IMG/VR virus record: IMGVR_UViG_3300028836_000025
Coordinates: 3,552-67,551 of that record
Length of the DNA stretch: 64,000 nucleotides
Reading direction: 5' to 3' (one strand)
From: a virus
Shown: positions 1 to 64,000 of the stretch, piece by piece
Layout: each line of letters opens with the position of its first letter
How positions within the stretch are numbered: position 1 is the stretch's first letter
Program-made: the position numbers and the translations under genes
Notes under the pieces: generated by a model
Databases searched by the model: none
What the model was told of the DNA's origin: nothing
Seen by the model: the letters and a program-made list of their open reading frames with translations, nothing else

Positions 1-46
1 AAACTTCATACGAGTAGCGAGCTACAAGTCGGGTTATGTAAGACGG

Positions 47-421
47 GTGGATAAAAACAGCTATTGCTGGCAATTAAACAAGACTAGAGAAGGTACCACG
101 ATATATAGAAATGGTATCTATCATGGTATAGAGCGTATTTTAATACCCTCTGGTGAGGATAGATTAAGATATCTGTTGAACTTTTGTATAAAGAATTACT
201 ACATAGGTCACGCTAATCTTATTCACAACGGTGAGTATATACCAAAATGGCAAGCCGCACAAACAGATGGTAAACCATGTATATGTCGAGTTACTAGTGA
301 CGCTCTGAAAGATAAGAACGTACATTTAATAATTACTACGAAAGATCGAGTTATGAACGAGTTGAAAGACAAAATGGACGAGTTTGTAGAATATGTAAAC
401 ATGCGAAATAATACAAACTAA
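47..421 (+). CDS. hypothetical early protein
   Basis: 124-aa ORF in the + strand early cluster; GTG start uncertain; no recognisable motif. Confidence 0.6.
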   Translation: MDKNSYCWQLNKTREGTTIYRNGIYHGIERILIPSGEDRLRYLLNFCIKNYYIGHANLIHNGEYIPKWQAAQTDGKPCICRVTSDALKDKNVHLIITTKDRVMNELKDKMDEFVEYVNMRNNTN

Positions 422-454
422 ATACGAACCGCCATGGATAATAATAATATGAAA
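412..454 (+). promoter_or_regulatory. conserved early intergenic motif, copy 1 (putative early promoter)
   Basis: TACAAACTAAATACGAACCGCCATGGATAATAATAATATGAAA; 36/43 identical to 1087-1129; both copies lie at gene boundaries. Confidence 0.55.
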
Positions 455-625
455 ACATTTAAACAATTAAAAGACAACAAGATAGAGCTTGGTGGCGTAA
501 TCTATCGTCCATACTTTATCGGAGATTTACCTAACAACTTCGGTTGCTTAGAATATGACGGCAATGATGGTATCCACGAGTGGTTCGGCTACAAAGGGTT
601 CTGTTATATAAAAGATAAGAGATGA
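434..625 (+). CDS. hypothetical protein
   Basis: 63-aa ORF; may start at the downstream ATG 449. Confidence 0.6.
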   Translation: MDNNNMKTFKQLKDNKIELGGVIYRPYFIGDLPNNFGCLEYDGNDGIHEWFGYKGFCYIKDKR

Positions 626-783
626 GTAGAGAAGACGTAAATAAGTATATGAAGACAGATGGACCATACTGTCCATGGGAACATGCTTATCAATTAGCGA
701 AACCACATTACACAAGAGAAGAGATCGATGAGATGCTATTTTGTGAAATAGACGAGCTATTAAATCAAGAAGATGATGACTAG
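622..783 (+). CDS. small acidic hypothetical protein (53 aa, not in ORF track)
   Basis: MSREDVNKYMKTDGPYCPWEHAYQ...NQEDDD*; ATGA overlap with the previous gene; fills the gap. Confidence 0.55.
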   Translation: MSREDVNKYMKTDGPYCPWEHAYQLAKPHYTREEIDEMLFCEIDELLNQEDDD

Positions 784-1096
784 ATACGAAGAAATAGAGT
801 TTAATAAGCTAACAGCTTTACTTAAAGAAAGCGGAATTGAATACGAAGACACCACTTGGGGTAATGATGTAACCGCATCAATATCAGTGCTTCTACCACG
901 CGTCGCTGAGTTTTTAGACGGTAGACCACATTGGCTTGAGGAAGAGTTTCAAATATACATACCTAACTCCCACGAGCATGACGCAGAAAATGAGAAGTAT
1001 AATACCTTTGCTGTGACTTTGATCGAACAGGGACACACTACAGACTTCCGAAGAGCGGAAGAGGTGATGGAGTATTTAAAAGGTTTTACAAACTGA
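773..1096 (+). CDS. hypothetical protein
   Basis: 107-aa ORF in the co-oriented cluster. Confidence 0.65.
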   Translation: MMTRYEEIEFNKLTALLKESGIEYEDTTWGNDVTASISVLLPRVAEFLDGRPHWLEEEFQIYIPNSHEHDAENEKYNTFAVTLIEQGHTTDFRRAEEVMEYLKGFTN

Positions 1097-1129
1097 ATAC
1101 GAATCACCATAGATAATATATATATGAAA
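1087..1129 (+). promoter_or_regulatory. conserved early intergenic motif, copy 2
   Basis: TACAAACTGAATACGAATCACCATAGATAATATATATATGAAA; repeat of 412-454. Confidence 0.55.
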
Positions 1130-1146
1130 CAAACAAATACAATGTA

Positions 1147-1527
1147 ATGGATAAAAAAGAATTAAAGATCAAGCTGGAAGCACTTGAAGTCAACGTCGAA
1201 GTAAGACGTGATGAACTAGGTTTTGCTATGTCAGCCGCGCAAATAGCGAGAGAAGAGTTAGCTAACTTAGGTAAACCAGTGATAACTGAAGATGTCGCAA
1301 ACCAAATAGTAAGTAAAGTATGTGAAGCTTTTCAAGAAGTATTATGTAATATTGACTCTGACAGCATAGAGATCGATTTTAGCATGGACTATGATAACCG
1401 AATTGTAGTAGATGGTATTAGTGGTTTTGATGAGGTAGATGCAGATGAAGACTCTATAATGGAAATATTGATAGACACTTTCAATATAGACCACAGTAAT
1501 AGCGAGGATGGTAACGATACAGATTAA
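1147..1527 (+). CDS. acidic hypothetical protein with N-terminal coiled coil
   Basis: 126-aa ORF, very D/E-rich. Confidence 0.7.
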   Translation: MDKKELKIKLEALEVNVEVRRDELGFAMSAAQIAREELANLGKPVITEDVANQIVSKVCEAFQEVLCNIDSDSIEIDFSMDYDNRIVVDGISGFDEVDADEDSIMEILIDTFNIDHSNSEDGNDTD

Positions 1528-1529
1528 GT

Positions 1530-1830
1530 GTTATACTTGAACTAGTAGACGTTTTCGCGAGCTAGTTAGTATAACCAAACCCGGCGGGGTATAACGCAGA
1601 CCCGGCGGGGTCACTAAGCGCAAAAAAGCTCGACGGAGCAAGGCTGTATATGCATGTGAACCCTGAAAATGGGGATAGCGGGTAGACAGTAACGGGTCGA
1701 GGTAGTCTATGCTACCGTAATGCCACCGAATAATAGGACGCAGGTAGCTCCTGTATTGAAGGCTAAGATCACGCAGAGAGTTGGGACCGCAGGCGTGCGG
1801 AGCCGGCAGTGACATGCCACAACTCTTTGC
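1530..1830 (+). ncRNA. candidate structured non-coding RNA
   Basis: GC-rich intergenic island with many hairpins: 1530-1575; ACCC-GGCG-GGGT at 1579-1590 and 1600-1611; GCTC-GACG-GAGC 1628-1639; three-way junction 1773-1830. Confidence 0.5.
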
Positions 1831-1836
1831 TTTAAA

Positions 1837-1983
1837 GGGGGTGAAAATGGTAACGCACACTGGACAGAAGACAGTATCTTCGCTGGAAGTTGGCCCGTAA
1901 ATCTACAAGATAGTAGGCCACCAACTCAAGCAAGACAGTATCTCAAAGCATTGCGTACGAGGGTTCGATTCCCTCCACCTCCA
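1837..1983 (+). ncRNA. tmRNA-like (tRNA-Ala-like domain) RNA, unusually short
   Basis: Acceptor stem GGGGGTG/CACCTCC with G3:U70, discriminator A1983, T-arm GAGGG-TTCGATT-CCCTC, unpaired D-loop with GG, P2-like CGCA/TGCG helix followed by a 3-nt linker; no anticodon arm. Confidence 0.7.
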
Positions 1984-1997
1984 CAAATTAAAATACT

Positions 1998-2285
1998 ATG
2001 AAAGATACAAATCAAGTACAAAAAGCCCTTGAATCCAAGGCAAAGAAAGAGCTGCAAAGAATTGTAGACGAGTTTGTTATATCACTAAATAAGCTAAACT
2101 CAACGTACCGCCAACCACCCTCGTACACTATGTGTGAGAGTCGTAACACTGATGCTAAGGTTTTTAGCTATATTAGACTTGGTTGCTTAGAGACTATACT
2201 TCACGACATGCTCGTTGAGGCATACTTAAGCCCTATGGTACACAAAAAGACACAAGAGCTATTAACAAAATTAGAATTACTATAA
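1998..2285 (+). CDS. hypothetical protein
   Basis: 95-aa ORF. Confidence 0.65.
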   Translation: MKDTNQVQKALESKAKKELQRIVDEFVISLNKLNSTYRQPPSYTMCESRNTDAKVFSYIRLGCLETILHDMLVEAYLSPMVHKKTQELLTKLELL

Positions 2286-2286
2286 G

Positions 2287-2685
2287 ATGGCGCTAAATTA
2301 TGATGTGACGCAAGTCAAAGATGCCTGGTTCAAGGTGGATCAGAAGATTCTAGATGAAGAAACTAGAGATAAAAGAAACTCAATATTTGGTCCAACCAGA
2401 TATAAAGAGGATGGTGTAACCTATGAAATGGAGCAACCACTACAGACAGTGATATTCTTAACTATGTCAGTAGGAATGAATAGTATCACTGAAAAAAACA
2501 AACAGAAATTCTTTAATAGAATTAAGTTTATGGAGAGTAGAACAGGTGCTGTGATGAGGTTAAATGATGAACCACATCCTTTTACTATGGATATGGTGGA
2601 ATCTTGTATTGGTTTAACAACCAATGCTAGCACTATGACTAAAGCTCAATTTCTTAAAAACCAAACTCAATATTTAGAACTATAA
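2287..2685 (+). CDS. hypothetical protein
   Basis: 132-aa ORF abutting the previous gene. Confidence 0.7.
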   Translation: MALNYDVTQVKDAWFKVDQKILDEETRDKRNSIFGPTRYKEDGVTYEMEQPLQTVIFLTMSVGMNSITEKNKQKFFNRIKFMESRTGAVMRLNDEPHPFTMDMVESCIGLTTNASTMTKAQFLKNQTQYLEL

Positions 2686-2799
2686 AGAACGAGGGTAAAT
2701 AATGGACATATAATACACTTATGTCCAATAAACAACAAAAAATGAACATGAACTCACTTATAATGTGAATTGGAATGTAATTAATAACTAAACAAATAG

Positions 2800-3036
2800 A
2801 TGAAAAACTTATTAGATAGATTAGAAGATGAGGTGTTGGCGGGATTAAAAGATAATACGAAGAAATACCCATCGAGCGTAGAAAGCGCACTAAAAGCACT
2901 TGAGGAAAACTACTGCTGGCTTAGCCTAACAGTGGGTCAGGTGCATGGGATTCTTATGTTTAGTAATATACCGTACGAGAAAAGAACAGATATGACATTT
3001 AAATTTGGAGAAAATATAATTAAAGATGAAAAATAA
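2800..3036 (+). CDS. hypothetical protein
   Basis: 78-aa ORF. Confidence 0.6.
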   Translation: MKNLLDRLEDEVLAGLKDNTKKYPSSVESALKALEENYCWLSLTVGQVHGILMFSNIPYEKRTDMTFKFGENIIKDEK

Positions 3037-3292
3037 AGTAAAACAAAACCTACCTGACTGGTTTGATGGAGAAGTTTATGAGATCGGAGACGAGGTTCGT
3101 AACCCATTTTCAGGTGACAAATACCTGTTAACTGCAGAGGAATTAAGTATGTATGATCTAATTCAGGGCGCTCAAATGGCTTTAGCTATGGGTATGCCAG
3201 TTGATCATGCGGATTGTGTTACAATTATGCAAAAGGGACTAAGCTGGTTTAGACAGAATAACCCAAAAGCATATATGATACTACTCGATTAA
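3026..3292 (+). CDS. hypothetical phage protein
   Basis: 88-aa ORF (V.NPFSG...LT..ELS.YD...G..WF...NP.AYM.LLD). Confidence 0.7.
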   Translation: MKNKVKQNLPDWFDGEVYEIGDEVRNPFSGDKYLLTAEELSMYDLIQGAQMALAMGMPVDHADCVTIMQKGLSWFRQNNPKAYMILLD

Positions 3293-3371
3293 TGATATAT
3301 CTATATACAGGATTACTGGCTTATATAGTCGTGGAACAAATAATGGAATCAAATAGAAAATTTAAAGAGTA

Positions 3372-3638
3372 ATGACAAGAAAACAAATAGAAAAATACAT
3401 TAGAAATGAGCTTGGTAGCGAACCAAGACACGACTGCCGAGCTTTAGCTGAAGCGATAAATGAGATAGCTGAAGAAGTTAATTTCGACTCCTATAGACTA
3501 ATGCAATTATTGCTAGAAAATAGACCGATAGACGCTCTATACACGCATAGCTATGGCTTTCACACCGCTCAAGGCAGATCTTTAATAGAAGGAATGCAAA
3601 ATAAATACTACAAATATGGCAACAAGAGCACTAATTAG
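3372..3638 (+). CDS. hypothetical protein
   Basis: 88-aa ORF. Confidence 0.65.
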   Translation: MTRKQIEKYIRNELGSEPRHDCRALAEAINEIAEEVNFDSYRLMQLLLENRPIDALYTHSYGFHTAQGRSLIEGMQNKYYKYGNKSTN

Positions 3639-4104
3639 AATAGTACCAAGAGAAGAGGGTGTCAGTTTTTCTGAACACCCTGAACTCGTACAAACGGAAA
3701 TATACCATCACTATGATGGTTACCCCCAATACTTGGGGCGTAAATTAGCAGAAATGCTAGGTGAGGTAAAAGTAGTGAATGGGCTAGCTTCAAGAGAATA
3801 TCTTGGAAGTAAAAACCTTACCACTATGGCAGCTAGACCTATACTCCAAGCTAACGGGATATCCTGCTTAGCCGCTAGTATAGTGTCTGAACTAAAGACA
3901 GAGTGTGGACAAGTATACCTAGAGATGCCTAACAAAGTGTTAGATGAAGCGTGGATTGATTTCACGTACTACATCTGGGTTAAAGTTGGTGAACCTATAT
4001 GGATCAGCATCTTTGATCACAGCGCGGAAGGGTGCACATTTGTAGGGTGCACCTTTGTAGGCACGTGTGATAAACTTTTAGAAAGATATAACGATGAGAC
4101 ATAA
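3616..4104 (+). CDS. hypothetical phage protein (HxDGYP motif family)
   Basis: MATRALI...IYHHYDGYP motif, common in uncharacterised phage early proteins. Confidence 0.7.
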   Translation: MATRALIRIVPREEGVSFSEHPELVQTEIYHHYDGYPQYLGRKLAEMLGEVKVVNGLASREYLGSKNLTTMAARPILQANGISCLAASIVSELKTECGQVYLEMPNKVLDEAWIDFTYYIWVKVGEPIWISIFDHSAEGCTFVGCTFVGTCDKLLERYNDET

Positions 4105-4957
4105 ACCAATGCTAGCATACCCTGTTAGCAATAAACCAATAGATTACGATAAGAAGGTTTTTATACAACCTAAACTTGATGGTGTTCGCTGTTTAATACA
4201 GTATGAGCCAGAAAAATACGGTGATGATAGCTATAGAGGTAAAGCGATGGCTTATTCACGCACAGGAAAAGAATGGAAGAATATAGATCATATACTTAAA
4301 GAGTTAGGACCTTTCTTTGAGACATACCCTGATGCGGTATTAGACGGAGAGCTTTACAACCACGATTTGCGAGATAACTTTGAGAAGATTATCTCTTGTG
4401 TGCGTAAAACTAAACCTACAGAAGAGCATAGAGCTGAATCTAAGAGATTGGTTCAGTTTCACTGTTATGACGTGCCTAGTAATCCCCACAGATTTGATGT
4501 TAGAAATGAATGGATTAAACTAAATGTACCTATTGCCGTAAGCTTTAAGATCGTAGAAACCCACGAGATTTATGCGGAGAAATACATGCTAGATTTGCAT
4601 AAGATTTTTCTAAAGAAGGGGTATGAAGGCTCTATAGTGCGTATAAACGGGGTGTATGAGAATAAAAGATCTCATAACTTAAGAAAAATTAAAGATTTCC
4701 AAGACTCAGAGGCTACTATAATAGACTGGGTGGAAGGAAAAGGTAAACGTAAAGGTACTATCGGTAAATTTGTTGGAGAAGATTCTGACGGAGTCGTATT
4801 CGGTATACCTGTAATGGATAAGTTTAAATACTTACAGGATAACTTTGATGAAATGAAAACATGGGTCGGTAGAGAGGCTACGTTCACATATTTTGAAAGA
4901 ACGAAGGCTAATAGTTACCGCTTCCCACTATTTAAAGCGATAAGAGATTATGAGTGA
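4094..4957 (+). CDS. lig: ATP-dependent DNA ligase
   Basis: Motif I QPKLDGVRC, LDGELY, FHCYDV, GYEGSIVR, KIK; C-terminal OB fold ending YRFP. Confidence 0.93.
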   Translation: MRHKPMLAYPVSNKPIDYDKKVFIQPKLDGVRCLIQYEPEKYGDDSYRGKAMAYSRTGKEWKNIDHILKELGPFFETYPDAVLDGELYNHDLRDNFEKIISCVRKTKPTEEHRAESKRLVQFHCYDVPSNPHRFDVRNEWIKLNVPIAVSFKIVETHEIYAEKYMLDLHKIFLKKGYEGSIVRINGVYENKRSHNLRKIKDFQDSEATIIDWVEGKGKRKGTIGKFVGEDSDGVVFGIPVMDKFKYLQDNFDEMKTWVGREATFTYFERTKANSYRFPLFKAIRDYE

Positions 4958-5144
4958 ATTAAAAGAAGAAGATTACAAAATTAAAGGGAGTAAAGACCTA
5001 TGGGAATGTGTACACACACTAGAAGTGGTCGCTCATTGGATGAGGGACTCTTCGTTTGATTACGATTCTAGGGATTTGAAACATTTACTTAGTGAGGCTC
5101 TTAAAACCTATAACAACTATTTATATGAGAAGACTAATATATGA
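4950..5144 (+). CDS. hypothetical protein
   Basis: 64-aa ORF overlapping the ligase stop. Confidence 0.55.
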   Translation: MSELKEEDYKIKGSKDLWECVHTLEVVAHWMRDSSFDYDSRDLKHLLSEALKTYNNYLYEKTNI

Positions 5145-5236
5145 CCTATACTACGCTGATGAGATCAGTGTAGATATAGCTATAAAGCTACTAGACAGGC
5201 TAGAGAAATCAAGAGATAAAAGACGAAGATACTAAA

Positions 5237-7090
5237 TTGGACAAAATAAGGTTCATAGGGGAGAGTAGTCACGTAAGTGATATACAAGCGGCAACTATAG
5301 AAGAATGCCTGCTATACTGTAAGAGCAAGTCTGTTCTTGGGGTAGATACAGAGACAGAGGGTCTTGATTTCACTCGTAATAAGATGATTATGCTCCAGAT
5401 AGGAGATAAAGAAAGACAGTTTGTTATAGACACCCGAGTTATAGATATAACACCACTTAAAGAGGTGTTTGAGAGTAAAGACATTATAAAAATCTTTCAC
5501 AACGCTAAGTTTGATTATAAGTTCCTGAAAAGATGGGGCGGAATATCAACTGAGAACATGTATGACACCTTTCTTGTAGAGAAGGTGTTAAATTGTGGTA
5601 AGAAAGATTTTAGGTACTCCTTAGCAGAATGTGTTAAGAGATACTTCAACGTAGAGCTAGATAAAACTATTAGAAGTGGTTTTATAGGGCTCTCTACTAA
5701 ACCCTATACGTTAGATCAAGTTGTATATGGTGCTGAGGATGTAGTATATCTGTGTGATATACGAGAAAAGCAGCTACCGACACTACACTTGTACTCAGTA
5801 CATCAAACCGCGAAGTTGGAGAACGCCGTAGTAAAAGTGTTTGCTGAGATCGAATACGAAGGGTTAAAGATTGATAGGGAAAGATGGATTGATATGGCAG
5901 AGGAAAATGTTAAACTAGCCTACGAGCAAGAGTTAAAGCTTGATCGCATGGTACTAGAGCATCCTCTTCTAACTCAGTACAACACCCCTATGCAAAGCGA
6001 TATGTTTGAGCCTATCGAAATGGCTCGGCGTACCGCTATTAACTGGAACTCTCCAGTACAGACGCTAGCTCTTTTTCGGAACCTAGTGCCTAGCTTAGAA
6101 AATGTAAACGGACAGAATCTTGGTAAATACGCCAAGTTTCATGAATTAATAGATGAATATATACAATACAAAAAGCGAACTAAACTCGCGAACGCTTATG
6201 GAATTAAATTCTTTGATTATGTAAGCGAAGATGGGAAGGTTCACACGAACTTCTCCCAGATTTTAGACACGGGTAGAGTGTCGTCTAGCAAGCCTAATAT
6301 GCAGCAGATACCAAGTAATAATATCTTTAGAAATTGCTTTATAGCAAAAGATGGCTGGGTGTTTGTATCTTCGGATTACTCCTCACAAGAGTTAAACGTG
6401 ATAGCGTACGGCAGTCAAGACCCTGTCTGGCTAGACGCCCTTGAAAGAGGGTTAGACCTCCACGGAGTATGCGCGGATCTAGTCTTTGAAGACAAGTGGA
6501 GAAATGCAGATGCCGTTGGTAAAAAGAAGTTACGTACTCAGATAAAAACCATTAACTTTGGTTTAGCTTATGGTATGGGACCCTTTAAACTCGCTGAGAC
6601 CTTATCTATATCTCAAGATGCAGCTCTAGAGCTTATAGAGAAATACTTTACAGAATTCCCTAATATCAGGGCATTCCTAGAAAAGTTAGGGCAATATGGT
6701 AAAGATAAAGGATTTATTTGTACCTTTAGACCCTTCTTAAGACGAAGATGGTTTAGTGACTGGTACCCAGGCATGCAGTATAGTAAAGGAAAAATGAGAG
6801 AGCTAGGTGCTATAGAGCGCGCTTCTAAAAACACCCCTATTCAGGGGTCAAGCGCCGATATGACTAAACTAGCTCTTATCTATGTCTATAATGAAATACA
6901 AGAATCTTGGTCTGACTCAGTAAAAATAGTTATGACTGTGCATGATCAAATAGATACTATATGCCGTGAAGACGTAACTGAAGCTTGGAAAATACGCATG
7001 ACAGAGCTTATGGAAAAAGCTGCGAAGGTTATAATACCCAATAGCCTGTTAAAGGCAGATACTAACATATCCCAAACATGGGAAAAATAA
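5237..7090 (+). CDS. polA: family A DNA polymerase (3'-5' exonuclease + polymerase, no 5' nuclease)
   Basis: ExoI DTETEG, ExoII HNAKFD, ExoIII YGAED; TGRVSSSKPNMQQIP; motif A DYSSQEL; motif B KTINFGLAYG; NTPIQGSSAD; motif C VHDQ. Confidence 0.95.
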   Translation: MDKIRFIGESSHVSDIQAATIEECLLYCKSKSVLGVDTETEGLDFTRNKMIMLQIGDKERQFVIDTRVIDITPLKEVFESKDIIKIFHNAKFDYKFLKRWGGISTENMYDTFLVEKVLNCGKKDFRYSLAECVKRYFNVELDKTIRSGFIGLSTKPYTLDQVVYGAEDVVYLCDIREKQLPTLHLYSVHQTAKLENAVVKVFAEIEYEGLKIDRERWIDMAEENVKLAYEQELKLDRMVLEHPLLTQYNTPMQSDMFEPIEMARRTAINWNSPVQTLALFRNLVPSLENVNGQNLGKYAKFHELIDEYIQYKKRTKLANAYGIKFFDYVSEDGKVHTNFSQILDTGRVSSSKPNMQQIPSNNIFRNCFIAKDGWVFVSSDYSSQELNVIAYGSQDPVWLDALERGLDLHGVCADLVFEDKWRNADAVGKKKLRTQIKTINFGLAYGMGPFKLAETLSISQDAALELIEKYFTEFPNIRAFLEKLGQYGKDKGFICTFRPFLRRRWFSDWYPGMQYSKGKMRELGAIERASKNTPIQGSSADMTKLALIYVYNEIQESWSDSVKIVMTVHDQIDTICREDVTEAWKIRMTELMEKAAKVIIPNSLLKADTNISQTWEK

Positions 7091-7260
7091 TGAAAAATAA
7101 AAGAATAGTCTCAATATCCGCAGGTTTGTACGATAAATTGAGCAAAAGAATTGAAACTCAAGATAAGATAATTCTTACGCTAGAGATGCAACTATCTAAT
7201 GAGAGATTAAAGAATAAAAATCTAGAAAGACTAGTAACTACAAGAAACAAAAAACAATAA
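7078..7260 (+). CDS. small coiled-coil hypothetical protein
   Basis: 60-aa ORF, probable start at ATG 7090. Confidence 0.5.
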   Translation: MGKIMKNKRIVSISAGLYDKLSKRIETQDKIILTLEMQLSNERLKNKNLERLVTTRNKKQ

Positions 7261-7267
7261 AAGATTA

Positions 7268-7573
7268 ATGGAAGATTTTGATACAGAGGATTTATTCGGT
7301 GGTAGAGAAGAGGTGCTTAAAAATTTAGGTAACCACATAGCAAAAGCTTTAATACGGTTAGCTAAAAATGAACCTTTAGAAGAATATGAAATAGGTGACT
7401 CTGAGGATTATCTAGTGGGTGAACTCGCTAGGTGCTTAACTCTACAGAACCTATACTTAGACCGGGAAGAGTACGAGAAGTGTGCGATTATGAAATTGCG
7501 CATTATAGTGTTAAACAAAAAGCTGGGATTAGACTTGACTGGCTCAATGGAGGATTTTGATGAAGAAGATTAA
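7268..7573 (+). CDS. acidic hypothetical protein with UVR-like motif
   Basis: 101 aa; REEYEKCA..K resembles a UvrB/C (UVR) hairpin. Confidence 0.6.
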   Translation: MEDFDTEDLFGGREEVLKNLGNHIAKALIRLAKNEPLEEYEIGDSEDYLVGELARCLTLQNLYLDREEYEKCAIMKLRIIVLNKKLGLDLTGSMEDFDEED

Positions 7574-7619
7574 AGAACCAATAGAAGATAATGATATTAT
7601 CTTTGAGACCTTGTAGAAC

Positions 7620-7663
7620 GTGACAAAAGCCTCTAATAAGATAATGTAACAGGCTAATGTCAC
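7620..7663. repeat. imperfect inverted repeat (candidate operator/origin site)
   Basis: GTGACA-AA-AGCCT...AGGCT-AA-TGTCAC upstream of the HTH gene; related copy at 63911-63953. Confidence 0.5.
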
Positions 7664-7676
7664 ATATTTAAACCCA

Positions 7677-8300
7677 ATGCCACAGTACGAAAGAAACTTA
7701 GAAGTATTTAATAGACGGCGCATAGTTTATACTAGGCTACCTATTACAGACGTGCCTACTATAGACACTTCTAAGTACATGTATTATGAAGACGGCACCT
7801 ATGAGTGCTATGAGCTATTCCGTAGCAAAGCTAAGATCACGACTTATAGAAGTCTAAAGTGGCACTTGCTTGTGCTATGGTATTTAAACCCATCTTTAGA
7901 TCAAGATGAGTTTATGGATGTAGCTCAAATTATTGCGGACAAAAGCAACGGGTTTACTAGTTTTAGTATATACCCGGAAATACTACGGAAAATAGTATAT
8001 GAGGTTAGCATGTTAGATTTAGAAGAACCCCCTAAGAATAAGTTACGTAAGGTTATATTTAAACTACATAATGGTTTAGAGAAAGTAGAGAAACTTAGCA
8101 TCGTAGGAGCTCTGATAGGTAGATCAAATAAGATCCATCCTGACGACATCTATGCGTGTATGATAGACTTACATGACATGGGTCAAAAGATTACGTTAAA
8201 ACGCGTCTCTGAGATCCTTAGGGTATCCTTAAGAACAATACATAGGCATATGCCGGAAGAATTAAAAAGAGAAAAAGAATTATTAAATAAAGAATTATGA
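7677..8300 (+). CDS. DNA-binding protein with C-terminal helix-turn-helix
   Basis: C-terminal KITLKRVSEILRVSLRTIHRH is HTH-like. Confidence 0.7.
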   Translation: MPQYERNLEVFNRRRIVYTRLPITDVPTIDTSKYMYYEDGTYECYELFRSKAKITTYRSLKWHLLVLWYLNPSLDQDEFMDVAQIIADKSNGFTSFSIYPEILRKIVYEVSMLDLEEPPKNKLRKVIFKLHNGLEKVEKLSIVGALIGRSNKIHPDDIYACMIDLHDMGQKITLKRVSEILRVSLRTIHRHMPEELKREKELLNKEL

Positions 8301-8321
8301 TAGAAATTAAAAACAGAAACA

Positions 8322-8672
8322 ATGGGATTATTTAGCTGGAAAACACAAGACACAGATGAAAGCATACCTGCTAGCGGATCAACCCGTGAATCATTCACAG
8401 TTTATATGAGTGACGGAAAAACTACTTGGAAAGAAGATAACTACGAAGGTTATGGAGAGTTCGGTGGAAAAGATTACTATGAACTCCTCGATGAAATGAA
8501 TGGAGGGAGTGGAGATCGTGGTGCAGGTATAGATTTAGCTTTTAATGAAAAAAGAGACGATGTAAAATTCCCCAGTTTAACCAGAAATGGCCACTTCTAC
8601 AATGAAGAGCCGCAGCAATGTGAGTACCAAGGATGGTTTTACGGAGATGAAGACGAAAATGAAGATTATTAA
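8322..8672 (+). CDS. hypothetical phage protein
   Basis: MGLFSW...YEGYGEFGGKDYYELL...QGWF pattern. Confidence 0.7.
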   Translation: MGLFSWKTQDTDESIPASGSTRESFTVYMSDGKTTWKEDNYEGYGEFGGKDYYELLDEMNGGSGDRGAGIDLAFNEKRDDVKFPSLTRNGHFYNEEPQQCEYQGWFYGDEDENEDY

Positions 8673-8685
8673 ATAAAGAATTATA

Positions 8686-8958
8686 ATGATAAGTACAACA
8701 CTAGGTTTACTAGTAGGAGGTATGATATGCTTTATAGGTGTTATGTTTGAAGAGTGGTCTAGTAAATTACCGGGCACAGCTTCCATAACAATAGTATACT
8801 CAGGTATACTTATAAGATTTATGACGGGGGTGTTTGCCTCTATCGCTATCATAGGCCTACTAGAGAACATTAACCTGAACCTATATCTAGCAACGCTAGG
8901 TGTAATGGTTTGTATGGTTCACCCAATAACAATATACGTAAAACAAAAAAGAAAATGA
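8686..8958 (+). CDS. membrane protein (about 3 TM helices)
   Basis: 90 aa, three hydrophobic stretches, basic C-terminus. Confidence 0.6.
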   Translation: MISTTLGLLVGGMICFIGVMFEEWSSKLPGTASITIVYSGILIRFMTGVFASIAIIGLLENINLNLYLATLGVMVCMVHPITIYVKQKRK

Positions 8959-9125
8959 GTAGAAGAAAAAATGGAGTTAAAAAAGATCGGGTGGCAAAGC
9001 TCGATGCGATCAACGCTATAGATAAAAAGGTAAAGCGTAAGATAGCAAAGATATCCGTCGAGGAGTTAGACAAGCTTATATCTAGACGTAGAATTCTTAC
9101 AGCCCAATTAAAAACTAGTAAATGA
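8955..9125 (+). CDS. small basic hypothetical protein
   Basis: Start likely at ATG 8955 (MSRRKNG...), ATGA overlap with the upstream stop. Confidence 0.55.
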   Translation: MSRRKNGVKKDRVAKLDAINAIDKKVKRKIAKISVEELDKLISRRRILTAQLKTSK

Positions 9126-9475
9126 AGAATTACTTAATAGACATCGATGGTACCGTGTGTGAGGATATTCCAAATGAAGAGTCTGAAAACTTTGCTACAG
9201 CTAAAGTATTTCCGGATGCTCTTACCACGTTAACTAAATGGTACAACGAGGGTCATACAGTAACATTTTTCACCGCACGAGAAGAGAAACACAGAAAAAC
9301 AACAGAAACATGGCTAAACAAAAATGGTTTTAAATACCACGGGTTAATAATGGATAAACCAAGAGGTGGAAACTATCACTGGATAGATAACCTTAAAGTG
9401 CAAGCTACACAGTATTTAGGCAAATTTACTGAGCTTACAAAAGAAAATAAACTAATAGAAGTATTTGAAAACTAA
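9122..9475 (+). CDS. HAD-superfamily phosphatase (capless)
   Basis: Motif I LIDIDGTV, motif II FTAR, KP, motif IV WIDN. Confidence 0.85.
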   Translation: MKNYLIDIDGTVCEDIPNEESENFATAKVFPDALTTLTKWYNEGHTVTFFTAREEKHRKTTETWLNKNGFKYHGLIMDKPRGGNYHWIDNLKVQATQYLGKFTELTKENKLIEVFEN

Positions 9476-10232
9476 AATGAAAAGCTATAATATTAAAAAC
9501 TACATACGATACAAGAATGATGTATCAAAGGCTATTTTACGCCTAGACGATAAACCCTGGGAAGATTACACTCGAGACGAACTCATAGTGAAATTCTTAC
9601 CCCTAGTAGAAAACCTATCTCGTAAATTCTCTACAGCCCAACAGGCTAGTGGAGTTATGGATATTACAGATCTCATCCAAGACGGGAGTCGAGGGTTGAT
9701 AGCGGCGGTAGACAAAATCGTTTGGGAGACAGTGCTTGAGGCTGAAGATCCAGAAAAGCGTCTGAAGTCCTTCTTATCTAAACGGGTTAAAGGTGCTATA
9801 CGAAGAGCTATAGACATAAACCGCGGTACGATGCGTATTCCTGAACATAGGATAAACGAGATGCGAAAGAACAACTCAGGTGATAGAAAAGCTATTGAAG
9901 AGTTTTTCAACTCTGTATTCGTTAGCTTAGATGAGTTAGTTAGTAACTCAGACACCACGTATGACATACCCGACAATATCAAGAACTATAACCCAGATCT
10001 ACTGACTTCATATATATTAAGTTTACTTCGCACCCACCTATCTAATGATGAGGCTGAGGTCGTGATATTAAGCTACGGGCTTAACTGCGATCGTATATCT
10101 GCTAAAGCTATTGCTAGGAAACTTGGCATAAGAGGGAACAGCGCTTACGTGCGTGTTTCTCAGATGAAAAGGCAGGCGATAGATAAACTTATAAACAACG
10201 TAGAATACTCGCAAGTGGTTGACTTCCTGTAG
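9465..10232 (+). CDS. phage sigma70-family RNA polymerase sigma factor
   Basis: Region 2 (LPLVENLSRKF, DLIQDGSRGLIAAVDK, GAIRRAID), MRIPEH, region 4 HTH (VRVSQMKRQAIDKL). Confidence 0.88.
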   Translation: MKTKMKSYNIKNYIRYKNDVSKAILRLDDKPWEDYTRDELIVKFLPLVENLSRKFSTAQQASGVMDITDLIQDGSRGLIAAVDKIVWETVLEAEDPEKRLKSFLSKRVKGAIRRAIDINRGTMRIPEHRINEMRKNNSGDRKAIEEFFNSVFVSLDELVSNSDTTYDIPDNIKNYNPDLLTSYILSLLRTHLSNDEAEVVILSYGLNCDRISAKAIARKLGIRGNSAYVRVSQMKRQAIDKLINNVEYSQVVDFL

Positions 10233-10302
10233 GTTAGTGAAGCGAACCAATGTAAAAATGTAAAAATCTGTGTAATTATATATATACACAAACCCAATAC
10301 CA

Positions 10303-10860
10303 ATGAATGAATTAAATAACAAATTAGCTCAAGTCCAAACGAAGTTGAAGGCCAAGAAATCTTGCTACAACTCCTTTGGCAAATACTATTTTCGCAAAAG
10401 CGAAGATATACTAGAAGCGATAAAACCGTTTCTCCTCGAGCTCGATGTATCTGTCATATTAAAAGAACAGATCGTAGCCACAGAACCTGTGCCTATGCTC
10501 GAGACCACAGCAATTTTCTCGGATGGCAATAATCAAATTGCCGCTACAGCTATTGTAGGCGTAGACCTTAATCAAAAAGGGATGCAGACCTCTCAGCAGT
10601 TTGGTGCCGCAAGTACTTACGGAAAGAAGTACGCGTTAGGTAATCTATTATTAATAGACGATACCGAAGACGCAGACGCATCTAATAAGCACGGGAAGAA
10701 TACCGCAGCGAAAGTCGCCGCAAAACCCAAAGAAAAATTAACTAAAGGCAGTGAGAAATTTAAGCTAGCAAAAGCTTATATAGAAAAAGGTGGAGATATC
10801 AGTGCTATTAAAGGTAAATATGATATGTCCGCGGCTGTCGAAAAAGAATTAACTTCATGA
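10303..10860 (+). CDS. ERF-family single-strand annealing protein
   Basis: NSFGKYYFR..EDILEAIKP and Q.FGAASTYGKKYALGNLLLIDD...D ERF signature. Confidence 0.88.
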   Translation: MNELNNKLAQVQTKLKAKKSCYNSFGKYYFRKSEDILEAIKPFLLELDVSVILKEQIVATEPVPMLETTAIFSDGNNQIAATAIVGVDLNQKGMQTSQQFGAASTYGKKYALGNLLLIDDTEDADASNKHGKNTAAKVAAKPKEKLTKGSEKFKLAKAYIEKGGDISAIKGKYDMSAAVEKELTS

Positions 10861-11594
10861 TAGACAAAAAGGTGTTAGATAGGTTGAGGAACGACGAGGA
10901 CTACTATGGCGAATTTGGCCAGCAGTTCTTAAGCAACTCAAACATAAGGACTCTGTTGAGTAACCCTGCAGATCTTCGCGTACCTACACCAGATAACCCC
11001 AATTTTAAAATCGGTGGATACTTCCATACGATGATATTAGAACCAGAGAAAATAGAATCTTTTAAAATAATAGATGCTACAACTCGCAATACAAAAAAAT
11101 ACAAAGACGAAGCACAAGGTAAAGTTTGTATCTTACAACACGAAGTAAACAACGTAGAAGTTATGGTTAAAACACTACTCAATAATTCTATCTGTAAAGA
11201 TCTAATTAAGCCTTTATTAGGTGATGTAGTATATGAAGAACCCGGGGTAGTAGAGCTATTCGGGAATATGTGGAAAGGAAAAGCAGATATAATAAACCAC
11301 GATGAAAAACTCGTGATAGATCTGAAGACTACCGGAGACATAGATAACTTTAAATGGTCTGCCTCTAAGTTCAACTATGACAGTCAAGCATACATATATA
11401 AAAAACTGTTTGGGTACGATATGCTATTTATAGCTATAGACAAAACCACTAAGCAGATAGGTATATTTGACTGTTCAGATCGGTTCTACGAGACTGGAGA
11501 AGAGAAAGTTGTAAAAGCTACAGAGGTCTATGATTTATTCTATAAATCTAAAGACTTCGATCGAGACCAGTATTTAATATCAAAAACACTTTAA
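10857..11594 (+). CDS. PD-(D/E)XK exonuclease (RecE/exonuclease VIII, DUF3799-like)
   Basis: LSNS, G..FH..ILEP, KGKADI, IDLKTT, Y..QA..Y; next to the ERF gene. Confidence 0.85.
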   Translation: MIDKKVLDRLRNDEDYYGEFGQQFLSNSNIRTLLSNPADLRVPTPDNPNFKIGGYFHTMILEPEKIESFKIIDATTRNTKKYKDEAQGKVCILQHEVNNVEVMVKTLLNNSICKDLIKPLLGDVVYEEPGVVELFGNMWKGKADIINHDEKLVIDLKTTGDIDNFKWSASKFNYDSQAYIYKKLFGYDMLFIAIDKTTKQIGIFDCSDRFYETGEEKVVKATEVYDLFYKSKDFDRDQYLISKTL

Positions 11595-11623
11595 AATTTA
11601 TAAACCCTTAAAACCATAAAACA

Positions 11624-11815
11624 ATGGGAAGATTTAAACAAAAGACCTGTTCTATTTCAGGCAAACGATTCAGAGCGACCTCTGAGAACTTCTATGTTAA
11701 CTCTAATGCGCAGGATAACTTCCATCCGTATCACAAGAGTTTTGACAACTTTAGGAGAACCACTGGAGCTAGCGTAGCGCAGTGTAGAAAATTAGTTAAC
11801 TTAATGAACGCATAA
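11624..11815 (+). CDS. small hypothetical protein, possible degenerate Zn ribbon
   Basis: KTCSISGK...FY...H pattern. Confidence 0.55.
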   Translation: MGRFKQKTCSISGKRFRATSENFYVNSNAQDNFHPYHKSFDNFRRTTGASVAQCRKLVNLMNA

Positions 11816-11817
11816 CA

Positions 11818-12141
11818 ATGGCAAGTATTATTAAAACAAGTATCAACTTGGCAAACGTCCCCAAAGACAAAATCATCAACGGTAAAAAAGGTAAATATCT
11901 ACCTATCACTATTACCATCAACGATGACATAGATCAGTTTGGGAATCAAGGACCAGTAGTTGTAGACCAAACTAAAGATGAGCGCGATGCTAAAGTAGCA
12001 AAGACATATCTTGGGAACTGTAAGGTTGTATGGACAAACGGAGAAAACGTGGACCCCGCTCCCTTCGAAGGGGGCAAACAAGCCCCCGCTGCCACTCCTG
12101 CGACTGCGGCTGTAGAACCAGAAGTAGACCTGCCATTCTAA
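11818..12141 (+). CDS. single-stranded DNA-binding protein (putative)
   Basis: GKKGKYL...DQFGN..., acidic tail ending DLPF; sits between recombination genes and primase. Confidence 0.7.
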   Translation: MASIIKTSINLANVPKDKIINGKKGKYLPITITINDDIDQFGNQGPVVVDQTKDERDAKVAKTYLGNCKVVWTNGENVDPAPFEGGKQAPAATPATAAVEPEVDLPF

Positions 12142-12142
12142 A

Positions 12143-13858
12143 ATGAATGTAGAAAATCGAGAGATCAATGGATTTTTGATTGACCAATTCAATCAACATG
12201 GTCTTGAAGAAGGTGCGACGCAGGGGACTTGTCCCCTGTGTTCGTCTTCCAGGAAACCTGAGAATAGAAAAGCAAAATGCTCTAGCTATGATTGGGAACG
12301 TGGTCTCGGTACTTGTCACAATTGCGACACTAGTTTTCAACTACACACATATCAACGCAAAGGCGCTAGCGAAAAGGTTTATACAAGACCTCAAACGGTA
12401 GCATCTAACAAGATATACACAAAAGTCGAAGACTGGTTTAAAGCTAGAGGTATATCTACGCAAACCCTACTAGACCTACGCGTAAGCGAAGGTAAAGAAT
12501 GGATGCCTCAGACAAGTAAAGAGGAGAATACCATACAGTTTAATTACTTTATGGGTGACCAACTCATTAATATTAAATATAGAGATGGTAGAAAGAACTT
12601 CAAGTTATACAAGGGTGCTGAAAAGGTCTTTTACAACATAAACAGTGTTGTAGGGTTTGACTGGTGCGTTATAACAGAAGGTGAAATGGACGTGCTAGCC
12701 TTACACGAGGCAGGTATAACGAATGTGATCTCAGTTCCTAACGGAGCTACGCTGAACTCGAACAACTTAGACTACCTAGACAATTGTATAGATTATCTAG
12801 AAGATAAAACCAAGATTGTTCTTGCAGTAGATGCCGACGAGGCTGGTCAAGCTCTTAGACAAGAGTTTATCCGGAGGTTGGGAGCTGAGGTTTGCTTTCT
12901 AGTTGATTTCAATGGGAACAAAGACGCTAACGATTATCTGTTAGCTCATGGGACGAACGCCCTCCGTGAAGTAATATATAAAGCTTCACAAGTGCCTCTT
13001 GAGGGTGTATCAACACTACGAGATGTAGAGGGCGAGTTAATCGACTTTGTTAAACATGGGTTTAAACCAGGTTTTCAGGTTGGGCTAGAGAACTTCGATA
13101 AGATATTTTCTACATATACCTCACAGTTTATTACTGTAACGGGTATACCCAGTTCAGGCAAGTCAGACTTCGTGGATCAGATGTGCATAGGATATAATAA
13201 AAACTATCAATGGAAGACGGCGTTTGCCTCACCAGAGAATCAACCTATACACCTACATGTCCACAAGTTGATGCGGAAGGTATGGGAGGACCTACCTACG
13301 CCAGGAGATATTGGCGGCGCTAAATGGGACCAAGTATCAGATCACGTTAATGACAACTTCTACTTTATGGATATGGATAAGTATTCTCTTGAGGCTGTCT
13401 TACGTAAAGGTGCTGAACTCGTGAAACGCAAAGGTATTAAATGTCTTGTAATAGACCCCTTTAATAAAGTTAGAGACAGGAACGCTAGTTCAGATGACGT
13501 TAACAAGTATACGTTAGAATATTTAGAGAAAATAGAAATCTTCGCTAAGAAGTATGACGTACTAGTTATAGTAGTAGCTCACCCTACTAAGATGTATAAA
13601 GGTAGTGATGGTAAGATTGAAGAACCAACTATGTATAACATCAAAGGTGGAGGCGAGTGGTACGATGCTAGCTATCACGGCTTGCTGGTCCACCGCGACT
13701 ACGAGGCTAGGACAGTTAAATGTAAAGTACTTAAAGTTAAGTTTCAGAACTTAGGAGAGAACGGGGCCGAGGCTCATTTTAACTGGGAGCCTAGATCTGG
13801 TAGCTTTTTACCAATAGCTTCTGAAGTAATTGAAGAAGGAACTTTACCATGGGAATAA
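12143..13858 (+). CDS. primase-helicase (T7 gp4/Twinkle-like)
   Basis: Zn finger CPLC...CHNC; TOPRIM ITEGEMD, DADEAG, KDAND; SF4 helicase GIPSSGKS, LVIDP, VVAHP. Confidence 0.93.
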   Translation: MNVENREINGFLIDQFNQHGLEEGATQGTCPLCSSSRKPENRKAKCSSYDWERGLGTCHNCDTSFQLHTYQRKGASEKVYTRPQTVASNKIYTKVEDWFKARGISTQTLLDLRVSEGKEWMPQTSKEENTIQFNYFMGDQLINIKYRDGRKNFKLYKGAEKVFYNINSVVGFDWCVITEGEMDVLALHEAGITNVISVPNGATLNSNNLDYLDNCIDYLEDKTKIVLAVDADEAGQALRQEFIRRLGAEVCFLVDFNGNKDANDYLLAHGTNALREVIYKASQVPLEGVSTLRDVEGELIDFVKHGFKPGFQVGLENFDKIFSTYTSQFITVTGIPSSGKSDFVDQMCIGYNKNYQWKTAFASPENQPIHLHVHKLMRKVWEDLPTPGDIGGAKWDQVSDHVNDNFYFMDMDKYSLEAVLRKGAELVKRKGIKCLVIDPFNKVRDRNASSDDVNKYTLEYLEKIEIFAKKYDVLVIVVAHPTKMYKGSDGKIEEPTMYNIKGGGEWYDASYHGLLVHRDYEARTVKCKVLKVKFQNLGENGAEAHFNWEPRSGSFLPIASEVIEEGTLPWE

Positions 13859-14499
13859 TGAAAACAAAATTTAAAAACGCAAATGAAGCATATAATTACT
13901 TTCACGATCAAATTATTAGAATCGGTGTGGACTTCGCTGACACACGCGCTCTATTTAATATCGGCTTCACGCTTATGGAACCGCTTCAAAACGAAATTCA
14001 TAACAAAGAAAGGAAATGGAGCTTAAGATACGCTGAAGCTGAATGGCTATGGTATTTATCCGCAAACCCAAGCATAAAAGCTTTGGGTGATATATACGGC
14101 AAAATACCTGCCATATGGAAGCGCATGGCAGACGGGGAAGGGAACGTAAACTCAAATTACGGTTGGCAAATAATCAGGAACGATCAAATGAAAAAGGTTG
14201 TTGATTTGATAAAAGCGAATCCCGACACCCGTCAAGCTGCAGTCTCCATATATGACGGAAAGGAAATAGATAAGTACAAAACAGACACACCCTGTACGTA
14301 CGCAATTCAGTTTACTGTATTAAACGATAGACTAAACATGTGCGTTACAATGAGATCTAACGATCTTTGGTACGGGTTCTGTAATGACCAATTCTGTTTT
14401 TCCGAACTGCAGCGATATGTAGCAGAAGCTACAGGGTACAAAATTGGTGAATACTACCACTTTGCCCACAATTTACACTTATACAATAATAAAATATGA
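13849..14499 (+). CDS. thymidylate synthase-family enzyme, dCMP hydroxymethylase/methylase-like
   Basis: Catalytic PCT, MRSND, NLHLY; NSNYGW and GFCND segments resemble T4 gp42 rather than ThyA. Confidence 0.82.
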   Translation: MGIMKTKFKNANEAYNYFHDQIIRIGVDFADTRALFNIGFTLMEPLQNEIHNKERKWSLRYAEAEWLWYLSANPSIKALGDIYGKIPAIWKRMADGEGNVNSNYGWQIIRNDQMKKVVDLIKANPDTRQAAVSIYDGKEIDKYKTDTPCTYAIQFTVLNDRLNMCVTMRSNDLWYGFCNDQFCFSELQRYVAEATGYKIGEYYHFAHNLHLYNNKI

Positions 14500-14669
14500 A
14501 ACACCTAAAAGACCATGGATTAAACTACTTTCAGCATATGGGTGTGGCATTTTGTTACGCGATAGAACTAGCTTTCATGCTAGTAGCCGCGATCATACAC
14601 GGGCTTTTCCCGTTTGTGCTCAAGACATACGTCACCGATAGAATGAAAGAATTAATAAACCAAGAATGA
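14496..14669 (+). CDS. small membrane protein, DUF6356-like (57 aa, not in ORF track)
   Basis: MKHLKDHGLNYFQHMGVAF...AAIIHGLFPF; ATGA overlaps at both ends. Confidence 0.6.
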   Translation: MKHLKDHGLNYFQHMGVAFCYAIELAFMLVAAIIHGLFPFVLKTYVTDRMKELINQE

Positions 14670-15022
14670 TGAAAAATTTAATAACAATAGCGTTTATGCT
14701 GGCATGTTCAGCCATAAGCGCGCAAGACACGACTTGTGTTATGATTACACAAAACGAGATAATAAACTTCGACTATCAAACTAGCGTAGTAATAGACCGA
14801 GAGCCCATTGGGGACGCGATCTTGCTACGAGTTAAAGAAACAGAAGTCCTTTGTTTACACCTACATGATTTAAAGCGAAGGTTCAGAGATGTCACAACCG
14901 CTTTTGATGATGGTGATTATCGTTACGATACTTTTAAAAGTAAAGACGATGTATACTACACCCCATTTGGGTTTGGTGGCATGGTTGTTACGATCGGCCC
15001 ACCTAGAAAAACGAGAAACTAA
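14666..15022 (+). CDS. Sec-exported hypothetical protein
   Basis: Signal peptide MMKNLITIAFMLACSAISA|Q. Confidence 0.65.
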   Translation: MMKNLITIAFMLACSAISAQDTTCVMITQNEIINFDYQTSVVIDREPIGDAILLRVKETEVLCLHLHDLKRRFRDVTTAFDDGDYRYDTFKSKDDVYYTPFGFGGMVVTIGPPRKTRN

Positions 15023-15918
15023 TGACGTACTGCATATACCATATACCAGGAAAGAAAATAGGCGTAACGAATGACATAACAAACAGACTTGTGAACGAAC
15101 AAGGTTATTCTGAAGATGATATCGAGATTCTAGAGATGTCTGATAGTTTTGACTACGTCTCTACTAGAGAGATAGAGCTACAAAAACAATTCGGGTATAG
15201 AGTAGAAACACTACTGTATAAAGATTTAAACACTAATAATATAACCCAATTAAAGAAAATGGATATAAACGTAACAGACCAGACAACCACCTTCCCGTGT
15301 CCGGTTAACAAGCTTAAGGGTAGGCTCATGGATGAAATGGGTATGTCGTGGGTAACCAACGAGGGTAAATGCACTATAAGCATGGACTCTATAAGGTACA
15401 TAATGGCGCACGTTCAAACGTCCCAATACACCAAAGAGAGATGCTTTATATATAACAAAGCCCTCGTTAAACACATTAGTGTCGCGCCACCACCTAAGGT
15501 GTTAGATAAAAACACCGGCACTGGTAGAAAATCTCGAGACAAAGATTACTACAGCAAGAGATCTTCGCCTGCTAGGGTGGCGAGTTGTGACACGGATGGT
15601 TTATTTGCCGCACAGGTGTCAAACATGCGGATGTTCGATGCGATTCGAGCTTGGGCTAAGGAAAGAGGTTTGTACGACAAAGGTGATACTAAGACCCAGT
15701 ACTTAAAACTTATGGAAGAAGCCGGAGAGCTTGGTAGAGCTATATTAAAGAGTGATCAGCCAGAGATTGAAGACGCTATAGGTGACATGGTTGTGGTATT
15801 AACTAACCTAGCCCACTTAGCGGGAACATCAATTGAAGAGTGTACCAATGGAGCGTATTCAGTTATAAGTAAGCGCACCGGGAAAATGGTTAATGGGACA
15901 TTTGTAAAAGACAAATAA
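15022..15918 (+). CDS. fusion: GIY-YIG-like N-terminus + MazG-like NTP pyrophosphohydrolase
   Basis: N-terminal YCIYHIPGKKIGVT; C-terminal KLMEEAGEL...EDAIGDMVVVL MazG/dUTPase all-alpha motif. Confidence 0.78.
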   Translation: MTYCIYHIPGKKIGVTNDITNRLVNEQGYSEDDIEILEMSDSFDYVSTREIELQKQFGYRVETLLYKDLNTNNITQLKKMDINVTDQTTTFPCPVNKLKGRLMDEMGMSWVTNEGKCTISMDSIRYIMAHVQTSQYTKERCFIYNKALVKHISVAPPPKVLDKNTGTGRKSRDKDYYSKRSSPARVASCDTDGLFAAQVSNMRMFDAIRAWAKERGLYDKGDTKTQYLKLMEEAGELGRAILKSDQPEIEDAIGDMVVVLTNLAHLAGTSIEECTNGAYSVISKRTGKMVNGTFVKDK

Positions 15919-15919
15919 T

Positions 15920-16207
15920 ATGAGCGATAGAGAAATAATGAATGCCAAGGGCGGCAAAGCCCGTTACGAGCATACTAAAACAGCTAAACGTAAAACGCTT
16001 AATTTCAGAGACCCCGTTGTAGAGCGGGTCTGCACTAAGTTTATTGAGCGATCTGACTTAGGGCTTGAAAAATATGGGCGTACGCTACACGACGAAAGAA
16101 CAGGTGGTCATAAAGACTTACTCGGATATCTCACAGATGTTCAAGAGGAGTTGATGGATGCAATTTTATATATCCAAGCCGCCAGAGAAGACCTGCTCGA
16201 TGGGTAG
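15920..16207 (+). CDS. small all-alpha nucleotide pyrophosphohydrolase-like protein
   Basis: RS..GLEKYG.TL...QEELMDAILY (EExxD) pattern. Confidence 0.6.
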   Translation: MSDREIMNAKGGKARYEHTKTAKRKTLNFRDPVVERVCTKFIERSDLGLEKYGRTLHDERTGGHKDLLGYLTDVQEELMDAILYIQAAREDLLDG

Positions 16208-16688
16208 AAAAACAACGTTTAAAACCAAGAGTAGAAAAAGAGGTCCAGTGAGGTCTAAGAAGGTTTCCTATGATGGGATAACCTTCGCCTCCGGGCTGGA
16301 GAAGTACATGTATATGGCGCTACAGAAAGCTAAGATCAAATGCGAGTACGAGGGTGAAACCTTCGTTTTGCAAGATGGCTTTATGTGTGATCTACAGTGT
16401 TACGAGCGGCAAGGTAACGGGAAGGGTAATATGGTAAACCGAGGGGAAAAGAAAATATTACCTATAAGATACACCCCCGATTTCCTTGGAGATGGATTTA
16501 TAATAGAAACTAAAGGTAGGGCAAATGAAAGTTTCCCTTTACGGTGGAAGATGTTTAAAAAGCAGGTAAATGCTGACCGACCACATGTAACTTTATATAA
16601 ACCTCAAAACCAAAAAGAATGCGATAAAGTTATAGAATTAATATTAAATAAAAGAAAAGATGAGAAAAATAATAGGTTGGGAAATTAG
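16200..16688 (+). CDS. T7 endonuclease I-like Holliday junction resolvase
   Basis: FASGLE, YE, YTPDF, IIETKG; start reassigned to ATG 16200. Confidence 0.82.
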   Translation: MGRKTTFKTKSRKRGPVRSKKVSYDGITFASGLEKYMYMALQKAKIKCEYEGETFVLQDGFMCDLQCYERQGNGKGNMVNRGEKKILPIRYTPDFLGDGFIIETKGRANESFPLRWKMFKKQVNADRPHVTLYKPQNQKECDKVIELILNKRKDEKNNRLGN

Positions 16689-16818
16689 TCTAGGATTTTA
16701 CCCAGGAATGCTACTAGGATTTAGATCCTATATAGACGATAGTGATAAAAGTAATCACGTGTTATATCTACCGTTTGTAGATGTTTGTTTAACCCTACAC
16801 ACTGCACCTAATGGCTAG
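16660..16818 (+). CDS. small hypothetical protein (52 aa, not in ORF track)
   Basis: MRKIIGWEISLGFYPGMLLGFRSY...HVLYLPFVDVCL; fills the gap before RNR. Confidence 0.5.
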   Translation: MRKIIGWEISLGFYPGMLLGFRSYIDDSDKSNHVLYLPFVDVCLTLHTAPNG

Positions 16819-18676
16819 CGTAAATAAAGAAATACTATCGGACATTACAGTCCACATGAAATACGCTAAGTATATACCAGAGTTAAACAGAAGAGAAACA
16901 TGGGGGGAGTTAGTTACACGGAACAAGGAGATGCATCAAAAGAAGTATCCCAAACTTACAGAAGAGATTGAAACGGCTTATGAATTGGTATACGCTAAGA
17001 AAGTACTACCGTCGATGCGGTCTCTCCAGTTTAGTGGCAAACCTATTGAAATATCCCCTAACCGCCTTTATAACTGTAGCTACCTACCTGTTGATCATAT
17101 CGACAGCTTTAGTGAAACTATGTTTCTACTGCTATCTGGGTGTGGCGTGGGTTATTCAGTACAGCAACACCACGTTAAGAAGCTTCCTCACGTCACTAAA
17201 CCGTTTGACAAACGATACAGACGATTCGTGATAGGCGATTCTATAGAAGGTTGGGCAGATGCAGTAAAAGTTCTGATTGAATCATATTTAGGTGGTAGAA
17301 AGAAGTCCGCCGTTAAATTTGACTATTCAGACATCCGCCCGAAGGGCGCAAGGCTTGTGACGTCAGGGGGTAAAGCCCCTGGCCCACAACCTCTTAAGGA
17401 GTGTTTAATAAAAGTACAAGGGATTCTAGACGATAAGGAAGATGGGGATACTCTCACATCTCTTAACGTTCACGATATCATTTGTTATATTGCTGACGCC
17501 GTCCTCGCTGGAGGTATCAGACGCGCTGCCCTTATATCATTATTTAGTGCGTACGATGAAGAGATGATATCTTGTAAGTCTGGAAACTGGTGGGAGTTAA
17601 ACCCACAGCGTGGTAGATCAAACAACTCTGCTGTCCTTATGCGACATAAGATCACCAAAGACTTCTTTATGAAGCTATGGAAAAGGGTTGAAGCCTCCGG
17701 AGCTGGAGAACCCGGGATATACTTTAACAACGATAAAGATTGGGGAACTAATCCATGTTGCGAGATAGCTCTTAGACCATATCAATTCTGTAACCTCTGT
17801 GAGGTTAACGTATCAGATATAGAATCGCAAGAGGATTATGAGGCGCGAGTTAGGGTCGCGGCTTTCATAGGCACGCTCCAAGCTGGGTACACTGACTTCC
17901 ATTACTTGAGAGAGATCTGGAAAGAGACAACTGAGCGAGACGCCCTTATAGGTGTGTCTATGACTGGGATAGGTAGCGGAGCCGTACTAGAGTACGACAT
18001 GTCTGCTGCGGCTGAAGCGGTAAAAACCGAAAACACCCGAGTAGCTAAGATCATAGGTATTAATAAAGCTGCACGTACCACAACTGTTAAACCTGCAGGG
18101 ACGACATCTTTGGTACTGGGGACGTCATCTGGCATCCATGCATGGCATCATAAACAATACATCCGTAGATTGCGCGTAGGGAAAAACGAGGCCATCTATG
18201 GGTATCTTATAAAGCACCATCCTGAGATAGTCGAAGACGATTACTTCAGATCTCATGATACTGCAGTAATAAGTATTCCGCAACTGGCTCCGAAGGGTTC
18301 TATCTTAAGAACTGAATCGCCCATGGACCTATTAGACCGGGTAAAGAAAGTAGCTACAGAATGGGTTAGTGTTGGGCACCGAAAAGGTTCCAACTCCCAT
18401 AACGTTTCCGCTACGATCTCTATCAAAGACGATATGTGGGATGAGGTAGGGGAGTGGATGTGGAAGAACAAAGATCACTATAATGGTCTATCTGTTCTCC
18501 CCCACAATGGCGGCACGTATAAGCAAGCCCCATTCGAGGATATTACAAAAGTTAAATATGAAGAGTTAATTAAATCTTTAAGCGAGATTGATCTAACGAA
18601 GATTGTAGAACTTGACGACAACACTGACCTCTCTGGGGAGCTAGCCTGCTCAGGTGGATCGTGTGAGGTGACATAA
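16811..18676 (+). CDS. nrdJ: class II (adenosylcobalamin-dependent) ribonucleotide reductase
   Basis: RRETW, PSMRSLQF, NC, GCGVGYS, GGIRRAA, TNPCCEI, CNLCE, TVKPAGTTS, C-terminal CSGGSC; no nrdB gene. Confidence 0.93.
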   Translation: MASVNKEILSDITVHMKYAKYIPELNRRETWGELVTRNKEMHQKKYPKLTEEIETAYELVYAKKVLPSMRSLQFSGKPIEISPNRLYNCSYLPVDHIDSFSETMFLLLSGCGVGYSVQQHHVKKLPHVTKPFDKRYRRFVIGDSIEGWADAVKVLIESYLGGRKKSAVKFDYSDIRPKGARLVTSGGKAPGPQPLKECLIKVQGILDDKEDGDTLTSLNVHDIICYIADAVLAGGIRRAALISLFSAYDEEMISCKSGNWWELNPQRGRSNNSAVLMRHKITKDFFMKLWKRVEASGAGEPGIYFNNDKDWGTNPCCEIALRPYQFCNLCEVNVSDIESQEDYEARVRVAAFIGTLQAGYTDFHYLREIWKETTERDALIGVSMTGIGSGAVLEYDMSAAAEAVKTENTRVAKIIGINKAARTTTVKPAGTTSLVLGTSSGIHAWHHKQYIRRLRVGKNEAIYGYLIKHHPEIVEDDYFRSHDTAVISIPQLAPKGSILRTESPMDLLDRVKKVATEWVSVGHRKGSNSHNVSATISIKDDMWDEVGEWMWKNKDHYNGLSVLPHNGGTYKQAPFEDITKVKYEELIKSLSEIDLTKIVELDDNTDLSGELACSGGSCEVT

Positions 18677-18693
18677 ACTTAACCACTTAAAAC

Positions 18694-18730
18694 AAAGAAG
18701 GGGATAACCGTAATGGCTATCCCCTTTTTT
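18694..18730. terminator. bidirectional rho-independent terminator between the convergent arms
   Basis: AAAGAAGGGGATAACC-GTAAT-GGCTATCCCCTTTTTT. Confidence 0.85.
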
Positions 18731-18754
18731 ATTACTAGTACTTTTATTATCTGT

Positions 18755-19561
18755 TTATTCTGGTGTAAACGTTACACTTGTCTGCAGCCTCATAGACACC
18801 TGCTGGGACACACTGCTAGGCCAAGGGTGTGCCGTAGACGGGGTATATGGACTGTCGGAACTAGCCCATACCCCCACTAAATAATAACAGGACTTGCCTC
18901 CCCCACACTCGCTTGGGTCTAAATTAAGCTCTAACGTGTCGGCGGTAAAGGTTGTTATGCTTCCAGCGGTACTTGATGGCTCGATTATCCCTCCACCCCC
19001 GACCGTGAGATCACTACTAACTCTTTTGAAATTAAGCCCATTACTAGAGACACTACTCATCGTGTTTAAGTATCCAGCATACGCTCTCCAAACCTGAAAA
19101 TGTAATCTTGAACCTACTGTAGCGGTTGCGCCGCCTTCGTGTCTAACCAATCCAGAGATACTAATTGTATGCTTGTTAACATCGGGGTCACCGCCCGGCA
19201 CAATCATTACACTAGCCCACAAGCTTTCCAACATGTGATCTTGGAAAGTTGAAGATTGACTTGAAAGATCGGGCTTTAACCAAAAATTAGCACATGAACT
19301 ATCAACGCCAGTGAGATCTGTTCCCGATTGCCAATCCTCGATACTACCTAAATCTGCCCCTGTATTTGGGGTTGATGACCAGCCAATTTCCGGAAACCCC
19401 ACCTGATCAATACCACCCGCGCTTGTATATACAACGGAACTTCTCATAAAAGTAATACCGGTTTCAGTTATCCCTTTTATAGAATTCGCTTCTCTTTCAA
19501 AACATAACGTTCTTTCCTTTAAGTCGTTATGCATAGCCACTCTTTTCCACTCGACAGCCAT
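18755..19561 (-). CDS. putative tail fibre/spike protein
   Basis: S/T/G-rich; N-terminus MAVEWKRV resembles MAVAWKKV of 19899-21230. Confidence 0.6.
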   Translation of the reverse strand: MAVEWKRVAMHNDLKERTLCFEREANSIKGITETGITFMRSSVVYTSAGGIDQVGFPEIGWSSTPNTGADLGSIEDWQSGTDLTGVDSSCANFWLKPDLSSQSSTFQDHMLESLWASVMIVPGGDPDVNKHTISISGLVRHEGGATATVGSRLHFQVWRAYAGYLNTMSSVSSNGLNFKRVSSDLTVGGGGIIEPSSTAGSITTFTADTLELNLDPSECGGGKSCYYLVGVWASSDSPYTPSTAHPWPSSVSQQVSMRLQTSVTFTPE

Positions 19562-19707
19562 TATTTAGTATCTATTTTTTGGAGTCTATCAAACTCCTTG
19601 TCTAACTTATCTAAAAGCCCTACTAAGGCTCTAGCATCGCCACCTTTCACAGAGATAGTCTCTATCGCGATCTTCGCTAAGTATACTTCGTTAATATCTA
19701 ATTTCAT
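19561..19707 (-). CDS. small helical protein, possible fibre chaperone (48 aa, not in ORF track)
   Basis: MKLDINEVYLAKIAIETISVKGGDARALVGLLDKL...; TAATG coupling to the next gene. Confidence 0.55.
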   Translation of the reverse strand: MKLDINEVYLAKIAIETISVKGGDARALVGLLDKLDKEFDRLQKIDTK

Positions 19708-19726
19708 TTAATTTAATTTAATTGAT

Positions 19727-19885
19727 TTATTTCGCTTTCAATTGGTTAGTAAGCTTACTCACTATACCAGCCAAAAGATGAACATCTTTACCTCTAAACG
19801 AGGACTCGCTAAGCGCCCACAATAGGTGCTCTAGCTCGTCCTTGCTTAAGGTGTCTGTTTGTATCTTATTACCTAATATTCCCAT
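19727..19885 (-). CDS. small helical protein, possible fibre chaperone (52 aa, not in ORF track)
   Basis: MGILGNKIQTDTLSKDELEHLLWALSESSFRGKDVHLLAGIVSKL... Confidence 0.55.
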   Translation of the reverse strand: MGILGNKIQTDTLSKDELEHLLWALSESSFRGKDVHLLAGIVSKLTNQLKAK

Positions 19886-19898
19886 TTCTTAATTCATT

Positions 19899-21230
19899 TT
19901 AAACAGCTACTTGGATAAATAATCCACCACCAGTTAACGCGTTCGTGTAGCAAAAAGCTCCTATCCCTATGTCGAAGTCAGGAGTTCCGCCATTAAGTGT
20001 GGTTGTTGTAACTAAACCACTAAGGGATACGTTCATTCCAGCAACACCCGCGGTTACGGCTGTAGAGTCGGTTCCGTATTTAGCCACCATCCAACCAGTC
20101 GGTGTAGAGGTGTCGTGCTGTCCTGCATACCTAAGTTTAGGTAACGCCGCTTGAACAAGCGCGTTTGAGTTTCCTGCCTCAGTTAGGAAAACTTCGATAC
20201 CCGGATTTAGACTCGACGCGGCGGAATCGACCTGCGTGCCGTCTGTGATTGCTATTGTGATATTAGCATCCTCCACCGTCATCTCAGTTGTATGGATAAT
20301 AGTATTGGTTCCGGTGACCGTTAGGTTAGGAACGGTTAACGTCGCCGTGGATGGGTTATAGGTGAGATCATGATAATCTTGGTTCAATCTTTGATAACCA
20401 TCTCCCCCACCACCGACATTCGCGAACATCACTGCCATATCAACGTTTGAAGTAGCGTCACCCTCGACTAAGACATCTATAGCCTCATCAGCTCTACCGA
20501 AAAACTCAGCACAAGTTATACTACCTGGATCAGCAGCAAGTCCAACGATCATGCCATTAGTTGACGGATTGTATGTGACACCGCCGTTTGCTACATCTGG
20601 AGTATCAATTGCAAGTTCGCCAGACGCGCCTGAAACCTGCGCAAACACCATTGGATAAGCGATAGCATTGCCGTTTTCAGCAATATCAATCGTACCAGCA
20701 TTAGTTTCAGAACCATCCCAAACTAGTTTCGTCCCATTATAAATAAGGGCATCTCCACTGTTGGTTGCAACCAATACCTCTGGTACACCGTTTTCATCAT
20801 ACGCAGCTATTCCATTTGCCAAATCCGTATTAGTCGCCATCTTACCATCACCCGCACTATCATTTGTCCCTTCAGCACCACTAGCACTCTCTTGGTAGTT
20901 ATCTGACCAGACAAGAGTGGCATTAGCGACTTTACTGTTGTCTATCTTAAGGGCTTGCACCGTTAAGAACATGTTGCCAGTGCTACCACCGGTTAACGCT
21001 ATATCTCCTTGAGAACTTCCGTACTGGGGAGTTTGGGCTACGGGTATCCCAACAGCGTTTGTACCACCCATGAGGAGGTAGTTTTCCGCCATAGTTACGA
21101 TATCCAGAGCATTTGCCGTTGCGTTACCAACTGCTGCCCCGTTTGTCCAAGCATCGCTATTACCTGTACCACCGTCCGTGATCGCTATGTCGTCACCTTC
21201 GGTATAAACTTTTTTCCATGCTACTGCCAT
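19899..21230 (-). CDS. tail fibre protein
   Basis: G/A/T/N-rich; IAITDGGTG and repeated TYNPST motifs typical of fibres. Confidence 0.7.
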   Translation of the reverse strand: MAVAWKKVYTEGDDIAITDGGTGNSDAWTNGAAVGNATANALDIVTMAENYLLMGGTNAVGIPVAQTPQYGSSQGDIALTGGSTGNMFLTVQALKIDNSKVANATLVWSDNYQESASGAEGTNDSAGDGKMATNTDLANGIAAYDENGVPEVLVATNSGDALIYNGTKLVWDGSETNAGTIDIAENGNAIAYPMVFAQVSGASGELAIDTPDVANGGVTYNPSTNGMIVGLAADPGSITCAEFFGRADEAIDVLVEGDATSNVDMAVMFANVGGGGDGYQRLNQDYHDLTYNPSTATLTVPNLTVTGTNTIIHTTEMTVEDANITIAITDGTQVDSAASSLNPGIEVFLTEAGNSNALVQAALPKLRYAGQHDTSTPTGWMVAKYGTDSTAVTAGVAGMNVSLSGLVTTTTLNGGTPDFDIGIGAFCYTNALTGGGLFIQVAV

Positions 21231-21275
21231 GATTACTTTAGATTTAAACTCTCTCGAGTGTTAGTTGTTTTTATA

Positions 21276-21989
21276 TTAATTATTTTTACCTACAAAATAG
21301 GAGTCTTGTGTTGAGTTGTAATAGAACCCTCCAAAGGCTGGTTCTGGTATCTGTGTGTCTGTTGCTTCGCTTAATACTATTTTTCTATCGCTAGAAACCT
21401 CTAGCCCAGTAAACGCCGCACTAGAACCTGATACTATAAACTGTATAGAGCTAGTTTGAAAATAAGAATCGGGCGCATCGTTACCAGCTTTAAACTTAAT
21501 TCCCGAACCACCAGTTCTAAGAGTTCCGTCATCACTAAACCCCTCTGTCCGTATCTCTCCTAGTAAATCCCCATCAACCGTATATCCACCTGAACCTGTA
21601 TCTTTTTTACTAAATATTATCTCGGAATTACCAGGATTCGTATCATGGTTTTTAACCGTTAAAGTTCTTGTATTTAAAGTATGCTTCCACGCCACTGTAT
21701 TAACCCCAGTTGTGGTTAAGATGTCATCCACTAATCCCCCAGAAGGTAGACCACTACCGCCTATGCTTGACCAGTGGTTTGGATTTGTCCAAGTTGGGCC
21801 TGTAAAAATATACGTGGTACTCAAGTCCAACACCGTAGCCATAAACCCGGGTGTCTGCATATTGGTGTGCAAACCATCCCTTTCGTCGATGTCAGCAAAA
21901 ATACCAGACCCTATAACTTGATTCTTAGTTAAGTCTAAGATATAGTCATTATCATTATTGTGCCGTACAGGTCCTGGAAATATTGGCAT
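21276..21989 (-). CDS. tail fibre-associated protein
   Basis: GLPSGG...L...W fibre-like segment; lies in the tail cluster. Confidence 0.6.
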   Translation of the reverse strand: MPIFPGPVRHNNDNDYILDLTKNQVIGSGIFADIDERDGLHTNMQTPGFMATVLDLSTTYIFTGPTWTNPNHWSSIGGSGLPSGGLVDDILTTTGVNTVAWKHTLNTRTLTVKNHDTNPGNSEIIFSKKDTGSGGYTVDGDLLGEIRTEGFSDDGTLRTGGSGIKFKAGNDAPDSYFQTSSIQFIVSGSSAAFTGLEVSSDRKIVLSEATDTQIPEPAFGGFYYNSTQDSYFVGKNN

Positions 21990-23029
21990 TATGCGAAGCT
22001 TACGTTTATAGGTTGACCCACACCGAACCCTCCTTTAGATTTGGATTTATATAAAAGATATGATACGCTAGCGCCGTGAGTATTCGTTCTAGATACAACA
22101 ACTGGGTCATAAAAGTCAGGCAAAACACCCGTGTTACTGACTTCTATATCATACACTGCACCCCAACTAGCCGGGTATGCTATCCATAGAAATTTAGTAT
22201 CGTCAGTAGTATCAGCATCCCCTTGGAAGGAGAAACTACTTTTAGTTACTAATGCATTATAAGTATCGAGTTCCCCAAAAAGCGCTTCTATATTGTTTGT
22301 GTTAGCACTCGCTTCAGCAGAGCCACCCGCTCTAATGCGGTCACGGAACTTAAAGCTAATATAGTTGGATATTATAGGTAAGTTGCTTCCGCTACCATTA
22401 TCCACCGCTTCTAAGTGAAAACTCTCTGTATATCCATTGTAGCCTACAGATTCATTATTATACACGTTTATGGTAGGTAACTGAAAAGTTCCCCCAGTAG
22501 TAGATATACCATCATACAATGCGCTATTGTTGTTTCTATGGAACGAAACGCTGTCATCAACAGTCACACTACTATTAGCAATAGAGTAGTTTAAACTATA
22601 AAGTTTAAAACCTTGCCCAACTTCCAAAGTAAAATCATCTTCGTTATAATCACTAAAATCCCCCCAAGTTCCATCGACTTCAAAAGCTACATTTACAAGA
22701 TTTATACTCATAGTAGTCTTAATATATGGGTTGAGTATCTCTCTCAATAACCCCTCAATAGATGTTCCCGCTGGGATAACAGTGCTCCCTACCGTCTCGT
22801 TATATATAGCAGGCAGGTGCACGAAAGCCCCGTCTGAATTAGTCATAATTATATCCTCGGCTAGAGACCCAGCGTCTCCGCCCTCTCCTCCGAGAATCGT
22901 ATATATTAAATCTGATATAGTATAGTACTCAGTATAATCTTGATTATGCTTTCTCTCCCATAATTTTTTATCTGGAGTGTCACCATCCTTAGTATTAATG
23001 AGTCTATCTCCTGGTATTTGAGTAGCCAT
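21989..23029 (-). CDS. structural protein with shared N-terminal anchor motif
   Basis: N-terminus DR.I.T...P.KK..ERK...DYTEY.TISDL shared with 23049-23528; WIAYPASWG. Confidence 0.65.
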   Translation of the reverse strand: MATQIPGDRLINTKDGDTPDKKLWERKHNQDYTEYYTISDLIYTILGGEGGDAGSLAEDIIMTNSDGAFVHLPAIYNETVGSTVIPAGTSIEGLLREILNPYIKTTMSINLVNVAFEVDGTWGDFSDYNEDDFTLEVGQGFKLYSLNYSIANSSVTVDDSVSFHRNNNSALYDGISTTGGTFQLPTINVYNNESVGYNGYTESFHLEAVDNGSGSNLPIISNYISFKFRDRIRAGGSAEASANTNNIEALFGELDTYNALVTKSSFSFQGDADTTDDTKFLWIAYPASWGAVYDIEVSNTGVLPDFYDPVVVSRTNTHGASVSYLLYKSKSKGGFGVGQPINVSFA

Positions 23030-23048
23030 TATCTATTTATTAGGTGTT

Positions 23049-23528
23049 TTAACTAACAGTCCCTAAAGCAGCGGTCTTCCAAACAGCAACCCCTGGGGCA
23101 TCAATCACCCCTGTGGTGCCAGCTGTTATGCATACGTATATAGCGCTTGTACTAATAAGTATTTCGCCAACAACTCCCGCGGGCGCGTTAGTAGTCCAAT
23201 CGTGACCATCTAGATCTCCAATAAACTTCGCCGCCTCGACATTGCTTGTCGCTATGAAATTCTCCGCTGAGATATCAACTGTTGAAGCCATGTTCCCATT
23301 ATTATCAAGGGTGACTTCTTCAACCTCGTCTAAAGCGTTGCTATCGTTGTACCAGGCTAAAGTGCTAGCCGCGGTGCTGGTCACGCCTTCCCCAGCTTCA
23401 ACGGTGGATACTAAATCACTTATCGTAAAATACTCTGTATAATCTTCGTCCCACTTTCTTTCAAATTTCTTCTTCTCTGGAATCGTAGGGGAGTATGTCC
23501 CTATTATTCTGTCTAATCCTATCGCCAT
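23049..23528 (-). CDS. structural protein with shared N-terminal anchor motif
   Basis: Paralogous N-terminus; C-terminal G..GEI.....IYVC...W..AAL fibre-type motif. Confidence 0.65.
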   Translation of the reverse strand: MAIGLDRIIGTYSPTIPEKKKFERKWDEDYTEYFTISDLVSTVEAGEGVTSTAASTLAWYNDSNALDEVEEVTLDNNGNMASTVDISAENFIATSNVEAAKFIGDLDGHDWTTNAPAGVVGEILISTSAIYVCITAGTTGVIDAPGVAVWKTAALGTVS

Positions 23529-23547
23529 AATTTTATATCTTTAATTA

Positions 23548-24690
23548 TTAGTATAACACTGTTATCGTTCCGTTAAACTCAAATACACTATCTGATACAG
23601 CACTATGGGCTGTAATCGTATATACATAAACACCAGTTGCCACATCAGCCTCCCACTCATCAAGAGATGAAGCGCTTATCCAAACAAGTCCGCCCCATCT
23701 GTTATATATTCTCACCTCCCATTGATCCCAACAGGCTCCATCTGCGGTAACCTGCCAAGTATCATTCCACCCATCCCCATTGGGGGTTACAGCGTTGGGA
23801 GCAAATATCGATGTCTCATCACAAGAAAAACCTAAGTCACACGCCTCACCAGTCTCGCAGTCTACATATACAGTCTCAACCACATACTCTGTCACTGTGT
23901 CTGTTTCGTAGATGTAAACATTCTCATACACTACGATCTCCACGTATACAGTGTCTGTGCTGTATACCATTATATCTATCGTGTCTGTTACATATATATA
24001 CTCATATACAGTATCTGGCGGAAGAGTTACATACGTGGTATCATAGACATACTCTATTGTGTTTATATATTCTATGATAGTATCATATGATACTACCGTA
24101 TCAGTCTCATAGATATAAATAGTATCACATGGGCATAACCCATCGACTGGGAGAATGTTATCCCAGGGGTTATCATCAGGATAATCTTGAGAAGTACCTA
24201 TAGGGTTATACCAATCTGGATTTAAAGCCTGTGGCCCGTTAGAATAATTAATCTGCCAGATGAATACCTCGGCCCCCTCACAAAACGTCCCGTCATTATA
24301 CCACCCCATCCATCTCTCTAATATGGTTAAGGGATTACTAGTATCACTAACGTTCGCGTTAAGAGCCTCCGCCATGTTAAAGTTTAGCGTGTCCCCACTG
24401 TAAGCGTAGTTCCCTAGGTTACCATTGAAATGCTGCTCTTGGAAATCTAAGAATGAGTGTAATGGGAAACTCGCGAACTCATTAGTGGCAAGGGTGTCTA
24501 CTCCGTTAGATATCCCAAGATCTATATGGTCTATATATGTAGTGTCCACACCGTTACCGCACCCATTAGAATTATGGACTACGATTTGAATGTCTCCCGT
24601 CTCAAAATTCACATTAGTTAACTCAACATCACACTGCGCGGCGGCTGTGGTTATGATGAGCCAAGAAATAAGTGTAAAAATTAATCGCAT
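23548..24690 (-). CDS. Sec-exported protein with T9SS type B (gliding-motility-associated, CHU_C-like) C-terminal sorting domain
   Basis: Start ATG 24690; signal peptide MRLIFTLISWLIITTAAA|Q; DT(V/I)Y repeat stalk; C-terminal FAPNAVTPNGDGWNDTW...IYNRWG.LV...GVYVY...G.ITV. Confidence 0.85.
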   Translation of the reverse strand: MRLIFTLISWLIITTAAAQCDVELTNVNFETGDIQIVVHNSNGCGNGVDTTYIDHIDLGISNGVDTLATNEFASFPLHSFLDFQEQHFNGNLGNYAYSGDTLNFNMAEALNANVSDTSNPLTILERWMGWYNDGTFCEGAEVFIWQINYSNGPQALNPDWYNPIGTSQDYPDDNPWDNILPVDGLCPCDTIYIYETDTVVSYDTIIEYINTIEYVYDTTYVTLPPDTVYEYIYVTDTIDIMVYSTDTVYVEIVVYENVYIYETDTVTEYVVETVYVDCETGEACDLGFSCDETSIFAPNAVTPNGDGWNDTWQVTADGACWDQWEVRIYNRWGGLVWISASSLDEWEADVATGVYVYTITAHSAVSDSVFEFNGTITVLY

Positions 24691-25049
24691 AACGTTCCGT
24701 AATCTCCTAAAAATAATAACAAGTCTTGAGACCCAACCTCTCCGTCCCCATCTAAATCTGCGGGGCAAGGGGGTTGTATACAAGATGGGTAAGCTGGGTG
24801 TTCTGTTTGTAACGGGTACACAAACCCATCTCCAGATAAAATAAAAGTAGTTCCTATATCGGCGCATAATATAATAGTGTATCCACCAGTTGGTAAACCA
24901 AACCAGTGGGTCAACCCCTCGCAGTCTTGATACTGAAACGAGGTCCACTTAGAAGCGCCCACAGAGCTGAACACATGTTGATTACATTGTGCGGCTAAAC
25001 TAGAATATATGATCACACATAACAGTGATATAATTAAGTGCTTCAGCAT
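24681..25049 (-). CDS. Sec-exported Cys-rich protein with C-terminal dockerin/EF-hand-like motif
   Basis: Signal peptide ...SSLAA|Q; C-terminal CPADLDGDGEVGSQDLLLFLGDYGTLC. Confidence 0.75.
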   Translation of the reverse strand: MLKHLIISLLCVIIYSSLAAQCNQHVFSSVGASKWTSFQYQDCEGLTHWFGLPTGGYTIILCADIGTTFILSGDGFVYPLQTEHPAYPSCIQPPCPADLDGDGEVGSQDLLLFLGDYGTLCD

Positions 25050-25054
25050 ACTAT

Positions 25055-25513
25055 TTATATCTCTAAATACGTAGTTCTACCACCCCTCCGCACCGCTCTC
25101 AATACCCTACCTCTATTCTTACGGTGCTCTACATAGCTAACATGTATCCAGTCTGGGTTTTCGTCATCGCCAAATTCCCAAATTAATTGATCAAAGGTAA
25201 TACAATCTTTTATATGGTTAAACATCTCAGCGTTAGTCTTATGGCCGAAGGTATCGTCTAAATCTAAAGCCTGCCCCCGGCAGTGTTGTGAAGATCCGCT
25301 CCCACCCACAGCTCTATTAAGATCCTCGCTTCTATAAAAGCTATTAACTTTAATAGGGCCTTCAACCCATTTTCTCAAAGGTTCAAAAACCTTATAAGCC
25401 GTCACTTTCATTTCCTCCAAGACGCTCTCCGACGGAGTATTACTAATCCCTAATTTAGTAGCGGTGTTACTTCGCGTGCCTTCTCTATATGATATATGCG
25501 TGCTTATTCTCAT
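25055..25513 (-). CDS. peptidase M15 endolysin
   Basis: NSFYRS..LN.AVGGS.SSQH..GQA.D, FDQLIWEF, WIHVSY. Confidence 0.88.
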   Translation of the reverse strand: MRISTHISYREGTRSNTATKLGISNTPSESVLEEMKVTAYKVFEPLRKWVEGPIKVNSFYRSEDLNRAVGGSGSSQHCRGQALDLDDTFGHKTNAEMFNHIKDCITFDQLIWEFGDDENPDWIHVSYVEHRKNRGRVLRAVRRGGRTTYLEI

Positions 25514-25809
25514 TTTATGATAACTGATAGTAGTGGAGTAGTTCCAGATGTAACGATCTTCATACCTAGTACGGAGTTGTCAAACGAAAGCTCCTCTGTT
25601 AATAATAAGGTGGTTGCTACAGGTATAACTAAATCGTTAATGATATATGATAGGTTAGCGCTTCCGTCCTCTAGATATAAATCTATAGTAATATCGTCAG
25701 CCGCGCTGTAGTTGCTAAGTCTAACAGACCTCACATTCCCACGCGTGCCATATATAGGTATTAACTCCGTTACCGTGTTTGCGGTTATGTCAAATAATCC
25801 TCTTTCCAT
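25510..25809 (-). CDS. hypothetical structural protein
   Basis: 99-aa beta-rich ORF. Confidence 0.6.
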   Translation of the reverse strand: MERGLFDITANTVTELIPIYGTRGNVRSVRLSNYSAADDITIDLYLEDGSANLSYIINDLVIPVATTLLLTEELSFDNSVLGMKIVTSGTTPLLSVIIK

Positions 25810-25811
25810 TA

Positions 25812-25925
25812 TTATGTCTGTTGTGGTGGAGAGATCAACTCTATTATTAAGTTAACCTTTTCTATTACCTCCGCGAGTGTTGCCGTCTTAGGTAACTTGT
25901 CCGCAATGTCGTCTGAAGTTATCAT
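25812..25925 (-). CDS. small protein (37 aa, not in ORF track)
   Basis: MITSDDIADKLPKTATLAEVIEKVNLII...; ATGA overlap with the fibre gene stop. Confidence 0.45.
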   Translation of the reverse strand: MITSDDIADKLPKTATLAEVIEKVNLIIELISPPQQT

Positions 25926-27178
25926 GGTATTAGCGATACGTTTATGTCTAAATACTGGTACGCCGTCGTAGTTAACGTTTGGGCATCCATCCCTATGGTT
26001 ACAAACACATAATTTCCAGCTGTTATATCACTAGTTGAAGTCATATCCGCAGAATATATATGTGAAGTGCTACTACTAGAAGTCATCTGAGATTTCGCGC
26101 GTAGCGTACATGTTGGACCAGTGGTAGTGTTCAAAGCCGGGGCGAACTCCCATAACTGTATTACGTAATTTTTACTGTACGAACTACTGCTATAAGGTCT
26201 CCCTAAAATATCAACTCTAACTTTACCCGCGGCAGGAACCCTCATAGACCCGTAGTGTTGGATTATGGGGTTTAAATACAGTGTTGTTGAATCCACTGTT
26301 CCTCCTCCTGAAGCGGTCGTGCCGATGCTCGTGTAGTATATGTAATACGTAAGACCATATGTACTTCCGCATAATATCATAGAGCCATCTTGTGATGTGG
26401 TGTGTTGAACTCTACCACCCATAGTCATTATTGATGAAGCACCTCCACCACCTCCACCACCAGACACTGTAGAAAACGATAACGCCCCTGCGCCATCCGT
26501 GATCAGTGCTTGGCCTGTGGTACCGTCTGCTGTGGGTAGAGTTAATGAGTAACTCGCGGCTAAATCATCATGGGCTTGTAGTGTCGTATAGTACGTGTCG
26601 CCATCCGCATAAAAGGCTAGCTTACCGTCTCCACCCCCGACGGGTCTAATACTAGTAACACCATATATAGATGGGTTGGTATCCGCTAAATACGTAGCCC
26701 AAGACAAAGTGCCTGAACCATTGGTTTTCATAACCTGCCCGCTAGTACCATCTCCGTTAGGTAATTCCCATAGCTGGTCTGAGGTAATGCTTATTGGTGG
26801 TTTAAACCCCACGTAATTACCCTCCAACAAAGGGGCTTCGTATAACTTTAGTTGCCCTACAGTTATAATTCCAGCACCCTCCATTTTAATATTGTCAGAC
26901 TTTAAAACAATGGCGCCTGTACCATCTGGATCTATAGTGATATCTCCGTTACTCGTGGACACTATATTATTTCCATTAACGTCTAAGTCTCCACCCAGCT
27001 GTGGGGTGGTGTCATCAACCACGTCTGATGAGCCTCCTAGAGAACTATTTACACCGACTTTACCATCTGCGTCTACGACTAAGGCGCTAGTACTAGTATC
27101 TGCCCCAGTACTTTCAAAGTACACATCGTTGCGAAACCTGGTTACCCAATCCCATATATGAGCCCCGATCCACTTCAC
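25922..27178 (-). CDS. tail fibre protein
   Basis: DTTPQLGGDLDVNG and duplicated LP..DGT.GQ...T.G.G.LS fibre motifs; GTG start 27178 coupled to the upstream stop. Confidence 0.8.
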   Translation of the reverse strand: MKWIGAHIWDWVTRFRNDVYFESTGADTSTSALVVDADGKVGVNSSLGGSSDVVDDTTPQLGGDLDVNGNNIVSTSNGDITIDPDGTGAIVLKSDNIKMEGAGIITVGQLKLYEAPLLEGNYVGFKPPISITSDQLWELPNGDGTSGQVMKTNGSGTLSWATYLADTNPSIYGVTSIRPVGGGDGKLAFYADGDTYYTTLQAHDDLAASYSLTLPTADGTTGQALITDGAGALSFSTVSGGGGGGGASSIMTMGGRVQHTTSQDGSMILCGSTYGLTYYIYYTSIGTTASGGGTVDSTTLYLNPIIQHYGSMRVPAAGKVRVDILGRPYSSSSYSKNYVIQLWEFAPALNTTTGPTCTLRAKSQMTSSSSTSHIYSADMTSTSDITAGNYVFVTIGMDAQTLTTTAYQYLDINVSLIP

Positions 27179-27525
27179 CCTAACATTACTTTTATAACAC
27201 CCCCTATAACAGCTACGAATATAACACCTATACCCCACTCAATAACTTTCTTCCAACGAAGCACGCCCTTGAACTGGTCTATTAGTAACTCCCTTTCAGG
27301 CTCACACATCTCCCTGAAGTCAGTATTCTTGTTTGTTTGCACTATAAGCCCAGACTGTGGGTCCATAATCTTATCGTGCATTTCAGTCACTTTTACATCT
27401 AACGCGCTAACACATTGTATAATACGTTTCAGTTCCCCATTAGGTTGGTGCGCCCTTATTTCTTTAAGCGCCTCAATTATCTCTTGCATAACCTTATCTT
27501 TATTGTTCTTCACCATTATTATCAC
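27175..27525 (-). CDS. coiled-coil protein with C-terminal TM helix (possible lysis accessory)
   Basis: Coiled coil then WGIGVIFVAVIGGVIKVMLG; exact start uncertain. Confidence 0.6.
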   Translation of the reverse strand: MIIMVKNNKDKVMQEIIEALKEIRAHQPNGELKRIIQCVSALDVKVTEMHDKIMDPQSGLIVQTNKNTDFREMCEPERELLIDQFKGVLRWKKVIEWGIGVIFVAVIGGVIKVMLG

Positions 27526-27542
27526 TTATGTTAAGTTAAAAT

Positions 27543-30500
27543 TTAATCATGGTAGTAACATAAACCAGAAGAACTAGATGTTTTCATCTTACACCTTTTA
27601 CCGTCTTTCTTAACGTGACTACATTGTGTTTTCTTACCCGTGGTGTTTTGTTTTACTTTTTGGTGTATTGTGCAGAACGTCCCGTTACCCACGGGTTTTA
27701 AAGAGCATCTCTCTCCAGCTTTATTTACAGCGGCGCACGTAGTCTTTTTACCTTTCTTTCTTTCCTGCTTTTGATCTTTAATGAAACCCTCTTCTATAGC
27801 CGCTTCTTCAGCTTCTTTTTCAATTGCCCTTTCAATTTTCTTTTTTTCTTTTCTCTCTTCTTTTTCTACTGCTTTAATTTCTTTAACCTCCCCTTTTGCT
27901 GCAACGACATCTTGGTTTTTAATACCAAAACTCCACTTGCTCCACCCTAAGAGCATAGCCACTCTTTTCCATGTCTCGTGTTCCGCGTCTAATGACTCTG
28001 ATATGTTCTGAACTTTATTATACACCCTACTTAGCGGTAGGTTTGTCACTGCCTCGGTTCCGCTGAAGGCAGCATCGTATATAGGGTTATCTATATCTGC
28101 CTTGCTCATATGGTCGATTACATCTTTATTGTATTCCCATGTTTTTAAACCGCTGTATATTTTTCTAGCTTTAATACCTATTGGCGGAGACATGTTGAGA
28201 CCCTCTATCACTACGTTGCCCCAGTCTGGGTCTGTGTAGAAAACCCCATCATCCATTTTCTCGCTCTCCTTCATGAACTTCAAGATAACGTTTTTAATCG
28301 TTGCCACACCTACTCCAGCGATACCTGACCCACGTAGTATAGTGTCTATCATACCGTTAATAACCTTCTCTTTTTTCTTATCTGTGATCTGATCCTCTTC
28401 GTCGTCGCTAAATAACGCCGCGAACAAAGCTTGCTGCAACCCGTAGAAAATCATATTTTGAATAGTCCCGTAGTACACTATCCTAGATATATTAGCTTTC
28501 GTATCTCCCCTACCGTTAACTAAATCTAAAGTGGCTTTCTTAATTAACCTATTGTACTGCATAGGCGTGTTCTGGAAAGCAAGTATAAACTTACCAAGAG
28601 GTGATGCTTGCTGCTGAGATATTTTATCTTCTCTAGTAGACTGCTGAGTTTCCTCCGCTATCTCCATCATGTCCTCAAACGCTTTTGTCTCGGCTTCGGC
28701 CTGCATCATACCCTCTTTTAGGTATGTCTTAATCCTATTTCTATATAAGGTCGCACCGCCAGTAGCGATAGCAAAACTATCTGCCACCTGAGTTGGCGTA
28801 AAACCAAGTTGTAGTAAGTACGCAGTAGCGGCTTTGAATTTATTATTCGAGTCTTTTACTTGAGCCAATAGCTCTGCGGCATTAACATCTGTCTGTATAC
28901 CCGATCGTCTCTGTTTTAAAAACGGAGAGTTCATTATCATTGCCACGTCCTTCCAGTACTGAGGCTGGTTGGCAAACGCTCCAGCTGCTTTAAGCATATT
29001 GTTATCGCTCCAGTTAACGAAGTTAACATTAGAGATCATCTGCAACATCGCAGATCTAGCGTTCAAGAACATCGTTGTACCTATAGAACCATGTATCCAG
29101 TTGGTAAAGTTATTCACTATCCTTCCACCCTTCGATCTGGTACCGCCATTCTCCATCCGCCACAAGCTATCCTCTAAAGCTTCTCTAAAATTAGAACCGT
29201 ATACAGCTTCAATTTTATTCATGTTAGCTTCAGGGAATATAATATTCTTATTATCCACCCATTGTTGTAGGTGTGTACCTCTAGCTGCGTCTAATGCTTC
29301 TTTTAAATCTAAAGCCATATTCCCTCCAGTCCAATGAGCACCGGGGTCGACCATTCCACCTGCGGCATCGCTAACAGAATTAACACCTTGGGCGAACGCT
29401 AACGCTTGTGCGTTAGATTCAACAGCGTTTACTAACGCGGTGGCGTCCGCTTTGGATAGTCCAGGTATATCAAGACCCGCTTTGGCCCAGTTGTATACTC
29501 TTATAGCGTCTTCATACGCATACTCTGTACCGGGCACTTTCTTATTAAGCTTCTTCCTTACGTCAGGCATAGCCTTCCTAAGCTTTTTCATATCGCTAGC
29601 AGCTTGTTGCTGCATTATCTTATGCCGCCTCATACCTTTTGAAAACGGGTCAAATAGGTTTTCTTTAAACCAAGCGTGATGCTTATCCCCTTGTTTCCCT
29701 TTACCCATGAAAGCGTACATAAGCCCCGCGAAGTCATCGGCTGATGGCGGAACAAAGAACTTAAATTTACCTTTGTTTTTACCACGTTGTCTAGCTTTTG
29801 CCGCCGAGAACTTTTTATGTCTACCTACACCTTTAGTTTGTTCTAATATAATATCTAAATCAAGAGCTCCCTCATCTATGATATCGGACATCTTCTTCCC
29901 TCCAGTCTGGCTGAACTTGATCTTAGCCTGTTGGACTTTGCCTTTAACGTCAAAGCGGTTAAGCATAGCTTTAACTGGTCTATTAACGTAGTAAGATGGC
30001 CCCCTCTTTATCTGATAATCGGGTTTTGATATTATAAAAGTTCCACTTTTATACTTTGTGTCCTTTCCATAATATTTTAACTCTGCGCGACTCAAGCCTA
30101 CTTCATCCCACTCCCATCCTAACTTACTAGCCCAGAACTTTGTTAACCTACTATAAAGTCTAGTTCTACTTGTTTCTTTTGAAGCAAATGTAATAGCATC
30201 AACTTCGTTATTCTTTATAAAATCAAAAACACCATTCGACACAATACTTATAACTTCATGCGCACGACCTGTGTCCAGGATTTCCATTCCTGTCTTGCTG
30301 CTTGGTTTAGCACCTTCTAGTAAAGCGAACTCCAAATACCACTGACCTCCCCCGCCCGGTTCTTTTAGCGTTATGCGGTAGTGGTTATCGCCCACCTTAA
30401 AGTTAGCGTGATTATACGTCCCGAAATTTGTTTCCGTCCACTTCAAGTCACGCTTAGTGTTCATACTAAACTTGATCTTAGCCTGTTGGACTTTGTTCTT

Positions 30501-33500
30501 AACCTCGAGTTTATTTAAAGTCGCTTTGACAGCTTGAACATTTTGTATAGCGTCGTCCGCGAAATAGAAATCGTTGTACCCTTCTCCAACCTTCTCTGCT
30601 ATCCAGTTAGCTTTTGCCGATGCTTCTGATCTACCTAAACCCACGATGTTCTTAAGCGGTATATTTAAACCCTGCGCGTCTAAGAACTGTTTGATAGCCT
30701 TAGCAGACTCAGGGGCTCTAGCAGTTAGAATGAACATGTCATCTGCTCCAAACTTGCCATAAAGCTTCATGGCTTTATTAAACAGCGGGGCTGTCTCACC
30801 TTTAACAACTTTGTTAAACTCCGAGAAGTCGAACTTAACACCTTGAGCTAATAGATCTCCACCTTGCTTTGCGAACTCCTCTGCGTTTAATTTACCTTTA
30901 GTTCCATCAGGAAGAGTGTAAAGCACATTTGATTTAGTTGTAGCCAACGTATCGTCGAAGTCTAGTACTGTAATACCCTTACTAGATTTAGAAAACATCA
31001 CGTGAACTGGGTCACCTTCCATGTCAGTGAACGTCCGAGCTCTATCTGCATACTGCATAGGGAGTAAACCTTGCCCATCACCGTAATCAACTCGTGATCC
31101 AACGAATGCCCCATTGTTATACTCCCTAACCGTAATTAGAGAACTTGCAAAATGATCTCCGGTGTTGACGAGCTGTTGTGGACTGAGATGCTCCTCTGTA
31201 ATACCATGAAGTTCACCATCCTTGTTATAACGCTCAACAGATTCTAGGAACAATACAGGTTTCCGCTTCCTAATCCCAAGATCTGAAAGCGCCTCCTTAA
31301 AAGTATCACCGACGGAGCTTAAGCCATCTGGAGTATAAGTACTCCACACCTCTATCTTGCCGCTCTCTACACTACCTCTAGTGGCACCATAAACAGTATC
31401 TAACTTTTTACCCGTCTTCTCATCAAATGAGCCCCGCACATTTCTACCTTGACTATCAACGTGATCGTTCCCAGGTATCTCGTTGTATTTTACGTTATCC
31501 CTACTCCAAAATTCTACATCCCCAGCGTCCGAGAAACCTCCTTCCCTGCTCTCGGTTTTCATAGCTAATAACTTACCATCTTTAAATATGATCTGCTTAT
31601 TCCCATACTGGTCCCAGTACTCCTCAGCGGAGTCTGTTAGTTTACCATCGGTAGATTGTACTATACACCATGGGTTAGACTTCTTACCGAAGTGCTGGTT
31701 AACCTGATCACGCACAGCAAGTAGCCCGGGGGCGGGCGGTGTACGAACATATGGGGCGCCGGGGATTATTACGTCAGAGCGCGTGTCATCTATATCATAT
31801 ATAACAATGCCATTCTTTAACTCTTGTTTGTTAGTGAACGCCGCGACCTCATCAGGGTTAGTTGTCTTCTTTCCATCAACCTCCTCGCTATACTTCTCGA
31901 TTATCTCGTTTGGATTTTTAAAAGAGAATGGGTCAAGTTTTTTGGCTTTAGCTAACCTCTCTGCTTCAATAACTTTAAACCCGTCTTCAGGCAAGCGAAG
32001 TTTATTATGAACCATATAGTGAAGAGCTAGTTTCTCAAACTTGCTTTTATGCTTTGCAGCATATATAGGACTCTCCATATCTAGGTGGAACGAAGGACTA
32101 TCTAACCACTTGAATAAATCATCAACAAGTCCTTTCGCGATCTTCTTGTTCCAAACGTTATGCTTGAGCCCTATGCGGTTATTTATCAACCTCTGCTCGT
32201 ACTCAGCCCTATGGCTTTTAGAAAACCTTACATTAGAGTACCCGTCAGGGTTTATACCAGATGTAGCTGTTTTTATATCAGCTTCAGCTATGCTCTTTAT
32301 AATTTTCCCTCTGCCAGATCTAGACGCTTTAAAAGCTTGGTCCATGACTTTAGAGTCTTTAGATCTTACAGCTATATCACGTATACTAAACTCTGTATTA
32401 GCAGCAGCCTCACCATACACCTTGCCTTTATCTTTTGGGTTAAGGCTCTCTATAGCATACAGGTCGGGGTGACCAAAAGTGGTCATGTTATAATATCGCT
32501 GAGTTGAATTGTTTCCAATGATATATCCTATAGGCATCACCTTAGTTAATTTGACCTCACCAAAGATGTTGTCCATTGTAATAGGTATAACAGCCACCGT
32601 GTACTCTTTAAACAGTGCATTAAGATCAACGTTACCATCATTCATATAAGCGTCAGTCAATCGCATAATCATATAGTTAGTAGGTATCATATGCTCATAC
32701 CTAAACTTACCTTTATACTTCTTCCCGATCTTGTCTTTGAATATGTAACCTAGGTTAGCGGCCCTCTTTAGTGGCGACTGCATGTTGCTAGCCATACCCA
32801 TCATCACCATAGCAAAATCCTCCTTATCTAGTGCTCCATCTTTAATTTGATCCTTATAATGTTGAGCTATGTCTCTTGTAACTTGTTCAGACACCGCTGC
32901 CTGCTTCTTCCTTCCAGCGTAGTCTCTATCAACCATCGCCGCCTTAGAAGTTTCAGCTAAAAGACTAGTGTTTATTTTTTTACCATCAATAGTTTGTGTC
33001 TTTTTAAGATTCCCCGCTTCAGTAAGCTGCACATCATCCCCGAAAATCTCTTTTAAAACGTTTTTATTCCAATCTTTCTTATCTTCAAAAAACTGGTATC
33101 TTTGAGCTCCATCACCCTTAACGCCAACCTCTACAGCGACTCCATCTTTAACCACAAAGTTTCCCCTACCAATCTTAGCGCTCGTTGTGTACATCCCACT
33201 TGCGTGTATAAGCATCATCAATGCTTTTTCTTTACCATATTTTTTAACCCACTTTTCACCAAGAGTAACGATCTCAACGCGACCAGTGTTTATCTTGTCT
33301 ACGTTGTCAAAGCTTTCAGCGAAGGACAAGGTTTTACCATCCCCGCCTTTTAAATCTAAAAACTCTGCTAGGTTTAGAGCTAGCTCCGCTGCCTTTACGT
33401 TATCAGTTAAATATTCGTTTAAAGTTTGTTCGGGTTTTGTATTAAGATTAGCGTGCCGTTTGTTTATCGCACCATACCTATTAACGATCTTAGCTATGTC

Positions 33501-36500
33501 TTTTCCAAGAGCGGTAACTTTACTTCTTGGATAGTGTTTACCATACACGTCTCTAACAACTTGTATTACAGCGCTCTCATCGTTAGGGTTAACTTTCTTA
33601 AGAGCCTTACTTAAAACCGGAAGGTTGTTATAAAAAGTCTTTCTCTCAAGCGGTTGAAGTTTTCTTACGGACTTACTAAACTTAACACCTGGATCCCTAT
33701 CTATTTGTTTGCCTATGATAGACACTTCGTTTTCAGCTTGAACTTGTCCAGTTAAATCTAGTATGTCTGATCTACGGTTAGATACCTCAGGAGTTTGAAT
33801 CGTCTCCATAGTGGCATCGAACCCAAGTTCAACACCCATCTCCATAGCTAACTTATCTTTTCTAGTACCCAACGTAGACGCACCTACCTTATACCCAAGT
33901 ACATCTCCCATGTCCTGACCTCTAAAGAATGCCATAACTTTCTTAGAACCAGGATATGGTAACTTAGTAATTAGAGTTGGACCAGATAGTCTGTTAGTAT
34001 TTTTAGGTAGTAAACCCTCGCTAACTAACTTATCAACCTCCGTGGACTTAGTAATCCTTTCAGACCTAGTAAATATTCTATTTTCAGGAGCTATATTACG
34101 CTCCATCTGGAGCAGAGTTTCTTTTGGGAGAAACTTAAACACAATAGGAAAGTTCTTAGTTAAAAACTCATTATAGGTTTCACTTTTACCTATCATATCT
34201 TGGATAGGTTTTTTGAGTTCAGTTCTAAAGGCTTTTTGTAGTGCTGCTTTAAACTTCTTAGAGCTTACCTCAGGAAGCTTAGTACCGAATGTCTTCGCGA
34301 CAGCTTTACGAACCTTGTCCATCATAGATTCTTCTAAACCTAATTCCGTTCTAAGTCCCGAATACTGATCTGACTCAGACTTGCCCTGTTCAACTAGTTT
34401 AGTACGCCTAGCTTGAGCAGCCATAGACATGTCCTGCTCTTCAAATGATGTTACATCGGCGTCAGTCTCTGCTGCTATTTGAATTACCGGTGCTCCTTCA
34501 GACGTCTTAGCATCGATGTCTTTCGACCCTCTCATAGCTTCGTCAACTTTATACTCCGAGTTGTACACGTTACCAGCTTTGTTACCTATCTGGCTATTTA
34601 TATACGCGAATAAGTTATCGTTCTGCTCCGGCTTAAACCTCTTTATGTGTGGTGTCATTTCAGAGTAAACCTTCTCTACGAAATCTCTTGGCACGGGTTT
34701 GACTTTGTACTTAGAAGCTATCAACGCGTCAAAGTAACCTTGCTCCTTTATCTCTTTTATAGCCGCATCTGATCCACCTCTTCTCCAAGATTTATTTGTG
34801 TGGCTAGTTCCTAGTTCTTTAACGTTTTTAACAGCCGCTTTCTTCTGGTCGGAAGACATAGATGTTTTTGTATCATCTACTTCAACCTTACCTTTAGTTG
34901 CCTTTGCTATCCCACTACTCAAAGCACCTTTATGTATACTCTTGTTATACTCTTTTAGAAAGCTGTACACATCTTTACCAGTGTCAAACTTTATCTGCTT
35001 AAATCCAGCAGCCCTAAGTATCGGTTTAATCACATTGCCAATCCTTTCAAACACACTCTCATTATATGTTATATCCCCATTTTGTATAGCATCCGACGCT
35101 AGAGTTATCCACTCATCAGGATTAGCCTTCATATACTCTGGGGTGTAGTTTTCACTAGCTCTTTGCTCCACCGTTGACCATTGACTTCCTATCTCTGTTT
35201 TAAGTTCACTAATAACATTCTCAGATATATCCCCAGCTTTCATAGCCTTTCTAAGTATACCGTGTAACAACTCGTGATTACCGACATTCACGGCTCCAGT
35301 AGCTCTTGCAACAGTTTTGTTTATGATGATCTTATCTCCTTTGATAAACCCGTCTGAAGCAGCGGCTTCCTCTCCATATCGCGCTTTAATTTGATCGATA
35401 GTCAAACTGTCGTCAACCTCTAAACCATATAAAACACTATGTTTCTTTGCAAATTCTAGATTACTTTTGAATACTTTATCAGCAACACTCTCTTTAACAG
35501 CTTCAGCTGACTTCTTCCTAGCTTTAACGTCTTTAGTTCTACCGTCAACTTTCGCGTACGTATTAATTATATCAGCAATCTGTGTTTCCACGCCCTCTAA
35601 CTTAACGTCTGCGCCTGGAACAGCAAATACACCTTTCTTTTTAGTATCACTCTCGGCTTTAGCTCGCTTCTTTTCAAGTTCTACTAAAGCTTTCCTATCG
35701 TTAATGTCATTTACCTTCGCGTCAATCTGGGTTTCTAATATCGCGTCGTTTTGTTTGGACTGCACAAAGCTGTTTAAGTTAAGATCATTCTCGACCTCGA
35801 TGTTTATTTTGGCTAAATCTTCAGGCGCTGTATTTTTATTGTTCACAATATCTTCTACAGTTTTTCTACTAACGACTTCACCGTTTATTTTATATTTAGG
35901 TGTTTGTCCTTTTAAAGATTTATACAGTATATCAGAAACATTAACAATACCTTTAGCTTCACCAATAGCCTCTAAAGTAGCGTCACCTAAATCAATTTCT
36001 TGACCCGCGGCGACTTGTCCTCCAACCTCACCCACAAAACCCCCACCCATCTCAATACTTGTTGTAGCCCCCGCTACTTTAACAGCGGTTCTTTTACCAG
36101 TAGCTTTACCAAGTCTAACAATAGAACTACCTACACCCCTAGATAAACCCATAGTTAAACCTTCAATCGCCCCTATAGTTAAACCCCTAGCTAATGAAGC
36201 AGATTTTATTCTGTCTATAGCGTCTTCATCTTCTAAGATCGCCCTTACATTCTCTTTATTAAAATCTAAATCTCCTAACTCTTCTTTTAATAAGTCGGTT
36301 AAAGTTAAACCAGTCTCCATAGCCCCCACTAAACCCGCGGTAGCTCCAGCTAAACCCCCTGTGATAGCCCCAGCCCCAGCTCCAAATACAGCACCAGGCC
36401 CAGCCCAAGCAGTTGCTAGAGCCCCAGCCCCAGCCCCAACCGTAGCGCCACCCGCAGCGACGCCTGCGGCACTCGCTATTGTTTCCGGGGCTGTTAAAGA

Positions 36501-37301
36501 AGTACCCATAGTAACTACAGATGTAGTTAAAAATTGTGGAACAAACCCAGGGTTTTGGGCTATAGCTTTAAGTGTGCCCCATATCCCACCACCCTCTTCA
36601 GCTTGAGTTTTCTGGAACTCAACCTGCTCTCTAGTAGGGTCCAGAGCATCTATATCTTCTGCGGCGGTTATATAGGCTTGCAAATCCTCATCTGATATAC
36701 TAGCTCCCTGCCTGTAAACATCGAAAGCCTCATCAACGCTTCCACCAGTCGCGTATCCCTGTTGAGCGGATACCCATAAATCTTCAAAGAAACCACCATC
36801 TTTAGGTAACTGCATCTCCCCTACGGATGCCGCTGTGCCGACCCCGTTCTCCGGTGACCATTCTCCTTTTAAGTACTGGGTGAGTTGCGCCTGCTCCGAC
36901 TTATCAAAGCCCGTGCTATCAACCCCAACCGACCTATTACCTTCGCTATCAACTAATGTTGTTGTTATATTGGCTTTTCTTTGGGAAAAAGTTCTATATC
37001 TAAGCTCGTCGTCAGTCATAGGTCTAGAAGTATAACCTCTATCAGCTAATACCGGTGGTAGACCTGGACCTTTACTAGTCGGCTCTGCCACTACAGCCTC
37101 TTCACTGCTAGGCGGAGTTGCCACTGCCTCAAAGCCATATCTATTCTTAAAACTATCTAAGTCTTTAGAGTATAACTCTTTCTCGCTTAAGCCCTGGTGT
37201 AAAGCTTTAGCGCCTTCTTCATTCCCATACTTCTGTTGAAACTCCTCGAAAGATTTACTATATAAACCTTGTTCTTGGAGCTTTTGCCATAATTCTTCCA
37301 T
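27543..37301 (-). CDS. giant (3252 aa) modular internal virion/ejection protein (polyvalent-protein-like)
   Basis: Hydrophobic G/A-rich segments, HELLH zincin motif, YEHMIP, NPWCI, HAD DFDDT...FADD domain, C-terminal tandem C-x9-C-x10-C-x2-H fingers; follows two smaller ejection-type genes. Confidence 0.8.
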   Translation of the reverse strand: MEELWQKLQEQGLYSKSFEEFQQKYGNEEGAKALHQGLSEKELYSKDLDSFKNRYGFEAVATPPSSEEAVVAEPTSKGPGLPPVLADRGYTSRPMTDDELRYRTFSQRKANITTTLVDSEGNRSVGVDSTGFDKSEQAQLTQYLKGEWSPENGVGTAASVGEMQLPKDGGFFEDLWVSAQQGYATGGSVDEAFDVYRQGASISDEDLQAYITAAEDIDALDPTREQVEFQKTQAEEGGGIWGTLKAIAQNPGFVPQFLTTSVVTMGTSLTAPETIASAAGVAAGGATVGAGAGALATAWAGPGAVFGAGAGAITGGLAGATAGLVGAMETGLTLTDLLKEELGDLDFNKENVRAILEDEDAIDRIKSASLARGLTIGAIEGLTMGLSRGVGSSIVRLGKATGKRTAVKVAGATTSIEMGGGFVGEVGGQVAAGQEIDLGDATLEAIGEAKGIVNVSDILYKSLKGQTPKYKINGEVVSRKTVEDIVNNKNTAPEDLAKINIEVENDLNLNSFVQSKQNDAILETQIDAKVNDINDRKALVELEKKRAKAESDTKKKGVFAVPGADVKLEGVETQIADIINTYAKVDGRTKDVKARKKSAEAVKESVADKVFKSNLEFAKKHSVLYGLEVDDSLTIDQIKARYGEEAAASDGFIKGDKIIINKTVARATGAVNVGNHELLHGILRKAMKAGDISENVISELKTEIGSQWSTVEQRASENYTPEYMKANPDEWITLASDAIQNGDITYNESVFERIGNVIKPILRAAGFKQIKFDTGKDVYSFLKEYNKSIHKGALSSGIAKATKGKVEVDDTKTSMSSDQKKAAVKNVKELGTSHTNKSWRRGGSDAAIKEIKEQGYFDALIASKYKVKPVPRDFVEKVYSEMTPHIKRFKPEQNDNLFAYINSQIGNKAGNVYNSEYKVDEAMRGSKDIDAKTSEGAPVIQIAAETDADVTSFEEQDMSMAAQARRTKLVEQGKSESDQYSGLRTELGLEESMMDKVRKAVAKTFGTKLPEVSSKKFKAALQKAFRTELKKPIQDMIGKSETYNEFLTKNFPIVFKFLPKETLLQMERNIAPENRIFTRSERITKSTEVDKLVSEGLLPKNTNRLSGPTLITKLPYPGSKKVMAFFRGQDMGDVLGYKVGASTLGTRKDKLAMEMGVELGFDATMETIQTPEVSNRRSDILDLTGQVQAENEVSIIGKQIDRDPGVKFSKSVRKLQPLERKTFYNNLPVLSKALKKVNPNDESAVIQVVRDVYGKHYPRSKVTALGKDIAKIVNRYGAINKRHANLNTKPEQTLNEYLTDNVKAAELALNLAEFLDLKGGDGKTLSFAESFDNVDKINTGRVEIVTLGEKWVKKYGKEKALMMLIHASGMYTTSAKIGRGNFVVKDGVAVEVGVKGDGAQRYQFFEDKKDWNKNVLKEIFGDDVQLTEAGNLKKTQTIDGKKINTSLLAETSKAAMVDRDYAGRKKQAAVSEQVTRDIAQHYKDQIKDGALDKEDFAMVMMGMASNMQSPLKRAANLGYIFKDKIGKKYKGKFRYEHMIPTNYMIMRLTDAYMNDGNVDLNALFKEYTVAVIPITMDNIFGEVKLTKVMPIGYIIGNNSTQRYYNMTTFGHPDLYAIESLNPKDKGKVYGEAAANTEFSIRDIAVRSKDSKVMDQAFKASRSGRGKIIKSIAEADIKTATSGINPDGYSNVRFSKSHRAEYEQRLINNRIGLKHNVWNKKIAKGLVDDLFKWLDSPSFHLDMESPIYAAKHKSKFEKLALHYMVHNKLRLPEDGFKVIEAERLAKAKKLDPFSFKNPNEIIEKYSEEVDGKKTTNPDEVAAFTNKQELKNGIVIYDIDDTRSDVIIPGAPYVRTPPAPGLLAVRDQVNQHFGKKSNPWCIVQSTDGKLTDSAEEYWDQYGNKQIIFKDGKLLAMKTESREGGFSDAGDVEFWSRDNVKYNEIPGNDHVDSQGRNVRGSFDEKTGKKLDTVYGATRGSVESGKIEVWSTYTPDGLSSVGDTFKEALSDLGIRKRKPVLFLESVERYNKDGELHGITEEHLSPQQLVNTGDHFASSLITVREYNNGAFVGSRVDYGDGQGLLPMQYADRARTFTDMEGDPVHVMFSKSSKGITVLDFDDTLATTKSNVLYTLPDGTKGKLNAEEFAKQGGDLLAQGVKFDFSEFNKVVKGETAPLFNKAMKLYGKFGADDMFILTARAPESAKAIKQFLDAQGLNIPLKNIVGLGRSEASAKANWIAEKVGEGYNDFYFADDAIQNVQAVKATLNKLEVKNKVQQAKIKFSMNTKRDLKWTETNFGTYNHANFKVGDNHYRITLKEPGGGGQWYLEFALLEGAKPSSKTGMEILDTGRAHEVISIVSNGVFDFIKNNEVDAITFASKETSRTRLYSRLTKFWASKLGWEWDEVGLSRAELKYYGKDTKYKSGTFIISKPDYQIKRGPSYYVNRPVKAMLNRFDVKGKVQQAKIKFSQTGGKKMSDIIDEGALDLDIILEQTKGVGRHKKFSAAKARQRGKNKGKFKFFVPPSADDFAGLMYAFMGKGKQGDKHHAWFKENLFDPFSKGMRRHKIMQQQAASDMKKLRKAMPDVRKKLNKKVPGTEYAYEDAIRVYNWAKAGLDIPGLSKADATALVNAVESNAQALAFAQGVNSVSDAAGGMVDPGAHWTGGNMALDLKEALDAARGTHLQQWVDNKNIIFPEANMNKIEAVYGSNFREALEDSLWRMENGGTRSKGGRIVNNFTNWIHGSIGTTMFLNARSAMLQMISNVNFVNWSDNNMLKAAGAFANQPQYWKDVAMIMNSPFLKQRRSGIQTDVNAAELLAQVKDSNNKFKAATAYLLQLGFTPTQVADSFAIATGGATLYRNRIKTYLKEGMMQAEAETKAFEDMMEIAEETQQSTREDKISQQQASPLGKFILAFQNTPMQYNRLIKKATLDLVNGRGDTKANISRIVYYGTIQNMIFYGLQQALFAALFSDDEEDQITDKKKEKVINGMIDTILRGSGIAGVGVATIKNVILKFMKESEKMDDGVFYTDPDWGNVVIEGLNMSPPIGIKARKIYSGLKTWEYNKDVIDHMSKADIDNPIYDAAFSGTEAVTNLPLSRVYNKVQNISESLDAEHETWKRVAMLLGWSKWSFGIKNQDVVAAKGEVKEIKAVEKEERKEKKKIERAIEKEAEEAAIEEGFIKDQKQERKKGKKTTCAAVNKAGERCSLKPVGNGTFCTIHQKVKQNTTGKKTQCSHVKKDGKRCKMKTSSSSGLCYYHD
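29914..29940. repeat. 27-bp exact direct repeat, copy 1 (within KVQQAKIKF coding)
   Basis: AACTTGATCTTAGCCTGTTGGACTTTG, identical at 30469-30495. Confidence 0.9.
30469..30495. repeat. 27-bp exact direct repeat, copy 2
   Basis: Identical to 29914-29940. Confidence 0.9.
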
Positions 37302-37318
37302 GTAGAATATTTTAAGGT

Positions 37319-38701
37319 TTAATCAAACATTGCTCCATCTAACAAACCTGACGGCCCCGCTTGCCCCTCTAATATACGAAAGAGTTCCACGTATTCCTTA
37401 CTTTTACCTTTCATAAAATCTCTCACTTTTATGGCGGTCTCGGGATTCGTTGGGTTATAATTATACATCCACTCCCCTTTGTCATTTTTTGAATACTGGC
37501 TAAGTGATCCAAAATCTTCTTTCCCCCCTATTACTATAGGTTTTCTTTTAGCCTCGTACCGTTTTGTCCGCTCCTGTTGTTTTAATAGCTTTTCCCTTTT
37601 CTCCCATTCCGCTATTTGCACGGCTGCCGGCACTTCCCGCGCGCCACTTGTTTTACTTGTAGTCTTAGTTTGATGCTCGGCCCGACCTTGTTCCCAAGCT
37701 ACCTCTTGCTGTGCCGTTTGCCACTCCGCTAGATAACCTCTCGCAACGCCCGGGTCCTGCTCCATAGCGTCGATGATCACGTCCATATCGGTGTCAATTA
37801 ACGCTTTCATTTTAGCCACCTCCTTATCGTCGATACTACCGTCATTGTTCCCAATTACGTCAGCAAACTGTGTTATCATGTCGGGGTGTGATTTAATATG
37901 CTCTGCGAAAGTGCCTCCCCCTCCGAAGTCTTCTCTTATTAGAGCCGGGATCATATCGTCTGTTATGTTAATCTCGTTGTTCCTTTGGGTACTGTTTTTA
38001 TTAAACGGTTTACCAGACGCCCCAAGCTCCATACTAGCCTGTATAGTCACCATGAAATCTTTTTCCTGTTTAAGGGGCTTGACGCCTTTAGCAAGCATGT
38101 CATCAACCTCCCTACGGGTCATAGTTCTAGTCTTACCGTTTTTCAGTTTAATATCAAACACCATCTCCCCTTGATCACCAAACCTCACGGTAGCAGTTTC
38201 CCCATCAAGTTTCGTCAACGCTTTAATTATCTCTCTATTCTCCGCATTTTTCGGACCTAAGAAAGACTGACTCCAGCCTACCCCATCGTGTATCTGCTTA
38301 GCGGTTTCCATGGTCCCTTTCCACCCCTGCAAGCCAGAAGATCTAGAGCCCTGGTCTTTAAGCATGCGCTTTTGCTTCTGCCTGTCCCCTTTTCTAACGG
38401 CCTCTAAGTACTCATCTTTGTAGCTTGCCTCTATAGTTTGGAACTGGTCGAACAGCTCTCCCGATGCCCACGCCCCTTTATCATCCATGGCGTCGAACCC
38501 AACGTCCCACGCTTCTTCACGCGACGCGGTATCCTCTTGCTTCTCTACTATTTGCTCTTCTACTCCTTTAACAATACCTTGCAAAGCTTCTGCGCCTGCG
38601 GCTTTCGCTAGGTGCTCTTGGGCTTTTCCACCTATCCCAGCACCTTTAACCGCCGCTAAAGTCCCGCTACTTAATCTATAATTTACTCCTGATTCTGCCA
38701 T
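37319..38701 (-). CDS. putative internal virion (ejection) protein
   Basis: 460-aa helical, charged protein between the small ejection protein and the giant protein. Confidence 0.6.
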   Translation of the reverse strand: MAESGVNYRLSSGTLAAVKGAGIGGKAQEHLAKAAGAEALQGIVKGVEEQIVEKQEDTASREEAWDVGFDAMDDKGAWASGELFDQFQTIEASYKDEYLEAVRKGDRQKQKRMLKDQGSRSSGLQGWKGTMETAKQIHDGVGWSQSFLGPKNAENREIIKALTKLDGETATVRFGDQGEMVFDIKLKNGKTRTMTRREVDDMLAKGVKPLKQEKDFMVTIQASMELGASGKPFNKNSTQRNNEINITDDMIPALIREDFGGGGTFAEHIKSHPDMITQFADVIGNNDGSIDDKEVAKMKALIDTDMDVIIDAMEQDPGVARGYLAEWQTAQQEVAWEQGRAEHQTKTTSKTSGAREVPAAVQIAEWEKREKLLKQQERTKRYEAKRKPIVIGGKEDFGSLSQYSKNDKGEWMYNYNPTNPETAIKVRDFMKGKSKEYVELFRILEGQAGPSGLLDGAMFD

Positions 38702-38704
38702 GAT

Positions 38705-39463
38705 TTATTGCATTATTTTCCAGTCATACCACTCCTGTGTGCCATATGGGGGTTCTACATTAGTGTTCGAGTTTGTGCTCATCCCTCCAAGTTGGCCAAG
38801 AAGATCACTTGTGGTACCTTGCGTACCGTCAGGTAGCGCGCCTGTTTCTAAACTCTTATCACCACCCCATCCACCAGCTTGTCCTGCGAAACTGGTTACC
38901 CCAGCAGCAGCATCACCTACACCTGCCCACATCTGCGCTTGACCAGCGGCTTGTGCGGTGTTAGCGTTCTGTACATCTCCGGCAGACATCCCCATCATAG
39001 ATTCAATTTTACCGAACTTCATATTTCTACTCATAACCTCTCCACCTTGTACTCTAGCTTCATCTTGTGCTTGTAGTTTTTGGTTAGCAGCTTCTTGTGC
39101 TCCGATACTAGCACTAGATTTCTGAGCTTGCAAAGAACCTTCGTTAGCTAAAGTCTGAGCCAAAGCCGCTATACCAGAACCACCAGCCGCGCCACGCATC
39201 TGCTGCATAACATTGGCTTGACTTTGCATAGCCTGTTGTTTTGAGAATTCAGCCTCTTGAGTGTTAACTTTTAAATCCTCCATAGTGTTTGAGTATGGAT
39301 TGCTAGTGTCTAAAGCCGCAAAAGCTTGCTTGTGCTTATCCATCTCCTCTCGAGCTTTACCAGCCTCGATCTTCGCAGCCTCGGCAGCTTTACTACCCTG
39401 TACCGCTTTGTATACCCCTAAACCAGCGGATATCACAGCGGATGCAGCTATTACAAAACTCAT
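38705..39463 (-). CDS. putative DNA ejection/pilot protein
   Basis: Hydrophobic N-terminus, A/Q/G-rich coiled coil, GGSGIAALAQ. Confidence 0.65.
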   Translation of the reverse strand: MSFVIAASAVISAGLGVYKAVQGSKAAEAAKIEAGKAREEMDKHKQAFAALDTSNPYSNTMEDLKVNTQEAEFSKQQAMQSQANVMQQMRGAAGGSGIAALAQTLANEGSLQAQKSSASIGAQEAANQKLQAQDEARVQGGEVMSRNMKFGKIESMMGMSAGDVQNANTAQAAGQAQMWAGVGDAAAGVTSFAGQAGGWGGDKSLETGALPDGTQGTTSDLLGQLGGMSTNSNTNVEPPYGTQEWYDWKIMQ

Positions 39464-39466
39464 AAC

Positions 39467-39964
39467 CTATTTATTTTTAATATATTCTTCATATTCCTTA
39501 TAACTTATTGCTACGATGTCTCTCTCTAGTTTATCCACATCCTCAGTGTTCTCAGGATTTTTATGTGTGTTATACCATATAGAATCTTCGTGCGCGTATA
39601 ATACTCTTTTAATCCCTGGCGTAGATACAATAAAACATGGAGCTATATGATCTATAGTCTCCTCTTCATTCATAACGGTTATCTTACCTGTAAGTAAGAA
39701 ACACATATGTAAGTGCTTATGTATAGCACCCACCACAACGGTATCTTTATACATAGTCATTTCCCTTACGTAAACCCCATCCATAAAGAAGTGCCTAATG
39801 GGGATTAACTCACTATTTGTTACTATAGGTTTATCGTCTGTGCCCGCAACTATAGTATCGCCGTTTGCCATGCTTTTCAAAGCCTGCTCTAAATCCACAA
39901 CAGCCGATCTAAAATCAACCGCCACTTCTGCGCTAGGCCTTTTCTGTAATGTGTTGTCAGCCAT
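39467..39964 (-). CDS. cupin-fold protein
   Basis: HFFMDGVYVREM...VVGAIHKHLH...GKI...PGIKR...W.NTH. Confidence 0.7.
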   Translation of the reverse strand: MADNTLQKRPSAEVAVDFRSAVVDLEQALKSMANGDTIVAGTDDKPIVTNSELIPIRHFFMDGVYVREMTMYKDTVVVGAIHKHLHMCFLLTGKITVMNEEETIDHIAPCFIVSTPGIKRVLYAHEDSIWYNTHKNPENTEDVDKLERDIVAISYKEYEEYIKNK

Positions 39965-40010
39965 TTAATTTAATTCAATTGTACTAATATATAGTTACAC
40001 TTTTTAGCTC

Positions 40011-40373
40011 TTATTTACTACTCTCAAACGTCTCTGTACCTATACTGAACAATTCAGCTTTATCCTCGTCATCACATACGAACTTTGTTTCCGCGTAGTA
40101 CCCTAACAAAGAGCTCATATTTGCTTTTTCACTTTTAGCAAATAGTATAAAACTATCATCAGGTATAGTGGCACCAAGACCGGTGCTACATATAATACTA
40201 GGTGTGTTGGATGTAGGGTTATTTATCTCTCTAATTTGACCTATCTCAACTAAATTGTCTTGGACGTTTACAGTAAACCCACCGCGAGTCTCAGTGGTAG
40301 CGGCATACGCGAAATCCCCAACTTGGCAGGACGCATTTAAAGGGTTTGTAAAGTGTATTGTTATGCTAGCCAT
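40011..40373 (-). CDS. hypothetical tail protein
   Basis: NASCQVGD...SSLLGYYAE...ELFS..E.FESS; tail cluster. Confidence 0.65.
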   Translation of the reverse strand: MASITIHFTNPLNASCQVGDFAYAATTETRGGFTVNVQDNLVEIGQIREINNPTSNTPSIICSTGLGATIPDDSFILFAKSEKANMSSLLGYYAETKFVCDDEDKAELFSIGTETFESSK

Positions 40374-40375
40374 TA

Positions 40376-42244
40376 TTAAGTTACGGTTATCATGTCATCG
40401 ATAAACATGTAGATCTTTGAGGTGTTATCTAGTTTAGAGACATTTAAATATCCTGAGATAATTATATTATCACTTTTCTTTTCAACGCTCAACTGTTCAA
40501 TTGCTATGTTGGGGTTACCTTTGCCCCCAAAAGCTATGTCATCCTCATCAATTACCCCCGAGTGTGCTTGGTTTAAGGTAATTGTATTAGTGCTATAAGA
40601 GACACTATTAACAGTTGTATTTGACGGTATCCCGGTTCCCGTAACAACCATAAATGGAAAAATCCCGTTAGTGTCTAATACCACTAAACTAGAGGCGCCA
40701 AGTTGGTTTCCATCAACTTGCTGTACTACTTTTTTCTGTAAACCCCACACGCTGCCACCATGTTTATTAGAGGAGTTGACGTTTAGAGTATTCGGCGAGG
40801 AATTTGGAAGCACTGTAAACGAAAACGGAAGTACGTTCCCTGCTTTAGTAAAACACTTTAAGCTATGATCTATAGCACCCTCTGTATTTTTGTTCAAAAT
40901 AACATAATCCCCTTTGATCTGTTTTATAACTGTATTGTTAGGTATGTTATTACCTGATATATACATCCCAGATTTTAATTTAGAACCTTTAGAAGACATA
41001 GCTAACTTATTAGAGGCGTTAGGTGCTTTGGCTCTAAATGTAATAGTATTAACCTTCGGGGTTTCGTAGGTGTCTCCAGAGTATCTAATTGGCCGCGTGA
41101 TAGAGAGCTCACTGGGTAACGTGCCAAAATTACTACTTGTTTCAGTTAATAATGCTATATCAACTGTATTTGTTCCGTGTTGAGACACTTTTAAACCCCC
41201 TGCGGAAGTCGGCACGTCTGCCCCCAAAGTAGCTCCACCCACACTTGTTATAATTATATCAACGTCAGAAGAAGTAGACGCCTCAGGGACAGTTAATAGG
41301 TGAGCACCTATACCGCTAGCGGGTATGGTCCCAGCTTCACTAGCCACAGATGAACCATATGTCCCGTCCCAATTGTAGTAGTCGTTAGATGTAGTGTTTT
41401 GCGCGGATATAGTATACTGTGTGTCTGCGTCGCCTAAAACCTTAATAGGGACTTCGCCGCCCTTTGCCCCAATTTTCCCATTAAGAGCTACGTTGGTAAC
41501 TGTATTACTGGTAGAGGTGTTTTCAGGATTAATCGTAAAACCTATATTAAACTTGTTGTTGAAGTCACAAGCTGAGAACGATTGTGATGATGTGGTTTCG
41601 CTATAGCGTATAGTTGTGTACCACCCACTTATTCCTTGAAACCATTGCACGCCTACATAAAAAGAATCCTCAAACCCCTCGTCAGGTTCTACAATAGCGA
41701 AGGGAGCTTGCAGAATATAACCAGCGTTTGCTTGAACTGTTAGAGTTGCCAATAGATGATCACTCATCCCGTTCTCGTAATGCCAAACCTTTTTTATGTG
41801 GTTAACACCTGCGCTACCTGATTGTATAGTGCTAGCTGTATTGCTATGCGTATCTAGGGTTACCGTTGCGTTAGCAGAGTAAGGGTATTCTATAGTTACG
41901 CACGCTCCATTTACGTTGTTCGTAACAGGGTTAAGAGGGTTCTCATCTATATCTATAAATATATCAGAGTCTGCGTTAAACATAGCACTCTCACAAGTTG
42001 CTGTAGCTCTTACGTTTAACCCGTCTTGAGAGAACGCCACACTAGTGACTATATTATCTACATTACCTCCAATCCATGTATTACTAGTCGTCTCTTCCGC
42101 TCCACCTATAATAAAATTCTCAGGGGTTATGCTATAACCTGCAACTGGAGTTATAGTAACATACAGGAGAGTTGAAAACTCATGCGATTCTCCGATAGGC
42201 ACCGCTGTGTCTGGGTGTAATGTATCTGCATTCCAATTTGGCAT
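40376..42244 (-). CDS. putative tail structural protein (beta-rich)
   Basis: 622 aa, S/T/N-rich; repeated GM...G..IP.NT.(V/I) motifs. Confidence 0.6.
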   Translation of the reverse strand: MPNWNADTLHPDTAVPIGESHEFSTLLYVTITPVAGYSITPENFIIGGAEETTSNTWIGGNVDNIVTSVAFSQDGLNVRATATCESAMFNADSDIFIDIDENPLNPVTNNVNGACVTIEYPYSANATVTLDTHSNTASTIQSGSAGVNHIKKVWHYENGMSDHLLATLTVQANAGYILQAPFAIVEPDEGFEDSFYVGVQWFQGISGWYTTIRYSETTSSQSFSACDFNNKFNIGFTINPENTSTSNTVTNVALNGKIGAKGGEVPIKVLGDADTQYTISAQNTTSNDYYNWDGTYGSSVASEAGTIPASGIGAHLLTVPEASTSSDVDIIITSVGGATLGADVPTSAGGLKVSQHGTNTVDIALLTETSSNFGTLPSELSITRPIRYSGDTYETPKVNTITFRAKAPNASNKLAMSSKGSKLKSGMYISGNNIPNNTVIKQIKGDYVILNKNTEGAIDHSLKCFTKAGNVLPFSFTVLPNSSPNTLNVNSSNKHGGSVWGLQKKVVQQVDGNQLGASSLVVLDTNGIFPFMVVTGTGIPSNTTVNSVSYSTNTITLNQAHSGVIDEDDIAFGGKGNPNIAIEQLSVEKKSDNIIISGYLNVSKLDNTSKIYMFIDDMITVT

Positions 42245-42263
42245 ACCTAGTACTTTTTATTTA

Positions 42264-45200
42264 TTAATCCCATATCGTTCCTGAGCTGCTTGAGCTACTA
42301 TTTTTTAGTGTGACTGTTACGTCTCCAGTTTCTGTGCCAGAGTACGAGGTAGACGAAGCTACTCCTAAACCTTGGGTGGCGAATCTATCTAGTTTAGGAA
42401 AAGCTAGCGCATCATTTCCAGTTGGCACTCCAAACCATTTCCCTTCTTTTTCTTTAAACTCTATCACGCCTCCAGTCTCCATGTCTGTAGTAACGCTTTC
42501 TACATACCATCCTTTTCTATCCGCTAAGTTAAAGTACTCTCCGTCGTAAGTTGTCTCGTTGATATCTAAACCCTCGTTAACACTATAGTCACCTGTTAGA
42601 ATACTATCTTCTGAATATTCAAATGCTGTAATTTTAGCCCTAGACCCTTCGTAATTCATAGTGTTAAAACTCTTAACACTTCCTTGCGTATCACTGAATA
42701 TAACGGTAACAGTAGAGGGTATTGAATCCTCCCCGTAGAAAGAGTTGTGCACTGAATTATGATGGTGCTTCCATAAATTACCTTTTGCAAACGTATAAAA
42801 CTCATTGTTTAAACTCACCCCGGTTTCAGGTAGAAAGCTTTTGAAACTTACCCAAGATTTACTCATCTCACTATATGATACAGTGTTTTGTAAAGGTGTA
42901 CTTAAGTTGTATTCTCTAGTCTTATCGTCAAATGTACCTACTAAAGGACTTCCATTAGCTATAGTCTTTAATCTTAAGAAGTAACTCTCCATACCATAAC
43001 TAGATATGGGCCTTACGCCTTCTGTTGACAAAGCTAAAACTCTACCGCGTGAAGCGTCTGTAAAGTACGCTGTAGCTGGGGCCACAGCTAAAGATTCTGG
43101 GTTTTTAGATATACCGTAATCCCCCGCATAAGGCTGAGTGTTACCCACTACTTTACTACTAGCTATTACATTTGCACTACCGTCAGCATTGTATAAAACA
43201 TCTTTGTTGGTTTCACCTCTAAGAACTTTATCTTCACAGAACATAACTAACCTAGTGTCTCTATTTAATAATCTCTGTATACTGCCGTAGGACGGGTTAA
43301 GATCTTTAGTTATAGCCTCAGCCATGATAAACTGATTTGTATCATTAACACCCGACGTAGAGTTGTATATACCTGACCATATCAAACCGTGTTTTCTCCT
43401 CTCTTCTTTTATTTGCTCTGCTAAAACTGTAGAAGCTTTAACCCCGTTGTCCACTTGCGGGGCATTGTAATCGTCACGTATTCTATCAGACTCAACACCG
43501 TTACCAAAACTCCAGCAGTTGCTCCATTTTAACGTATGTTTCAACTGGTAAATCTGGCTTGTATCATTTATAGTAACCTCGTCAGAACTACTGATACAGG
43601 ACAAAGATATTTTAGTGACTCTACCGTTAGGAGTTGTCACATTAAACTCCCCGTCTATATCATCATCTCCAGCCAAGTTACTTGTTAACTTTAACTTATT
43701 CCATAGACTCCAGCTCTCTACAGTGTTTATACTACCATCTGTTACGAATGTAGAACCTGAAGGTATTAAATCCTCGTTTTCGTTCTTACTACTCTTTAAT
43801 CTAAGAGGAATGATATCACTAGCTTGGTAGTATATATCTATATCAACACTTTCCTTCGGTTTAGTCTCCCATACAGCTGGGTTCCGAGTAAACCCGCCAC
43901 TAATATCGTTACCATCGTCATCTACAGTTGTGGGAGTTAGAATTTGAATAGCGTCAAAATCTGATCCATCGTGACGCAGCGCTCTAGTTATCTCTGTGAA
44001 ATCGTCTGGATTTTTAGTGCCTGTAGTAGGATCGTATTCTTGGATGCCTTTACCGAACGGCTTATTAACCTTGAGTGTCCACCGTTGTCGTAGGTTCATA
44101 GGTTCCCACTGCCCCTCCGCGCTGTTTGTTCTGTAATTCCTTATTCCATAATGCCCATGCCGATATTCAGACACAGGAAATCCTGACCATGTATATGGTA
44201 TACTAGAGTGATCCCATCCGTTTGCGTCTCCTAAATTCTCATTATTGTTTGTATAGAAATTGCCGTTTTGAGGAGGATTAAGTAAATCCGTCATAAACTC
44301 CACGGTATATACTGAATGATCTGGATCACGAGAGAACCTAAATTTACAGCCAGGGTTAAAGAGAGTTTCTATAAACCCTTTCTGCAATTGGTAGTTAGCA
44401 TCATACTCTATCCTATTTATATTACCTACGTATTCAGTGAGCCACCAATCACTCTCACCGTCTTGATTTAATGTATTAATATTAACAGATAAGTAATGAG
44501 GACTTTGCGTAAAACCTGTCCAAGATATATCCATATATCCATTTGTCTCAGTGTTCCATAAACCTCTACTAGGTAACCCATGCGGGTCTCCTGGGTTATT
44601 GTATAGAGTGTCATCGAAAACATTGGATATACCATATTTGATAATATTACGAACCGCCCATTCATTATACACGCTTGGCTGGTCCCAGAAATTATTACCC
44701 CCACTTGTCACATCAAATCCAAACCCATAATCCCCAGTTGATTGTTGGGCTGATATATCAATTTGGTCTTGAGTGCTACCTACAACACCGTTCCAATAAC
44801 CCTCGTCATATCCACCGCCATCGCCGCCGTCGTAGTAGTTGCCTGGAAGGTGCCGATCCATACCACTCCACGAAAACGCCGAACACCTATCTATGAAAAA
44901 TGTCCCATGTTTCTCAGCCCAGAAATTGCGAGCACTTTCAGCACCACCATTAAGAGCGTCATGCGTGTTAGTTGTTAAATTCGTTGCAGTAGGTAGTGTA
45001 GGGCCGTTGGCGTCAAATGCATCACCCCACACATAGGGTGATTCCCCATCAGGTATAGAGTTAGTGTGTTCTGTAGGGTGGTTTGCGTTAGCAAGAGCGT
45101 TACTAGCATCTCCATGCCAGTGTCCAGGAGATATAAATGACATGGGTTCAGAACCCTCTAGTGTAGTGTAGCAATTATTGTTTATGTAACCTATCTTCTC

Positions 45201-47897
45201 TTCTTCAAAAACCACCCAATCATCACCTTCAAAAGCGGTTATGTAATTTGTAACATCGGTATCCTTCGCTATCTTTACGAAAAATCTGCCATCAAATTCG
45301 GGACGCGATTTAACTGTACCTTTATGAAACCCTACACGCAAAAACCCCTCTTCATTAGCGTTTAGTATACGGTGTTCAAATGTATTAGGCTGCCCGTCTA
45401 CGGTAGCAAAAGCTAAATCTTCTCCTATTGTCCCGTGAAGATGAAAGAAATACTTATCATTAGCGGTAGTAACCTTATCCACGTCATACCAGTTAGATTT
45501 AATCTCATCAACATCCGCGGTAGAGAAGAATCTCAACCTCCACTCATGATCCGCGAAACCAGCAAGATCAACCGTGCTTATAGACGACTCGGGTATACTT
45601 ATAACTCGCGTTCCTATAAGAGGGTATCCACCTTCACTCGTTCCTATATTGTCAATTGGATCATTATTAACATTTACGGTATTTTCTACGTTACCAACTC
45701 CTGTGTAAACCGTTTTAATAAAATCTGGAGCCTCGTTCTCTATTGCTAGGATTTTATATTCAATACCAGATCTCACAGGTATATTGTTACCATGTGCCTT
45801 TTTTAGATATAAAAATGTTTCTTCGTCCAACTTATTCCTTTCAGAAGAAGGGAAAGATATCCATACATTTCCGTCAGCGGCGTTGTACCACCGATCCATA
45901 GCTAAAGTGTAATACTCTACTGTAGGTTCTTTAATATAGTATGAGCAGTACTCTGCCCATGATGGTATCTCTGATATATCACTTAAACCCACATTTAACT
46001 TGTTAGTACTAGCAGATAGCAATACAGGGATTTTATACGCCGCTTGTTCATTGGTCATGATAGGCGTCTCTCTACCATATTTATCACTAAACACTACCCC
46101 CACTTGATACTGTCTTAAACTTTTTAAACTGTTACTCCCACCTAAACCGCTTTCTACTGCATCTATAGTAGAAGTTGAGATATCAACACTAATTGTAGGT
46201 TCGTTAACAACTGTACGACCATGTAAGTAGTTTCCGTAGATAAGTCTATTCGCAGAAACTTCTTGAGCTAAAGCCATCCTAGGAACATTATCCCATGGTC
46301 GTAACAATTGATTAGATGGCACTACAGCATGCACTATATCAGTCTCTAATCTATACTCAGCGTCTGTGGGCTTAACTGTCTTAACTGTGTAAACCGTTGG
46401 ATTACCTGTTTCCTTATATAATAGATCAATATCTGTTACGCCATAAGGCATATTGACTGGGGTGTAATCTGATAACGTTAAATTACGTATAGTATTAATC
46501 ATACCTTTATTAAACCCATCTTGCGCTATATATTCGTAGTTACCTGGTCTAAAAGTTATCTCTGACCAAGGTGCAAACGAGGAATACTCTCCATCTTGGT
46601 ATTTGTATCTGTATGAAAATCTCGCGAACTTGTCTTCTAGTAAACCCTCTCCGGCATCTAAGTTAACTTCAAAACTAACCACAGCACTTGTTAGTTCCGG
46701 ATTGATCGAGAGAACCTTAAACTTGTGTCCTACTGCTAGGGGGATTATAACACCATCTCCATCTACGGGTGGTTCCGCAGGTTCTACAACTCTAGCTTTT
46801 ATATCATATCGACCATCAGTACCAGGTCCTTCTAAAACGGAAAACGTTACTAAATCTCCGTACCTAAAATCTACCACCGCCTCAAAAGTTAAACCGTCTA
46901 TAAACCCTCCTGGAGGATTCGTCCCATTCCATATTGTAACGTTATTAACATACCCAGTGGTAGCATCCACCCGCTCGTCAATAGTGTTAAAAGCTTTTGT
47001 TTTTAAAGCTTGTTTAGGAGCTTTACGCACCACCGTAATATCCTGTAAAGACATGTGTCTTGGATAATACGGGTCACCTGATGCTAGTTGATATATTAAT
47101 ACACCCAATGTGTCCGCGGTACCGGATTGCACCTCTACAAACCTAGTATGCCAATCAGAGTTATCACCTACGAAAACTCCATCTCCTGTAAAATCTCCAC
47201 CTGGGTTCACGGGTGGTGTCAATGTCGAACCTCCTGTTCCAGCAATAGATCTAGCGATATTTATCCTCTTAGGCTCAGACGCGTTATCTGTCCAAAACAA
47301 AGTGTCTTCAAGTATATTAACACCTGTTATGAGACCTGTTTTAGGCAGTTCCAAAACTCTGCGATGCGTAAATATCGGGTCAGTGGTAGATATACCCACA
47401 TCCAAAGTAACCGTTAAATTATTAACCTCTGTTATCGTGTAATCAACCCCGTCAGCAGAGTACCGCATACCAGGTCTTAGAGTTCTCTTTTCCGCTTCAG
47501 TAACGGTCATGCTCGTGCCGCTAAAAGTACCTGTGATTTTGCTTTCGTATATATCTACAAAAACATATTTTATTGTGTCTGAGGTGTAGTCGTATTCAAG
47601 GATGTAATCTTTTCTTAAATCATCGCCCTTGCCACTAATAAAATAATATATCTTATCTGTAGACACATGTTTGACCATGCCCACGCAGACCCCATCGTCT
47701 GTAGAGTATACGTCTCCGCCTCCTAAAGAGTCTATCTTAGTATTACCTTTAATATTCTGCAATGCCCCAACATCTCCCGTGTCAGAGGTGCTAACCTGGA
47801 TATTTAAAGCGTCTCTATACTCCCCATTTTGGAGTGTACGTTCGTCAGCGTCTTTATTCATCCTCGCTTTCGCAAAGTTGCGTTTCATCTCTGGCAT
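42264..47897 (-). CDS. tail stabilisation/nozzle protein (P22 gp10/crAss muzzle-like)
   Basis: MNKD.DER...GEYRDALNI, LFWTD...EPKRINI, NRLIYGNY, GNGVES.RI.D, YGISKNPES, KEKEGKWF. Confidence 0.78.
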   Translation of the reverse strand: MPEMKRNFAKARMNKDADERTLQNGEYRDALNIQVSTSDTGDVGALQNIKGNTKIDSLGGGDVYSTDDGVCVGMVKHVSTDKIYYFISGKGDDLRKDYILEYDYTSDTIKYVFVDIYESKITGTFSGTSMTVTEAEKRTLRPGMRYSADGVDYTITEVNNLTVTLDVGISTTDPIFTHRRVLELPKTGLITGVNILEDTLFWTDNASEPKRINIARSIAGTGGSTLTPPVNPGGDFTGDGVFVGDNSDWHTRFVEVQSGTADTLGVLIYQLASGDPYYPRHMSLQDITVVRKAPKQALKTKAFNTIDERVDATTGYVNNVTIWNGTNPPGGFIDGLTFEAVVDFRYGDLVTFSVLEGPGTDGRYDIKARVVEPAEPPVDGDGVIIPLAVGHKFKVLSINPELTSAVVSFEVNLDAGEGLLEDKFARFSYRYKYQDGEYSSFAPWSEITFRPGNYEYIAQDGFNKGMINTIRNLTLSDYTPVNMPYGVTDIDLLYKETGNPTVYTVKTVKPTDAEYRLETDIVHAVVPSNQLLRPWDNVPRMALAQEVSANRLIYGNYLHGRTVVNEPTISVDISTSTIDAVESGLGGSNSLKSLRQYQVGVVFSDKYGRETPIMTNEQAAYKIPVLLSASTNKLNVGLSDISEIPSWAEYCSYYIKEPTVEYYTLAMDRWYNAADGNVWISFPSSERNKLDEETFLYLKKAHGNNIPVRSGIEYKILAIENEAPDFIKTVYTGVGNVENTVNVNNDPIDNIGTSEGGYPLIGTRVISIPESSISTVDLAGFADHEWRLRFFSTADVDEIKSNWYDVDKVTTANDKYFFHLHGTIGEDLAFATVDGQPNTFEHRILNANEEGFLRVGFHKGTVKSRPEFDGRFFVKIAKDTDVTNYITAFEGDDWVVFEEEKIGYINNNCYTTLEGSEPMSFISPGHWHGDASNALANANHPTEHTNSIPDGESPYVWGDAFDANGPTLPTATNLTTNTHDALNGGAESARNFWAEKHGTFFIDRCSAFSWSGMDRHLPGNYYDGGDGGGYDEGYWNGVVGSTQDQIDISAQQSTGDYGFGFDVTSGGNNFWDQPSVYNEWAVRNIIKYGISNVFDDTLYNNPGDPHGLPSRGLWNTETNGYMDISWTGFTQSPHYLSVNINTLNQDGESDWWLTEYVGNINRIEYDANYQLQKGFIETLFNPGCKFRFSRDPDHSVYTVEFMTDLLNPPQNGNFYTNNNENLGDANGWDHSSIPYTWSGFPVSEYRHGHYGIRNYRTNSAEGQWEPMNLRQRWTLKVNKPFGKGIQEYDPTTGTKNPDDFTEITRALRHDGSDFDAIQILTPTTVDDDGNDISGGFTRNPAVWETKPKESVDIDIYYQASDIIPLRLKSSKNENEDLIPSGSTFVTDGSINTVESWSLWNKLKLTSNLAGDDDIDGEFNVTTPNGRVTKISLSCISSSDEVTINDTSQIYQLKHTLKWSNCWSFGNGVESDRIRDDYNAPQVDNGVKASTVLAEQIKEERRKHGLIWSGIYNSTSGVNDTNQFIMAEAITKDLNPSYGSIQRLLNRDTRLVMFCEDKVLRGETNKDVLYNADGSANVIASSKVVGNTQPYAGDYGISKNPESLAVAPATAYFTDASRGRVLALSTEGVRPISSYGMESYFLRLKTIANGSPLVGTFDDKTREYNLSTPLQNTVSYSEMSKSWVSFKSFLPETGVSLNNEFYTFAKGNLWKHHHNSVHNSFYGEDSIPSTVTVIFSDTQGSVKSFNTMNYEGSRAKITAFEYSEDSILTGDYSVNEGLDINETTYDGEYFNLADRKGWYVESVTTDMETGGVIEFKEKEGKWFGVPTGNDALAFPKLDRFATQGLGVASSTSYSGTETGDVTVTLKNSSSSSSGTIWD

Positions 47898-47899
47898 GC

Positions 47900-48793
47900 T
47901 TAGTGCTTTATCATTTTAGAACCACCTCGTAGTATCTGTGTTATCTCCTCAGGTTTTATATTAGATAGCCTAAGTTTAGCTTTCCTAGTCTCAGCAAATC
48001 TCTCCTTTTTAATATGTGCTAATGTTCCCGCGGGCGTATCTTTTCTAGCTAGCAACGCCCCGTAAAGGATATGCTTGTATATAGCTTCCTCTGCGAACTT
48101 AGGCACTAAAGAGTTTGTTAAGTCTACAGTATAGTCAGCAGACGCAAGACCATCGCTGATGTACTTGAGTATTAGAGTTTTCCCGGCTAAAGCAGATCCA
48201 AAGTGAAACTTCCCAGCTTTGTGATCTATATAGAAACTACCATTAGCTTGAGAGTACTGCGGGTCTATACCAAATCTTCCTCCCTCACCACCTAAAGGTA
48301 TGTCGACGTCTGCTTCTGTTACTGCAGTAGCGCTTTTGAAAGCCGTTTTAGTATCTGAATCCTCAGTAGAGGTTATATCTGTCCCTGGGGTAGCGGTTTC
48401 AAAACCTCCCCACTCCTCCACAGGTTCCACTATATTACTTGGATTAGATGTTTTAGAAGCTGGGTATATAAGTCTTTCTACCCCATTGCCGTCACTCCAA
48501 GATAGTTTAACATAGTTAACATAATCCAGTGGCATAACCAAAGTTAAACTAGGTGGCACTTCTACCTCCCATTCTTTAGTAGAGTTTAATGTATCATAAC
48601 TAAGTTCCTGTAACGCGCGCACCGCGTGAAACGTTATATCCGAAGTGATAACATTCTCGCATATCTTACCATCACCTACGTATGTAGCTGTAAAAGACTT
48701 TATGATCTCCGCTAGTTCTATAAACCGGTAGTCACCATGCGCTCCGTCTTCGCCATAATAAGTACCTGGATTGTTGTTAGTTAAAATACCCAT
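47900..48793 (-). CDS. head-tail adaptor/ring protein
   Basis: RALQELSYD, P.DYVNYVKLS, L.YISDGL, AKLRLSN; follows the capsid genes. Confidence 0.7.
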   Translation of the reverse strand: MGILTNNNPGTYYGEDGAHGDYRFIELAEIIKSFTATYVGDGKICENVITSDITFHAVRALQELSYDTLNSTKEWEVEVPPSLTLVMPLDYVNYVKLSWSDGNGVERLIYPASKTSNPSNIVEPVEEWGGFETATPGTDITSTEDSDTKTAFKSATAVTEADVDIPLGGEGGRFGIDPQYSQANGSFYIDHKAGKFHFGSALAGKTLILKYISDGLASADYTVDLTNSLVPKFAEEAIYKHILYGALLARKDTPAGTLAHIKKERFAETRKAKLRLSNIKPEEITQILRGGSKMIKH

Positions 48794-48796
48794 TTG

Positions 48797-49498
48797 TTAT
48801 ACAGTTTGAAGTTGTTGTTCGTTTAAGTTCTTTTGAGATATCGTTTGAACTAAACCTACTTTATTTATCACTATACCCGCCATCCCCAATACTCTATTTA
48901 CTAATGTATCTTCTTCTGAATCGTGCAACTCGAAATCTGTCGTAGTGTTAGCATTGTACAAAGCTTTGTCATTTATCACAACATACCCCCAAGTCACACT
49001 GTTAGGTTTAGTCACAGCGTCACATACGACGCTACCTGATACAACCGTTGAACCGTTGTTGTATATTCTAACATCCCCGCTAGTCGAAGTCGAGTCAGCA
49101 TATATCGGTTCTAAACTTATATGTCTCTTTGAGCCAGCGTATCTAACCAAGTCCGATTGCGACACCTTCTTACATGTAACCCCGTTAAAATAAATAAGCC
49201 CAATTTGATACGCTTCAGGATATACCCAATAACCGTTACTACCGCTAACCAAAGCAGTGGCAGTGGTGAATGGCCTAAGCTTCGCGTCTAATAGCTTAGA
49301 TATACTGGTCTCGGTGTCATCTGCTCTTACATCCTCTGATTTGTCACTACGATTCTTCTCGTAGAAATACGACTCAAATATCGTCATCTGAGCCTGGTTA
49401 GCGAGTAAGTTAAACTCCTGAGGGGTTATATAACCTCTCTGTTCTTTATTAGCTAATGCTAATACTCTTTGATATACTGTGTCTATACTTACTGCCAT
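48797..49498 (-). CDS. tail tubular/ring protein
   Basis: VYQRVLALANKEQRGYITPQEFNLLANQAQ..IF, DFELH.SEE. Confidence 0.7.
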   Translation of the reverse strand: MAVSIDTVYQRVLALANKEQRGYITPQEFNLLANQAQMTIFESYFYEKNRSDKSEDVRADDTETSISKLLDAKLRPFTTATALVSGSNGYWVYPEAYQIGLIYFNGVTCKKVSQSDLVRYAGSKRHISLEPIYADSTSTSGDVRIYNNGSTVVSGSVVCDAVTKPNSVTWGYVVINDKALYNANTTTDFELHDSEEDTLVNRVLGMAGIVINKVGLVQTISQKNLNEQQLQTV

Positions 49499-49557
49499 AA
49501 TTCGTTTTTATAGTTAAGCAACCACCCGCGAAGGGCAGTTGCTCTCCCATGTGATTA

Positions 49558-50391
49558 TTATTTTAATCTTTTTTCTATCCCTGTGTAGATGTCCATTCCC
49601 TCATCAGTCTTAAACCAAGCGGCTAAAGCTGAGTACGGGTGTTCATCAAAAGGAACAGTCATTAACTTCTGCCCGGTCGATTTGAGGTGAAACGTCCTTT
49701 GATTAGATGCTAATGTTATGATACTAGCTTCAACGGCTTTTACTCCTATGTTTCTTAAATGCACGTTGTCATCATTAATTAAACTCATGATGAGCTTTGG
49801 ACTCTTCTTAGCCTCTATAAGTAAATCTCGCTTAAGCTCCTTAGAGCTCATCTTAGATACCTTAGAACCAATTATAGATCTCATAACGGCTTCAGCCATA
49901 CTGATATCTAAGTTAATAGCCGCGTTTAACGCTTCCATTTCTGTTTCTATAGCCGCTAGCTCATCTACAGCTTTCTTTATTGGCTTGTGTTCATGGTATA
50001 ACCTATTTAAACCTGGGTGGTATAAAGAAAGAAGCTTTTGGAGTTGTACTTTATTCTTAGGAACAACTAACATACCGTCTCTAAAGATGATATGAGCTAA
50101 GCGCTGCTGCCCCATCATTTCATCTACAAAAATAGTTTTTTGGTTAGTAGTAAGTTTTAACTCTCTTTCGTACCCTTTCTCTTCGTCGAACCAGTAGATA
50201 TCTTGAGTCTTTACTATGTAGGCCACTGGTTTATTGTCGCCTTTTAAAAAATAAACCCTATCTTTAATCTCCCATTTAGGAGTTTTACTTTTTATTGGTC
50301 TCTCTTTATGTTGTACTGAAGTATCCTCTAATACAACTGTTTCCATGTAGGGTTCTTGAACCTCTACTTTTTTTGTTTGCTTTTTAGCCAT
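49558..50391 (-). CDS. conserved hypothetical protein downstream of the capsid gene
   Basis: 277-aa ORF; I.F.DG.L.V...LQ.LL..HP. Confidence 0.7.
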   Translation of the reverse strand: MAKKQTKKVEVQEPYMETVVLEDTSVQHKERPIKSKTPKWEIKDRVYFLKGDNKPVAYIVKTQDIYWFDEEKGYERELKLTTNQKTIFVDEMMGQQRLAHIIFRDGMLVVPKNKVQLQKLLSLYHPGLNRLYHEHKPIKKAVDELAAIETEMEALNAAINLDISMAEAVMRSIIGSKVSKMSSKELKRDLLIEAKKSPKLIMSLINDDNVHLRNIGVKAVEASIITLASNQRTFHLKSTGQKLMTVPFDEHPYSALAAWFKTDEGMDIYTGIEKRLK

Positions 50392-50418
50392 AATATAATA
50401 TAATATAAATTAATGAAT

Positions 50419-50450
50419 AAAAGAGGTCAGGGCGAATCCCCGACCTCTTT
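50419..50450 (-). terminator. rho-independent terminator after the major capsid gene
   Basis: Stem AAAGAGGTC.GGG/CCC.GACCTCTTT with a U-rich tail on the minus strand. Confidence 0.75.
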
Positions 50451-50465
50451 CACATATGTGTACTA

Positions 50466-51959
50466 CTATGATGAAGTCGCTATCTGGCAGAAGTTGTTTG
50501 CACCTTGTACAACCAAACATCTTTCAGATAAGAAATGCATTTGCATAGCATCCAAATCAGAAGTCACAGCTCCTACAGATCCCGTAGTCCAAGTTTTGAA
50601 CTTCCGATTTTCTGTTTGAGAAGCTCTGTATCGAACATGAAGGAAAGGACGCTTAAGGTTCTTACCTAACTGTTGATCGTATACAGACGTTACTCCAGCT
50701 GGAACAAACATCCCGCGAATTTGATCTGCGTTTTCAGCAGTGCCGGTACCCATACCGAATCCTCCACGAGTTTGTGAGTCATTTAAGTACTTCCAATCAG
50801 ATTTGTAGAAGTCGTAAGAACCTCTACGGAATCCAGAGAAACCTAAATTTATAGCCATATCTTCTTCGTTGTTAAATACACCGAAAGAACTACCAGCACT
50901 TGAGTTTACATCTCCTAGCATATCATCGATAGCTAAAGAAGTATCCCTGTTCACGAACATCATATACTCTTCAATAGCACCTTGCTTGTCAAACTCTTTG
51001 AGTATTAAATCAAAAGAAGCCAAATCAACACTTGAAGTTGTACCAAGAATACCATCAGAGAGGATACCTCGAGCTTGCACAGCTGAGAATAACCCTTCTG
51101 AACCAGCGATTGAGCCTTCTAGAAGCTCAGCATTATCAGCCATTTTAGATTCTAGCATAGCCATCTCACAGTAGTCCGCAAACCGCGTGCGAGTATCGCC
51201 CGAAGCTTTTAGATACCATAAGTATCCGTTTTGCCCGTCTTCACCAGAAACTTCAACCCACCCAATTTGAGAGGCATCAGATCCAGACACTTCGTACATG
51301 TCTTTAAGGATAACCATCTTATTCTTGAAGGTTTTGTGAGCCGGTTGTATAGCCTCTTTTCGGCCTGTAGTTCCCTTTGAATACTCAGAACCATATACAA
51401 ATATCGATAAAGGATCGTCTGCACCCGCTCCGTTGCCCCATCCTAAAGAAGTACCTAAGTCAGTACCCTCGTAAGGGATAAGTAAAACCTCCCCAGTTAG
51501 TAGCGTGAGAGCACCTGCTACGTTAGCAGCGTCAGCGTCTCCGAAAATAGAAGCTACGTAACACGGTATTGATGAGCCCTTAGCATTAGAAGACACTATA
51601 ACAGTATCCCCAATTCTAAGACCGTGAGTACTTAAACCGTCAACAATACCATCAGTTGAAGCCTCACTACCTGATGCTGCTGTATCTGCTTTTAAAGCTC
51701 CTTCGTATCTTAAGTGTAGTCGACCTTGTTCTGTCCAAAGAACTTGATCCGAAGCTGAAGCCTCTTCGGCTCCAACCATTTCTAGAAAGCCTCCGATAGT
51801 TCTGTTTCCAAATACCTCAGCTTCTTTATCCATTAAATCTGGTAGATATTGCTTAGCCCATCCGTCGTCGCCGGAGGTGAAATCCAAGTAATTAGTTACC
51901 AGTGTTTGTTTTGTGGGTGCCCCTACGCCGTTATTCCCAGATTGATCAATTATCGCCAT
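50466..51959 (-). CDS. major capsid protein
   Basis: Follows scaffold and precedes a terminator; W.EQGRLH, GSEGLF, LGFSGFRRGSYDFYK, FLSERCL.VQGANNF. Confidence 0.82.
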   Translation of the reverse strand: MAIIDQSGNNGVGAPTKQTLVTNYLDFTSGDDGWAKQYLPDLMDKEAEVFGNRTIGGFLEMVGAEEASASDQVLWTEQGRLHLRYEGALKADTAASGSEASTDGIVDGLSTHGLRIGDTVIVSSNAKGSSIPCYVASIFGDADAANVAGALTLLTGEVLLIPYEGTDLGTSLGWGNGAGADDPLSIFVYGSEYSKGTTGRKEAIQPAHKTFKNKMVILKDMYEVSGSDASQIGWVEVSGEDGQNGYLWYLKASGDTRTRFADYCEMAMLESKMADNAELLEGSIAGSEGLFSAVQARGILSDGILGTTSSVDLASFDLILKEFDKQGAIEEYMMFVNRDTSLAIDDMLGDVNSSAGSSFGVFNNEEDMAINLGFSGFRRGSYDFYKSDWKYLNDSQTRGGFGMGTGTAENADQIRGMFVPAGVTSVYDQQLGKNLKRPFLHVRYRASQTENRKFKTWTTGSVGAVTSDLDAMQMHFLSERCLVVQGANNFCQIATSS

Positions 51960-51972
51960 TTTATTTTAATTT

Positions 51973-53148
51973 TTAGCGGTTATTTTTATTTTTAATTCTT
52001 ACCTTGAAGTCGTTAGAATCGTTGCCTAGAACTTTAAACTTTAAACCACCCACGGTTGTTTCCCCATGAGATTGTCTGGCTGTAGTGTTTATGTTTTTGG
52101 CTTTCGCAACACCTTCTTTTAAAGCATCGGCTTTGCCTTGCTCGTAGAAATGCTGCGCCACAGTATCAGGGTTCATAGCTGTAAAAAGACCTTTGTGATA
52201 CCCGCGAGCGTCAGACATAGAATTGGATTCATCGAGAAACTTTCCGATGAAATTGTTTATGTCGCTCTGGGTTTCTTTGGTGCCTTGTACATCTTTAACA
52301 TTATACCTAAACTTTTTATCCCCCACTTTAAAATCAAAACCTTTGAATTTATCGTTAAAGACTTGGTTAGTCTTTTGGTTGAAGTTGGCTTTTTGTTTTT
52401 CTGCCGCTGATTGGTTTTCCTTTGACTCCTTGGTATGTCTATTAAAGAACTCCATTGCCTTCTGCTGCTCACTTGTGAGCTTACTTCCAGCTTTGATCTC
52501 TTCATAGTATTTAGACTTTTGCCCGTCTAGATAGGTCTTGGCCTCGGCAACTTGCTCTTTGAGGGCCAATTTTTTTCTTTTAATATCTCTTTCATCATCT
52601 ATATCCTCGTCAAATGAGAAGTTGTCTTCCATAAGGAAGTTAATCTCCTCCGAGTCTAGATGAGGTTTAGTTCTTTTGTAATATTCAAGTAGAGCTTCTT
52701 GACTGTCTAAGTCTTTAACATCTCTATTAAGGTTAACGTAATCTTGAAGATCTCCACCCGTCTCGTCCATAAAGTCTAACAACTTCTGGACGTTCTCTGG
52801 TATAGCTTTCCCTAGCTCTTCATTCTCATCAAGAGCCTCTATAACCTCTTCTTCAGTAACATCCTCTTCGTCTGTTATCTCTTCAAGCGCGGGCGCTTCG
52901 TCATTAGCGTCCTCTTCTTGTGGAACTTCACTAACTGCCTCTTCGACATCGGTTTGAGTTTGAGTTTCATTTACTACTGTTATTTCCTCTTCTTCCTTAT
53001 CCTCTACCTCTTGTTTAGGTTCTACGGGTTTAGTTAAATCTACTTTATAAACCTCAGGCTCTGCCGCTAGAGATTTCATTTTTACTTTTGTAACGTTTTT
53101 ACTTGTAGTAGCCTCCTGGGCCACTTCTTCTTTGGTTGTTTCAGCCAT
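51973..53148 (-). CDS. capsid scaffolding protein (putative)
   Basis: Highly acidic N-terminal half, coiled coil, HFYEQGKADA; between portal and capsid. Confidence 0.7.
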   Translation of the reverse strand: MAETTKEEVAQEATTSKNVTKVKMKSLAAEPEVYKVDLTKPVEPKQEVEDKEEEEITVVNETQTQTDVEEAVSEVPQEEDANDEAPALEEITDEEDVTEEEVIEALDENEELGKAIPENVQKLLDFMDETGGDLQDYVNLNRDVKDLDSQEALLEYYKRTKPHLDSEEINFLMEDNFSFDEDIDDERDIKRKKLALKEQVAEAKTYLDGQKSKYYEEIKAGSKLTSEQQKAMEFFNRHTKESKENQSAAEKQKANFNQKTNQVFNDKFKGFDFKVGDKKFRYNVKDVQGTKETQSDINNFIGKFLDESNSMSDARGYHKGLFTAMNPDTVAQHFYEQGKADALKEGVAKAKNINTTARQSHGETTVGGLKFKVLGNDSNDFKVRIKNKNNR

Positions 53149-53169
53149 AATAAAATATTATATAATTAA

Positions 53170-55530
53170 TTATCTTCCAATCTGTGGGTTGAACTTATCT
53201 AAACCCATTCCGCCTCCTAGGATATCATTACCTGAAGACTCAAACTTTTTAGCACTTTGCTTGATATTTTCTCGTTTATCTTTACCAGCTTCTTTCATAC
53301 CCTCTAACTTCTCGGTAGATTGGCGCTCTTGATCGCGTAGACTTTGATTGAGGTCAAACTCAAACTGCATTAGTTCTTTCTTTAATCTAACCTCTTCTTG
53401 CAAGTGTGTTAGCTTAGACTGCGACTTGGTTGTCTCTAGTTGAAGGTCCGTTTGAGCTTTTGCCTGATTTTTTTGTATCTCAGCATTAGCTGCGGCTTGT
53501 TGAGTTTGCGCATTGGCTTGTGCTTGCGCTTGAATGTTCTCTTGCTGGAGTCTCTGATCACGTTCTTGTTTTTTCCTACGTTTTATTTTTAATACCTGGT
53601 TCGCGAGTTTTACGTTCCTAACATCTCTGATATCTATAGCGTCGTCTAAGTCTATCAGTTGTTGAGACAAAGCGGTCTGTATATTGTTCTCTAGCATCTG
53701 CTTCTCCTCTTCGTCTGGTTCTAGTTCTAGGAATATACCAAAATCATATAGGTGTAATTCAGACATCTCTTTAAGTGTAGCTACGTTGTGAGCCCCTATA
53801 GCTTGGACAAAAGCATTCGCCGTAGGAGAATACTCAAGTATATCAGATATGCGTAAAGATAAAGCTTCGACAACCTCTGACGTTAAGAACATAGAGCCAA
53901 GCAACACATGTCTAGTCGCCACGTTGGAATTCGCTGCCGCTAATTTCTGCACCCCAACCAATGACTTAGGGTCTGGTGAGCTACCATCCCTGGCCTCGTT
54001 CAACCCCGTCACATCGCGGATCATTTGTAGGTAGTAGTTATACGTGTTTATTAAACTACCGATTTTATTCTGTCCAGCCCCGTTAGATATCTGTTGGATA
54101 GGAATCTTCCCTGGGTTTGGATCTCCTTCCGAGGTGAAACTTCTACCTATAACACTACCTGTTTGGAAGAACATGTTAAGAGCTTCCTGCGGGCTGTAGT
54201 TCGTGCCGTTACCTAAATCTATCTCAGCGAGCCCGTCCGCGTCGAGGTACACCCCATCAGGTACCATACGTGACATAATCTGCTGCAATTTGAGATGGGT
54301 TAATTGTATGGTGTCTGCAAACCCGGTGATGCGACTCACTATAGATTCTATTCTACCTTGGTACATTCTAGGTGCAACTATAGAGTAGTTCATTTTAACT
54401 TTGTTAAAATCACTCTTACTGCGCATCATGTTCTCAGCCTTCTCCCATTTAAGCAACTTGTCAGTACCTAAAACCATAGCGCCCTCAAACACACACTCTA
54501 TAGATCTTTGCAATCTTTCATACCCGCCTTCTTTATCCGCGGGCGGGTTAAACGTGTCTGTCTTCTCTATAGCCTTATCTCCGCCAGTGCCGGTCTCTTT
54601 GATTTTGTATACGTCATTAGTGTGCGTTCTAAAATTAAAGTACAAAACCTGAACCTTATTTTTATCGGCGCTTTGGACGTTCCCGCGTTTACTATTGTTC
54701 GCGTATATCTCTTCTAAGTCTGATTCCGTTAAGGTATCAAACTCTCTGGCTAATTCGTTTATAGGGATAGTTTTAACTTCACCTACGTAATATATATCCT
54801 CGAAGTACGGGGAATCTGTGTGTGAATAAACAATATTCGCTGGATCAACATACTCTATAGTAACCCCATCGCTCCAGTTAAAGTTTGTTTTCACGCACCC
54901 TATACCAAGTACGGTTAAATCATACAGTAATCTGCGCCGGGTGAGATCATATTTATTCCCGTCTAACAGGACGTTTATAGCCTGCTCTTCCGCTATTTCC
55001 ACAGCTTGCTTATAGTTAAGCTGCATGTGTAAATCCAACTCCTCCTTACTATCCGGTAAATCTTCTTTTTTATTCTCGTACAAGTCTACGTTAAATAATT
55101 CCGCGGCTTGGTCATTATATGCTTGCGCATCCATATCGCGCATTATAGATTCCATATACTCAGTCCTCTTACTTACCCCAGCCTGATCTTGTGAGTACGC
55201 TTTAACGTTGAACATCCTCTCTGACATGCCATTCACTACAATGTCTACGAACTTAGGTATAATAGGCACGGGTTTCCAATCTAAATTAAGATAGGACAAA
55301 TCACCATTAATAGATAATTCATCCTTGTACTTTTGTATAGATTGCTCTCCTCGGGCGTATAGCCTTAAGTTATGAAACTTTTGATTAGTTGCGGCGTATC
55401 TGTTGTTGTGAGAATCTTTGAACCACTCCTGCCCAATAGCTTTGGCCACTTTAAGCCCATACTCTGAACTCATTTTCTCTAGATCTGGGACCGCTTGAGA
55501 TGGAAAATTAACATGCACTGACTCAGCCAT
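53170..55530 (-). CDS. portal protein
   Basis: Directly after terminase; LRLYARGEQ, PIIPKFVDIVVNG, RDVTGLNEARDG, Q-rich C-terminal coil. Confidence 0.85.
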   Translation of the reverse strand: MAESVHVNFPSQAVPDLEKMSSEYGLKVAKAIGQEWFKDSHNNRYAATNQKFHNLRLYARGEQSIQKYKDELSINGDLSYLNLDWKPVPIIPKFVDIVVNGMSERMFNVKAYSQDQAGVSKRTEYMESIMRDMDAQAYNDQAAELFNVDLYENKKEDLPDSKEELDLHMQLNYKQAVEIAEEQAINVLLDGNKYDLTRRRLLYDLTVLGIGCVKTNFNWSDGVTIEYVDPANIVYSHTDSPYFEDIYYVGEVKTIPINELAREFDTLTESDLEEIYANNSKRGNVQSADKNKVQVLYFNFRTHTNDVYKIKETGTGGDKAIEKTDTFNPPADKEGGYERLQRSIECVFEGAMVLGTDKLLKWEKAENMMRSKSDFNKVKMNYSIVAPRMYQGRIESIVSRITGFADTIQLTHLKLQQIMSRMVPDGVYLDADGLAEIDLGNGTNYSPQEALNMFFQTGSVIGRSFTSEGDPNPGKIPIQQISNGAGQNKIGSLINTYNYYLQMIRDVTGLNEARDGSSPDPKSLVGVQKLAAANSNVATRHVLLGSMFLTSEVVEALSLRISDILEYSPTANAFVQAIGAHNVATLKEMSELHLYDFGIFLELEPDEEEKQMLENNIQTALSQQLIDLDDAIDIRDVRNVKLANQVLKIKRRKKQERDQRLQQENIQAQAQANAQTQQAAANAEIQKNQAKAQTDLQLETTKSQSKLTHLQEEVRLKKELMQFEFDLNQSLRDQERQSTEKLEGMKEAGKDKRENIKQSAKKFESSGNDILGGGMGLDKFNPQIGR

Positions 55531-55533
55531 ATT

Positions 55534-57750
55534 TTATTTTATTATTTGGGACATGAATCCCTTATTGTTATATTTTGCTATACTTAGATTTACAGGTGTA
55601 GCGGTTTTATCTGGGTTTGGTTTATACAGATGTCTATTACAAGCCATGATAGCTAAACCAGAGCTTATAGAAGCGTCGTGTTTAGTTCTCTTATTTATAT
55701 CAAATCTAGCCCAGTCATTTAACAATTCGTTAAAATACACCGACCCGTAATTCCCATCGCCCAAGTGGCCCACATGACCCTGTATATACATCTCTATCGC
55801 CGCGGCGTGAGCCTGCTTAATATCTTCACTAGAGTTTGGGATACCCCCTATTTCTTTCTCGGTCTTAGATAACTTGTTCCAGATCTTATCTGGCCTGTTC
55901 ATGCTAAAACCCCTATACCCTCTTCGGCGTAGGTAGTATAGTAACCTTGGTTTATTATTCTCACACAGTAGAGGCATGCTGTAAAACACTAACGCCATAA
56001 GGACATCTTCGAAAAATATCTCTGCGGTTTGAGGTCTTGCGATGTATTCTAAGAAAAACGTACTTGGAGGTGCGTCTTCCATAGAGAATTTAGTTAATCC
56101 GTGAAGGGCCCCTTTCGATCCTTTGCCATCAACAGTGCCGCTAATATCATAACTATCACAGCCGAACGCCCCAATATGAGTATTGCCTGGGTGCTTAATT
56201 CCATTCTTTGTTATAGTTTTGTTTTGCAGGTGCGCAGGCGGTACCCAACTAATTTTAAATCTTCCGCTTGGGTCTGGGTAAAAAACTACTTTAGAGTCTT
56301 TGATACCGTTCTCCCACTGGAAGCTACCTATAGTTACTGGGGCATTATGTCTGCTACCTTCGTTATAATCAATCTGTTCGTATATCTTCATTAAGTTGAA
56401 GATACTGTTTTTACTCTCATCCCGGAATGCGTGCTCCTCGGTTCTAGGGAACTGCCGATAGAATTCGTTTAAAGCATCATGGTCATCCTTAAGTCCCTCA
56501 GCCTCGTTCTCCCAACTATCTATAACCCCAATGTCTATTAGTTCACCGTCCGGTCCCAGTCGCACATCATCACCTGGATTATTAAAGACTGGAAATCCGT
56601 ACTCGTCAATAAATCCTTCATAGTTCCATTCCATTGGGACAAAGAGAGAATATAACCCAGACTTTGTTTGTCCATTACGGTTTCGCCTTGATACATCCGA
56701 GTCATTAAAAAGTTTTTTAAAATTATTACCTCCTTTATCTAACGCGTTAGAAGTAGAACCCATAAGGCATTTGCCCACGATTCTACTACCTAGTCTTAGA
56801 CAGGTCTTAGTTACCCGCCAATTATTTAATATGTTATCCGGTCTCTCCCACTTACCACTCTCATCGTGGACTAGCAGGCTTAACTTCTCACCGTCGTAGC
56901 TGTTGTCCCCGGTATTCTTCCAATCTATAGTGGTATCGAGACCCACTATCTCTTCGAGCTTTTCGTTACTCTGTATCTTCTTCCGCGTAAACTTACTCGC
57001 TGGAACCCTATAGGCCAACTCCGATTTCGGGCGATCCATACCATCTTGTATGGGTTTAAAGAAGAATGGATAGTTTATAGATATAGGTACCACTTTGTCT
57101 GTGAACATCTTCTTAGCATCTGCACCAGACTTAGAAAGTATACCATATCTACTATCACTCGATATAGTGGCTAAGTTAACTGTTTCAGCAGAACTCATAA
57201 AAGAAAATCCCGAACGGCGATTCTTAAGGTAGCACATACCATAGCATCTCTTATCAGCCTTGCATGCCTCCCAAAATATAAAGAATAGCCGATTAGCCTC
57301 TCTAAAGTCCGGGGCTCCGACATCTATCTTACTCCACTGGAGATACATGTAGTGACTACCGGTTATATACGTGGGTGTTCCTCTATTATTGAACCAAAAA
57401 CCTTCCTCCCTTCGTCTGAACTCTTCATCAATATAATCGTGCCATTTGTCTTTATGCTCGTCTGGATAACTCCTCCAATCGAATATAGTTTTCAAACGAC
57501 TCAACTCCTTTGGCATCTCTATCTTCTCCCACTTTTTCTTCTTCTTATGTTCGAAGACGTTGACGGGTTTAGGTAAAGCTATTTTAAAACCTTGTATGTC
57601 GTATATCTCACCTATAACCCCATTCCTCGACAGCACCACTATATCATGATCTTTATCGTAGCCGTACTTCCACTTCTTACCTTTATTAAGCCTACTTAAA
57701 GTAGTCTTCTTTATAGGCTCTATTATTTTTAATAGCGACTGCTCGTACAT
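55534..57750 (-). CDS. terL: terminase large subunit
   Basis: KNRRSGFS Walker A variant, LLVHDESGK Walker B, MGST, RNase H-like GCDSYD, C-terminal HDASISSG. Confidence 0.9.
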   Translation of the reverse strand: MYEQSLLKIIEPIKKTTLSRLNKGKKWKYGYDKDHDIVVLSRNGVIGEIYDIQGFKIALPKPVNVFEHKKKKKWEKIEMPKELSRLKTIFDWRSYPDEHKDKWHDYIDEEFRRREEGFWFNNRGTPTYITGSHYMYLQWSKIDVGAPDFREANRLFFIFWEACKADKRCYGMCYLKNRRSGFSFMSSAETVNLATISSDSRYGILSKSGADAKKMFTDKVVPISINYPFFFKPIQDGMDRPKSELAYRVPASKFTRKKIQSNEKLEEIVGLDTTIDWKNTGDNSYDGEKLSLLVHDESGKWERPDNILNNWRVTKTCLRLGSRIVGKCLMGSTSNALDKGGNNFKKLFNDSDVSRRNRNGQTKSGLYSLFVPMEWNYEGFIDEYGFPVFNNPGDDVRLGPDGELIDIGVIDSWENEAEGLKDDHDALNEFYRQFPRTEEHAFRDESKNSIFNLMKIYEQIDYNEGSRHNAPVTIGSFQWENGIKDSKVVFYPDPSGRFKISWVPPAHLQNKTITKNGIKHPGNTHIGAFGCDSYDISGTVDGKGSKGALHGLTKFSMEDAPPSTFFLEYIARPQTAEIFFEDVLMALVFYSMPLLCENNKPRLLYYLRRRGYRGFSMNRPDKIWNKLSKTEKEIGGIPNSSEDIKQAHAAAIEMYIQGHVGHLGDGNYGSVYFNELLNDWARFDINKRTKHDASISSGLAIMACNRHLYKPNPDKTATPVNLSIAKYNNKGFMSQIIK

Positions 57751-58025
57751 TACTTAGACCTGCCTTCTGCAAAACCTTTAAAAGCTTTGCTTTTCCCGTC
57801 TTCAGGCACACGGCCTTCTAATAAGTTTTCCTCTTCTTGGATTCTATTTAGTATCTCAAAAGCGTCGAATATAGCAAGTTTCTTTGTAGCCGCTGCGTTC
57901 TTGAGTCTATCAGCGGTGATATCATCGCCTGAATCTACAATAGCCTCTTTAGCTACTTTGATTAACTCTTCAACCGCTTTGTGCCCAGCTTGGATTATAT
58001 TCCTCTTCGTCTCCTTGATATTCAT
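57750..58025 (-). CDS. putative terminase small subunit
   Basis: Helical 91-aa protein (ATG 58025) translationally coupled to terL. Confidence 0.5.
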   Translation of the reverse strand: MNIKETKRNIIQAGHKAVEELIKVAKEAIVDSGDDITADRLKNAAATKKLAIFDAFEILNRIQEEENLLEGRVPEDGKSKAFKGFAEGRSK

Positions 58026-58563
58026 ATTTAATTGTAATAAATTTCGACATAACCCTATACATTCTCCGCCCGTCAACCACAAACTCAAACTCATCACCCG
58101 GGGTAAACCCAACCATATCCCCTTTGGAAACAGTTCCATCAGAGTATTTAACCACCCCCATTAAAGGCCTCTCTTCCTCAAGACTGAGTTTGTCAATGGT
58201 CTTTATAGGCTGCACGAAGCAATAACCCTTAACGCACTCCCAACCGGCGCCGGGGGCTTTAGTTAAAAACACTTGGTTGGGTTGAACAAAATATTCACCT
58301 TCACGTAGATAACTCCTGCTATTCTTTTCGCGGGCTTTTACGTCGTGCCACCGCCTGAAGACATTGTGGTGTAACACAATAAGATCCCCCTTAGATAAGT
58401 TAAGTAGGTTTACCACCGGAACTTCTATAACCTCGGCCTCTCTGTTTATGTACTGGTGATTAAAAATCTCAGTGTTGAGTATGAGACTCTTATTCCCAAT
58501 AGACTTGCTGTTGTTGTATCTCGAACCAGAAGGTTTGACTATAATATCATAAATCCCTCTCAC
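57970..58563 (-). CDS. GroES-like protein (two tandem GroES-like halves)
   Basis: IIVKP...AEVIEVP...KGDLIV and CFVQP...GVVKY...KGDMVGF...F.VDG..MY. Confidence 0.55.
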   Translation of the reverse strand: MRGIYDIIVKPSGSRYNNSKSIGNKSLILNTEIFNHQYINREAEVIEVPVVNLLNLSKGDLIVLHHNVFRRWHDVKAREKNSRSYLREGEYFVQPNQVFLTKAPGAGWECVKGYCFVQPIKTIDKLSLEEERPLMGVVKYSDGTVSKGDMVGFTPGDEFEFVVDGRRMYRVMSKFITIKYEYQGDEEEYNPSWAQSG

Positions 58564-58790
58564 TAGTATTCTAAATTGTATTCGACAGATATAGCCATGT
58601 TCTTGTTAAAATCTTTCCAGGGTATAACTATGTCATCCTTTTTTATGAATATAGAATACTTATCCTTAGATTCTAGTATGTCACAAATAGTATGACCGCC
58701 ATACACACTCTGTCCAACAGCGTAGTGCATGGCGTCATTTTTGTAGTCTTTACCTATAGTTATCTTACGAATTAGGTGATCCGTCATCAC
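58563..58790 (-). CDS. conserved hypothetical phage protein
   Basis: IRKITIGKDYK.DAMHY.VGQ.VYGGH. Confidence 0.7.
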   Translation of the reverse strand: MMTDHLIRKITIGKDYKNDAMHYAVGQSVYGGHTICDILESKDKYSIFIKKDDIVIPWKDFNKNMAISVEYNLEY

Positions 58791-59046
58791 TCACGTAATT
58801 AATAGCGCCCGTCTGAATGTCAATATCGTTAGTCCCATACTCGTCCGTAAGAGCGGTCTGCAGAGCGCTTAACTTATCGGTGCCTTGAAACAGGGCGTGG
58901 AGTGTGTTGTGCTTCCTCGCTTCCATGGCGCCAACGTCAAACTGTAGTTTATTAACTGCCGAAACAACTTGTTGCAGTTCACTTAACTGCTTTTCAGATA
59001 CCTTCTCTGGTTTTAGGTCTACGACCTTCTTCTTAGATTTTCCCAT
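58765..59046 (-). CDS. coiled-coil hypothetical protein
   Basis: 93 aa, L..EYG..DIDIQTG.I ending. Confidence 0.65.
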   Translation of the reverse strand: MGKSKKKVVDLKPEKVSEKQLSELQQVVSAVNKLQFDVGAMEARKHNTLHALFQGTDKLSALQTALTDEYGTNDIDIQTGAINYVSDDGSPNS

Positions 59047-59060
59047 AATTAAATTAAATT

Positions 59061-59453
59061 TTACTTCTTTATTTTTTCAAATGATCTTCCGCCGAAGTAT
59101 GCGCCGATCACGGTTATTAATACGATCTGTAATAGATCGGTCCATTTTTGTTCTACTGTAAAGTTTATGTGCCCAGCGTCAACGAATATTAGAATAACGG
59201 TGGATACAACTAAAAATACCAACATCGCGGGGCGAACATTTTTTGCTAACCAAGAATCGGATCGCATGTCTGCCACCCACCTCTCTGTAATGCTTTTCTC
59301 TAGTTCTACCTCATGGTTTATTATAAGTTCCTTTATCTTCCTTTTAGCTTCCAGTTTTTCCTCTTTAGATGTAATTAAGTTATCTAAAGTGCCACCTATA
59401 CTCTCTACTAATTTAGTAGCTCCACCAGAAAATATTTTCCCTAGAAGATTCAC
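59061..59453 (-). CDS. holin (3TM family)
   Basis: RW.ADM.SDSWL.KNVRP, TM helices, GAYFGGRSFEK; GTG start 59453. Confidence 0.75.
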   Translation of the reverse strand: MNLLGKIFSGGATKLVESIGGTLDNLITSKEEKLEAKRKIKELIINHEVELEKSITERWVADMRSDSWLAKNVRPAMLVFLVVSTVILIFVDAGHINFTVEQKWTDLLQIVLITVIGAYFGGRSFEKIKK

Positions 59454-59821
59454 TTCTCTGCCTTCATAGCGGACTTCTCCCAAGGAAACTCCTCGCTTCC
59501 TTCGTCGCCCCACTTCCCGTTATACTTTATCTTGCCATCTTTTCTAGGGTACGTCTTACCCTCCCATCTCACCCAATCGTCTCCAAACGCAGCTTTACCG
59601 CTGTCCATATCTTTAACGTGCTGTCCTTCGTGGGAGAGAACTTTTTTTTCTAGCGCGCTACCTTCTTCGACTTCCTTAGATACACGCACCTCCCCTGGGT
59701 GGGCTTCACCCAAGGTGCCGTCTTCTAACTCGACGCCTCTCTTAATCTTAAACCCGAACTTATTCGTGATAGTTCCACCTGAGGCTACAGGGTAAGGTTT
59801 ATTCCCGAGTTTAAAACCCAT
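59450..59821 (-). CDS. small HExxH metallopeptidase-like protein
   Basis: LG.A...VLSHEGQH..D...PWEK.A. Confidence 0.65.
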   Translation of the reverse strand: MGFKLGNKPYPVASGGTITNKFGFKIKRGVELEDGTLGEAHPGEVRVSKEVEEGSALEKKVLSHEGQHVKDMDSGKAAFGDDWVRWEGKTYPRKDGKIKYNGKWGDEGSEEFPWEKSAMKAEK

Positions 59822-59826
59822 AGTGT

Positions 59827-59985
59827 TTACTTACGTCTATCTTTAATGATAGCGTTGATAAGCGTGTCAATCCACCCGAAGATCTGGTTATCCGCCTCTG
59901 TTGGAGTTAAATTCACCACCACCTTCGCAAGGGCCATTAGCGCTATAAGTAGCGCTGCCCAGTTTGTTAATAAAAATTCTTGCAT
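59827..59985 (-). CDS. small membrane protein, holin-like (52 aa, not in ORF track)
   Basis: MQEFLLTNWAALLIALMALAKVVVNLTPTEADNQIFGWIDTLINAIIKDRRK. Confidence 0.6.
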   Translation of the reverse strand: MQEFLLTNWAALLIALMALAKVVVNLTPTEADNQIFGWIDTLINAIIKDRRK

Positions 59986-60002
59986 ATTATATTGATTTGT
60001 TA

Positions 60003-60443
60003 TTATCTATCTTTATCTCGTATCATATCATCTATAGCTTTGTTATAGACTTTGTCTGTATACGATTCATTGTTGTAAAAAATACTCCGGTCTGAGGTAG
60101 GTAAATCTTCCTCGCCTAGCAGTACTCGGTATATGCGACTCACAAGTTGAGAGCATTTAAAAGAGGTTTTAAACACAGAGTACTTAATACTCGTTCGGTT
60201 TCTATGTCGCCAGACTTCTATCCACCCGGCTGATCGGAGTCTCTCCCATCTTTTCTTATCCCAAGAGTATGTATAAACCCCATCGATGAAATCGTTTCGG
60301 GTGAACCTACCTTTGTGATCTAGGTATATCATAAGCTCTAAATCCGCGTCTGTTAACCCATACGTCTTACAAGCCCATTTCCTAACTATCCTATAGTATT
60401 TTAGGATGTGCATCTCTTTAAGATCTTGGGCTGTAATCCTCAT
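60003..60443 (-). CDS. putative winged-helix DNA-binding protein
   Basis: YGLTDADLELMIYL...RL..AGWI.V, MarR-like pattern. Confidence 0.6.
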   Translation of the reverse strand: MRITAQDLKEMHILKYYRIVRKWACKTYGLTDADLELMIYLDHKGRFTRNDFIDGVYTYSWDKKRWERLRSAGWIEVWRHRNRTSIKYSVFKTSFKCSQLVSRIYRVLLGEEDLPTSDRSIFYNNESYTDKVYNKAIDDMIRDKDR

Positions 60444-60697
60444 TCCACTAAAACTATATCTCTAGCGCGTATAACGTAGTACATGGTATCTTTCCATGTT
60501 ATCCCGTGTCCAGCGTGTTTATCGTAGAACACCGTGTCCTTCGCTTTAACCCCCTCTACTAGGTTTCCAACCGAGATTATAGTAGCCTTTACATACCTAT
60601 TGTCACTATCTAGAGCTTCAGTGAGAATTAACCCACCAATTTTCTTTGGCCCTATTTTCTCTTTATCTACTATTACGTAATCGTTAATGGCTTTCAT
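60440..60697 (-). CDS. groES: co-chaperonin GroES
   Basis: MKAINDYVIV...GGLIL...IISVG...VK.KD.V.Y...YYVIR.RDIV; next to groEL. Confidence 0.88.
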   Translation of the reverse strand: MKAINDYVIVDKEKIGPKKIGGLILTEALDSDNRYVKATIISVGNLVEGVKAKDTVFYDKHAGHGITWKDTMYYVIRARDIVLVE

Positions 60698-62252
60698 CTG
60701 CTCTAGCGTTTGAGATTACACAATCAGCGGATATGATGGTTGATACTACAGAGCAAGCATTCTTCAATGCAGACTTGGTTACAAGTACTGGGTCCACTAT
60801 CCCAGCCTTAACCATATTAACGCTTTCACCCGTTATAACGTCTATACCCTCTCCTTCTACTTCGCTGTAGTTTGGAAACTCTATGCCCGCGTTATCGAGT
60901 ATAACCTCAAATGGTGCCTGTATAGCTTTAAGCAGTATCTCTTCCCCCACACTTGTGGGTTCGATTTTTTGGGCGGCATCCATTAAAGCAACGCCACCTC
61001 CAGATACCACACCTTCTTTTAAAGCGGCTTTAGTAGCGTATATAGCATCTTCAGCTCTATCTTTCTTTTCTTTAAGCTCGACTTTAGAATCAGCTCCAAC
61101 TCGTACAATCCCTACAGACCCAGATAAAGACGCGAGTCTTTGCTCTAACTTCTTCTTTATAAATCCGTTTTTCTCCGCGGCAATCTTTTTAGTTACTTCC
61201 GCGATTCTTTCGGTTATCTCCTCAGTAATCTCCTCTAAGGTTATTACTGTAGAACTATCATCTGTAACAACACTTTCGGCTTCCCCTAAGTGATCTATAC
61301 TTATAAGATCTAAATCATCCCCCAACTCCTCGTTTATAACAGTGGCCCCAGTGAGGATAGCTAGATCTTCTGTAGCATCCTTCTTCGTGGGGCCAAATCC
61401 TGGTAGGTCTATAATATTTATCTTTATATTCCCTTTTACCTTATTCATAAGTAAAGCACTCTTCACTTGTTGAGATACAGGTGCTATAATTAAAAGGGCT
61501 CTACCTTTCTTTATAACGTGTTCTAATACCGTCTGTATCTTCCGTACGTTAGGGATTTCGCTAGATACGATCAGGATATACGGATCCTCTAGTTCAGAGA
61601 CATGTTTCTCTGTGTTAGTCACCCAATGGGGAGATGTTAGTCCACAATCTATCTGTATACCGTCAACTAGCTCTACGTATGTCTCCTCGGTCTCACTCTC
61701 TTCCATAAGCACCACCCCATCTTTCCCGACCTTTTGATATGCTTCTGATATAACAGCACCAAGAGCTTTATCGTTATTACAAGAAATAGCACTGACACTC
61801 TCAAGCATATCACCGACAACTTCGATAGCAGAGGCTTCGAGGTACGCATTGACCTTTTGTAGTCCCGAATTAATACCTTCTTTAATATCTCGAATTGAAT
61901 TGCCACTATACTGTTCTGAATTTACTGTTTTAAGTAGCGATTCAGCAAGTACAGTCGCGGTAGTAGTTCCGTCTCCTGCTTCTTTTACCGTGTTACTGGC
62001 AGCCTCTTTTATTAAGGTTGCACCTATGTTTTCGACCGGATCATACAAGACTACGCTTTGAGCAACGGTTACACCGTCTTTTGTTATGACCGGCTTTCCA
62101 CGCGCGTCTTCGTATATCACACACTTCCCAGAAGCGCCTAATGTAGATTTCACGGCTTTCGCTAGTTTTTCTACTCCGGTTATGATTTTGCGTTTTGCGT
62201 CATCTCCGAAGTCTAGTGATTTTATTAACTCACTAGGTAAGTTATATTCCAT
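60684..62252 (-). CDS. groEL: chaperonin GroEL
   Basis: TLG..G, ITKDGVTVA, AGDGTTTATVLA, PGFG, EKKDR.EDA..AT.AA..EG.V.GGG, GIVDP. Confidence 0.96.
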   Translation of the reverse strand: MEYNLPSELIKSLDFGDDAKRKIITGVEKLAKAVKSTLGASGKCVIYEDARGKPVITKDGVTVAQSVVLYDPVENIGATLIKEAASNTVKEAGDGTTTATVLAESLLKTVNSEQYSGNSIRDIKEGINSGLQKVNAYLEASAIEVVGDMLESVSAISCNNDKALGAVISEAYQKVGKDGVVLMEESETEETYVELVDGIQIDCGLTSPHWVTNTEKHVSELEDPYILIVSSEIPNVRKIQTVLEHVIKKGRALLIIAPVSQQVKSALLMNKVKGNIKINIIDLPGFGPTKKDATEDLAILTGATVINEELGDDLDLISIDHLGEAESVVTDDSSTVITLEEITEEITERIAEVTKKIAAEKNGFIKKKLEQRLASLSGSVGIVRVGADSKVELKEKKDRAEDAIYATKAALKEGVVSGGGVALMDAAQKIEPTSVGEEILLKAIQAPFEVILDNAGIEFPNYSEVEGEGIDVITGESVNMVKAGIVDPVLVTKSALKNACSVVSTIISADCVISNARADESH

Positions 62253-62302
62253 ATTATATTAAATTAAATTAAAGTGGTTAGTTGGTTTATCTTCTTGGCT
62301 TA

Positions 62303-62599
62303 TTAGTCCTCGCTACCTTTTGCTCTAATGCCGCTCACTGCACGTCTAACCGTCTGTGCTAACCGGGTGCCTTCTGTTTTTCTTGCTGACTTATTATGTT
62401 CACGGCTTTCCTTCTTAGCAGCTTTCACATCGTCGCGTATATCTTCCTTACGGCCACGCTGGTTCTGGTTAAAGGTTTTAACCTCCTCCCTAGTTGCACC
62501 ACCTTCTTTTAAAGTGCGGCGTTCGGCTCGTATATCCTGGCGCATTTCTTTTCTAGACCTATCCCCGTAGAATTTCGAGCCTGTCATTTTAAATGCCAT
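62303..62599 (-). CDS. basic protein with MAFKM N-terminal motif
   Basis: MAFKMTGSKFY; R/K-rich. Confidence 0.65.
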   Translation of the reverse strand: MAFKMTGSKFYGDRSRKEMRQDIRAERRTLKEGGATREEVKTFNQNQRGRKEDIRDDVKAAKKESREHNKSARKTEGTRLAQTVRRAVSGIRAKGSED

Positions 62600-62601
62600 A
62601 G

Positions 62602-62934
62602 TTACTTGTCGTTTTTGTTATCATAAAACTTCATTCCAGACATCTTAAAACCGCTAGTGCCACCACTCGTCATCCCGTACATCACATCTGCTTGATCTTC
62701 AACGCTAGCTCCTCCCATTCTATCTTTAGCTAGTTGGTAGTTAAAATCGGGTCTGTTTTTTTCTGGAACATTCTCTACAACAGCCTCGCTTAAATATCTT
62801 CCAGCAGCCTCTTCCTTAACTGTCATATCTCTAGTCACCCCACCTTCTGTGCGAGTGGATCTGTTCTCGGGATTGTAGTTATCTAGTGTATCTAAAAGAC
62901 CTTTAACCCTGGTTGCTTTCTTTTTATCTGGCAT
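62602..62934 (-). CDS. hypothetical protein with C-terminal GFKM motif
   Basis: SGFKMSGMKFY; similar in part to 63448-63828. Confidence 0.6.
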   Translation of the reverse strand: MPDKKKATRVKGLLDTLDNYNPENRSTRTEGGVTRDMTVKEEAAGRYLSEAVVENVPEKNRPDFNYQLAKDRMGGASVEDQADVMYGMTSGGTSGFKMSGMKFYDNKNDK

Positions 62935-62943
62935 GCTATTCAG

Positions 62944-63108
62944 TTATTTTGTTTCCGTCTGTAGTGAATCAATAATTGCTTGATTTTTATGATATACTTC
63001 GTCGCTGACGAATTCAGTTTTAGTAGTACCAAGTTTAATCTCCTCATTAATCTGCGCTTTAGGGGTGCATGATGCGAAAATCACACCTATTAGTAGTACT
63101 GCTCTCAT
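62944..63108 (-). CDS. small lipoprotein (54 aa, not in ORF track)
   Basis: MRAVLLIGVIFAS|C lipobox-type signal peptide. Confidence 0.6.
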   Translation of the reverse strand: MRAVLLIGVIFASCTPKAQINEEIKLGTTKTEFVSDEVYHKNQAIIDSLQTETK

Positions 63109-63109
63109 A

Positions 63110-63400
63110 TTAGAATGTTTTTACAACTTTCGGGCCACTTACGGCCTCTAGCTTCTTCGAGAAGTAGTCGATGCTTCCATCAATCGCGGATTCTGCACCC
63201 TCCATAGTTTCTCTACGGGTTACAGAGTGCCAATTCTCTTCATCTTTAGGGTTGGATACTTCCGTTTGGTAGAATCCGTTAGGTAATTGGGTAATTCGCC
63301 ACTTACTCTTGTCCGCCATGTGCGTCCATTCTGTAATCTCCTGTTGTCCAGGTTTAGCGGTGTGCGTCGTAGACGTACTATTGTAGTATAAATAAGTCAT
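63110..63400 (-). CDS. conserved hypothetical phage protein
   Basis: WRITQLPNGFYQTE...VTRRET.EGAE.AIDGS. Confidence 0.7.
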   Translation of the reverse strand: MTYLYYNSTSTTHTAKPGQQEITEWTHMADKSKWRITQLPNGFYQTEVSNPKDEENWHSVTRRETMEGAESAIDGSIDYFSKKLEAVSGPKVVKTF

Positions 63401-63447
63401 GTTTTTGGTTTTATGATATATATTGTGGTATAGGGAGTTTCCCTATG

Positions 63448-63828
63448 TTATTTGCTCGCTCGGTGTCTTTTATTCCACTTTGCTTTCTGCCTCTGGCTCA
63501 TTTTGTTCCAGTTTTTAGGGTGTGCTGCTATTTCAGCGCTACGCGCTGCCGCGTTAGCGTCTTTTGTAGTTGCGCTTTCAGCTGCTTTATTCTTAACGTT
63601 TTGAGAAGTAGTTTTATTTAGAGTATGTTTTGCGACAACTTCCTCTTTACTCATATCTCTATCTTGGCCAACATTAGTTTGACCCGCGTCAAATAGTTCG
63701 TCCCTCATTTTCTGATCTGCACCTGCGTCATAGTTGCTCAGAGCGCCTAGTAGATTTGTGGTAGCGCCTTTACGGGCTTCGGTAGTACGGTCTTCCTTTA
63801 GTGGAAACCCTTTCATTTTAAATGCCAT
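63448..63828 (-). CDS. basic protein with MAFKM N-terminal motif
   Basis: MAFKMKGFPLK; first gene of the minus-strand arm. Confidence 0.65.
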   Translation of the reverse strand: MAFKMKGFPLKEDRTTEARKGATTNLLGALSNYDAGADQKMRDELFDAGQTNVGQDRDMSKEEVVAKHTLNKTTSQNVKNKAAESATTKDANAAARSAEIAAHPKNWNKMSQRQKAKWNKRHRASK

Positions 63829-64000
63829 ATCTTTTATCCTTTATCTAAGTTTAATGCGTGTTATAGTTTATGCTATAATAATCACATGCTTACTACGCTT
63901 TTTACAAAACATGCCACTAGCCTGTTACTCTTAACCTTTATACCTTATGTCACCCTAGATAGTAGGGTACCCCCCGCGAAAAGTACATTGCAAATATATA

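What the first reader, a model, noticed from the sequence alone, without database searches (positions are those of the whole stretch)
1530..1830. About 300-nt GC-rich structured island with repeated G(G/A)CG-capped hairpins: candidate new ncRNA class
Seen: the genome is otherwise densely coding and AT-rich, but this gap is GC-rich and full of stems. There is a long hairpin at 1530-1575 and two identical ACCC-GGCG-GGGT hairpins (1579, 1600). GCTC-GACG-GAGC lies at 1628. An 11-bp helix (1773-1783/1820-1830) encloses CCGCA-GGCG-TGCGG and GGCA-GTGACA-TGCC. Alternative long-range pairings exist (GACCCG 1599 with CGGGTC 1694). It ends 6 nt before the tmRNA-like element. Inference: four similar tetraloops suggest a multivalent protein-binding or sponge RNA co-transcribed with, and processed from, the tRNA-like RNA. 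I do not recognise the family.
Basis: partly seen in the sequence, partly recalled or inferred. Interest (0 to 1): 0.72.

Follow-up and report, generated by a model that had tools for sequence, protein, structure and literature searches.

The report
New phage RNA beside tRNA-like gene
The GC-rich gap is the gene of a roughly 300-base folded RNA of a family not yet described, found so far in one group of uncultured marine phages and always placed just ahead of a tRNA-like element; what it does is unknown.

Summary
Window 1528-1836 is non-coding, has GC 0.49-0.55 against about 0.35 around it, and folds better on the + strand (z -3.15) than on the - strand (z -1.59). No Rfam family matches it. 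I found homologues in 1 other IMG/VR contig and in 82 marine metagenome stretches, which gave 64 distinct RNAs. The helices are kept by compensatory changes: 13 of 36 pairs changed on both sides, 96.7% of cells paired, and G-U outnumbers A-C 233 to 7, so the RNA is read from the + strand. The parts are a GACG-capped hairpin, a swappable hairpin, an 85-nt three-way-junction core (90% identical while the neighbouring protein is 29-72%), and a long helix enclosing a GACG/GGCG hairpin. A 5-7 nt leader and a tRNA-like element follow in all 69 loci analysed. That element is a tmRNA tRNA-like domain without a tag frame, a shorter minihelix, or a tRNA. The long hairpin and twin GGCG hairpins at 1530-1612 are an accessory module seen in 14 of 76 loci. 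My best reading is a stable RNA cut free by RNase P, with GNCG loops as kissing or protein contacts. Function is unproven. It is a new RNA family.

The parts
1530..1575 (+). Accessory long hairpin, first part of an optional 5' module
   Evidence: Predicted; arms listed. L210 and L207 carry the same hairpin 5' of H1 with compensatory changes, and L271 carries it at the P2 position. In run X11, 1557 G>A keeps the pair with U1552.
1579..1612 (+). Twin hairpins with GGCG tetraloops (1579-1590 and 1600-1611; the second extends to 1599-1612)
   Evidence: 14 of 76 loci have a GGCG-capped hairpin plus the same linker 5' of H1; several carry a compensated stem variant. Two hairpins occur only in the window, L196 and L207. 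In X11, 1579 A>G gives G-U with U1590.
1628..1639 (+). H1: 4-bp hairpin with a GACG tetraloop, followed by the AAGG linker (1640-1643)
   Evidence: Present in 77 of 82 sources; the other 5 hold too little upstream sequence to judge. Ten stem combinations occur. All 4 pairs show changes on both sides and 99.6% of cells are paired.
1644..1689 (+). P2: variable, swappable hairpin domain
   Evidence: 34 distinct versions of 13-96 nt. 33 of them have 4-11 complementary terminal pairs, with many different stem sequences. An RNA-library contig in X16 replaces 1640-1689 with 65 other letters.
1690..1772 (+). Conserved three-way-junction core. P3 1694-1698 with 1767-1772; P4 1701-1705/1712-1716; P5 1722-1724/1761-1763; P6 1740-1744/1750-1754
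   Evidence: Model R1 hits 1690-1774 at 105.4 bits. Alignment A4 holds 39 distinct cores. Outside the 20-mer used to find them, 40 of 67 columns are invariant and mean identity is 90.5%. P3 has one pair changed on both sides and two changed on one side. P4 has a G-C to U-A swap in 4 sequences of A4 (L247, L248, L259, L270). In P6, G-U becomes A-U in 5.
1773..1830 (+). 3' domain: 11-bp helix P7 (1773-1783/1820-1830), GGCG hairpin P8 (1787-1800) and hairpin P9 (1805-1818)
   Evidence: There are 42 distinct versions. 8 of 11 P7 pairs changed on both sides. The first inner hairpin is capped GACG, GGCG or GACGA in the versions listed. 1788 C>T gives U-G with G1799 in X11 and X16.
1831..1836 (+). 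Short leader between P7 and the tRNA-like element; presumed RNase P site after 1836
   Evidence: A leader of 5-7 nt was seen in 66 of 66 loci where it was scored, and it is nearly the same in 62 of them. The cleavage itself is inferred.
1837..1986 (+). Neighbouring tmRNA tRNA-like domain with no tag frame found. Not part of the island, but its constant partner
   Evidence: Rfam tmRNA scores 41.1 bits, below the gathering score of 47, E 8e-15; only the tRNA-like ends match, with 101 nt between them. ARAGORN calls nothing. Relatives score up to 51.1 bits.

Best explanation
Window 1528-1836 is the gene of a structured RNA of about 300 nt, read from the + strand. It belongs to a family not in Rfam that I found only in one lineage of uncultured marine phages, probably phages of Bacteroidota.

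Shown:
- The fold is conserved and the helices covary.
- An 85-nt three-way-junction core is far better conserved than the neighbouring genes.
- At least one, and usually two, GACG/GGCG-capped hairpins are present.
- A tRNA-like element follows after a 5-7 nt leader without exception.

Inferred:
- The RNA is transcribed with the upstream small ORF as part of an early multi-gene transcript.
- RNase P cuts at the 5' end of the tRNA-like element (after 1836) and so gives the RNA a fixed 3' end.
- The released RNA is stable and acts in trans. Its core binds a slowly evolving host component. My guess is the translation or ribosome-rescue machinery, because its usual partner is a tag-less tmRNA mimic of the kind thought to titrate SmpB.
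- The GNCG tetraloops make loop-loop (kissing) contacts through their CG, as retroviral GACG loops do. These contacts are either within one molecule (H1 with P8) or between copies.
For: - The region is non-coding, GC-rich and favours the + strand fold.
- No Rfam match in the window or in 15 relatives.
- Homologues: L193 and 82 metagenome stretches.
- Covariation on 64 distinct RNAs: 96.7% of cells paired against 89.3% in shuffles and 31-47% when partners are slid; 13 of 36 pairs changed on both sides; the covariation score was reached by 0 of 500 shuffles.
- G-U cells 233 against A-C cells 7.
- P2 has 34 versions and the 3' domain 42, with complementary ends preserved.
- Core identity is 90.5% outside the search word. 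The upstream ORF is 29-72% identical, detected in 59 of 67 loci.
- GNCG loops occur in 64 of 64 RNAs, 2.09 per RNA against 0.08 in shuffles.
- Of 69 loci analysed, 51 have the GGGGRUG-type tRNA-like domain, 15 have the AAGAGUA-type minihelix, 1 has a tRNA directly, and 2 have an extra GACG hairpin module followed by a tRNA-like element. What these elements share is a tRNA-like acceptor/T-arm shape, which is what RNase P recognises (established knowledge).
- Contigs of two RNA-seq libraries from two studies lie on the island: X16 on 1592-1639 plus 1690-1817, X17 on 1688-1745 and 1716-1801.
- GACG tetraloops act as kissing elements in retroviruses (PMC5874298 and PMC516450, passages).
- A tRNA-like-domain-only tmRNA is known in phage DS6A, with the SmpB titration idea (PMC4131195 and PMC11915505, passages).
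Against: - No ends, strand or abundance of any transcript were measured. Contigs in RNA libraries may come from DNA, and the tool says so.
- No promoter or terminator was found next to the island.
- RNase P cleavage, kissing and any host partner are untested.
- All homologues were fished with an exact 20-mer from the core, so the family as sampled is shallow. That word is invariant by construction, and P5 and most of P6 cannot be tested by covariation.
- The 15 AAGAGUA-type partners lack the G3:U70 pair, which weakens a specific link to trans-translation.
Confidence: 0.5

Rival explanations
1. It is a cis-acting part of the messenger RNA rather than a free RNA. It could be a structured 3' untranslated region that protects the upstream ORF's message from 3' exonucleases, or it could organise processing of the multi-gene transcript, with the tRNA-like element as the cut site.
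For: In most relatives the RNA starts 3-10 nt after the stop codon of a syntenic ORF, and that ORF was detected in 59 of 67 loci. No promoter or terminator of its own was found.
Against: An 85-nt core with 40 of 67 invariant columns beside proteins that are 29-72% identical is far more constrained than a simple stabiliser needs. The ornate modular build and the constant GACG loops suggest a specific partner.
Confidence: 0.18
2. It is a multivalent protein-binding or sponge RNA. The repeated GNCG hairpins would each bind one copy of a phage or host protein.
For: The same loop recurs in every member. The window has four such loops. GACGA replaces a GNRA-type loop in one P2 sub-hairpin in some relatives, as would suit a defined loop fold read by a protein.
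Against: Most members have only two such loops (47 of 64), which is few for a sponge. No RNA-binding protein could be named among the neighbours. The most conserved part is the core, not the hairpins.
Confidence: 0.15
3. The core is a catalytic or ligand-sensing RNA: a new self-cleaving or processing ribozyme, or an aptamer.
For: The core is a three-way junction with near-invariant junction nucleotides and variable peripheral helices, which is typical of ribozymes and aptamers.
Against: It matches no known ribozyme or riboswitch in Rfam, even at E up to 10. No expression platform follows it; the next element is a tRNA-like gene. Nothing points to a cleavage site.
Confidence: 0.07
4. The island and the tRNA-like domain are one machine: an unorthodox split tmRNA. 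The island would replace the missing pseudoknot and messenger part and would stay bound to the tRNA-like domain.
For: The partner is a tmRNA-type tRNA-like domain in 51 of 69 loci. A more distant relative by DNA polymerase (L120, 35% identity) holds a full-length tmRNA a few kb upstream of its polymerase gene.
Against: The island lies 5' of the acceptor stem, so RNase P would detach it. The gene order is neither the standard nor the permuted tmRNA order. The variable junction around 1728-1733 shifts the frame, so no tag frame is conserved. The partner may be a 40-nt minihelix or a plain tRNA, with no interior left to pair with. The tmRNA model does not align the island.
Confidence: 0.05
5. It is not an RNA gene. 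It would be a DNA-level element (origin, packaging site or protein-binding repeats), or the antisense ORF 1531-1860 would code for a protein.
For: The hairpin repeats lie near the replication genes: ligase, DNA polymerase and primase-helicase downstream. An open frame of 109 codons exists on the - strand.
Against: G-U cells outnumber A-C cells 233 to 7 in conserved pairs. That fits an RNA from the + strand and not a DNA cruciform or a - strand product. The antisense frame is broken in L193, and module swaps and indels of any length occur in relatives. It has no PHROG match.
Confidence: 0.02

Closest known systems
GOLLD and ROOL, the large ornate RNAs of phages and prophages
   Same: They are phage-encoded, elaborately folded and of unknown function, and they often lie near tRNA islands. 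GOLLD has a universally conserved part and a less conserved part, and tRNAs are sometimes covalently linked to it (bioRxiv 10.1101/2024.12.08.627333, passages read). The RNA here also has an invariant core with swappable peripheral modules and a tRNA-like element attached.
   Different: No sequence or structure match to either Rfam model. This RNA is much smaller, about 160-310 nt against about 580-800 nt or more (the ROOL length is recalled). Self-assembly is not shown here. It was found in one phage lineage only.
The GACG-hairpin pair of gammaretroviral leader RNAs (MuLV SL-C and SL-D)
   Same: Two or more stem-loops capped by the same GACG tetraloop. In MuLV these make loop-loop contacts that stabilise the RNA dimer. 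The reference list of PMC5874298 cites Kim and Tinoco 2000, whose title speaks of a kissing complex with only two G.C pairs (PMC5874298 and PMC516450, passages read).
   Different: There is no homology; only the loop motif is shared. Kissing is untested here. Some loops here are GGCG or GACGA.
The tRNA-like-domain-only tmRNA of mycobacteriophage DS6A
   Same: This concerns the neighbour at 1837-1986. It is a phage tmRNA reduced to little more than the tRNA-like domain. A similar molecule strongly inhibits tmRNA, perhaps by titrating SmpB (PMC4131195 and PMC11915505, passages read).
   Different: In the passages I read, nothing is said of a conserved structured RNA upstream of the DS6A element. 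Here the upstream RNA is better conserved than the tRNA-like domain, which can be replaced by a minihelix without G3:U70 or by a tRNA.
CsrB/RsmZ-type protein sponge RNAs
   Different: Those sponges carry many GGA-containing loops (recalled). Here the loops are GNCG, there are usually only two, and the conserved part is a junction core.

Membership tests
Any Rfam 15 family (4227 models) | A covariance-model match at or near the gathering score | tested here: not met
   No match at the gathering score in the 64-kb window. No match to 1528-1836 at E up to 10. No match to the island in 15 relatives at E up to 1.
tmRNA (RF00023, RF04321) | The tRNA-like ends enclose the pseudoknot and tag region, and the island would have to lie between them or align to the model | tested here: not met
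   The model aligns only 1837-1986. The island lies wholly 5' of the acceptor stem. ARAGORN finds no tmRNA. No tag frame is conserved, because the variable junction shifts the frame among cores.
tRNA or tRNA remnants | A cloverleaf with a T-loop, detectable by ARAGORN or the Rfam tRNA model | tested here: not met
   No tRNA call in the window. No tRNA-model hit in 1300-2200 at E up to 10.
GOLLD / ROOL | A match to their covariance models | tested here: not met
   Searches list no such hit.
GOLLD / ROOL | Encoded in a phage next to tRNA genes | tested here: met
   A tRNA-like element follows in 69 of 69 loci analysed. True tRNAs follow in several loci.
GOLLD / ROOL | Assembly into RNA-only multimers | not testable with these tools
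   This needs native gels, SEC or cryo-EM.
Retroviral GACG-hairpin pair motif | Two or more hairpins capped by GACG | tested here: met
   58 of 64 RNAs have two or more GNCG-capped hairpins with stems of at least 4 bp. Counts over all RNAs are GACG 112 and GGCG 22.
Retroviral GACG-hairpin pair motif | Loop-loop kissing through the CG of the loops | not testable with these tools
   The CG is palindromic and invariant, so covariation cannot speak to it. NMR, a gel-shift or mutants are needed.
Csr/Rsm-type sponge | Many GGA-bearing loops | tested here: not met
   The loops are GACG or GGCG. A GGAG loop is seen only in L196 and L207. The defining feature itself is recalled, not taken from a call.

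The most novel reading that the evidence does not exclude
The RNA is a self-assembling scaffold. Its palindromic CG-bearing GACG/GGCG loops link copies into a defined oligomer, a small cousin of the GOLLD and ROOL cages. The conserved core docks on the host ribosome or on ribosome-rescue factors. The RNA and the tag-less tmRNA mimic made from the same transcript would then form a two-part phage device that shuts down or redirects trans-translation during infection.
Probability: 0.12. Interest if true: 0.85.

Novelty: new variant of a known kind. Interest (0 to 1): 0.62.

Why it matters
Phage-encoded structured RNAs of unknown function next to tRNA genes, such as GOLLD and ROOL, are an open problem. 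This one is compact at about 160-310 nt and well supported by covariation, and its invariant core is small enough for structure work. It also comes with a built-in clue: it is always fused upstream of a tRNA-like element, usually a tag-less tmRNA mimic. That makes a link between phage infection and ribosome rescue directly testable. It also offers a natural case of tRNA-guided 3' end formation for a non-tRNA RNA, and perhaps the first use of GACG kissing loops outside retroviruses. The family occurs in marine, hydrothermal-vent and subsurface metagenomes from at least 13 studies by shared 31-letter words; only 4 runs were laid.

Tried and rejected
- **Flanking proteins as anchors.** ORFs 1147-1527 and 2287-2685 found nothing in IMG/VR.
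- **DNA polymerase anchor.** It gave 22 loci. The 20 closest are 71-75% identical; the other two are 47% and 35%. They share no flanking gene and no island. They carry tRNA-Arg, Met or Thr, or in L120 a full tmRNA, instead.
- **GenBank phages by blastn.** Only the T-arm of phage tmRNAs matched.
- **Twin-hairpin pattern in IMG/VR.** 96 stretches matched. All are chance matches in GC-rich contigs with no further similarity.
- **Short tmRNA-like patterns in IMG/VR.** A strict pattern gave 0 hits. A loose one gave 71, mostly adjacent tRNAs. None has an island, although L135 and L137 hold another short tmRNA-like gene.
- **Core model R1 on 95 sources (914 kb).** Only the window matched.
- **Exact 20-mer in 185,579 species genomes.** No match.
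- **Tandem duplication with a period of about 178 nt.** Short repeats suggested it, but the alignment score was reached by 60 of 500 shuffles.
- **Tag reading frame in the core.** The frame is not conserved among cores.
- **Link between GAC loops and tRNA-Asp(GUC).** tRNA-Asp follows in 5 loci, but tRNA-Ser in 3 and tRNA-Leu in 1, and most loci have none. I treat this as a curiosity only.
- **Pseudoknot between the P6 loop and the sequence just upstream of H1.** The upstream word is present in 52 of 76 loci, so it is not universal.
- **Promoter and terminator scans.** Sigma-70-type sites were not above chance and none lies next to the island. The Bacteroidota-type -7 box, a motif I recalled, is absent between 1010 and 3000 on the + strand and is not enriched.
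- **Neighbouring proteins.** No Pfam or PHROG family and no named Atlas cluster. No SmpB gene in the phage record.
- **RNA libraries X16 and X17.** They show no cover on the flanking ORFs. Relatives' flanks may be too diverged to be laid, so I do not use this as evidence.

Full report
**1. What is in the window**

The window is most of a 67.5-kb IMG/VR virus record. ORF 1147-1527 ends at 1527 and the next + strand ORF starts at 1998. The 470 nt between them are GC-rich, 0.49-0.55 against about 0.31-0.44.

Rfam at gathering scores finds nothing in the 64 kb. At E up to 10, the only real hit in 1300-2200 is tmRNA at 1837-1986. It scores 41.1 bits, below the gathering score of 47. Only the two tRNA-like ends match, with 101 nt between them instead of about 326. 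ARAGORN calls nothing. So the finding covers 1528-1836, directly 5' of a short tmRNA-like tRNA-like domain with no tag frame found.

The + strand folds to -109.8 kcal/mol with z -3.15. The - strand gives -91.4 kcal/mol with z -1.59.

**2. Finding relatives**

- Blastn against GenBank phages matched only the T-arm of phage tmRNAs.
- Flanking proteins found nothing in IMG/VR.
- Of 22 contigs found with the DNA polymerase, 20 are 71-75% identical (the other two 47% and 35%). None shares a flanking gene or the island.
- Pattern scans built on the twin hairpins or on a short tRNA-like domain gave only chance hits or tRNA pairs.

The break came from public sequencing runs. The stretch is held, in part, by runs of 13 studies labelled marine, hydrothermal-vent or subsurface. 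When four runs were laid, the summed contig depth in DNA run X11 rose to 98 and 70 over 1740-1811, against 15-18 on the flanks. That showed a core shared by several genomes. Variant contigs carried substitutions that keep pairs only on the + strand: 1788 C>T gives U-G, 1579 A>G gives G-U, and 1557 G>A turns U-G into U-A.

A 20/21-mer from that core then found one further IMG/VR contig, L193. It also found 82 metagenome stretches, of which 80 loci were returned. It found nothing in 185,579 species genomes.

**3. Anatomy, from 64 distinct RNAs**

After the stop codon of a syntenic small ORF the parts run in this order:

- **H1.** A 4-bp hairpin with a GACG loop. It is present in 77 of 82 sources; the other 5 have too little upstream sequence. 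Ten stem combinations occur.
- **An AAGG linker.**
- **P2.** A hairpin domain of 13-96 nt in 34 versions. Its closing stem is always complementary but differs in sequence.
- **The core.** An 85-nt three-way junction at window 1690-1772.
- **The 3' domain.** A long helix (window 1773-1783/1820-1830) in 42 versions. It encloses a first hairpin capped GACG, GGCG or GACGA, and usually a second hairpin.
- **A 5-7 nt leader.**
- **A tRNA-like element.**

The long hairpin and twin GGCG hairpins of the window (1530-1612) belong to an optional 5' module. 14 of 76 loci have a GGCG-capped hairpin and the same linker ahead of H1. Only the window, L196 and L207 have two such hairpins.

The modules move about. 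The long hairpin sits 5' of H1 in the window, L207 and L210, but takes the place of P2 in L271. The commonest P2 module appears inside the 5' extension of L227, L237 and L266.

**4. Is the structure real?**

I counted pairs on MAFFT alignment A3 for a structure I named (H1, P3-P7; 36 pairs).

- 96.7% of cells are paired, against 89.3% in shuffles and 31-47% with slid partners.
- 13 pairs have changes on both sides, in 209 cells.
- The covariation score of 0.246 was reached by 0 of 500 shuffles.
- All 4 pairs of H1 and 8 of 11 pairs of P7 changed on both sides.
- P3 has one compensated pair and two pairs changed on one side.
- P4 has a G-C to U-A swap that MAFFT misplaces.
- For P6, the alignment fold (1740-1744/1750-1754) fits the G-to-A change in 5 sequences, which my first model did not.
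- G-U cells outnumber A-C cells 233 to 7. This means an RNA from the + strand, not a DNA hairpin and not a - strand product.

Caveats. MAFFT misaligns H1 in 7 rows, which were counted as gaps. Related sequences can beat shuffles without any structure, but the slid-partner control and the many different stems argue against that here. All relatives were found with an exact word inside the core. That word is therefore invariant by construction, P5 and much of P6 cannot be tested, and deeper relatives are unsampled.

**5. Conservation and context**

Outside the search word, the 39 distinct cores are 90.5% identical on average (minimum 77.6%), and 40 of 67 columns are invariant. The upstream ORF was detected in 59 of 67 loci and is only 29-72% identical at the protein level. 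Such a gap points to a slowly evolving partner.

Among 70 loci with enough downstream sequence, 69 could be analysed:

| Element after the leader | Loci |
|---|---|
| GGGGRUG-type tRNA-like domain with G3:U70, 68-179 nt (window 147) | 51 |
| AAGAGUA-type acceptor/T-arm minihelix of 40-98 nt, without G3:U70 | 15 |
| tRNA-Asp directly | 1 |
| Extra GACG-capped hairpin module, then a tRNA-like element | 2 |

Four of the short tRNA-like domains in relatives pass the Rfam tmRNA gathering score, and true tRNAs follow some of them. What all these partners share is a tRNA-like acceptor/T-arm shape. This is why I infer that RNase P cleavage there sets the 3' end of the island RNA. That step is inferred, not shown.

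No promoter or terminator stands next to the island, which fits a multi-gene transcript that is then processed.

Contigs from two RNA-seq libraries of two studies lie on the island. In X16 a 241-nt contig covers 1592-1639 and 1690-1817, with another 65 nt in place of P2. In X17 contigs cover 1688-1745 and 1716-1801. The tool warns that this does not prove transcription.

**6. The loops**

Every one of the 64 RNAs has at least one GNCG tetraloop on a stem of 4 bp or more. 47 have two, 10 have three, the window has four, and 6 have one plus a GACGA loop. The mean is 2.09 per RNA against 0.08 in shuffles.

GACG tetraloops are a known RNA-RNA contact. In murine leukaemia virus the two GACG-capped stem-loops make loop-loop interactions that stabilise the genome dimer, and similar loops act in other retroviruses (PMC5874298 and PMC516450, passages read). 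[quoted passage not shown]

GACG and GGCG both keep the palindromic CG. Neither was tested.

**7. Comparison with what is known**

No Rfam family matches.

In kind and context the nearest are GOLLD and ROOL. These are phage or prophage RNAs of unknown function, often near tRNA islands. GOLLD has conserved and variable halves and sometimes carries linked tRNAs, and both assemble into RNA-only cages (bioRxiv 10.1101/2024.12.08.627333, passages read).

The neighbour resembles the tRNA-like-domain-only tmRNA of mycobacteriophage DS6A. A similar molecule strongly inhibits tmRNA, perhaps by titrating SmpB (PMC4131195 and PMC11915505, passages read). The phage record has no SmpB gene.

A survey of IMG/VR predicted 8,495 candidate structured RNAs (PMC10690425, abstract and passages read). 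Its list is in a supplement that I could not open, so this motif may already stand there unnamed. My four literature searches turned up no description of it.

**8. The phage**

The replication genes are a ligase, a family A polymerase, a primase-helicase and a ribonucleotide reductase. The best polymerase matches in GenBank phages are only 27-32% identical, and crAss-like phages are among them. One ORF carries a type IX secretion sorting domain, a signal particular to Bacteroidota (established knowledge). This suggests a Bacteroidota host.

**9. Verdict**

It needs correcting on three points. The conserved part is the junction core. The twin hairpins are accessory. The loops have a known RNA-RNA precedent. 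The mechanism remains inferred.

Noticed in passing
window 1837-1986: A tmRNA-like tRNA-like domain of 147 nt with G3:U70 and no tag frame found. Its interior holds a 12-nt direct repeat (1868-1879 and 1932-1943). In relatives the same element ranges from 68 to 179 nt, and a DNA contig in X11 joins 1846 to 1957, skipping 110 nt of the interior.
   Followed up: partly
L200, L201, L232, L248 and others (15 loci), just after the island: In place of the tmRNA-type domain there is a 40-98 nt acceptor/T-arm minihelix that starts AAGAGUA and lacks the G3:U70 alanine mark. What it accepts, if anything, is unknown.
   Followed up: partly
window 23548-24948 (- strand): A 466-aa phage ORF with a C-terminal CHU_C type IX secretion sorting domain (E 4.6e-15). 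This hints at a Bacteroidota host.
   Followed up: no
window 421-443 and 1096-1118: A 23-nt intergenic motif occurs twice, against 0.05 expected by chance, just upstream of small early ORFs. In many relatives a similar word follows the tRNA-like element, ahead of the next ORF. It may be an early promoter or a translation signal that brackets the ORF-RNA-tRNA-like unit.
   Followed up: partly
L135 and L137 (IMG/VR contigs): Another short tmRNA-like gene of about 140 nt with a 7-bp acceptor stem, in unrelated viral contigs. The core model finds no island upstream of it.
   Followed up: partly
L241, after its tRNA-like domain: A second tRNA-like element with its own acceptor and T-arm follows the first. 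L219, L241 and L261 also carry an extra hairpin module with a GACG loop between the island and the tRNA-like element.
   Followed up: no
window 1684, 1869, 1933: The 8-mer at 1684-1691 recurs at 1869 and 1933, and a 9-mer at 1664 recurs at 1842. This suggested an old duplication between the island and the tRNA-like domain, but the alignment is not above chance.
   Followed up: yes
L099-L118 compared with window 1-7090: 20 contigs whose DNA polymerase is 71-75% identical share none of the 12 small ORFs upstream of it. The early region is strongly mosaic.
   Followed up: partly
window 60684-62252 (- strand) and 27543-37301 (- strand): The phage encodes a GroEL-type chaperonin (Cpn60_TCP1, E 4e-51) and a 3252-aa ORF.
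   Followed up: no
L215, L217, L218, L234, L236: A tRNA-Asp(GUC) with an unusual T-loop follows the RNA cluster. The GAC of the GACG loops is complementary to its anticodon. Other loci have tRNA-Ser or tRNA-Leu, or none, so this may be coincidence.
   Followed up: partly

What the first reader, a model, noticed from the sequence alone, without database searches (positions are those of the whole stretch)
1837..1983. 147-nt mini-tmRNA: complete alanine tRNA-like domain with a drastically reduced interior
Seen: GGGGGTG/CACCTCC-A acceptor stem with G3:U70, perfect T-arm, stemless D-loop and a P2-like helix. Established: this is the architecture of the tmRNA tRNA-like domain, and tmRNAs are usually about 350 nt or more. 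Here only about 95 nt lie inside. They contain two copies of AAGACAGTATCT (hairpins with a CAGUA loop, at 1868 and 1932) flanking an AGTTGG/CCAACT helix. No reading frame ends in an LAA-type degron. Possible resume frames are AGTT|GGC CCG TAA (1888-1900) or one ending in tandem TAG TAG (1911-1916). CCA is not encoded. Inference: it may rescue stalled ribosomes without degradation tagging, decoy SmpB/AlaRS/EF-Tu, or counter tRNA-targeting defences.
Basis: partly seen in the sequence, partly recalled or inferred. Interest (0 to 1): 0.85.

Follow-up and report, generated by a model that had tools for sequence, protein, structure and literature searches.

The report
Tag-less mini-tmRNA of marine phages
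A marine phage encodes a small RNA that copies only the tRNA-like end of the bacterial ribosome-rescue RNA (tmRNA) and always sits behind a second, unclassified structured RNA; tag-less copies of this kind are known from one mycobacteriophage and probably jam or bypass the host's rescue-and-tag system.

Summary
Window 1837-1983 (+) is a complete tmRNA tRNA-like domain (TLD): a 7-bp acceptor stem with G3:U70, discriminator A, a T-arm, a stemless D-loop and a P2 helix. Rfam tmRNA scores 41.1 bits (E 5e-15) with only about 100 nt inside instead of 326. It is not a remnant. The same TLD occurs in 27 of 119 metagenome stretches and three viral contigs. Its ends are nearly invariant, but the interior ranges from 16 to 95 nt (total 68-147 nt) and holds no conserved reading frame. 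The window's 12-nt repeat flanks a lineage-specific insertion at the P2 tip. The kind is known: mycobacteriophage DS6A has a 'TLD only' tmRNA, and a similar molecule inhibits tmRNA in E. coli. What is new is the size of this marine-phage family and its fixed partner. A ~200-nt structured RNA (window 1628-1830) lies directly upstream; 13 of its 33 pairs show compensatory changes and it has no Rfam match. It ends 6-7 nt before G1 of the TLD. Best reading: RNase P releases the TLD from a composite precursor, and the TLD engages host SmpB/AlaRS and blocks or bypasses tagging. The partner RNA's role is unknown.

The parts
1837..1983 (+). TLD-only tmRNA homologue (147 nt), running from G1 to discriminator A
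   Evidence: Rfam RF00023 41.1 bits, E 5.4e-15. The same TLD frame occurs in 27 metagenome loci and 3 viral contigs.
1837..1843 (+). acceptor stem 5' strand; G3 is G1839
   Evidence: Pairs with 1976-1982. G1839 lies opposite T1980, giving G3:U70. Invariant in 15 of 15 unique sequences.
1844..1857 (+). D-loop analogue (AAAATGGTA, no D-stem) and 5' strand of P2
   Evidence: Rfam alignment; folds; consensus structure.
1858..1951 (+). hypervariable interior at the P2 tip; in the window it holds two AGA-CAGUA-UCU hairpin modules (1868-1879, 1932-1943) flanking a central hairpin (1888-1926)
   Evidence: Repeat found. The interior is 16 to 95 nt in relatives and has no shared frame.
1952..1958 (+). 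3' strand of P2
1959..1975 (+). T-arm (GAGGG / TTCGATT / CCCTC)
   Evidence: The second pair changes from A-U to G-C in L028, L068 and L112.
1976..1983 (+). acceptor stem 3' strand plus discriminator A; followed by CAA, so CCA is not encoded
   Evidence: The three bases after A are CAA in 19, CTA in 5 and CCA in 3 of 27.
1628..1830 (+). conserved upstream structured RNA of unknown class. Parts: 5' hairpin 1628-1639 (GACG loop); variable stem 1644-1689; near-invariant three-way core 1690-1772; long 3' stem 1773-1783 with 1820-1830 enclosing two hairpins
   Evidence: Alignments. 33 consensus pairs, 13 with compensatory changes. 98.6% of cells paired, 0 of 500 shuffles as good, slid controls 33-45%. 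No Rfam match at E<=10.
1831..1836 (+). short linker (TTTAAA; TTTACAT in most relatives) between the upstream RNA and G1; presumed RNase P leader
   Evidence: Spacing is conserved in the 22 unique sequences. Cleavage is inferred, not shown.
1531..1627 (+). non-coding lead-in: a long hairpin, then two direct copies of CA(A/G)ACCCGGCGGGGT (1576-1590, 1597-1611) and ACTAAGCG; possible promoter or regulatory region
   Evidence: CCCGGCGGGGT-NACTAA(G/A)CG is also seen in L025, L103 and L107. Function not tested.
1998..2285 (+). 95-aa ORF of unknown function, starting 14 nt after the TLD; the conserved downstream neighbour
   Evidence: Homologues in L002-L005 and in 21 of 27 family loci. No Pfam or PHROG match.

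Best explanation
Window 1837-1983 is a functional phage gene for a 'TLD-only' tmRNA. It copies the alanine-accepting tRNA-like domain of transfer-messenger RNA and carries no tag-coding message and no pseudoknots. It is probably transcribed together with the ~200-nt structured RNA directly upstream (1628-1830). Host RNase P would release it at G1837, a 3' nuclease would trim it, and the host CCA-adding enzyme would complete the end (all inferred). The mature Y-shaped RNA presents the G3:U70 acceptor stem, the T-arm and the D-loop/P2 junction. It should therefore bind host SmpB and probably AlaRS and EF-Tu (inferred from the anatomy). With no reading frame to hand over, the most likely net effect is competition with the host's own tmRNA for SmpB. 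That would suppress degradation tagging of proteins during infection (inferred; a similar TLD-only molecule is reported to inhibit tmRNA in E. coli). The interior at the tip of P2 is a tolerated insertion site. The window's two CAGUA hairpins and central hairpin are lineage-specific cargo there, not a message. The role of the upstream partner RNA is unknown.
For: Identity: Rfam tmRNA aligns end to end with only TLD columns, at 41.1 bits and E 5.4e-15. The 81-nt relatives score 48.8 bits, above the gathering score. Selection: 27 of 119 metagenome stretches and 3 viral contigs (own, G003, L189) carry it. The 3' 33 nt were not part of the search pattern, yet are 97.9% identical on average over 27 loci. 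The first 270 nt of the adjacent ORF are 77% identical, and its third codon positions 68%. The T-stem shows one compensatory change, A-U to G-C. G3:U70 and A73 are invariant. Tag-less: total length is 68, 81, 82, 84, 122-126 or 147 nt, and no frame is shared among 15 unique sequences. All size variants fold to the same Y shape. Accessory gene: the 100%-complete relative G001 lacks it. Precedent: DS6A carries an 83-nt TLD-only element at 43.2 bits. Passages in PMC4131195 and PMC11915505 say a similar molecule strongly inhibits tmRNA in E. coli, perhaps by titrating SmpB. A passage in PMC3895274 reports peptidyl transfer to a TLD-only tmRNA in vitro. The phage has no SmpB of its own, so it must use the host's. 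Weak expression hint: contigs from RNA libraries of 4 studies cover 1592-1834 and 1828-1944.
Against: No binding, charging, processing or phenotype was tested, and the host is unknown. The inhibition result comes from another molecule in E. coli and is known to me only through two citing papers; Mao et al. 2009 is not held. At the D-loop/P2 junction the family reads ...TAACGCA/TGCGTACG, whereas the Rfam consensus shows ...UUCGAC/GGACG, so SmpB recognition is not assured. CCA is encoded in only 3 of 27 loci. The strict linkage to the upstream RNA is not explained by a simple decoy model, and DS6A has no such partner. The RNA-library contigs cannot prove transcription, ends or strand. Their restriction to the RNA region may only reflect that flanking genes of relatives are less than 85% alike. 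The family loci were found with a pattern in the TLD 5' part, so conservation of that part is partly by ascertainment.
Confidence: 0.5

Rival explanations
1. Tag-less ribosome rescue. The Ala-charged TLD with host SmpB and EF-Tu enters stalled ribosomes and accepts the nascent chain. The complex is then resolved by host release or hydrolase factors or by drop-off. Ribosomes are freed without marking phage proteins for degradation. This is the role suggested for CDS-less mitochondrial tmRNAs.
For: G3:U70, A73 and the T-arm are invariant, which is what charging and EF-Tu delivery need. Peptidyl transfer to a TLD-only tmRNA occurs in vitro (passage in PMC3895274). CDS-less tmRNAs are retained together with SmpB in mitochondria (passage in PMC11915505). 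Other Flavobacteriia-type phages carry full tmRNAs, so extra rescue capacity may be useful to phages (Calle_1).
Against: The citing passages say the TLD-only molecule tested in E. coli inhibited tmRNA whether or not it was chargeable. The phage encodes no RF-1/ArfB-type hydrolase to finish the job. Nothing here separates rescue from inhibition.
Confidence: 0.2
2. Processing and stability handle. The functional product is the upstream ~200-nt RNA. The TLD serves mainly as an RNase P site that defines that RNA's 3' end, comparable to tRNA-like elements that mature other non-coding RNAs (recalled comparison), or as a transcript stabiliser.
For: The linkage is strict. Every family locus with at least 149 nt of upstream sequence has the upstream RNA (27 of 27, counting the divergent L072 type). 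The spacing from its last helix to G1 is fixed at 6-7 nt. In some relatives ordinary tRNAs follow directly, as in a processed RNA operon.
Against: Any tRNA would serve as an RNase P site. Here the tmRNA-specific form is kept almost unchanged across the family: no anticodon arm, G3:U70, and a better match to tmRNA than to tRNA. DS6A keeps a TLD-only RNA without any upstream RNA.
Confidence: 0.12
3. Decoy against RNA-targeting defence. The TLD, and the neighbouring tRNA-like RNAs in relatives, soak up or replace targets of host nucleases that cut tRNA or tmRNA during abortive infection.
For: In relatives the locus holds tRNA-Asp, tRNA-Ser and further tRNA-like RNAs next to the TLD. It is an accessory, mosaic locus.
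Against: No defence or counter-defence gene was identified nearby. No nuclease known to me targets the TLD specifically. The variable part is the P2 tip, not the conserved TLD.
Confidence: 0.07
4. A working miniature tmRNA. The interior of the longer variants still templates a very short tag: the window's GCC CGT AAA TCT ACA AGA TAG TAG, or in L118 and L028 a frame ending ...IFAA-stop.
For: From the GCA at nt 18, L118 and L028 read AHWT(E/G)D(Y/S)IFAA-stop. From a later GCC they read Ala-Ala-stop. Two-residue Ala-Ala tags exist in some bacteria (passage in PMC11915505).
Against: No frame is shared across the 15 unique sequences. The six unique 81-84-nt forms have no GCN-to-stop frame at all. 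The window's frame is unique to it, and its GCC start lies where a stem is predicted. Differences between L118 and L028 fit hairpin constraints (loop changes, G-U). There is no pseudoknot, and the GCA start lies inside P2.
Confidence: 0.04
5. A decayed remnant of a full tmRNA, a phage attachment site copied from a host ssrA 3' end, or an odd or intron-bearing tRNA-Ala.
For: Distantly related Flavobacteriia phages carry full-length tmRNA with a nearly identical 3' end (Calle_1: 86.6 bits, 362 nt). tmRNA genes are common integration sites (passage in PMC11915505).
Against: Both halves of the TLD are intact and far better conserved than the neighbouring gene, with a compensatory change. The phage has no tyrosine integrase. 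Calle_1 is only remotely related: the DNA polymerases match at E 8e-8 over about 120 residues. ARAGORN finds no tRNA with an anticodon at any of these elements.
Confidence: 0.02

Closest known systems
'TLD only' tmRNA of Mycobacterium phage DS6A (tmRNA Website entry; Hudson et al. 2014, PMC4131195; 'Standard, no CDS' form in PMC11915505)
   Same: Phage-encoded, standard (not permuted) order, and little more than acceptor stem, D-loop, short P2 and T-arm. Size is 83 nt against 68-147 nt here. The Rfam tmRNA score is just under the cut-off (43.2 bits against 41.1-48.8). There is no tag frame.
   Different: The phage lineage and host phylum are unrelated. The DS6A element starts 10 nt after the preceding gene and has no upstream structured RNA. 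The family here is large, polymorphic in size and sits beside tRNAs.
CDS-less tmRNAs of jakobid/oomycete mitochondria and of two Mallomonadaceae plastids (~65 bp)
   Same: The tmRNA is reduced to the tRNA-like part with no tag reading frame. Retention implies a function with SmpB (passage in PMC11915505).
   Different: Most mitochondrial genes are permuted two-piece forms and sit in organelle genomes with a dedicated imported SmpB. Here it is a one-piece gene in a lytic-type phage that has no SmpB.
Full-length phage tmRNAs (e.g. Cellulophaga phage Calle_1; mycobacteriophage Bxz1 group; permuted forms in marine myophages, PMC9004378)
   Same: Phage-borne ssrA homologues. The 3' end of the Calle_1 TLD is 30 of 32 nt identical to the window's.
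   Different: Those keep the tag frame and pseudoknot body (362 nt, 86.6 bits). The window element lacks both.
tRNA-Ala
   Same: G3:U70, discriminator A, T-arm.
   Different: It has no D-stem and no anticodon arm. It is not called by ARAGORN or the Rfam tRNA model. Where the anticodon arm would be, there is a helix with a tip of 16-95 variable nt.
Bacterial Y RNA-like YrlA (tRNA-like module bound by Rsr/Ro60)
   Different: No Rfam Y-RNA match and no TROVE-domain protein in the phage. Here the tRNA mimic has free acceptor ends with alanine identity, rather than being embedded in a Ro-binding stem (the latter is recalled).

Membership tests
tmRNA (Rfam RF00023) | 7-bp acceptor stem with G3:U70 and discriminator A (alanine identity) | tested here: met
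   1837-1843 pairs with 1976-1982; G1839 lies opposite T1980; A1983 is the discriminator. Invariant in 15 of 15 unique family sequences.
tmRNA (Rfam RF00023) | T-arm with a tRNA-type T-loop, D-loop without a stem, and a P2 helix leaving the TLD | tested here: met
   Rfam alignment, folds and consensus structure. The junction letters differ from the Rfam consensus.
tmRNA (Rfam RF00023) | score at or above the curated gathering threshold (47 bits) | tested here: not met
   The window scores 41.1 bits. The 81-nt relatives score 48.8 bits and pass.
tmRNA (Rfam RF00023) | mRNA-like domain: resume codon, tag reading frame, in-frame stop | tested here: not met
   No frame is shared by the 15 unique sequences. 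The six unique 81-84-nt forms have no GCN-to-stop frame. The four 68-nt forms have only unshared frames of 2-4 codons. The window's ARKSTR-stop is unique to it.
tmRNA (Rfam RF00023) | pseudoknot body (PK1-PK4) | tested here: not met
   Only 101 nt stand in place of 326 model positions. The interior falls to 16 nt in relatives. Predicted folds are simple rods or hairpins.
tmRNA (Rfam RF00023) | alanylation, SmpB and EF-Tu binding, entry into stalled ribosomes | not testable with these tools
   No RNA-protein tool is available. The phage has no SmpB gene and the host is unknown.
TLD-only ('standard, no CDS') tmRNA, DS6A type | one-piece gene holding the complete TLD and nothing that can template a tag | tested here: met
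   DS6A run through the same search gives the same picture: 83 nt, 43.2 bits, model 1-374.
TLD-only ('standard, no CDS') tmRNA, DS6A type | inhibits the host tmRNA-SmpB system | not testable with these tools
   Known only from passages citing Mao et al. 2009; the paper itself is not held.
tRNA | cloverleaf with an anticodon arm | tested here: not met
   ARAGORN finds no gene in the window or at the family elements. There is no Rfam tRNA match at the element.
permuted (two-piece) tmRNA (RF04321) | 3' TLD half placed upstream of the 5' half and coding piece | tested here: not met
   Only a partial 16.2-bit match to the acceptor-piece columns. Both TLD halves are in standard order.
Any Rfam 15 family (for the upstream RNA 1628-1830) | covariance-model match | tested here: not met
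   Nothing at E<=10 in window 1500-2100 or L021 8100-8480 apart from the TLD itself.

The most novel reading that the evidence does not exclude
The ~200-nt upstream RNA and the TLD may be two halves of one previously undescribed phage system aimed at trans-translation. The partner RNA could supply what the missing tmRNA body normally does, or control the TLD's release, for example as a sensor or a ribosome- or protein-binding module. More broadly, TLD-only RNAs may be a widespread, overlooked class. Similar elements of 67-69 nt also sit in bacterial chromosomes beside ordinary tRNAs, in genomes that have their own full tmRNA.
Probability: 0.2. Interest if true: 0.8.

Novelty: new variant of a known kind. 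Interest (0 to 1): 0.58.

Why it matters
TLD-only tmRNAs are treated as rarities. The 2025 tmRNA database lists 9 'standard, no CDS' sequences among 97,179, and 79 phage sequences in all. The default settings of ARAGORN and Rfam miss the window's copy. This suggests that phage interference with ribosome rescue is more common than catalogued. The family also offers a natural series for experiment: 68 to 147 nt, an invariant TLD and a free-varying P2 tip. That series could show what the bare TLD does to SmpB, AlaRS and stalled ribosomes. The tightly linked upstream RNA has strong covariation support and no Rfam family, so it is a candidate new RNA class with a defined partner. If the link is functional, it gives a handle on how phages manage host translation quality control.

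Tried and rejected
1. Default ARAGORN and Rfam gathering scans of the window gave nothing. The element shows only with permissive filters.

2. My first gapped TLD pattern in viral contigs gave 0 hits. Upstream-core patterns found only the G003 contig. The upstream 126-aa ORF found no relatives.

3. Upstream RNA as the missing tmRNA body or a permuted piece: no Rfam tmRNA or permuted-tmRNA match. blastn-short against the Calle_1 tmRNA and a crAss permuted tmRNA gave only 7-10-mers outside the TLD. No frame is conserved (read from the alignments). Rejected.

4. Base pairing between the upstream core (GTAATGC) and the TLD (GCATTGC) would give 7 bp. It competes with P2, and L072/L189 and L093 carry uncompensated mismatches. 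Rejected.

5. Co-variation of interior type with the upstream variable modules: the modules assort independently (read). Rejected.

6. TLD-like 8-9-mers in the variable stem: GGTGAAAT, TGAAAATGG, TCCACCTC. Shuffle P was 0.07, 0.01 and 0.06, and 0.3-0.66 for three other types. Too weak to use.

7. Minus-strand ORF 1531-1860. Long open minus frames occur in many relatives. However, G-U pairs fit only the + strand, and 1-nt indels sit inside otherwise identical sequence. This is not coding.

8. Sigma-70-type promoter and terminator scan: nothing above shuffles near the RNA.

9. Read laying: the flanking ORFs (1500-1591, 2013-2300) have no cover in the four RNA runs. The contig ends do not coincide between studies. 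The X16 contig over 1957-1988 belongs to an unrelated permuted tmRNA. No conclusion on RNA ends or level was drawn.

10. attP reading: no tyrosine integrase.

11. No SmpB, RF-1/ArfB or TROVE gene in the phage.

12. Host identification failed. The exact 3' 25-mer occurs in tmRNAs of many phyla.

Mao et al. 2009 is not held.

14. Literature searches found no paper on a marine-phage TLD-only family or on the upstream RNA. Supplementary Table S2 of PMC11915505 could not be seen. It may list further phage 'no CDS' entries.

Full report
WHAT IS THERE. The window is almost all of a 67,551-base virus record that CheckV rates complete. Its + strand carries a replication module: ATP-dependent ligase 4094-4957, family-A DNA polymerase 5237-7090, ERF, primase-helicase, thymidylate synthase and RNR. 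The - strand carries structural genes: terminase, portal, a virion protein and two giant ORFs.

Between a 126-aa ORF ending at 1527 and a 95-aa ORF starting at 1998 lies 470 nt with no convincing coding frame. The default ARAGORN and Rfam scans report nothing. With permissive filters the Rfam tmRNA model aligns from its first to its last position over 1837-1986, at 41.1 bits and E 5.4e-15. [quoted passage not shown]

IT IS A CONSERVED GENE, NOT A REMNANT. The downstream ORF led to four related viral contigs. One of them (G003) has the same TLD at the same place, but it is only 81 nt long and scores 48.8 bits, above Rfam's threshold. G001 is 100% complete and lacks it, and G004 lacks it too. 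G002 carries different tRNA-like RNAs at that spot. The element is therefore an accessory gene.

Of these, 26 have the full TLD by a strict script and one more (L079) has a T-loop variant. The other 92 are chance hits or ordinary tmRNAs. A third viral contig (L189, 64 kb) also carries it.

Lengths among the 26 strict metagenome loci are 68 nt (6 loci), 81 (13), 82 (1), 84 (2), and 122, 123, 124 and 126 (1 each). The window's copy is 147 nt. The 3' 33 nt were not in the search pattern, yet are 97.9% identical on average across 27 loci. Over 21 loci, the first 270 nt of the neighbouring ORF are 77% identical and its third codon positions 68%. The one change in the T-stem is compensatory, A-U to G-C. 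G3:U70 and A73 never vary. All size classes fold to the same Y shape.

NO MESSAGE. The length differences all lie at the tip of P2. No reading frame that starts with GCN and ends in a stop is shared among the 15 unique sequences. The six unique 81-84-nt forms have none at all, and the window's ARKSTR-stop is unique to it.

The 84-nt form has a single GAGA-CAGUA-UCUC hairpin on P2. The 122-147-nt forms carry extra hairpins inserted there. In the window a 12-nt direct repeat flanks the insert. One curiosity remains: L118 and L028 read AHWT(E/G)D(Y/S)IFAA-stop from a GCA inside P2. Their differences fit hairpin constraints, and I rate a working mini-tag as unlikely.

CCA is encoded in 3 of 27 loci; the others read CAA (19) or CTA (5).

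THE PARTNER RNA. Directly upstream (window 1628-1830) lies a second conserved RNA. Of the 28 loci tabulated, 26 contain its core 10-mer. L072 (identical to L189) has a shortened, divergent version. L113 has only 4 nt of upstream sequence.

The RNA is a string of closed domains:
- a 4-bp hairpin with a GACG loop;
- a stem of variable size, with at least five alternative sequences, one reduced to a 5-bp hairpin;
- a three-way core that is almost invariant in sequence;
- a long stem that encloses two hairpins.

A 6-7-nt linker then leads to G1 of the TLD. RNAalifold predicts 33 pairs on 22 distinct sequences, and 13 of them show changes on both sides. In total 98.6% of cells are paired, against 91.0% in shuffles. 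None of 500 shuffles reaches the observed values for four of five measures. Sliding the partners by 1-3 columns drops pairing to 33-45%. Conserved G-U pairs place the RNA on the + strand.

It matches no Rfam family at E<=10, and blastn finds nothing like it in cultured phages. Its variable modules and the TLD interior types assort independently, so pairing between them is unlikely. I could not assign it a function.

EXPRESSION. Contigs from RNA libraries of four studies cover 1592-1834 (three studies) and 1828-1944 (one study; this includes the window-type interior). This is a weak hint only. Contigs cannot show ends or strand. The uncovered flanks may simply be too diverged in the relatives that those runs hold.

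COMPARISON WITH WHAT IS KNOWN. Passages I read in PMC4131195 list Mycobacterium phage DS6A as 'TLD only'. They state that a similar molecule, chargeable or not, strongly inhibits tmRNA, perhaps by titrating SmpB (Mao et al. 2009). PMC11915505 repeats this. It also reports CDS-less mitochondrial and plastid tmRNAs, and counts 9 'standard, no CDS' sequences among 97,179. I could not read Mao et al. or the supplementary tables.

Run through the same search, DS6A gives an 83-nt match at 43.2 bits. It lies 10 nt after the preceding gene and has no upstream RNA. A passage in PMC3895274 reports peptidyl transfer to a TLD-only tmRNA in vitro.

Cellulophaga phage Calle_1 carries a full 362-nt tmRNA whose 3' end is nearly identical to the window's. 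That phage is only remotely related to this one. The upstream RNA shows no similarity to the body of that tmRNA.

So the element belongs to a known but rarely catalogued kind. Three things are new: the size and polymorphism of the family, its marine-phage lineage, and the obligatory partner RNA.

MECHANISM. Shown here: the anatomy, the conservation, the lack of a message, the linkage to the partner RNA, and the absence from the phage of SmpB, a tyrosine integrase, an RF-1-type factor and a TROVE-domain protein.

Inferred: co-transcription, RNase P cleavage at G1837, CCA addition, binding of host SmpB/AlaRS/EF-Tu, and competition with host tmRNA so that tagging is suppressed.

The rivals are tag-less rescue, a processing handle for the partner RNA, a nuclease decoy and a working mini-tag. 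They are listed with odds in their own section. The first two are the serious ones, and this work does not separate them from the decoy model.

SIDE FINDING. The exact 3' 25-mer occurs in 51 bacterial genome contigs. Most are tmRNAs of 343-420 nt. One (L149) is an ordinary tRNA-Ala. Four hold an element of 67-69 nt with the same acceptor stem and T-arm that ARAGORN does not call.

Each of those four genomes also has a full tmRNA at 146-220 bits. The short element scores 36-43 bits, above every other tRNA-sized hit in those genomes (34.5 bits or less). The tool flagged one of the four genomes (G006) as unpublished, so that count rests partly on it. In G008 the element lies next to tRNA-Phe among housekeeping genes, not in a prophage. 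TLD-only-like RNAs may therefore be wider than phages.

VERDICT. This is a new variant of a known kind, with interest of about 0.6. The unexplained partner RNA is the most promising part.

Noticed in passing
window 1628-1830 (+): A conserved ~200-nt structured RNA lies directly upstream of the TLD. It has 13 compensatory pairs, a near-invariant three-way core and no Rfam family. It is present in every family locus with enough upstream sequence.
   Followed up: yes
window 1531-1627: A long hairpin is followed by two direct copies of CA(A/G)ACCCGGCGGGGT (1576-1590, 1597-1611) and ACTAAGCG. The same motif precedes the upstream RNA in L025, L103 and L107. It may be a promoter or a protein-binding site.
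   Followed up: partly
L103:399-470, L112:3291-3362, L057:1900-1992, L117:1957-2049: In some relatives ordinary tRNA genes follow the TLD within about 10 nt: tRNA-Asp(GUC) and tRNA-Ser(UGA). The locus therefore looks like a small processed RNA operon.
   Followed up: partly
L014:1102-1203 (also L025, L093); L003:1123-1209 and L003:2866-2979: Further tRNA-like RNAs have an acceptor stem and T-arm, but ARAGORN does not call them. The two in L003 share the acceptor sequence ACACGTA and sit where other relatives have the TLD.
   Followed up: partly
L118:642-765(-) and L028:1084-1209(+): These 124- and 126-nt TLD variants contain a frame from the GCA in P2 that reads AHWT(E/G)D(Y/S)IFAA-stop, a tmRNA-tag-like ending. 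It is not shared by the other variants.
   Followed up: partly
L132, L143, L150 (and L140, in a genome flagged unpublished); also L210-L213: Elements of 67-69 nt resembling a TLD-only tmRNA occur in bacterial chromosomes that also hold a full tmRNA. They score 36-43 bits against tmRNA and are called neither tRNA nor tmRNA. In G008 the element is next to tRNA-Phe among housekeeping genes.
   Followed up: partly
variable stem of the upstream RNA (window 1644-1689; L021, L024 types): Three alternative versions of this stem each contain an 8-9-mer identical to part of the TLD acceptor/D-loop region. Shuffle P was 0.01-0.07, so this is unexplained and may be chance. The L024-type module also occurs upstream of the 5' hairpin in L014, L025 and L127.
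   Followed up: partly
L180 (Cellulophaga phage Calle_1, NC_062744): The annotated tmRNA (record 43002-43361) is offset by about 50 nt from the Rfam match (L180:2169-2530, record 42950-43311) and overlaps the next CDS.
   Followed up: no
L181 (crAss-like phage cr114_1): A RAGATH-9 RNA (1013-1180, 153.7 bits) lies just upstream of a permuted tmRNA (1469-1787). An ordinary tRNA (1537-1608) lies within the span of that tmRNA.
   Followed up: no
window 27543-37301(-), 42264-47897(-), 60684-62252(-): There are two giant ORFs (3252 and 1877 aa) in the structural arm and a GroEL-like chaperonin gene. The DNA polymerase is closest (about 30% identity) to a cyanophage and, after it, crAss-like phages.
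   Followed up: no

Follow-up and report, generated by a model that had tools for sequence, protein, structure and literature searches.

A two-gene cassette of a marine crAss-like phage encodes a predicted cargo for the host type IX secretion system

In the 64,000-nt stretch of viral DNA analysed here (the window), a 380-aa gene on the minus strand (23548-24690) appears to be the larger of two genes in a mobile phage cassette that exploits the host's own export routes, a reading to which we give a probability of about 60%. [quoted passage not shown] Thus the phage probably puts a protein of its own on the surface of the infected cell. What this achieves (surface display, T9SS jamming, receptor masking, exclusion, adhesion or a change in motility) we can only infer. 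All genes and protein parts given with window coordinates below lie on the minus strand.

The open reading frame would span 23548-24948 if begun at a GTG, and the ATG at 24690 yields the 380-aa protein. We keep the ATG, and with it the gene coordinates of the earlier note, because all 36 aligned members of the cargo family begin at the equivalent position with M, then R or K, and a hydrophobic stretch. The signal peptide (residues 1-19, 24634-24690, cut before Gln19) was called from the translation by inspection and from conservation among the 36 aligned sequences. The N-terminus reads MRLIFTLISWLIITTAAA followed by QC, that is, MR, a hydrophobic run and then AAA before the Gln, as the earlier note had it; Q19-C20 is invariant in 36/36, and the residues before it are variable. 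The cargo therefore carries the N-terminal Sec signal of a type B CTD substrate, and a Gln at +1 agrees with the Q-rule described for Bacteroidetes (PMC5837995).

The C-terminal part of the cargo (residues 278-380, 23548-23859 including the stop codon) comprises a Cys-rich linker (C278, C284 and C290) and the type B CTD. The latter had been claimed from the sequence alone, and the profile searches agree: PF13585 (CHU_C) matched the core, residues 297-363 (23602-23802), with an E of 3.2e-15 and 56.5 bits (cut-off 27), and TIGR04131 matched residues 297-350 with 36.3 bits, a narrow pass, by 1.3 bits, of its cut-off of 35. The domain lies at the extreme C-terminus, with profile positions 3-74 of 86 aligned and 17 residues beyond the match, ending in FNGTITVLY. 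The strings PNxxTPNGDGxND, YNRWG and GVYVY are all present, and profile searches found no type A CTD in the cargo. Five motifs, A-E, are described as needed for secretion of SprB (PMC12618676). In the full-length model the CTD has four long strands at a pLDDT of ~72-82. Bacterial relatives of the cargo align to the linker/CTD part only, and the cargo's only matches among GenBank phages were to the CTD in two uncultured phages of >630 kb.

Between the signal peptide and the stalk, where an acidic domain of ~185 aa had been noticed, lies a Cys-bearing head of 169 aa (residues 20-188, 24127-24633) with 24 D+E against 1 K+R and 5 Cys. A head-only AF2 model built with 58 sequences reached a pLDDT of 80.8 and a pTM of 0.81; an earlier AF2 model of the full-length cargo with 24 close relatives had a mean pLDDT of 54 and was unusable for the head. 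A wide VIA-align search with the head gave a best Z of 5.4, to Ig/FN3/CBM sandwiches, a value typical of common sandwich folds. With Foldseek the head had no PDB match at E<=1e-3, the A3 profile gave 0 matches to PDB sequences, and an ESM Atlas search returned no usable match. The model suggests that the head is an Ig-like beta-sandwich of non-enzymatic look. Its family appears restricted to phages: of 1.84 billion representatives searched with the head sequence, only 7 matched at E<=1e-3, and not one of the 80 best bacterial loci covered it. Structure matches in BFVD were solely other members of the cargo's own family. Marginal matches to the head were a GEVED-repeat protein (P0033, E 5e-5) and an LRR protein (P0034, E 9.5e-5).

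The repeat stalk of the earlier outline is likewise present (residues 189-277, 23860-24126). It consists of beta-prone repeats of the TDT[IV]xEY type, in which T, Y, V, I, D or E make up 81 of 89 residues, with 19 D+E and 0 K+R. The repeats are irregular at the protein level, and Tandem Repeats Finder detected no tandem repeat in the stalk DNA. Across 57 family members the stalk is 50-271 aa long (median 95); in the full-length monomer model its pLDDT is ~25.

The earlier note held that no partner is encoded here. This is correct for PorP/SprF, of which none was found, but it overlooked a near-obligate partner gene of 122 aa at 24681-25049, which lies upstream, between endolysin and cargo, and overlaps the start of the cargo gene by 10 nt. 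The partner is predicted to be secreted, with a signal peptide at residues 1-20 and a mature part of 102 aa starting QCNQHVF; in both proteins of the cassette, cleavage of the Sec signal peptide would thus expose Gln-Cys. Six Cys and the pair Q21-C22 are invariant in all 30 aligned partners. Relatives numbered 189 at E<=0.01, and among the 120 listed all are >=61% identical; the partner's Atlas cluster has 706 members, and each of the 119 with known taxa is viral. A search against GenBank phages gave no match to the partner. Three longer proteins containing partner sequence were found, none joined to the cargo. One contig encodes a 220-aa protein, P0155, in which the first 73 residues of the partner are followed by unrelated sequence.

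At its C-terminal end the partner has a single dockerin-like calcium-loop segment (residues 94-119, 24693-24770; CPADLDGDGEVGSQDLLLFLGDYG), in which a DxDGDG loop leads into a DLLxFL helix and which is closed by Cys95 and Cys121. Against PDB sequences the A2 profile matched dockerin 2y3n_B best (E 1.8e-4), with both dockerin repeats aligning to the one segment. The segment shares 72% identity with each of the two tandem repeats at the C-terminus of the bacterial protein P0156, and 72-80% with the C-terminal repeats of the bacterial proteins P0156 and P0157. A true dockerin, of type I or of the GC type (NF041540), was considered and rejected: the partner has one repeat, not two, and NF041540 scored 15 bits, below its cut-off of 29. 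We refer to the segment, by its sequence, as a dockerin-like loop. Partner sequence does not closely track head type or CTD type (Spearman 0.35 and 0.10). A complex prediction with head 20-190, linker/CTD 270-380 and mature partner, leaving out stalk 189-277, scored 0.00, which is no evidence either way.

The partner gene was found on 60 viral contigs, and 55 of these also carry a cargo-family gene. Cargo and partner abut in 48/60 (cargo downstream in 36, upstream in 12), lie within 600 nt of each other in 5/60 and are further apart in 2/60; the five contigs with a partner and no cargo are all interrupted by the contig end. The cassette, two genes in ~1.5 kb, occurs in either gene order and on unrelated phage backgrounds, with TerL proteins 22% to 65% identical to that of the window and contigs of up to 178 kb. 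Neither head nor partner occurred in a bona fide bacterial genome, the sole 'bacterial' locus (L160) being a phage contig binned into a MAG. PADLOC and PHROGs gave no match to cargo or partner. A type A CTD protein is also encoded in 9/28 related records, which indicates that T9SS use recurs in such phages.

All modules of the cargo, and the partner, are under purifying selection. Among 25 loci with head type 2, using pairs with a dS of 0.05-1.5, dN/dS was 0.10 for the head, 0.13 for the stalk, 0.09 for the CTD and 0.07 for the partner (overall 0.07-0.14). There was no sign of diversifying selection within head type 2, and an arms-race interface accordingly receives little support. Median pairwise identity over 42 unique pairs was 73% for the head, 47% for the CTD and 77% for the partner; the CTD is therefore not the best-conserved module, as had at first been supposed.

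The contig is a complete crAss-like phage of 67.5 kb (67,551-nt record), which we regard as marine, flavobacterial and lytic-looking. Terminase, portal and capsid-type genes share the strand of the cargo gene. The 87 TerL relatives comprise 68 from Flavobacterium, 15 from Cellulophaga, 2 from Tenacibaculum, 1 from Maribacter and 1 uncultured record, and the phage lineage is predicted to infect T9SS-bearing Flavobacteriaceae, the host T9SS being deduced from these relatives. As noted earlier, no integrase is visible: searches found neither a tyrosine integrase (control 14/14) nor a serine recombinase (control 12/14). The complete 67,551-nt record, searched in all six frames, also yielded no PorP_SprF (PF11751), against 8 matches in a positive-control Flavobacteriaceae genome, and the family was found in 0/28 other cassette-bearing viral records, which are mostly incomplete. 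A nearby cognate PorP/SprF-like shuttle gene, common though not universal, is thus missing. Type B substrates are described as requiring cognate or shared PorP/SprF shuttles, with the final destination set by the CTD (PMC12618676), and type B proteins as remaining bound to PorP-like proteins (PMC9143113).

We propose that the cargo would be exported by Sec and then taken up by the host SprA translocon, and that a host PorP/SprF-type shuttle would pull it out, as happens with the type B substrates of Flavobacterium johnsoniae known as 'orphans'. The cargo would remain bound to the shuttle with its CTD uncut, and the acidic stalk would hold the Ig-like head off the surface of the infected cell. 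The 102-aa mature partner would act together with the cargo; we guess that it uses its calcium loop to bind the repeat stalk or to escort it in the periplasm. The fibre might then occupy a host type B shuttle or cover a surface receptor, so that the infected cell and its debris would escape adsorption by further phages and released progeny; we put this forward tentatively, at somewhat less than even odds. A plain adhesin role, in which the infected cell is kept on particles or neighbours, is possible, with odds of the order of one in a few. More speculative still, and in our view unlikely, is a self-contained 'surface-coat kit' for Bacteroidota. Its CTD would be adapted to seize one host PorP/SprF shuttle and oust that shuttle's own adhesin, and copies of the partner would dock, by means of the calcium loop, all along the acidic TDTxEY stalk. 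The fibre layer so formed would keep rival and progeny phages from adsorbing, and exchange among >=three head types and two to three CTD types would retarget the cassette between hosts.

Alternatively, display may not be the point: the CTD, the periplasmic partner or both could titrate the shuttle or the GldK track and so bring host motility and secretion to a halt. Both CTD and partner are conserved, no shuttle gene accompanies them, shuttles are described as specific and limiting (PMC12618676), and SprF and PorG are reported to be disulfide-bonded to GldK (PMC12635249), the partner being a predicted Cys-rich periplasmic protein. However, the even number of six invariant Cys leaves no free thiol evident in the partner, and jamming alone would call for neither a conserved head nor a stalk of 50-271 aa under purifying selection. 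We consider such jamming improbable.

The position of the cassette raises the question of lysis. Directly upstream of it lies an M15 endolysin gene (25055-25513; PF08291, 55.6 bits; phrog_894 endolysin, E 1.7e-25), and both proteins carry export signals; two secreted proteins could help the endolysin to breach the outer membrane, for instance by keeping the SprA translocon from closing, as a substitute for spanins, which are not evident. In the relative L006 the cassette follows a non-homologous PHROG endolysin, in L007 a DUF5675 ORF lies between the two cassette genes, and in L010 an M15 homologue is found 3 kb downstream. The late-operon placement after the endolysin claimed by the earlier note thus holds for the window and L006 but is no general feature of the cassette, which elsewhere lies beside terminase, queuosine-type or nucleotide-metabolism genes. 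Indeed, in most of 12 contexts inspected no lysis gene adjoins it, the neighbours being terminase, QueC/QueE-like and dCMP-deaminase-like genes (judged by their N-terminal sequences only). In a two-component spanin one protein has an inner-membrane anchor and its companion a lipobox Cys, and a Gln directly before the Cys is unlike the lipobox rule. Here, hydrophobic runs of 14-16 residues are followed by a cleavage site, leaving no membrane anchor, and because Gln precedes Cys in 30/30 partners (as in 36/36 cargo proteins), the partner has no lipobox. Moreover, a long stalk with an Ig-like head resembles an adhesin, not a membrane disruptor. A lysis accessory is therefore decidedly improbable.

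A virion protein, such as a tail fibre or decoration, would require that the CTD merely shares the CHU_C fold and that the 'signal peptide' is not used for export. The cargo gene has a tail-like gene (phrog_677) on one side and, on the other, two downstream genes of 159 aa and 346 aa (21989-23528) with a common 43-residue N-terminal module (BLASTP 56% identity, residues 6-48 vs 8-50, E 6e-14). An N-terminal module in common is often seen in alternative tail fibres; since neither gene has a Pfam or PHROG match, the two are at most putative tail fibres. The Ig-like head would also suit a virion protein, and the stalk, with its low monomer pLDDT, may be an oligomeric fibre. Against this, the signal peptide with its invariant Gln-Cys is kept in 36/36 aligned members, the CTD exceeds curated cut-offs for a secretion signal, the cargo has no PHROG or Pfam structural match, and in other phages the cassette sits among early or metabolic genes. 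In addition, an even set of conserved cysteines is expected of proteins that fold in the periplasm, and the eight conserved in the cargo family suit that compartment, not the cytoplasm. We regard a virion role as very unlikely.

The stretch occurred in 20 runs from 14 studies, with no RNA run among those listed; in runs X4 and X6 no contig covered parts of it. Runs of two studies supplied contigs that span 22786-24196 (X1, possibly the source sample of the window; record 2), 24517-24878 (X2, record 12) and 24849-25846 (X2, record 13). An assembly chimera or host fragment in a viral contig, the refutation that the earlier note had set for itself, can be dismissed because independent contigs bridge both gene junctions, and further because an identical cargo protein occurs on 5 contigs, the cassette recurs on 60 viral contigs, its GC content matches the flanks and the single 'bacterial' locus is itself a phage contig.

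Flavobacterium hosts are reported to mutate gliding and T9SS genes to resist phages (PMC9804748), and a phage module supplying the T9SS with a type B substrate of its own would give the virus a direct hold on that machinery at the cell surface. Marine viral contigs commonly carry the cassette, both of whose proteins are otherwise unannotated. With two genes the system is simple and easily cloned, and it could address an open T9SS question, namely how a type B CTD chooses its shuttle and final destination: the CTD of the cassette works, if at all, without a cognate shuttle gene, and natural variants have already recombined with different heads.

Among known systems, the cohesin-dockerin and GC-type dockerin (NF041540) anchors resemble the partner in that its C-terminal DxDGDG loop and helix align to dockerin repeats, but the partner differs in its one repeat, its score of 15 vs 29 bits and the lack of an identified cohesin. 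Phage T5 makes Llp, a small lipoprotein that acts on FhuA, an envelope protein shielding the infected cell and debris from adsorption. Exclusion of the Llp type is the effect that we would infer here, with the difference that the cargo would be a fibre delivered by the T9SS. Type A cargo passes via PorV and the attachment complex.

[quoted passage not shown] The orphans, as described in PMC12618676, have no adjacent shuttle gene, a feature they share with the cargo, and borrow Fjoh_1677, encoded elsewhere. Unlike them and SprB, the cargo is encoded by a lytic-looking phage, its head and stalk are without bacterial relatives, and the gene that accompanies it encodes a small secreted partner, not a PorP/SprF or PorE protein. 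Its 380 aa also make it tiny next to SprB. In phages, our literature search for the cassette or for type B cargo returned only de Jonge 2019 (PMC6949934), on T9SS sorting-domain proteins on gut phage contigs, and Bellas 2020 (PMC7468147), on 'Cryophage' type A CTD proteins with the domain on enzymes or a PA14 protein, although supplementary gene lists may name such proteins; no paper was found on the deposited homologue (NIOZ-UU). Both studies are bioinformatic and read such proteins as a hijack of the host system, maybe for competition or superinfection exclusion. In contrast to the type A Cryophage proteins, the cargo is type B, predicted to be anchored to the shuttle and uncut, with a fibre-like binder as payload and a conserved partner gene. 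Phage T9SS cargo was thus already in print in 2019 and 2020, and what is new here is the type B form with a near-obligate partner.

The open reading frame of the candidate cargo extends over 23548-24948 on the minus strand. All aligned relatives begin at a position equivalent to the ATG at 24690, which we therefore prefer as the start, giving a protein of 380 aa (window 23548-24690, minus strand). It comprises a signal peptide (residues 1-19, MRLIFTLISWLIITTAAA, then Gln19-Cys20), a head (residues 20-188) with 24 acidic residues versus 1 basic, a stalk (residues 189-277) in which T, Y, V, I, D or E make up 81 of 89 residues and basic residues number 0, and a C-terminal part (residues 278-380) in which a linker with three cysteines precedes a type B T9SS C-terminal domain (CTD). 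Gln19-Cys20 is invariant in all 36 cargo family members aligned, and the leader is variable. The stalk repeats are irregular, and no DNA-level tandem repeat was found in their coding region. An HMM search with the CTD exceeded the cut-off for both PF13585 (56.5 bits, cut-off 27) and TIGR04131 (36.3 bits, cut-off 35), and domain-model searches detected no type A T9SS signal in the cargo. This confirmed by sequence every element of the earlier note's description, namely the signal peptide, acidic domain, repeat stalk and type B CTD.

A second gene, 24681-25049 (minus strand), which the earlier note overlooked, lies between the endolysin and cargo genes and overlaps the cargo start by 10 nt. It encodes a 122-aa partner with its own signal peptide, in which the mature end QCNQHVF is invariant, as are six cysteines and two histidines of the alignment; the C-terminal end reads CPADLDGDGEVGSQDLLLFLGDYG..C. 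With the family profile, this C-terminal segment aligned to both repeats of the solved dockerin 2y3n_B (E 1.8e-4), and it shares 72-80% identity with repeats that stand in tandem at the C-terminus of two bacterial proteins. Because the partner has a single repeat that scores 15 bits against a cut-off of 29 for the NCBIfam 'GC-type dockerin' model, we keep the label at dockerin-like. Gln at +1 follows the Q-rule of Bacteroidetes (PMC5837995, PMC10653852), which is described for Porphyromonas phage proteins as well (PMC10367356). Judged by their sequences, cargo and partner are thus both predicted to be exported by the Sec route of a Bacteroidota cell. A third predicted export product, a 118-aa small protein in the early or replication region (14666-15022, plus strand), again obeys the Q-rule, its signal peptide ending in SAISA before QD. 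Two related records, L006 and L012, encode versions about 60% identical to it, and neither Pfam nor PADLOC gave a match.

We also considered whether the cargo gene belongs to a chimeric host fragment, the artefact that the earlier note named as a refuting outcome. This was not the case, as independent contigs bridge the junctions and the GC content matches that of the flanks. One contig from X1, a sequencing run that is a possible source sample, joins the cargo gene to its downstream neighbour (22786-24196), and contigs from a further run, X2, join cargo to partner (24517-24878) and partner to endolysin and the next gene (24849-25846). Furthermore, the identical cargo protein occurs on 5 contigs, the longest of 67,760 nt, and a 3.5-kb stretch is present in 20 runs from 14 studies with hydrothermal vent, subsurface and marine metagenome labels.

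The source IMG/VR record (67,551 nt, rated 100% complete, 64 kb of it in the window) encodes terminase, portal, capsid-type proteins, a short-tail-fibre-like protein, GroEL, an M15 endolysin and a class II ribonucleotide reductase. The N-terminus of a 1877-aa protein (42264-47897, minus strand) matches the Crassvirus muzzle (PF25731, 52.9 bits), and the sole match of a 3252-aa giant protein (27543-37301, minus strand) is a C-terminal DUF5763; together with the terminase relatives, these point to a crAss-like podophage of marine Flavobacteriia. The terminase matched 87 GenBank phage records: 68 of Flavobacterium, 15 of Cellulophaga, 2 of Tenacibaculum, 1 of Maribacter and 1 uncultured (62.7% identity). 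The four named genera glide and possess a T9SS. A six-frame search of the whole 67,551-nt record found no PorP/SprF, the same search giving 8 matches in a Flavobacteriaceae genome; neither a tyrosine integrase (control 14/14) nor a serine recombinase (control 12/14) was found in the record. The GroEL-type chaperonin (60684-62252, minus strand; phrog_5725, E 9e-134) is followed by a small co-chaperonin-like ORF that L010 shares. The products of the 159-aa and 346-aa genes directly downstream of the cargo gene (21989-23528, minus strand) share an N-terminal module of 43 residues (56% identity, E 6e-14) and differ beyond it, a layout that resembles alternative receptor-binding fibres mounted on a shared adaptor.

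A scan seeded with the cargo recovered 19 viral loci, with the partner immediately upstream in 15 (abutting or at most about 470 nt away), 2.5 kb away in two, lost at the contig end in one and not found in one (L018). The reciprocal partner-seeded scan, scored with HMMs from our own alignments, recovered 60 viral loci, the longest contig reaching 178 kb. Here, the cargo abutted downstream in 36, abutted upstream in 12, lay within 600 nt in 5 and further away in 2; the 5 loci where it was absent are all cut by the contig end. Genes flanking this two-gene cassette (cargo plus partner gene) were unrelated from group to group and include a terminase (46-48% or about 22% identical to that of the window), GroEL, queuosine-type and nucleotide-metabolism genes, and small ORFs of very large phages, several of these names relying on N-terminal sequence reading alone. 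Pairing amid unrelated flanks is the pattern of a mobile accessory element, not of a fixed part of a lysis or tail module. In the window and in L006 the cassette does come after an endolysin, the two endolysins being from different families. Other genes occasionally accompany the cassette. L010 has an 829-aa DUF285/BspA-type leucine-rich-repeat protein (5515-8001, plus strand), with no evident signal peptide, between partner and cargo genes, and L007 has a 159-aa DUF5675 ORF (7507-7983, plus strand; 92.6 bits) between its two cassette genes; in L103, L112 and L154, homologues are found roughly 3 kb upstream of the cassette. Beside a reversed-order cassette, L155 (1-2156, minus strand) carries two more genes with signal peptides ending before Gln, one of 398 aa and a 314-aa ORF running off the locus end, both with weak Ig-like or SdrD-B-like matches below cut-offs.

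The cassette was restricted to viruses. Among 1.84 billion representatives, the head matched 7 proteins at E<=1e-3, 5 of them family members and 2 marginal. Against a bacterial survey of 185,579 species, one genome per species, the best 80 loci matched the cargo from residue 167 onward only, that is, the CTD with at most some stalk. The partner hit a single locus in this set, L160, a 61.6-kb contig filed under a Pseudomonadales MAG; since it carries a cargo gene of its own along with homologues of this phage's GroEL block, we read it as a misbinned phage contig. Partner relatives numbered 189 at E<=0.01, with at least 61% identity among the 120 listed, and all 119 members with recorded taxa in its Atlas cluster of 706 are viral. 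The head model matched two viral proteins in BFVD, one deposited as 'Gliding motility-associated C-terminal domain-containing protein [Virus NIOZ-UU157]', so family members are already in databases under an automatic name.

Cargo heads fall into at least three types: that of the window, a short one, and a larger group marked by a CGCNEFT insert. Reversed-order cassettes hold further diverged cargo forms. Two or three CTD variants, scoring about 160, about 104 and about 90 with our own HMM, are recombined with the head types, and stalks range from 50 to 271 aa (median 95, 57 members). Over 42 unique pairs, the partner had the highest median pairwise identity at 77% (minimum 63), ahead of the head at 73% (minimum 19) and the CTD at 47%. 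It is the best-conserved piece, and its variation does not closely follow that of head or CTD. NG86 dN/dS was 0.10 for head, 0.13 for stalk, 0.09 for CTD and 0.07 for partner in 25 type-2 loci, cassettes with head type 2. All pieces are under purifying selection; these are working genes, and their variation stems from module swapping, not fast point change. The conservation of the partner, and the TDTxEY stalk motif as the sole feature common to all cargo variants, lead us to suspect that the partner, whose role is the weakest link of the model, binds or chaperones the stalk.

T9SS sorting-domain genes have been described on gut phage contigs (PMC6949934), and the general idea of phage T9SS cargo is already in print, without experiments. 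Our literature searches found nothing on type B phage cargo, this head family or the partner; what is truly added here is a small obligate partner and a cassette that is widespread and confined to viruses. Of 28 cassette-bearing viral records, 9 also encode a type A CTD protein, which makes T9SS use look like a recurrent trait of these marine phages. One such protein, of 712 aa with a signal peptide and a type A domain (PF18962, 39 bits), is encoded two genes upstream of the cassette region in L006 (2449-4584, plus strand), a 64-kb phage record related to the window.

The head, modelled from 58 sequences (pLDDT 80.8, pTM 0.81), is a beta-sandwich with two short helices. Foldseek returned no solved relative for this model, the best VIA-align scores (Z 5.0-5.4, to Ig, FN3, pilin and carbohydrate-binding sandwiches) are within common-fold range, and the model bears no sign of enzyme function. 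The plain reading suggests a binding module; the stalk, as a monomer, could not be modelled (pLDDT about 25). A host shuttle would capture the cargo, which would then remain attached to the infected cell, forming a short acidic fibre tipped by its Ig-like head. The claim that the phage encodes T9SS cargo is supported for the export route, by the Sec signal, the type B CTD and the lack of a phage shuttle. As its possible effect we favour, at roughly 35-40%, occupation of a receptor or of the shuttle, excluding further phages and protecting progeny. Plain adhesion by the predicted binding head is a possible but less probable effect, and jamming of secretion or gliding in the host is unlikely. 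An aid to lysis is more doubtful still, and a role in the virion is the least probable of all.

Type B substrates are reported to require PorP/SprF-type shuttles to exit the translocon, and the CTD also sets their fate, gliding track versus static anchoring (PMC12618676); PorP-like proteins keep type B proteins bound at the surface (PMC9143113). The cargo carries a type B T9SS signal, and the phage supplies no shuttle. One shuttle encoded elsewhere serves three orphan type B substrates (PMC12618676), and the phage cargo would behave like such an orphan, without a shuttle gene of its own.
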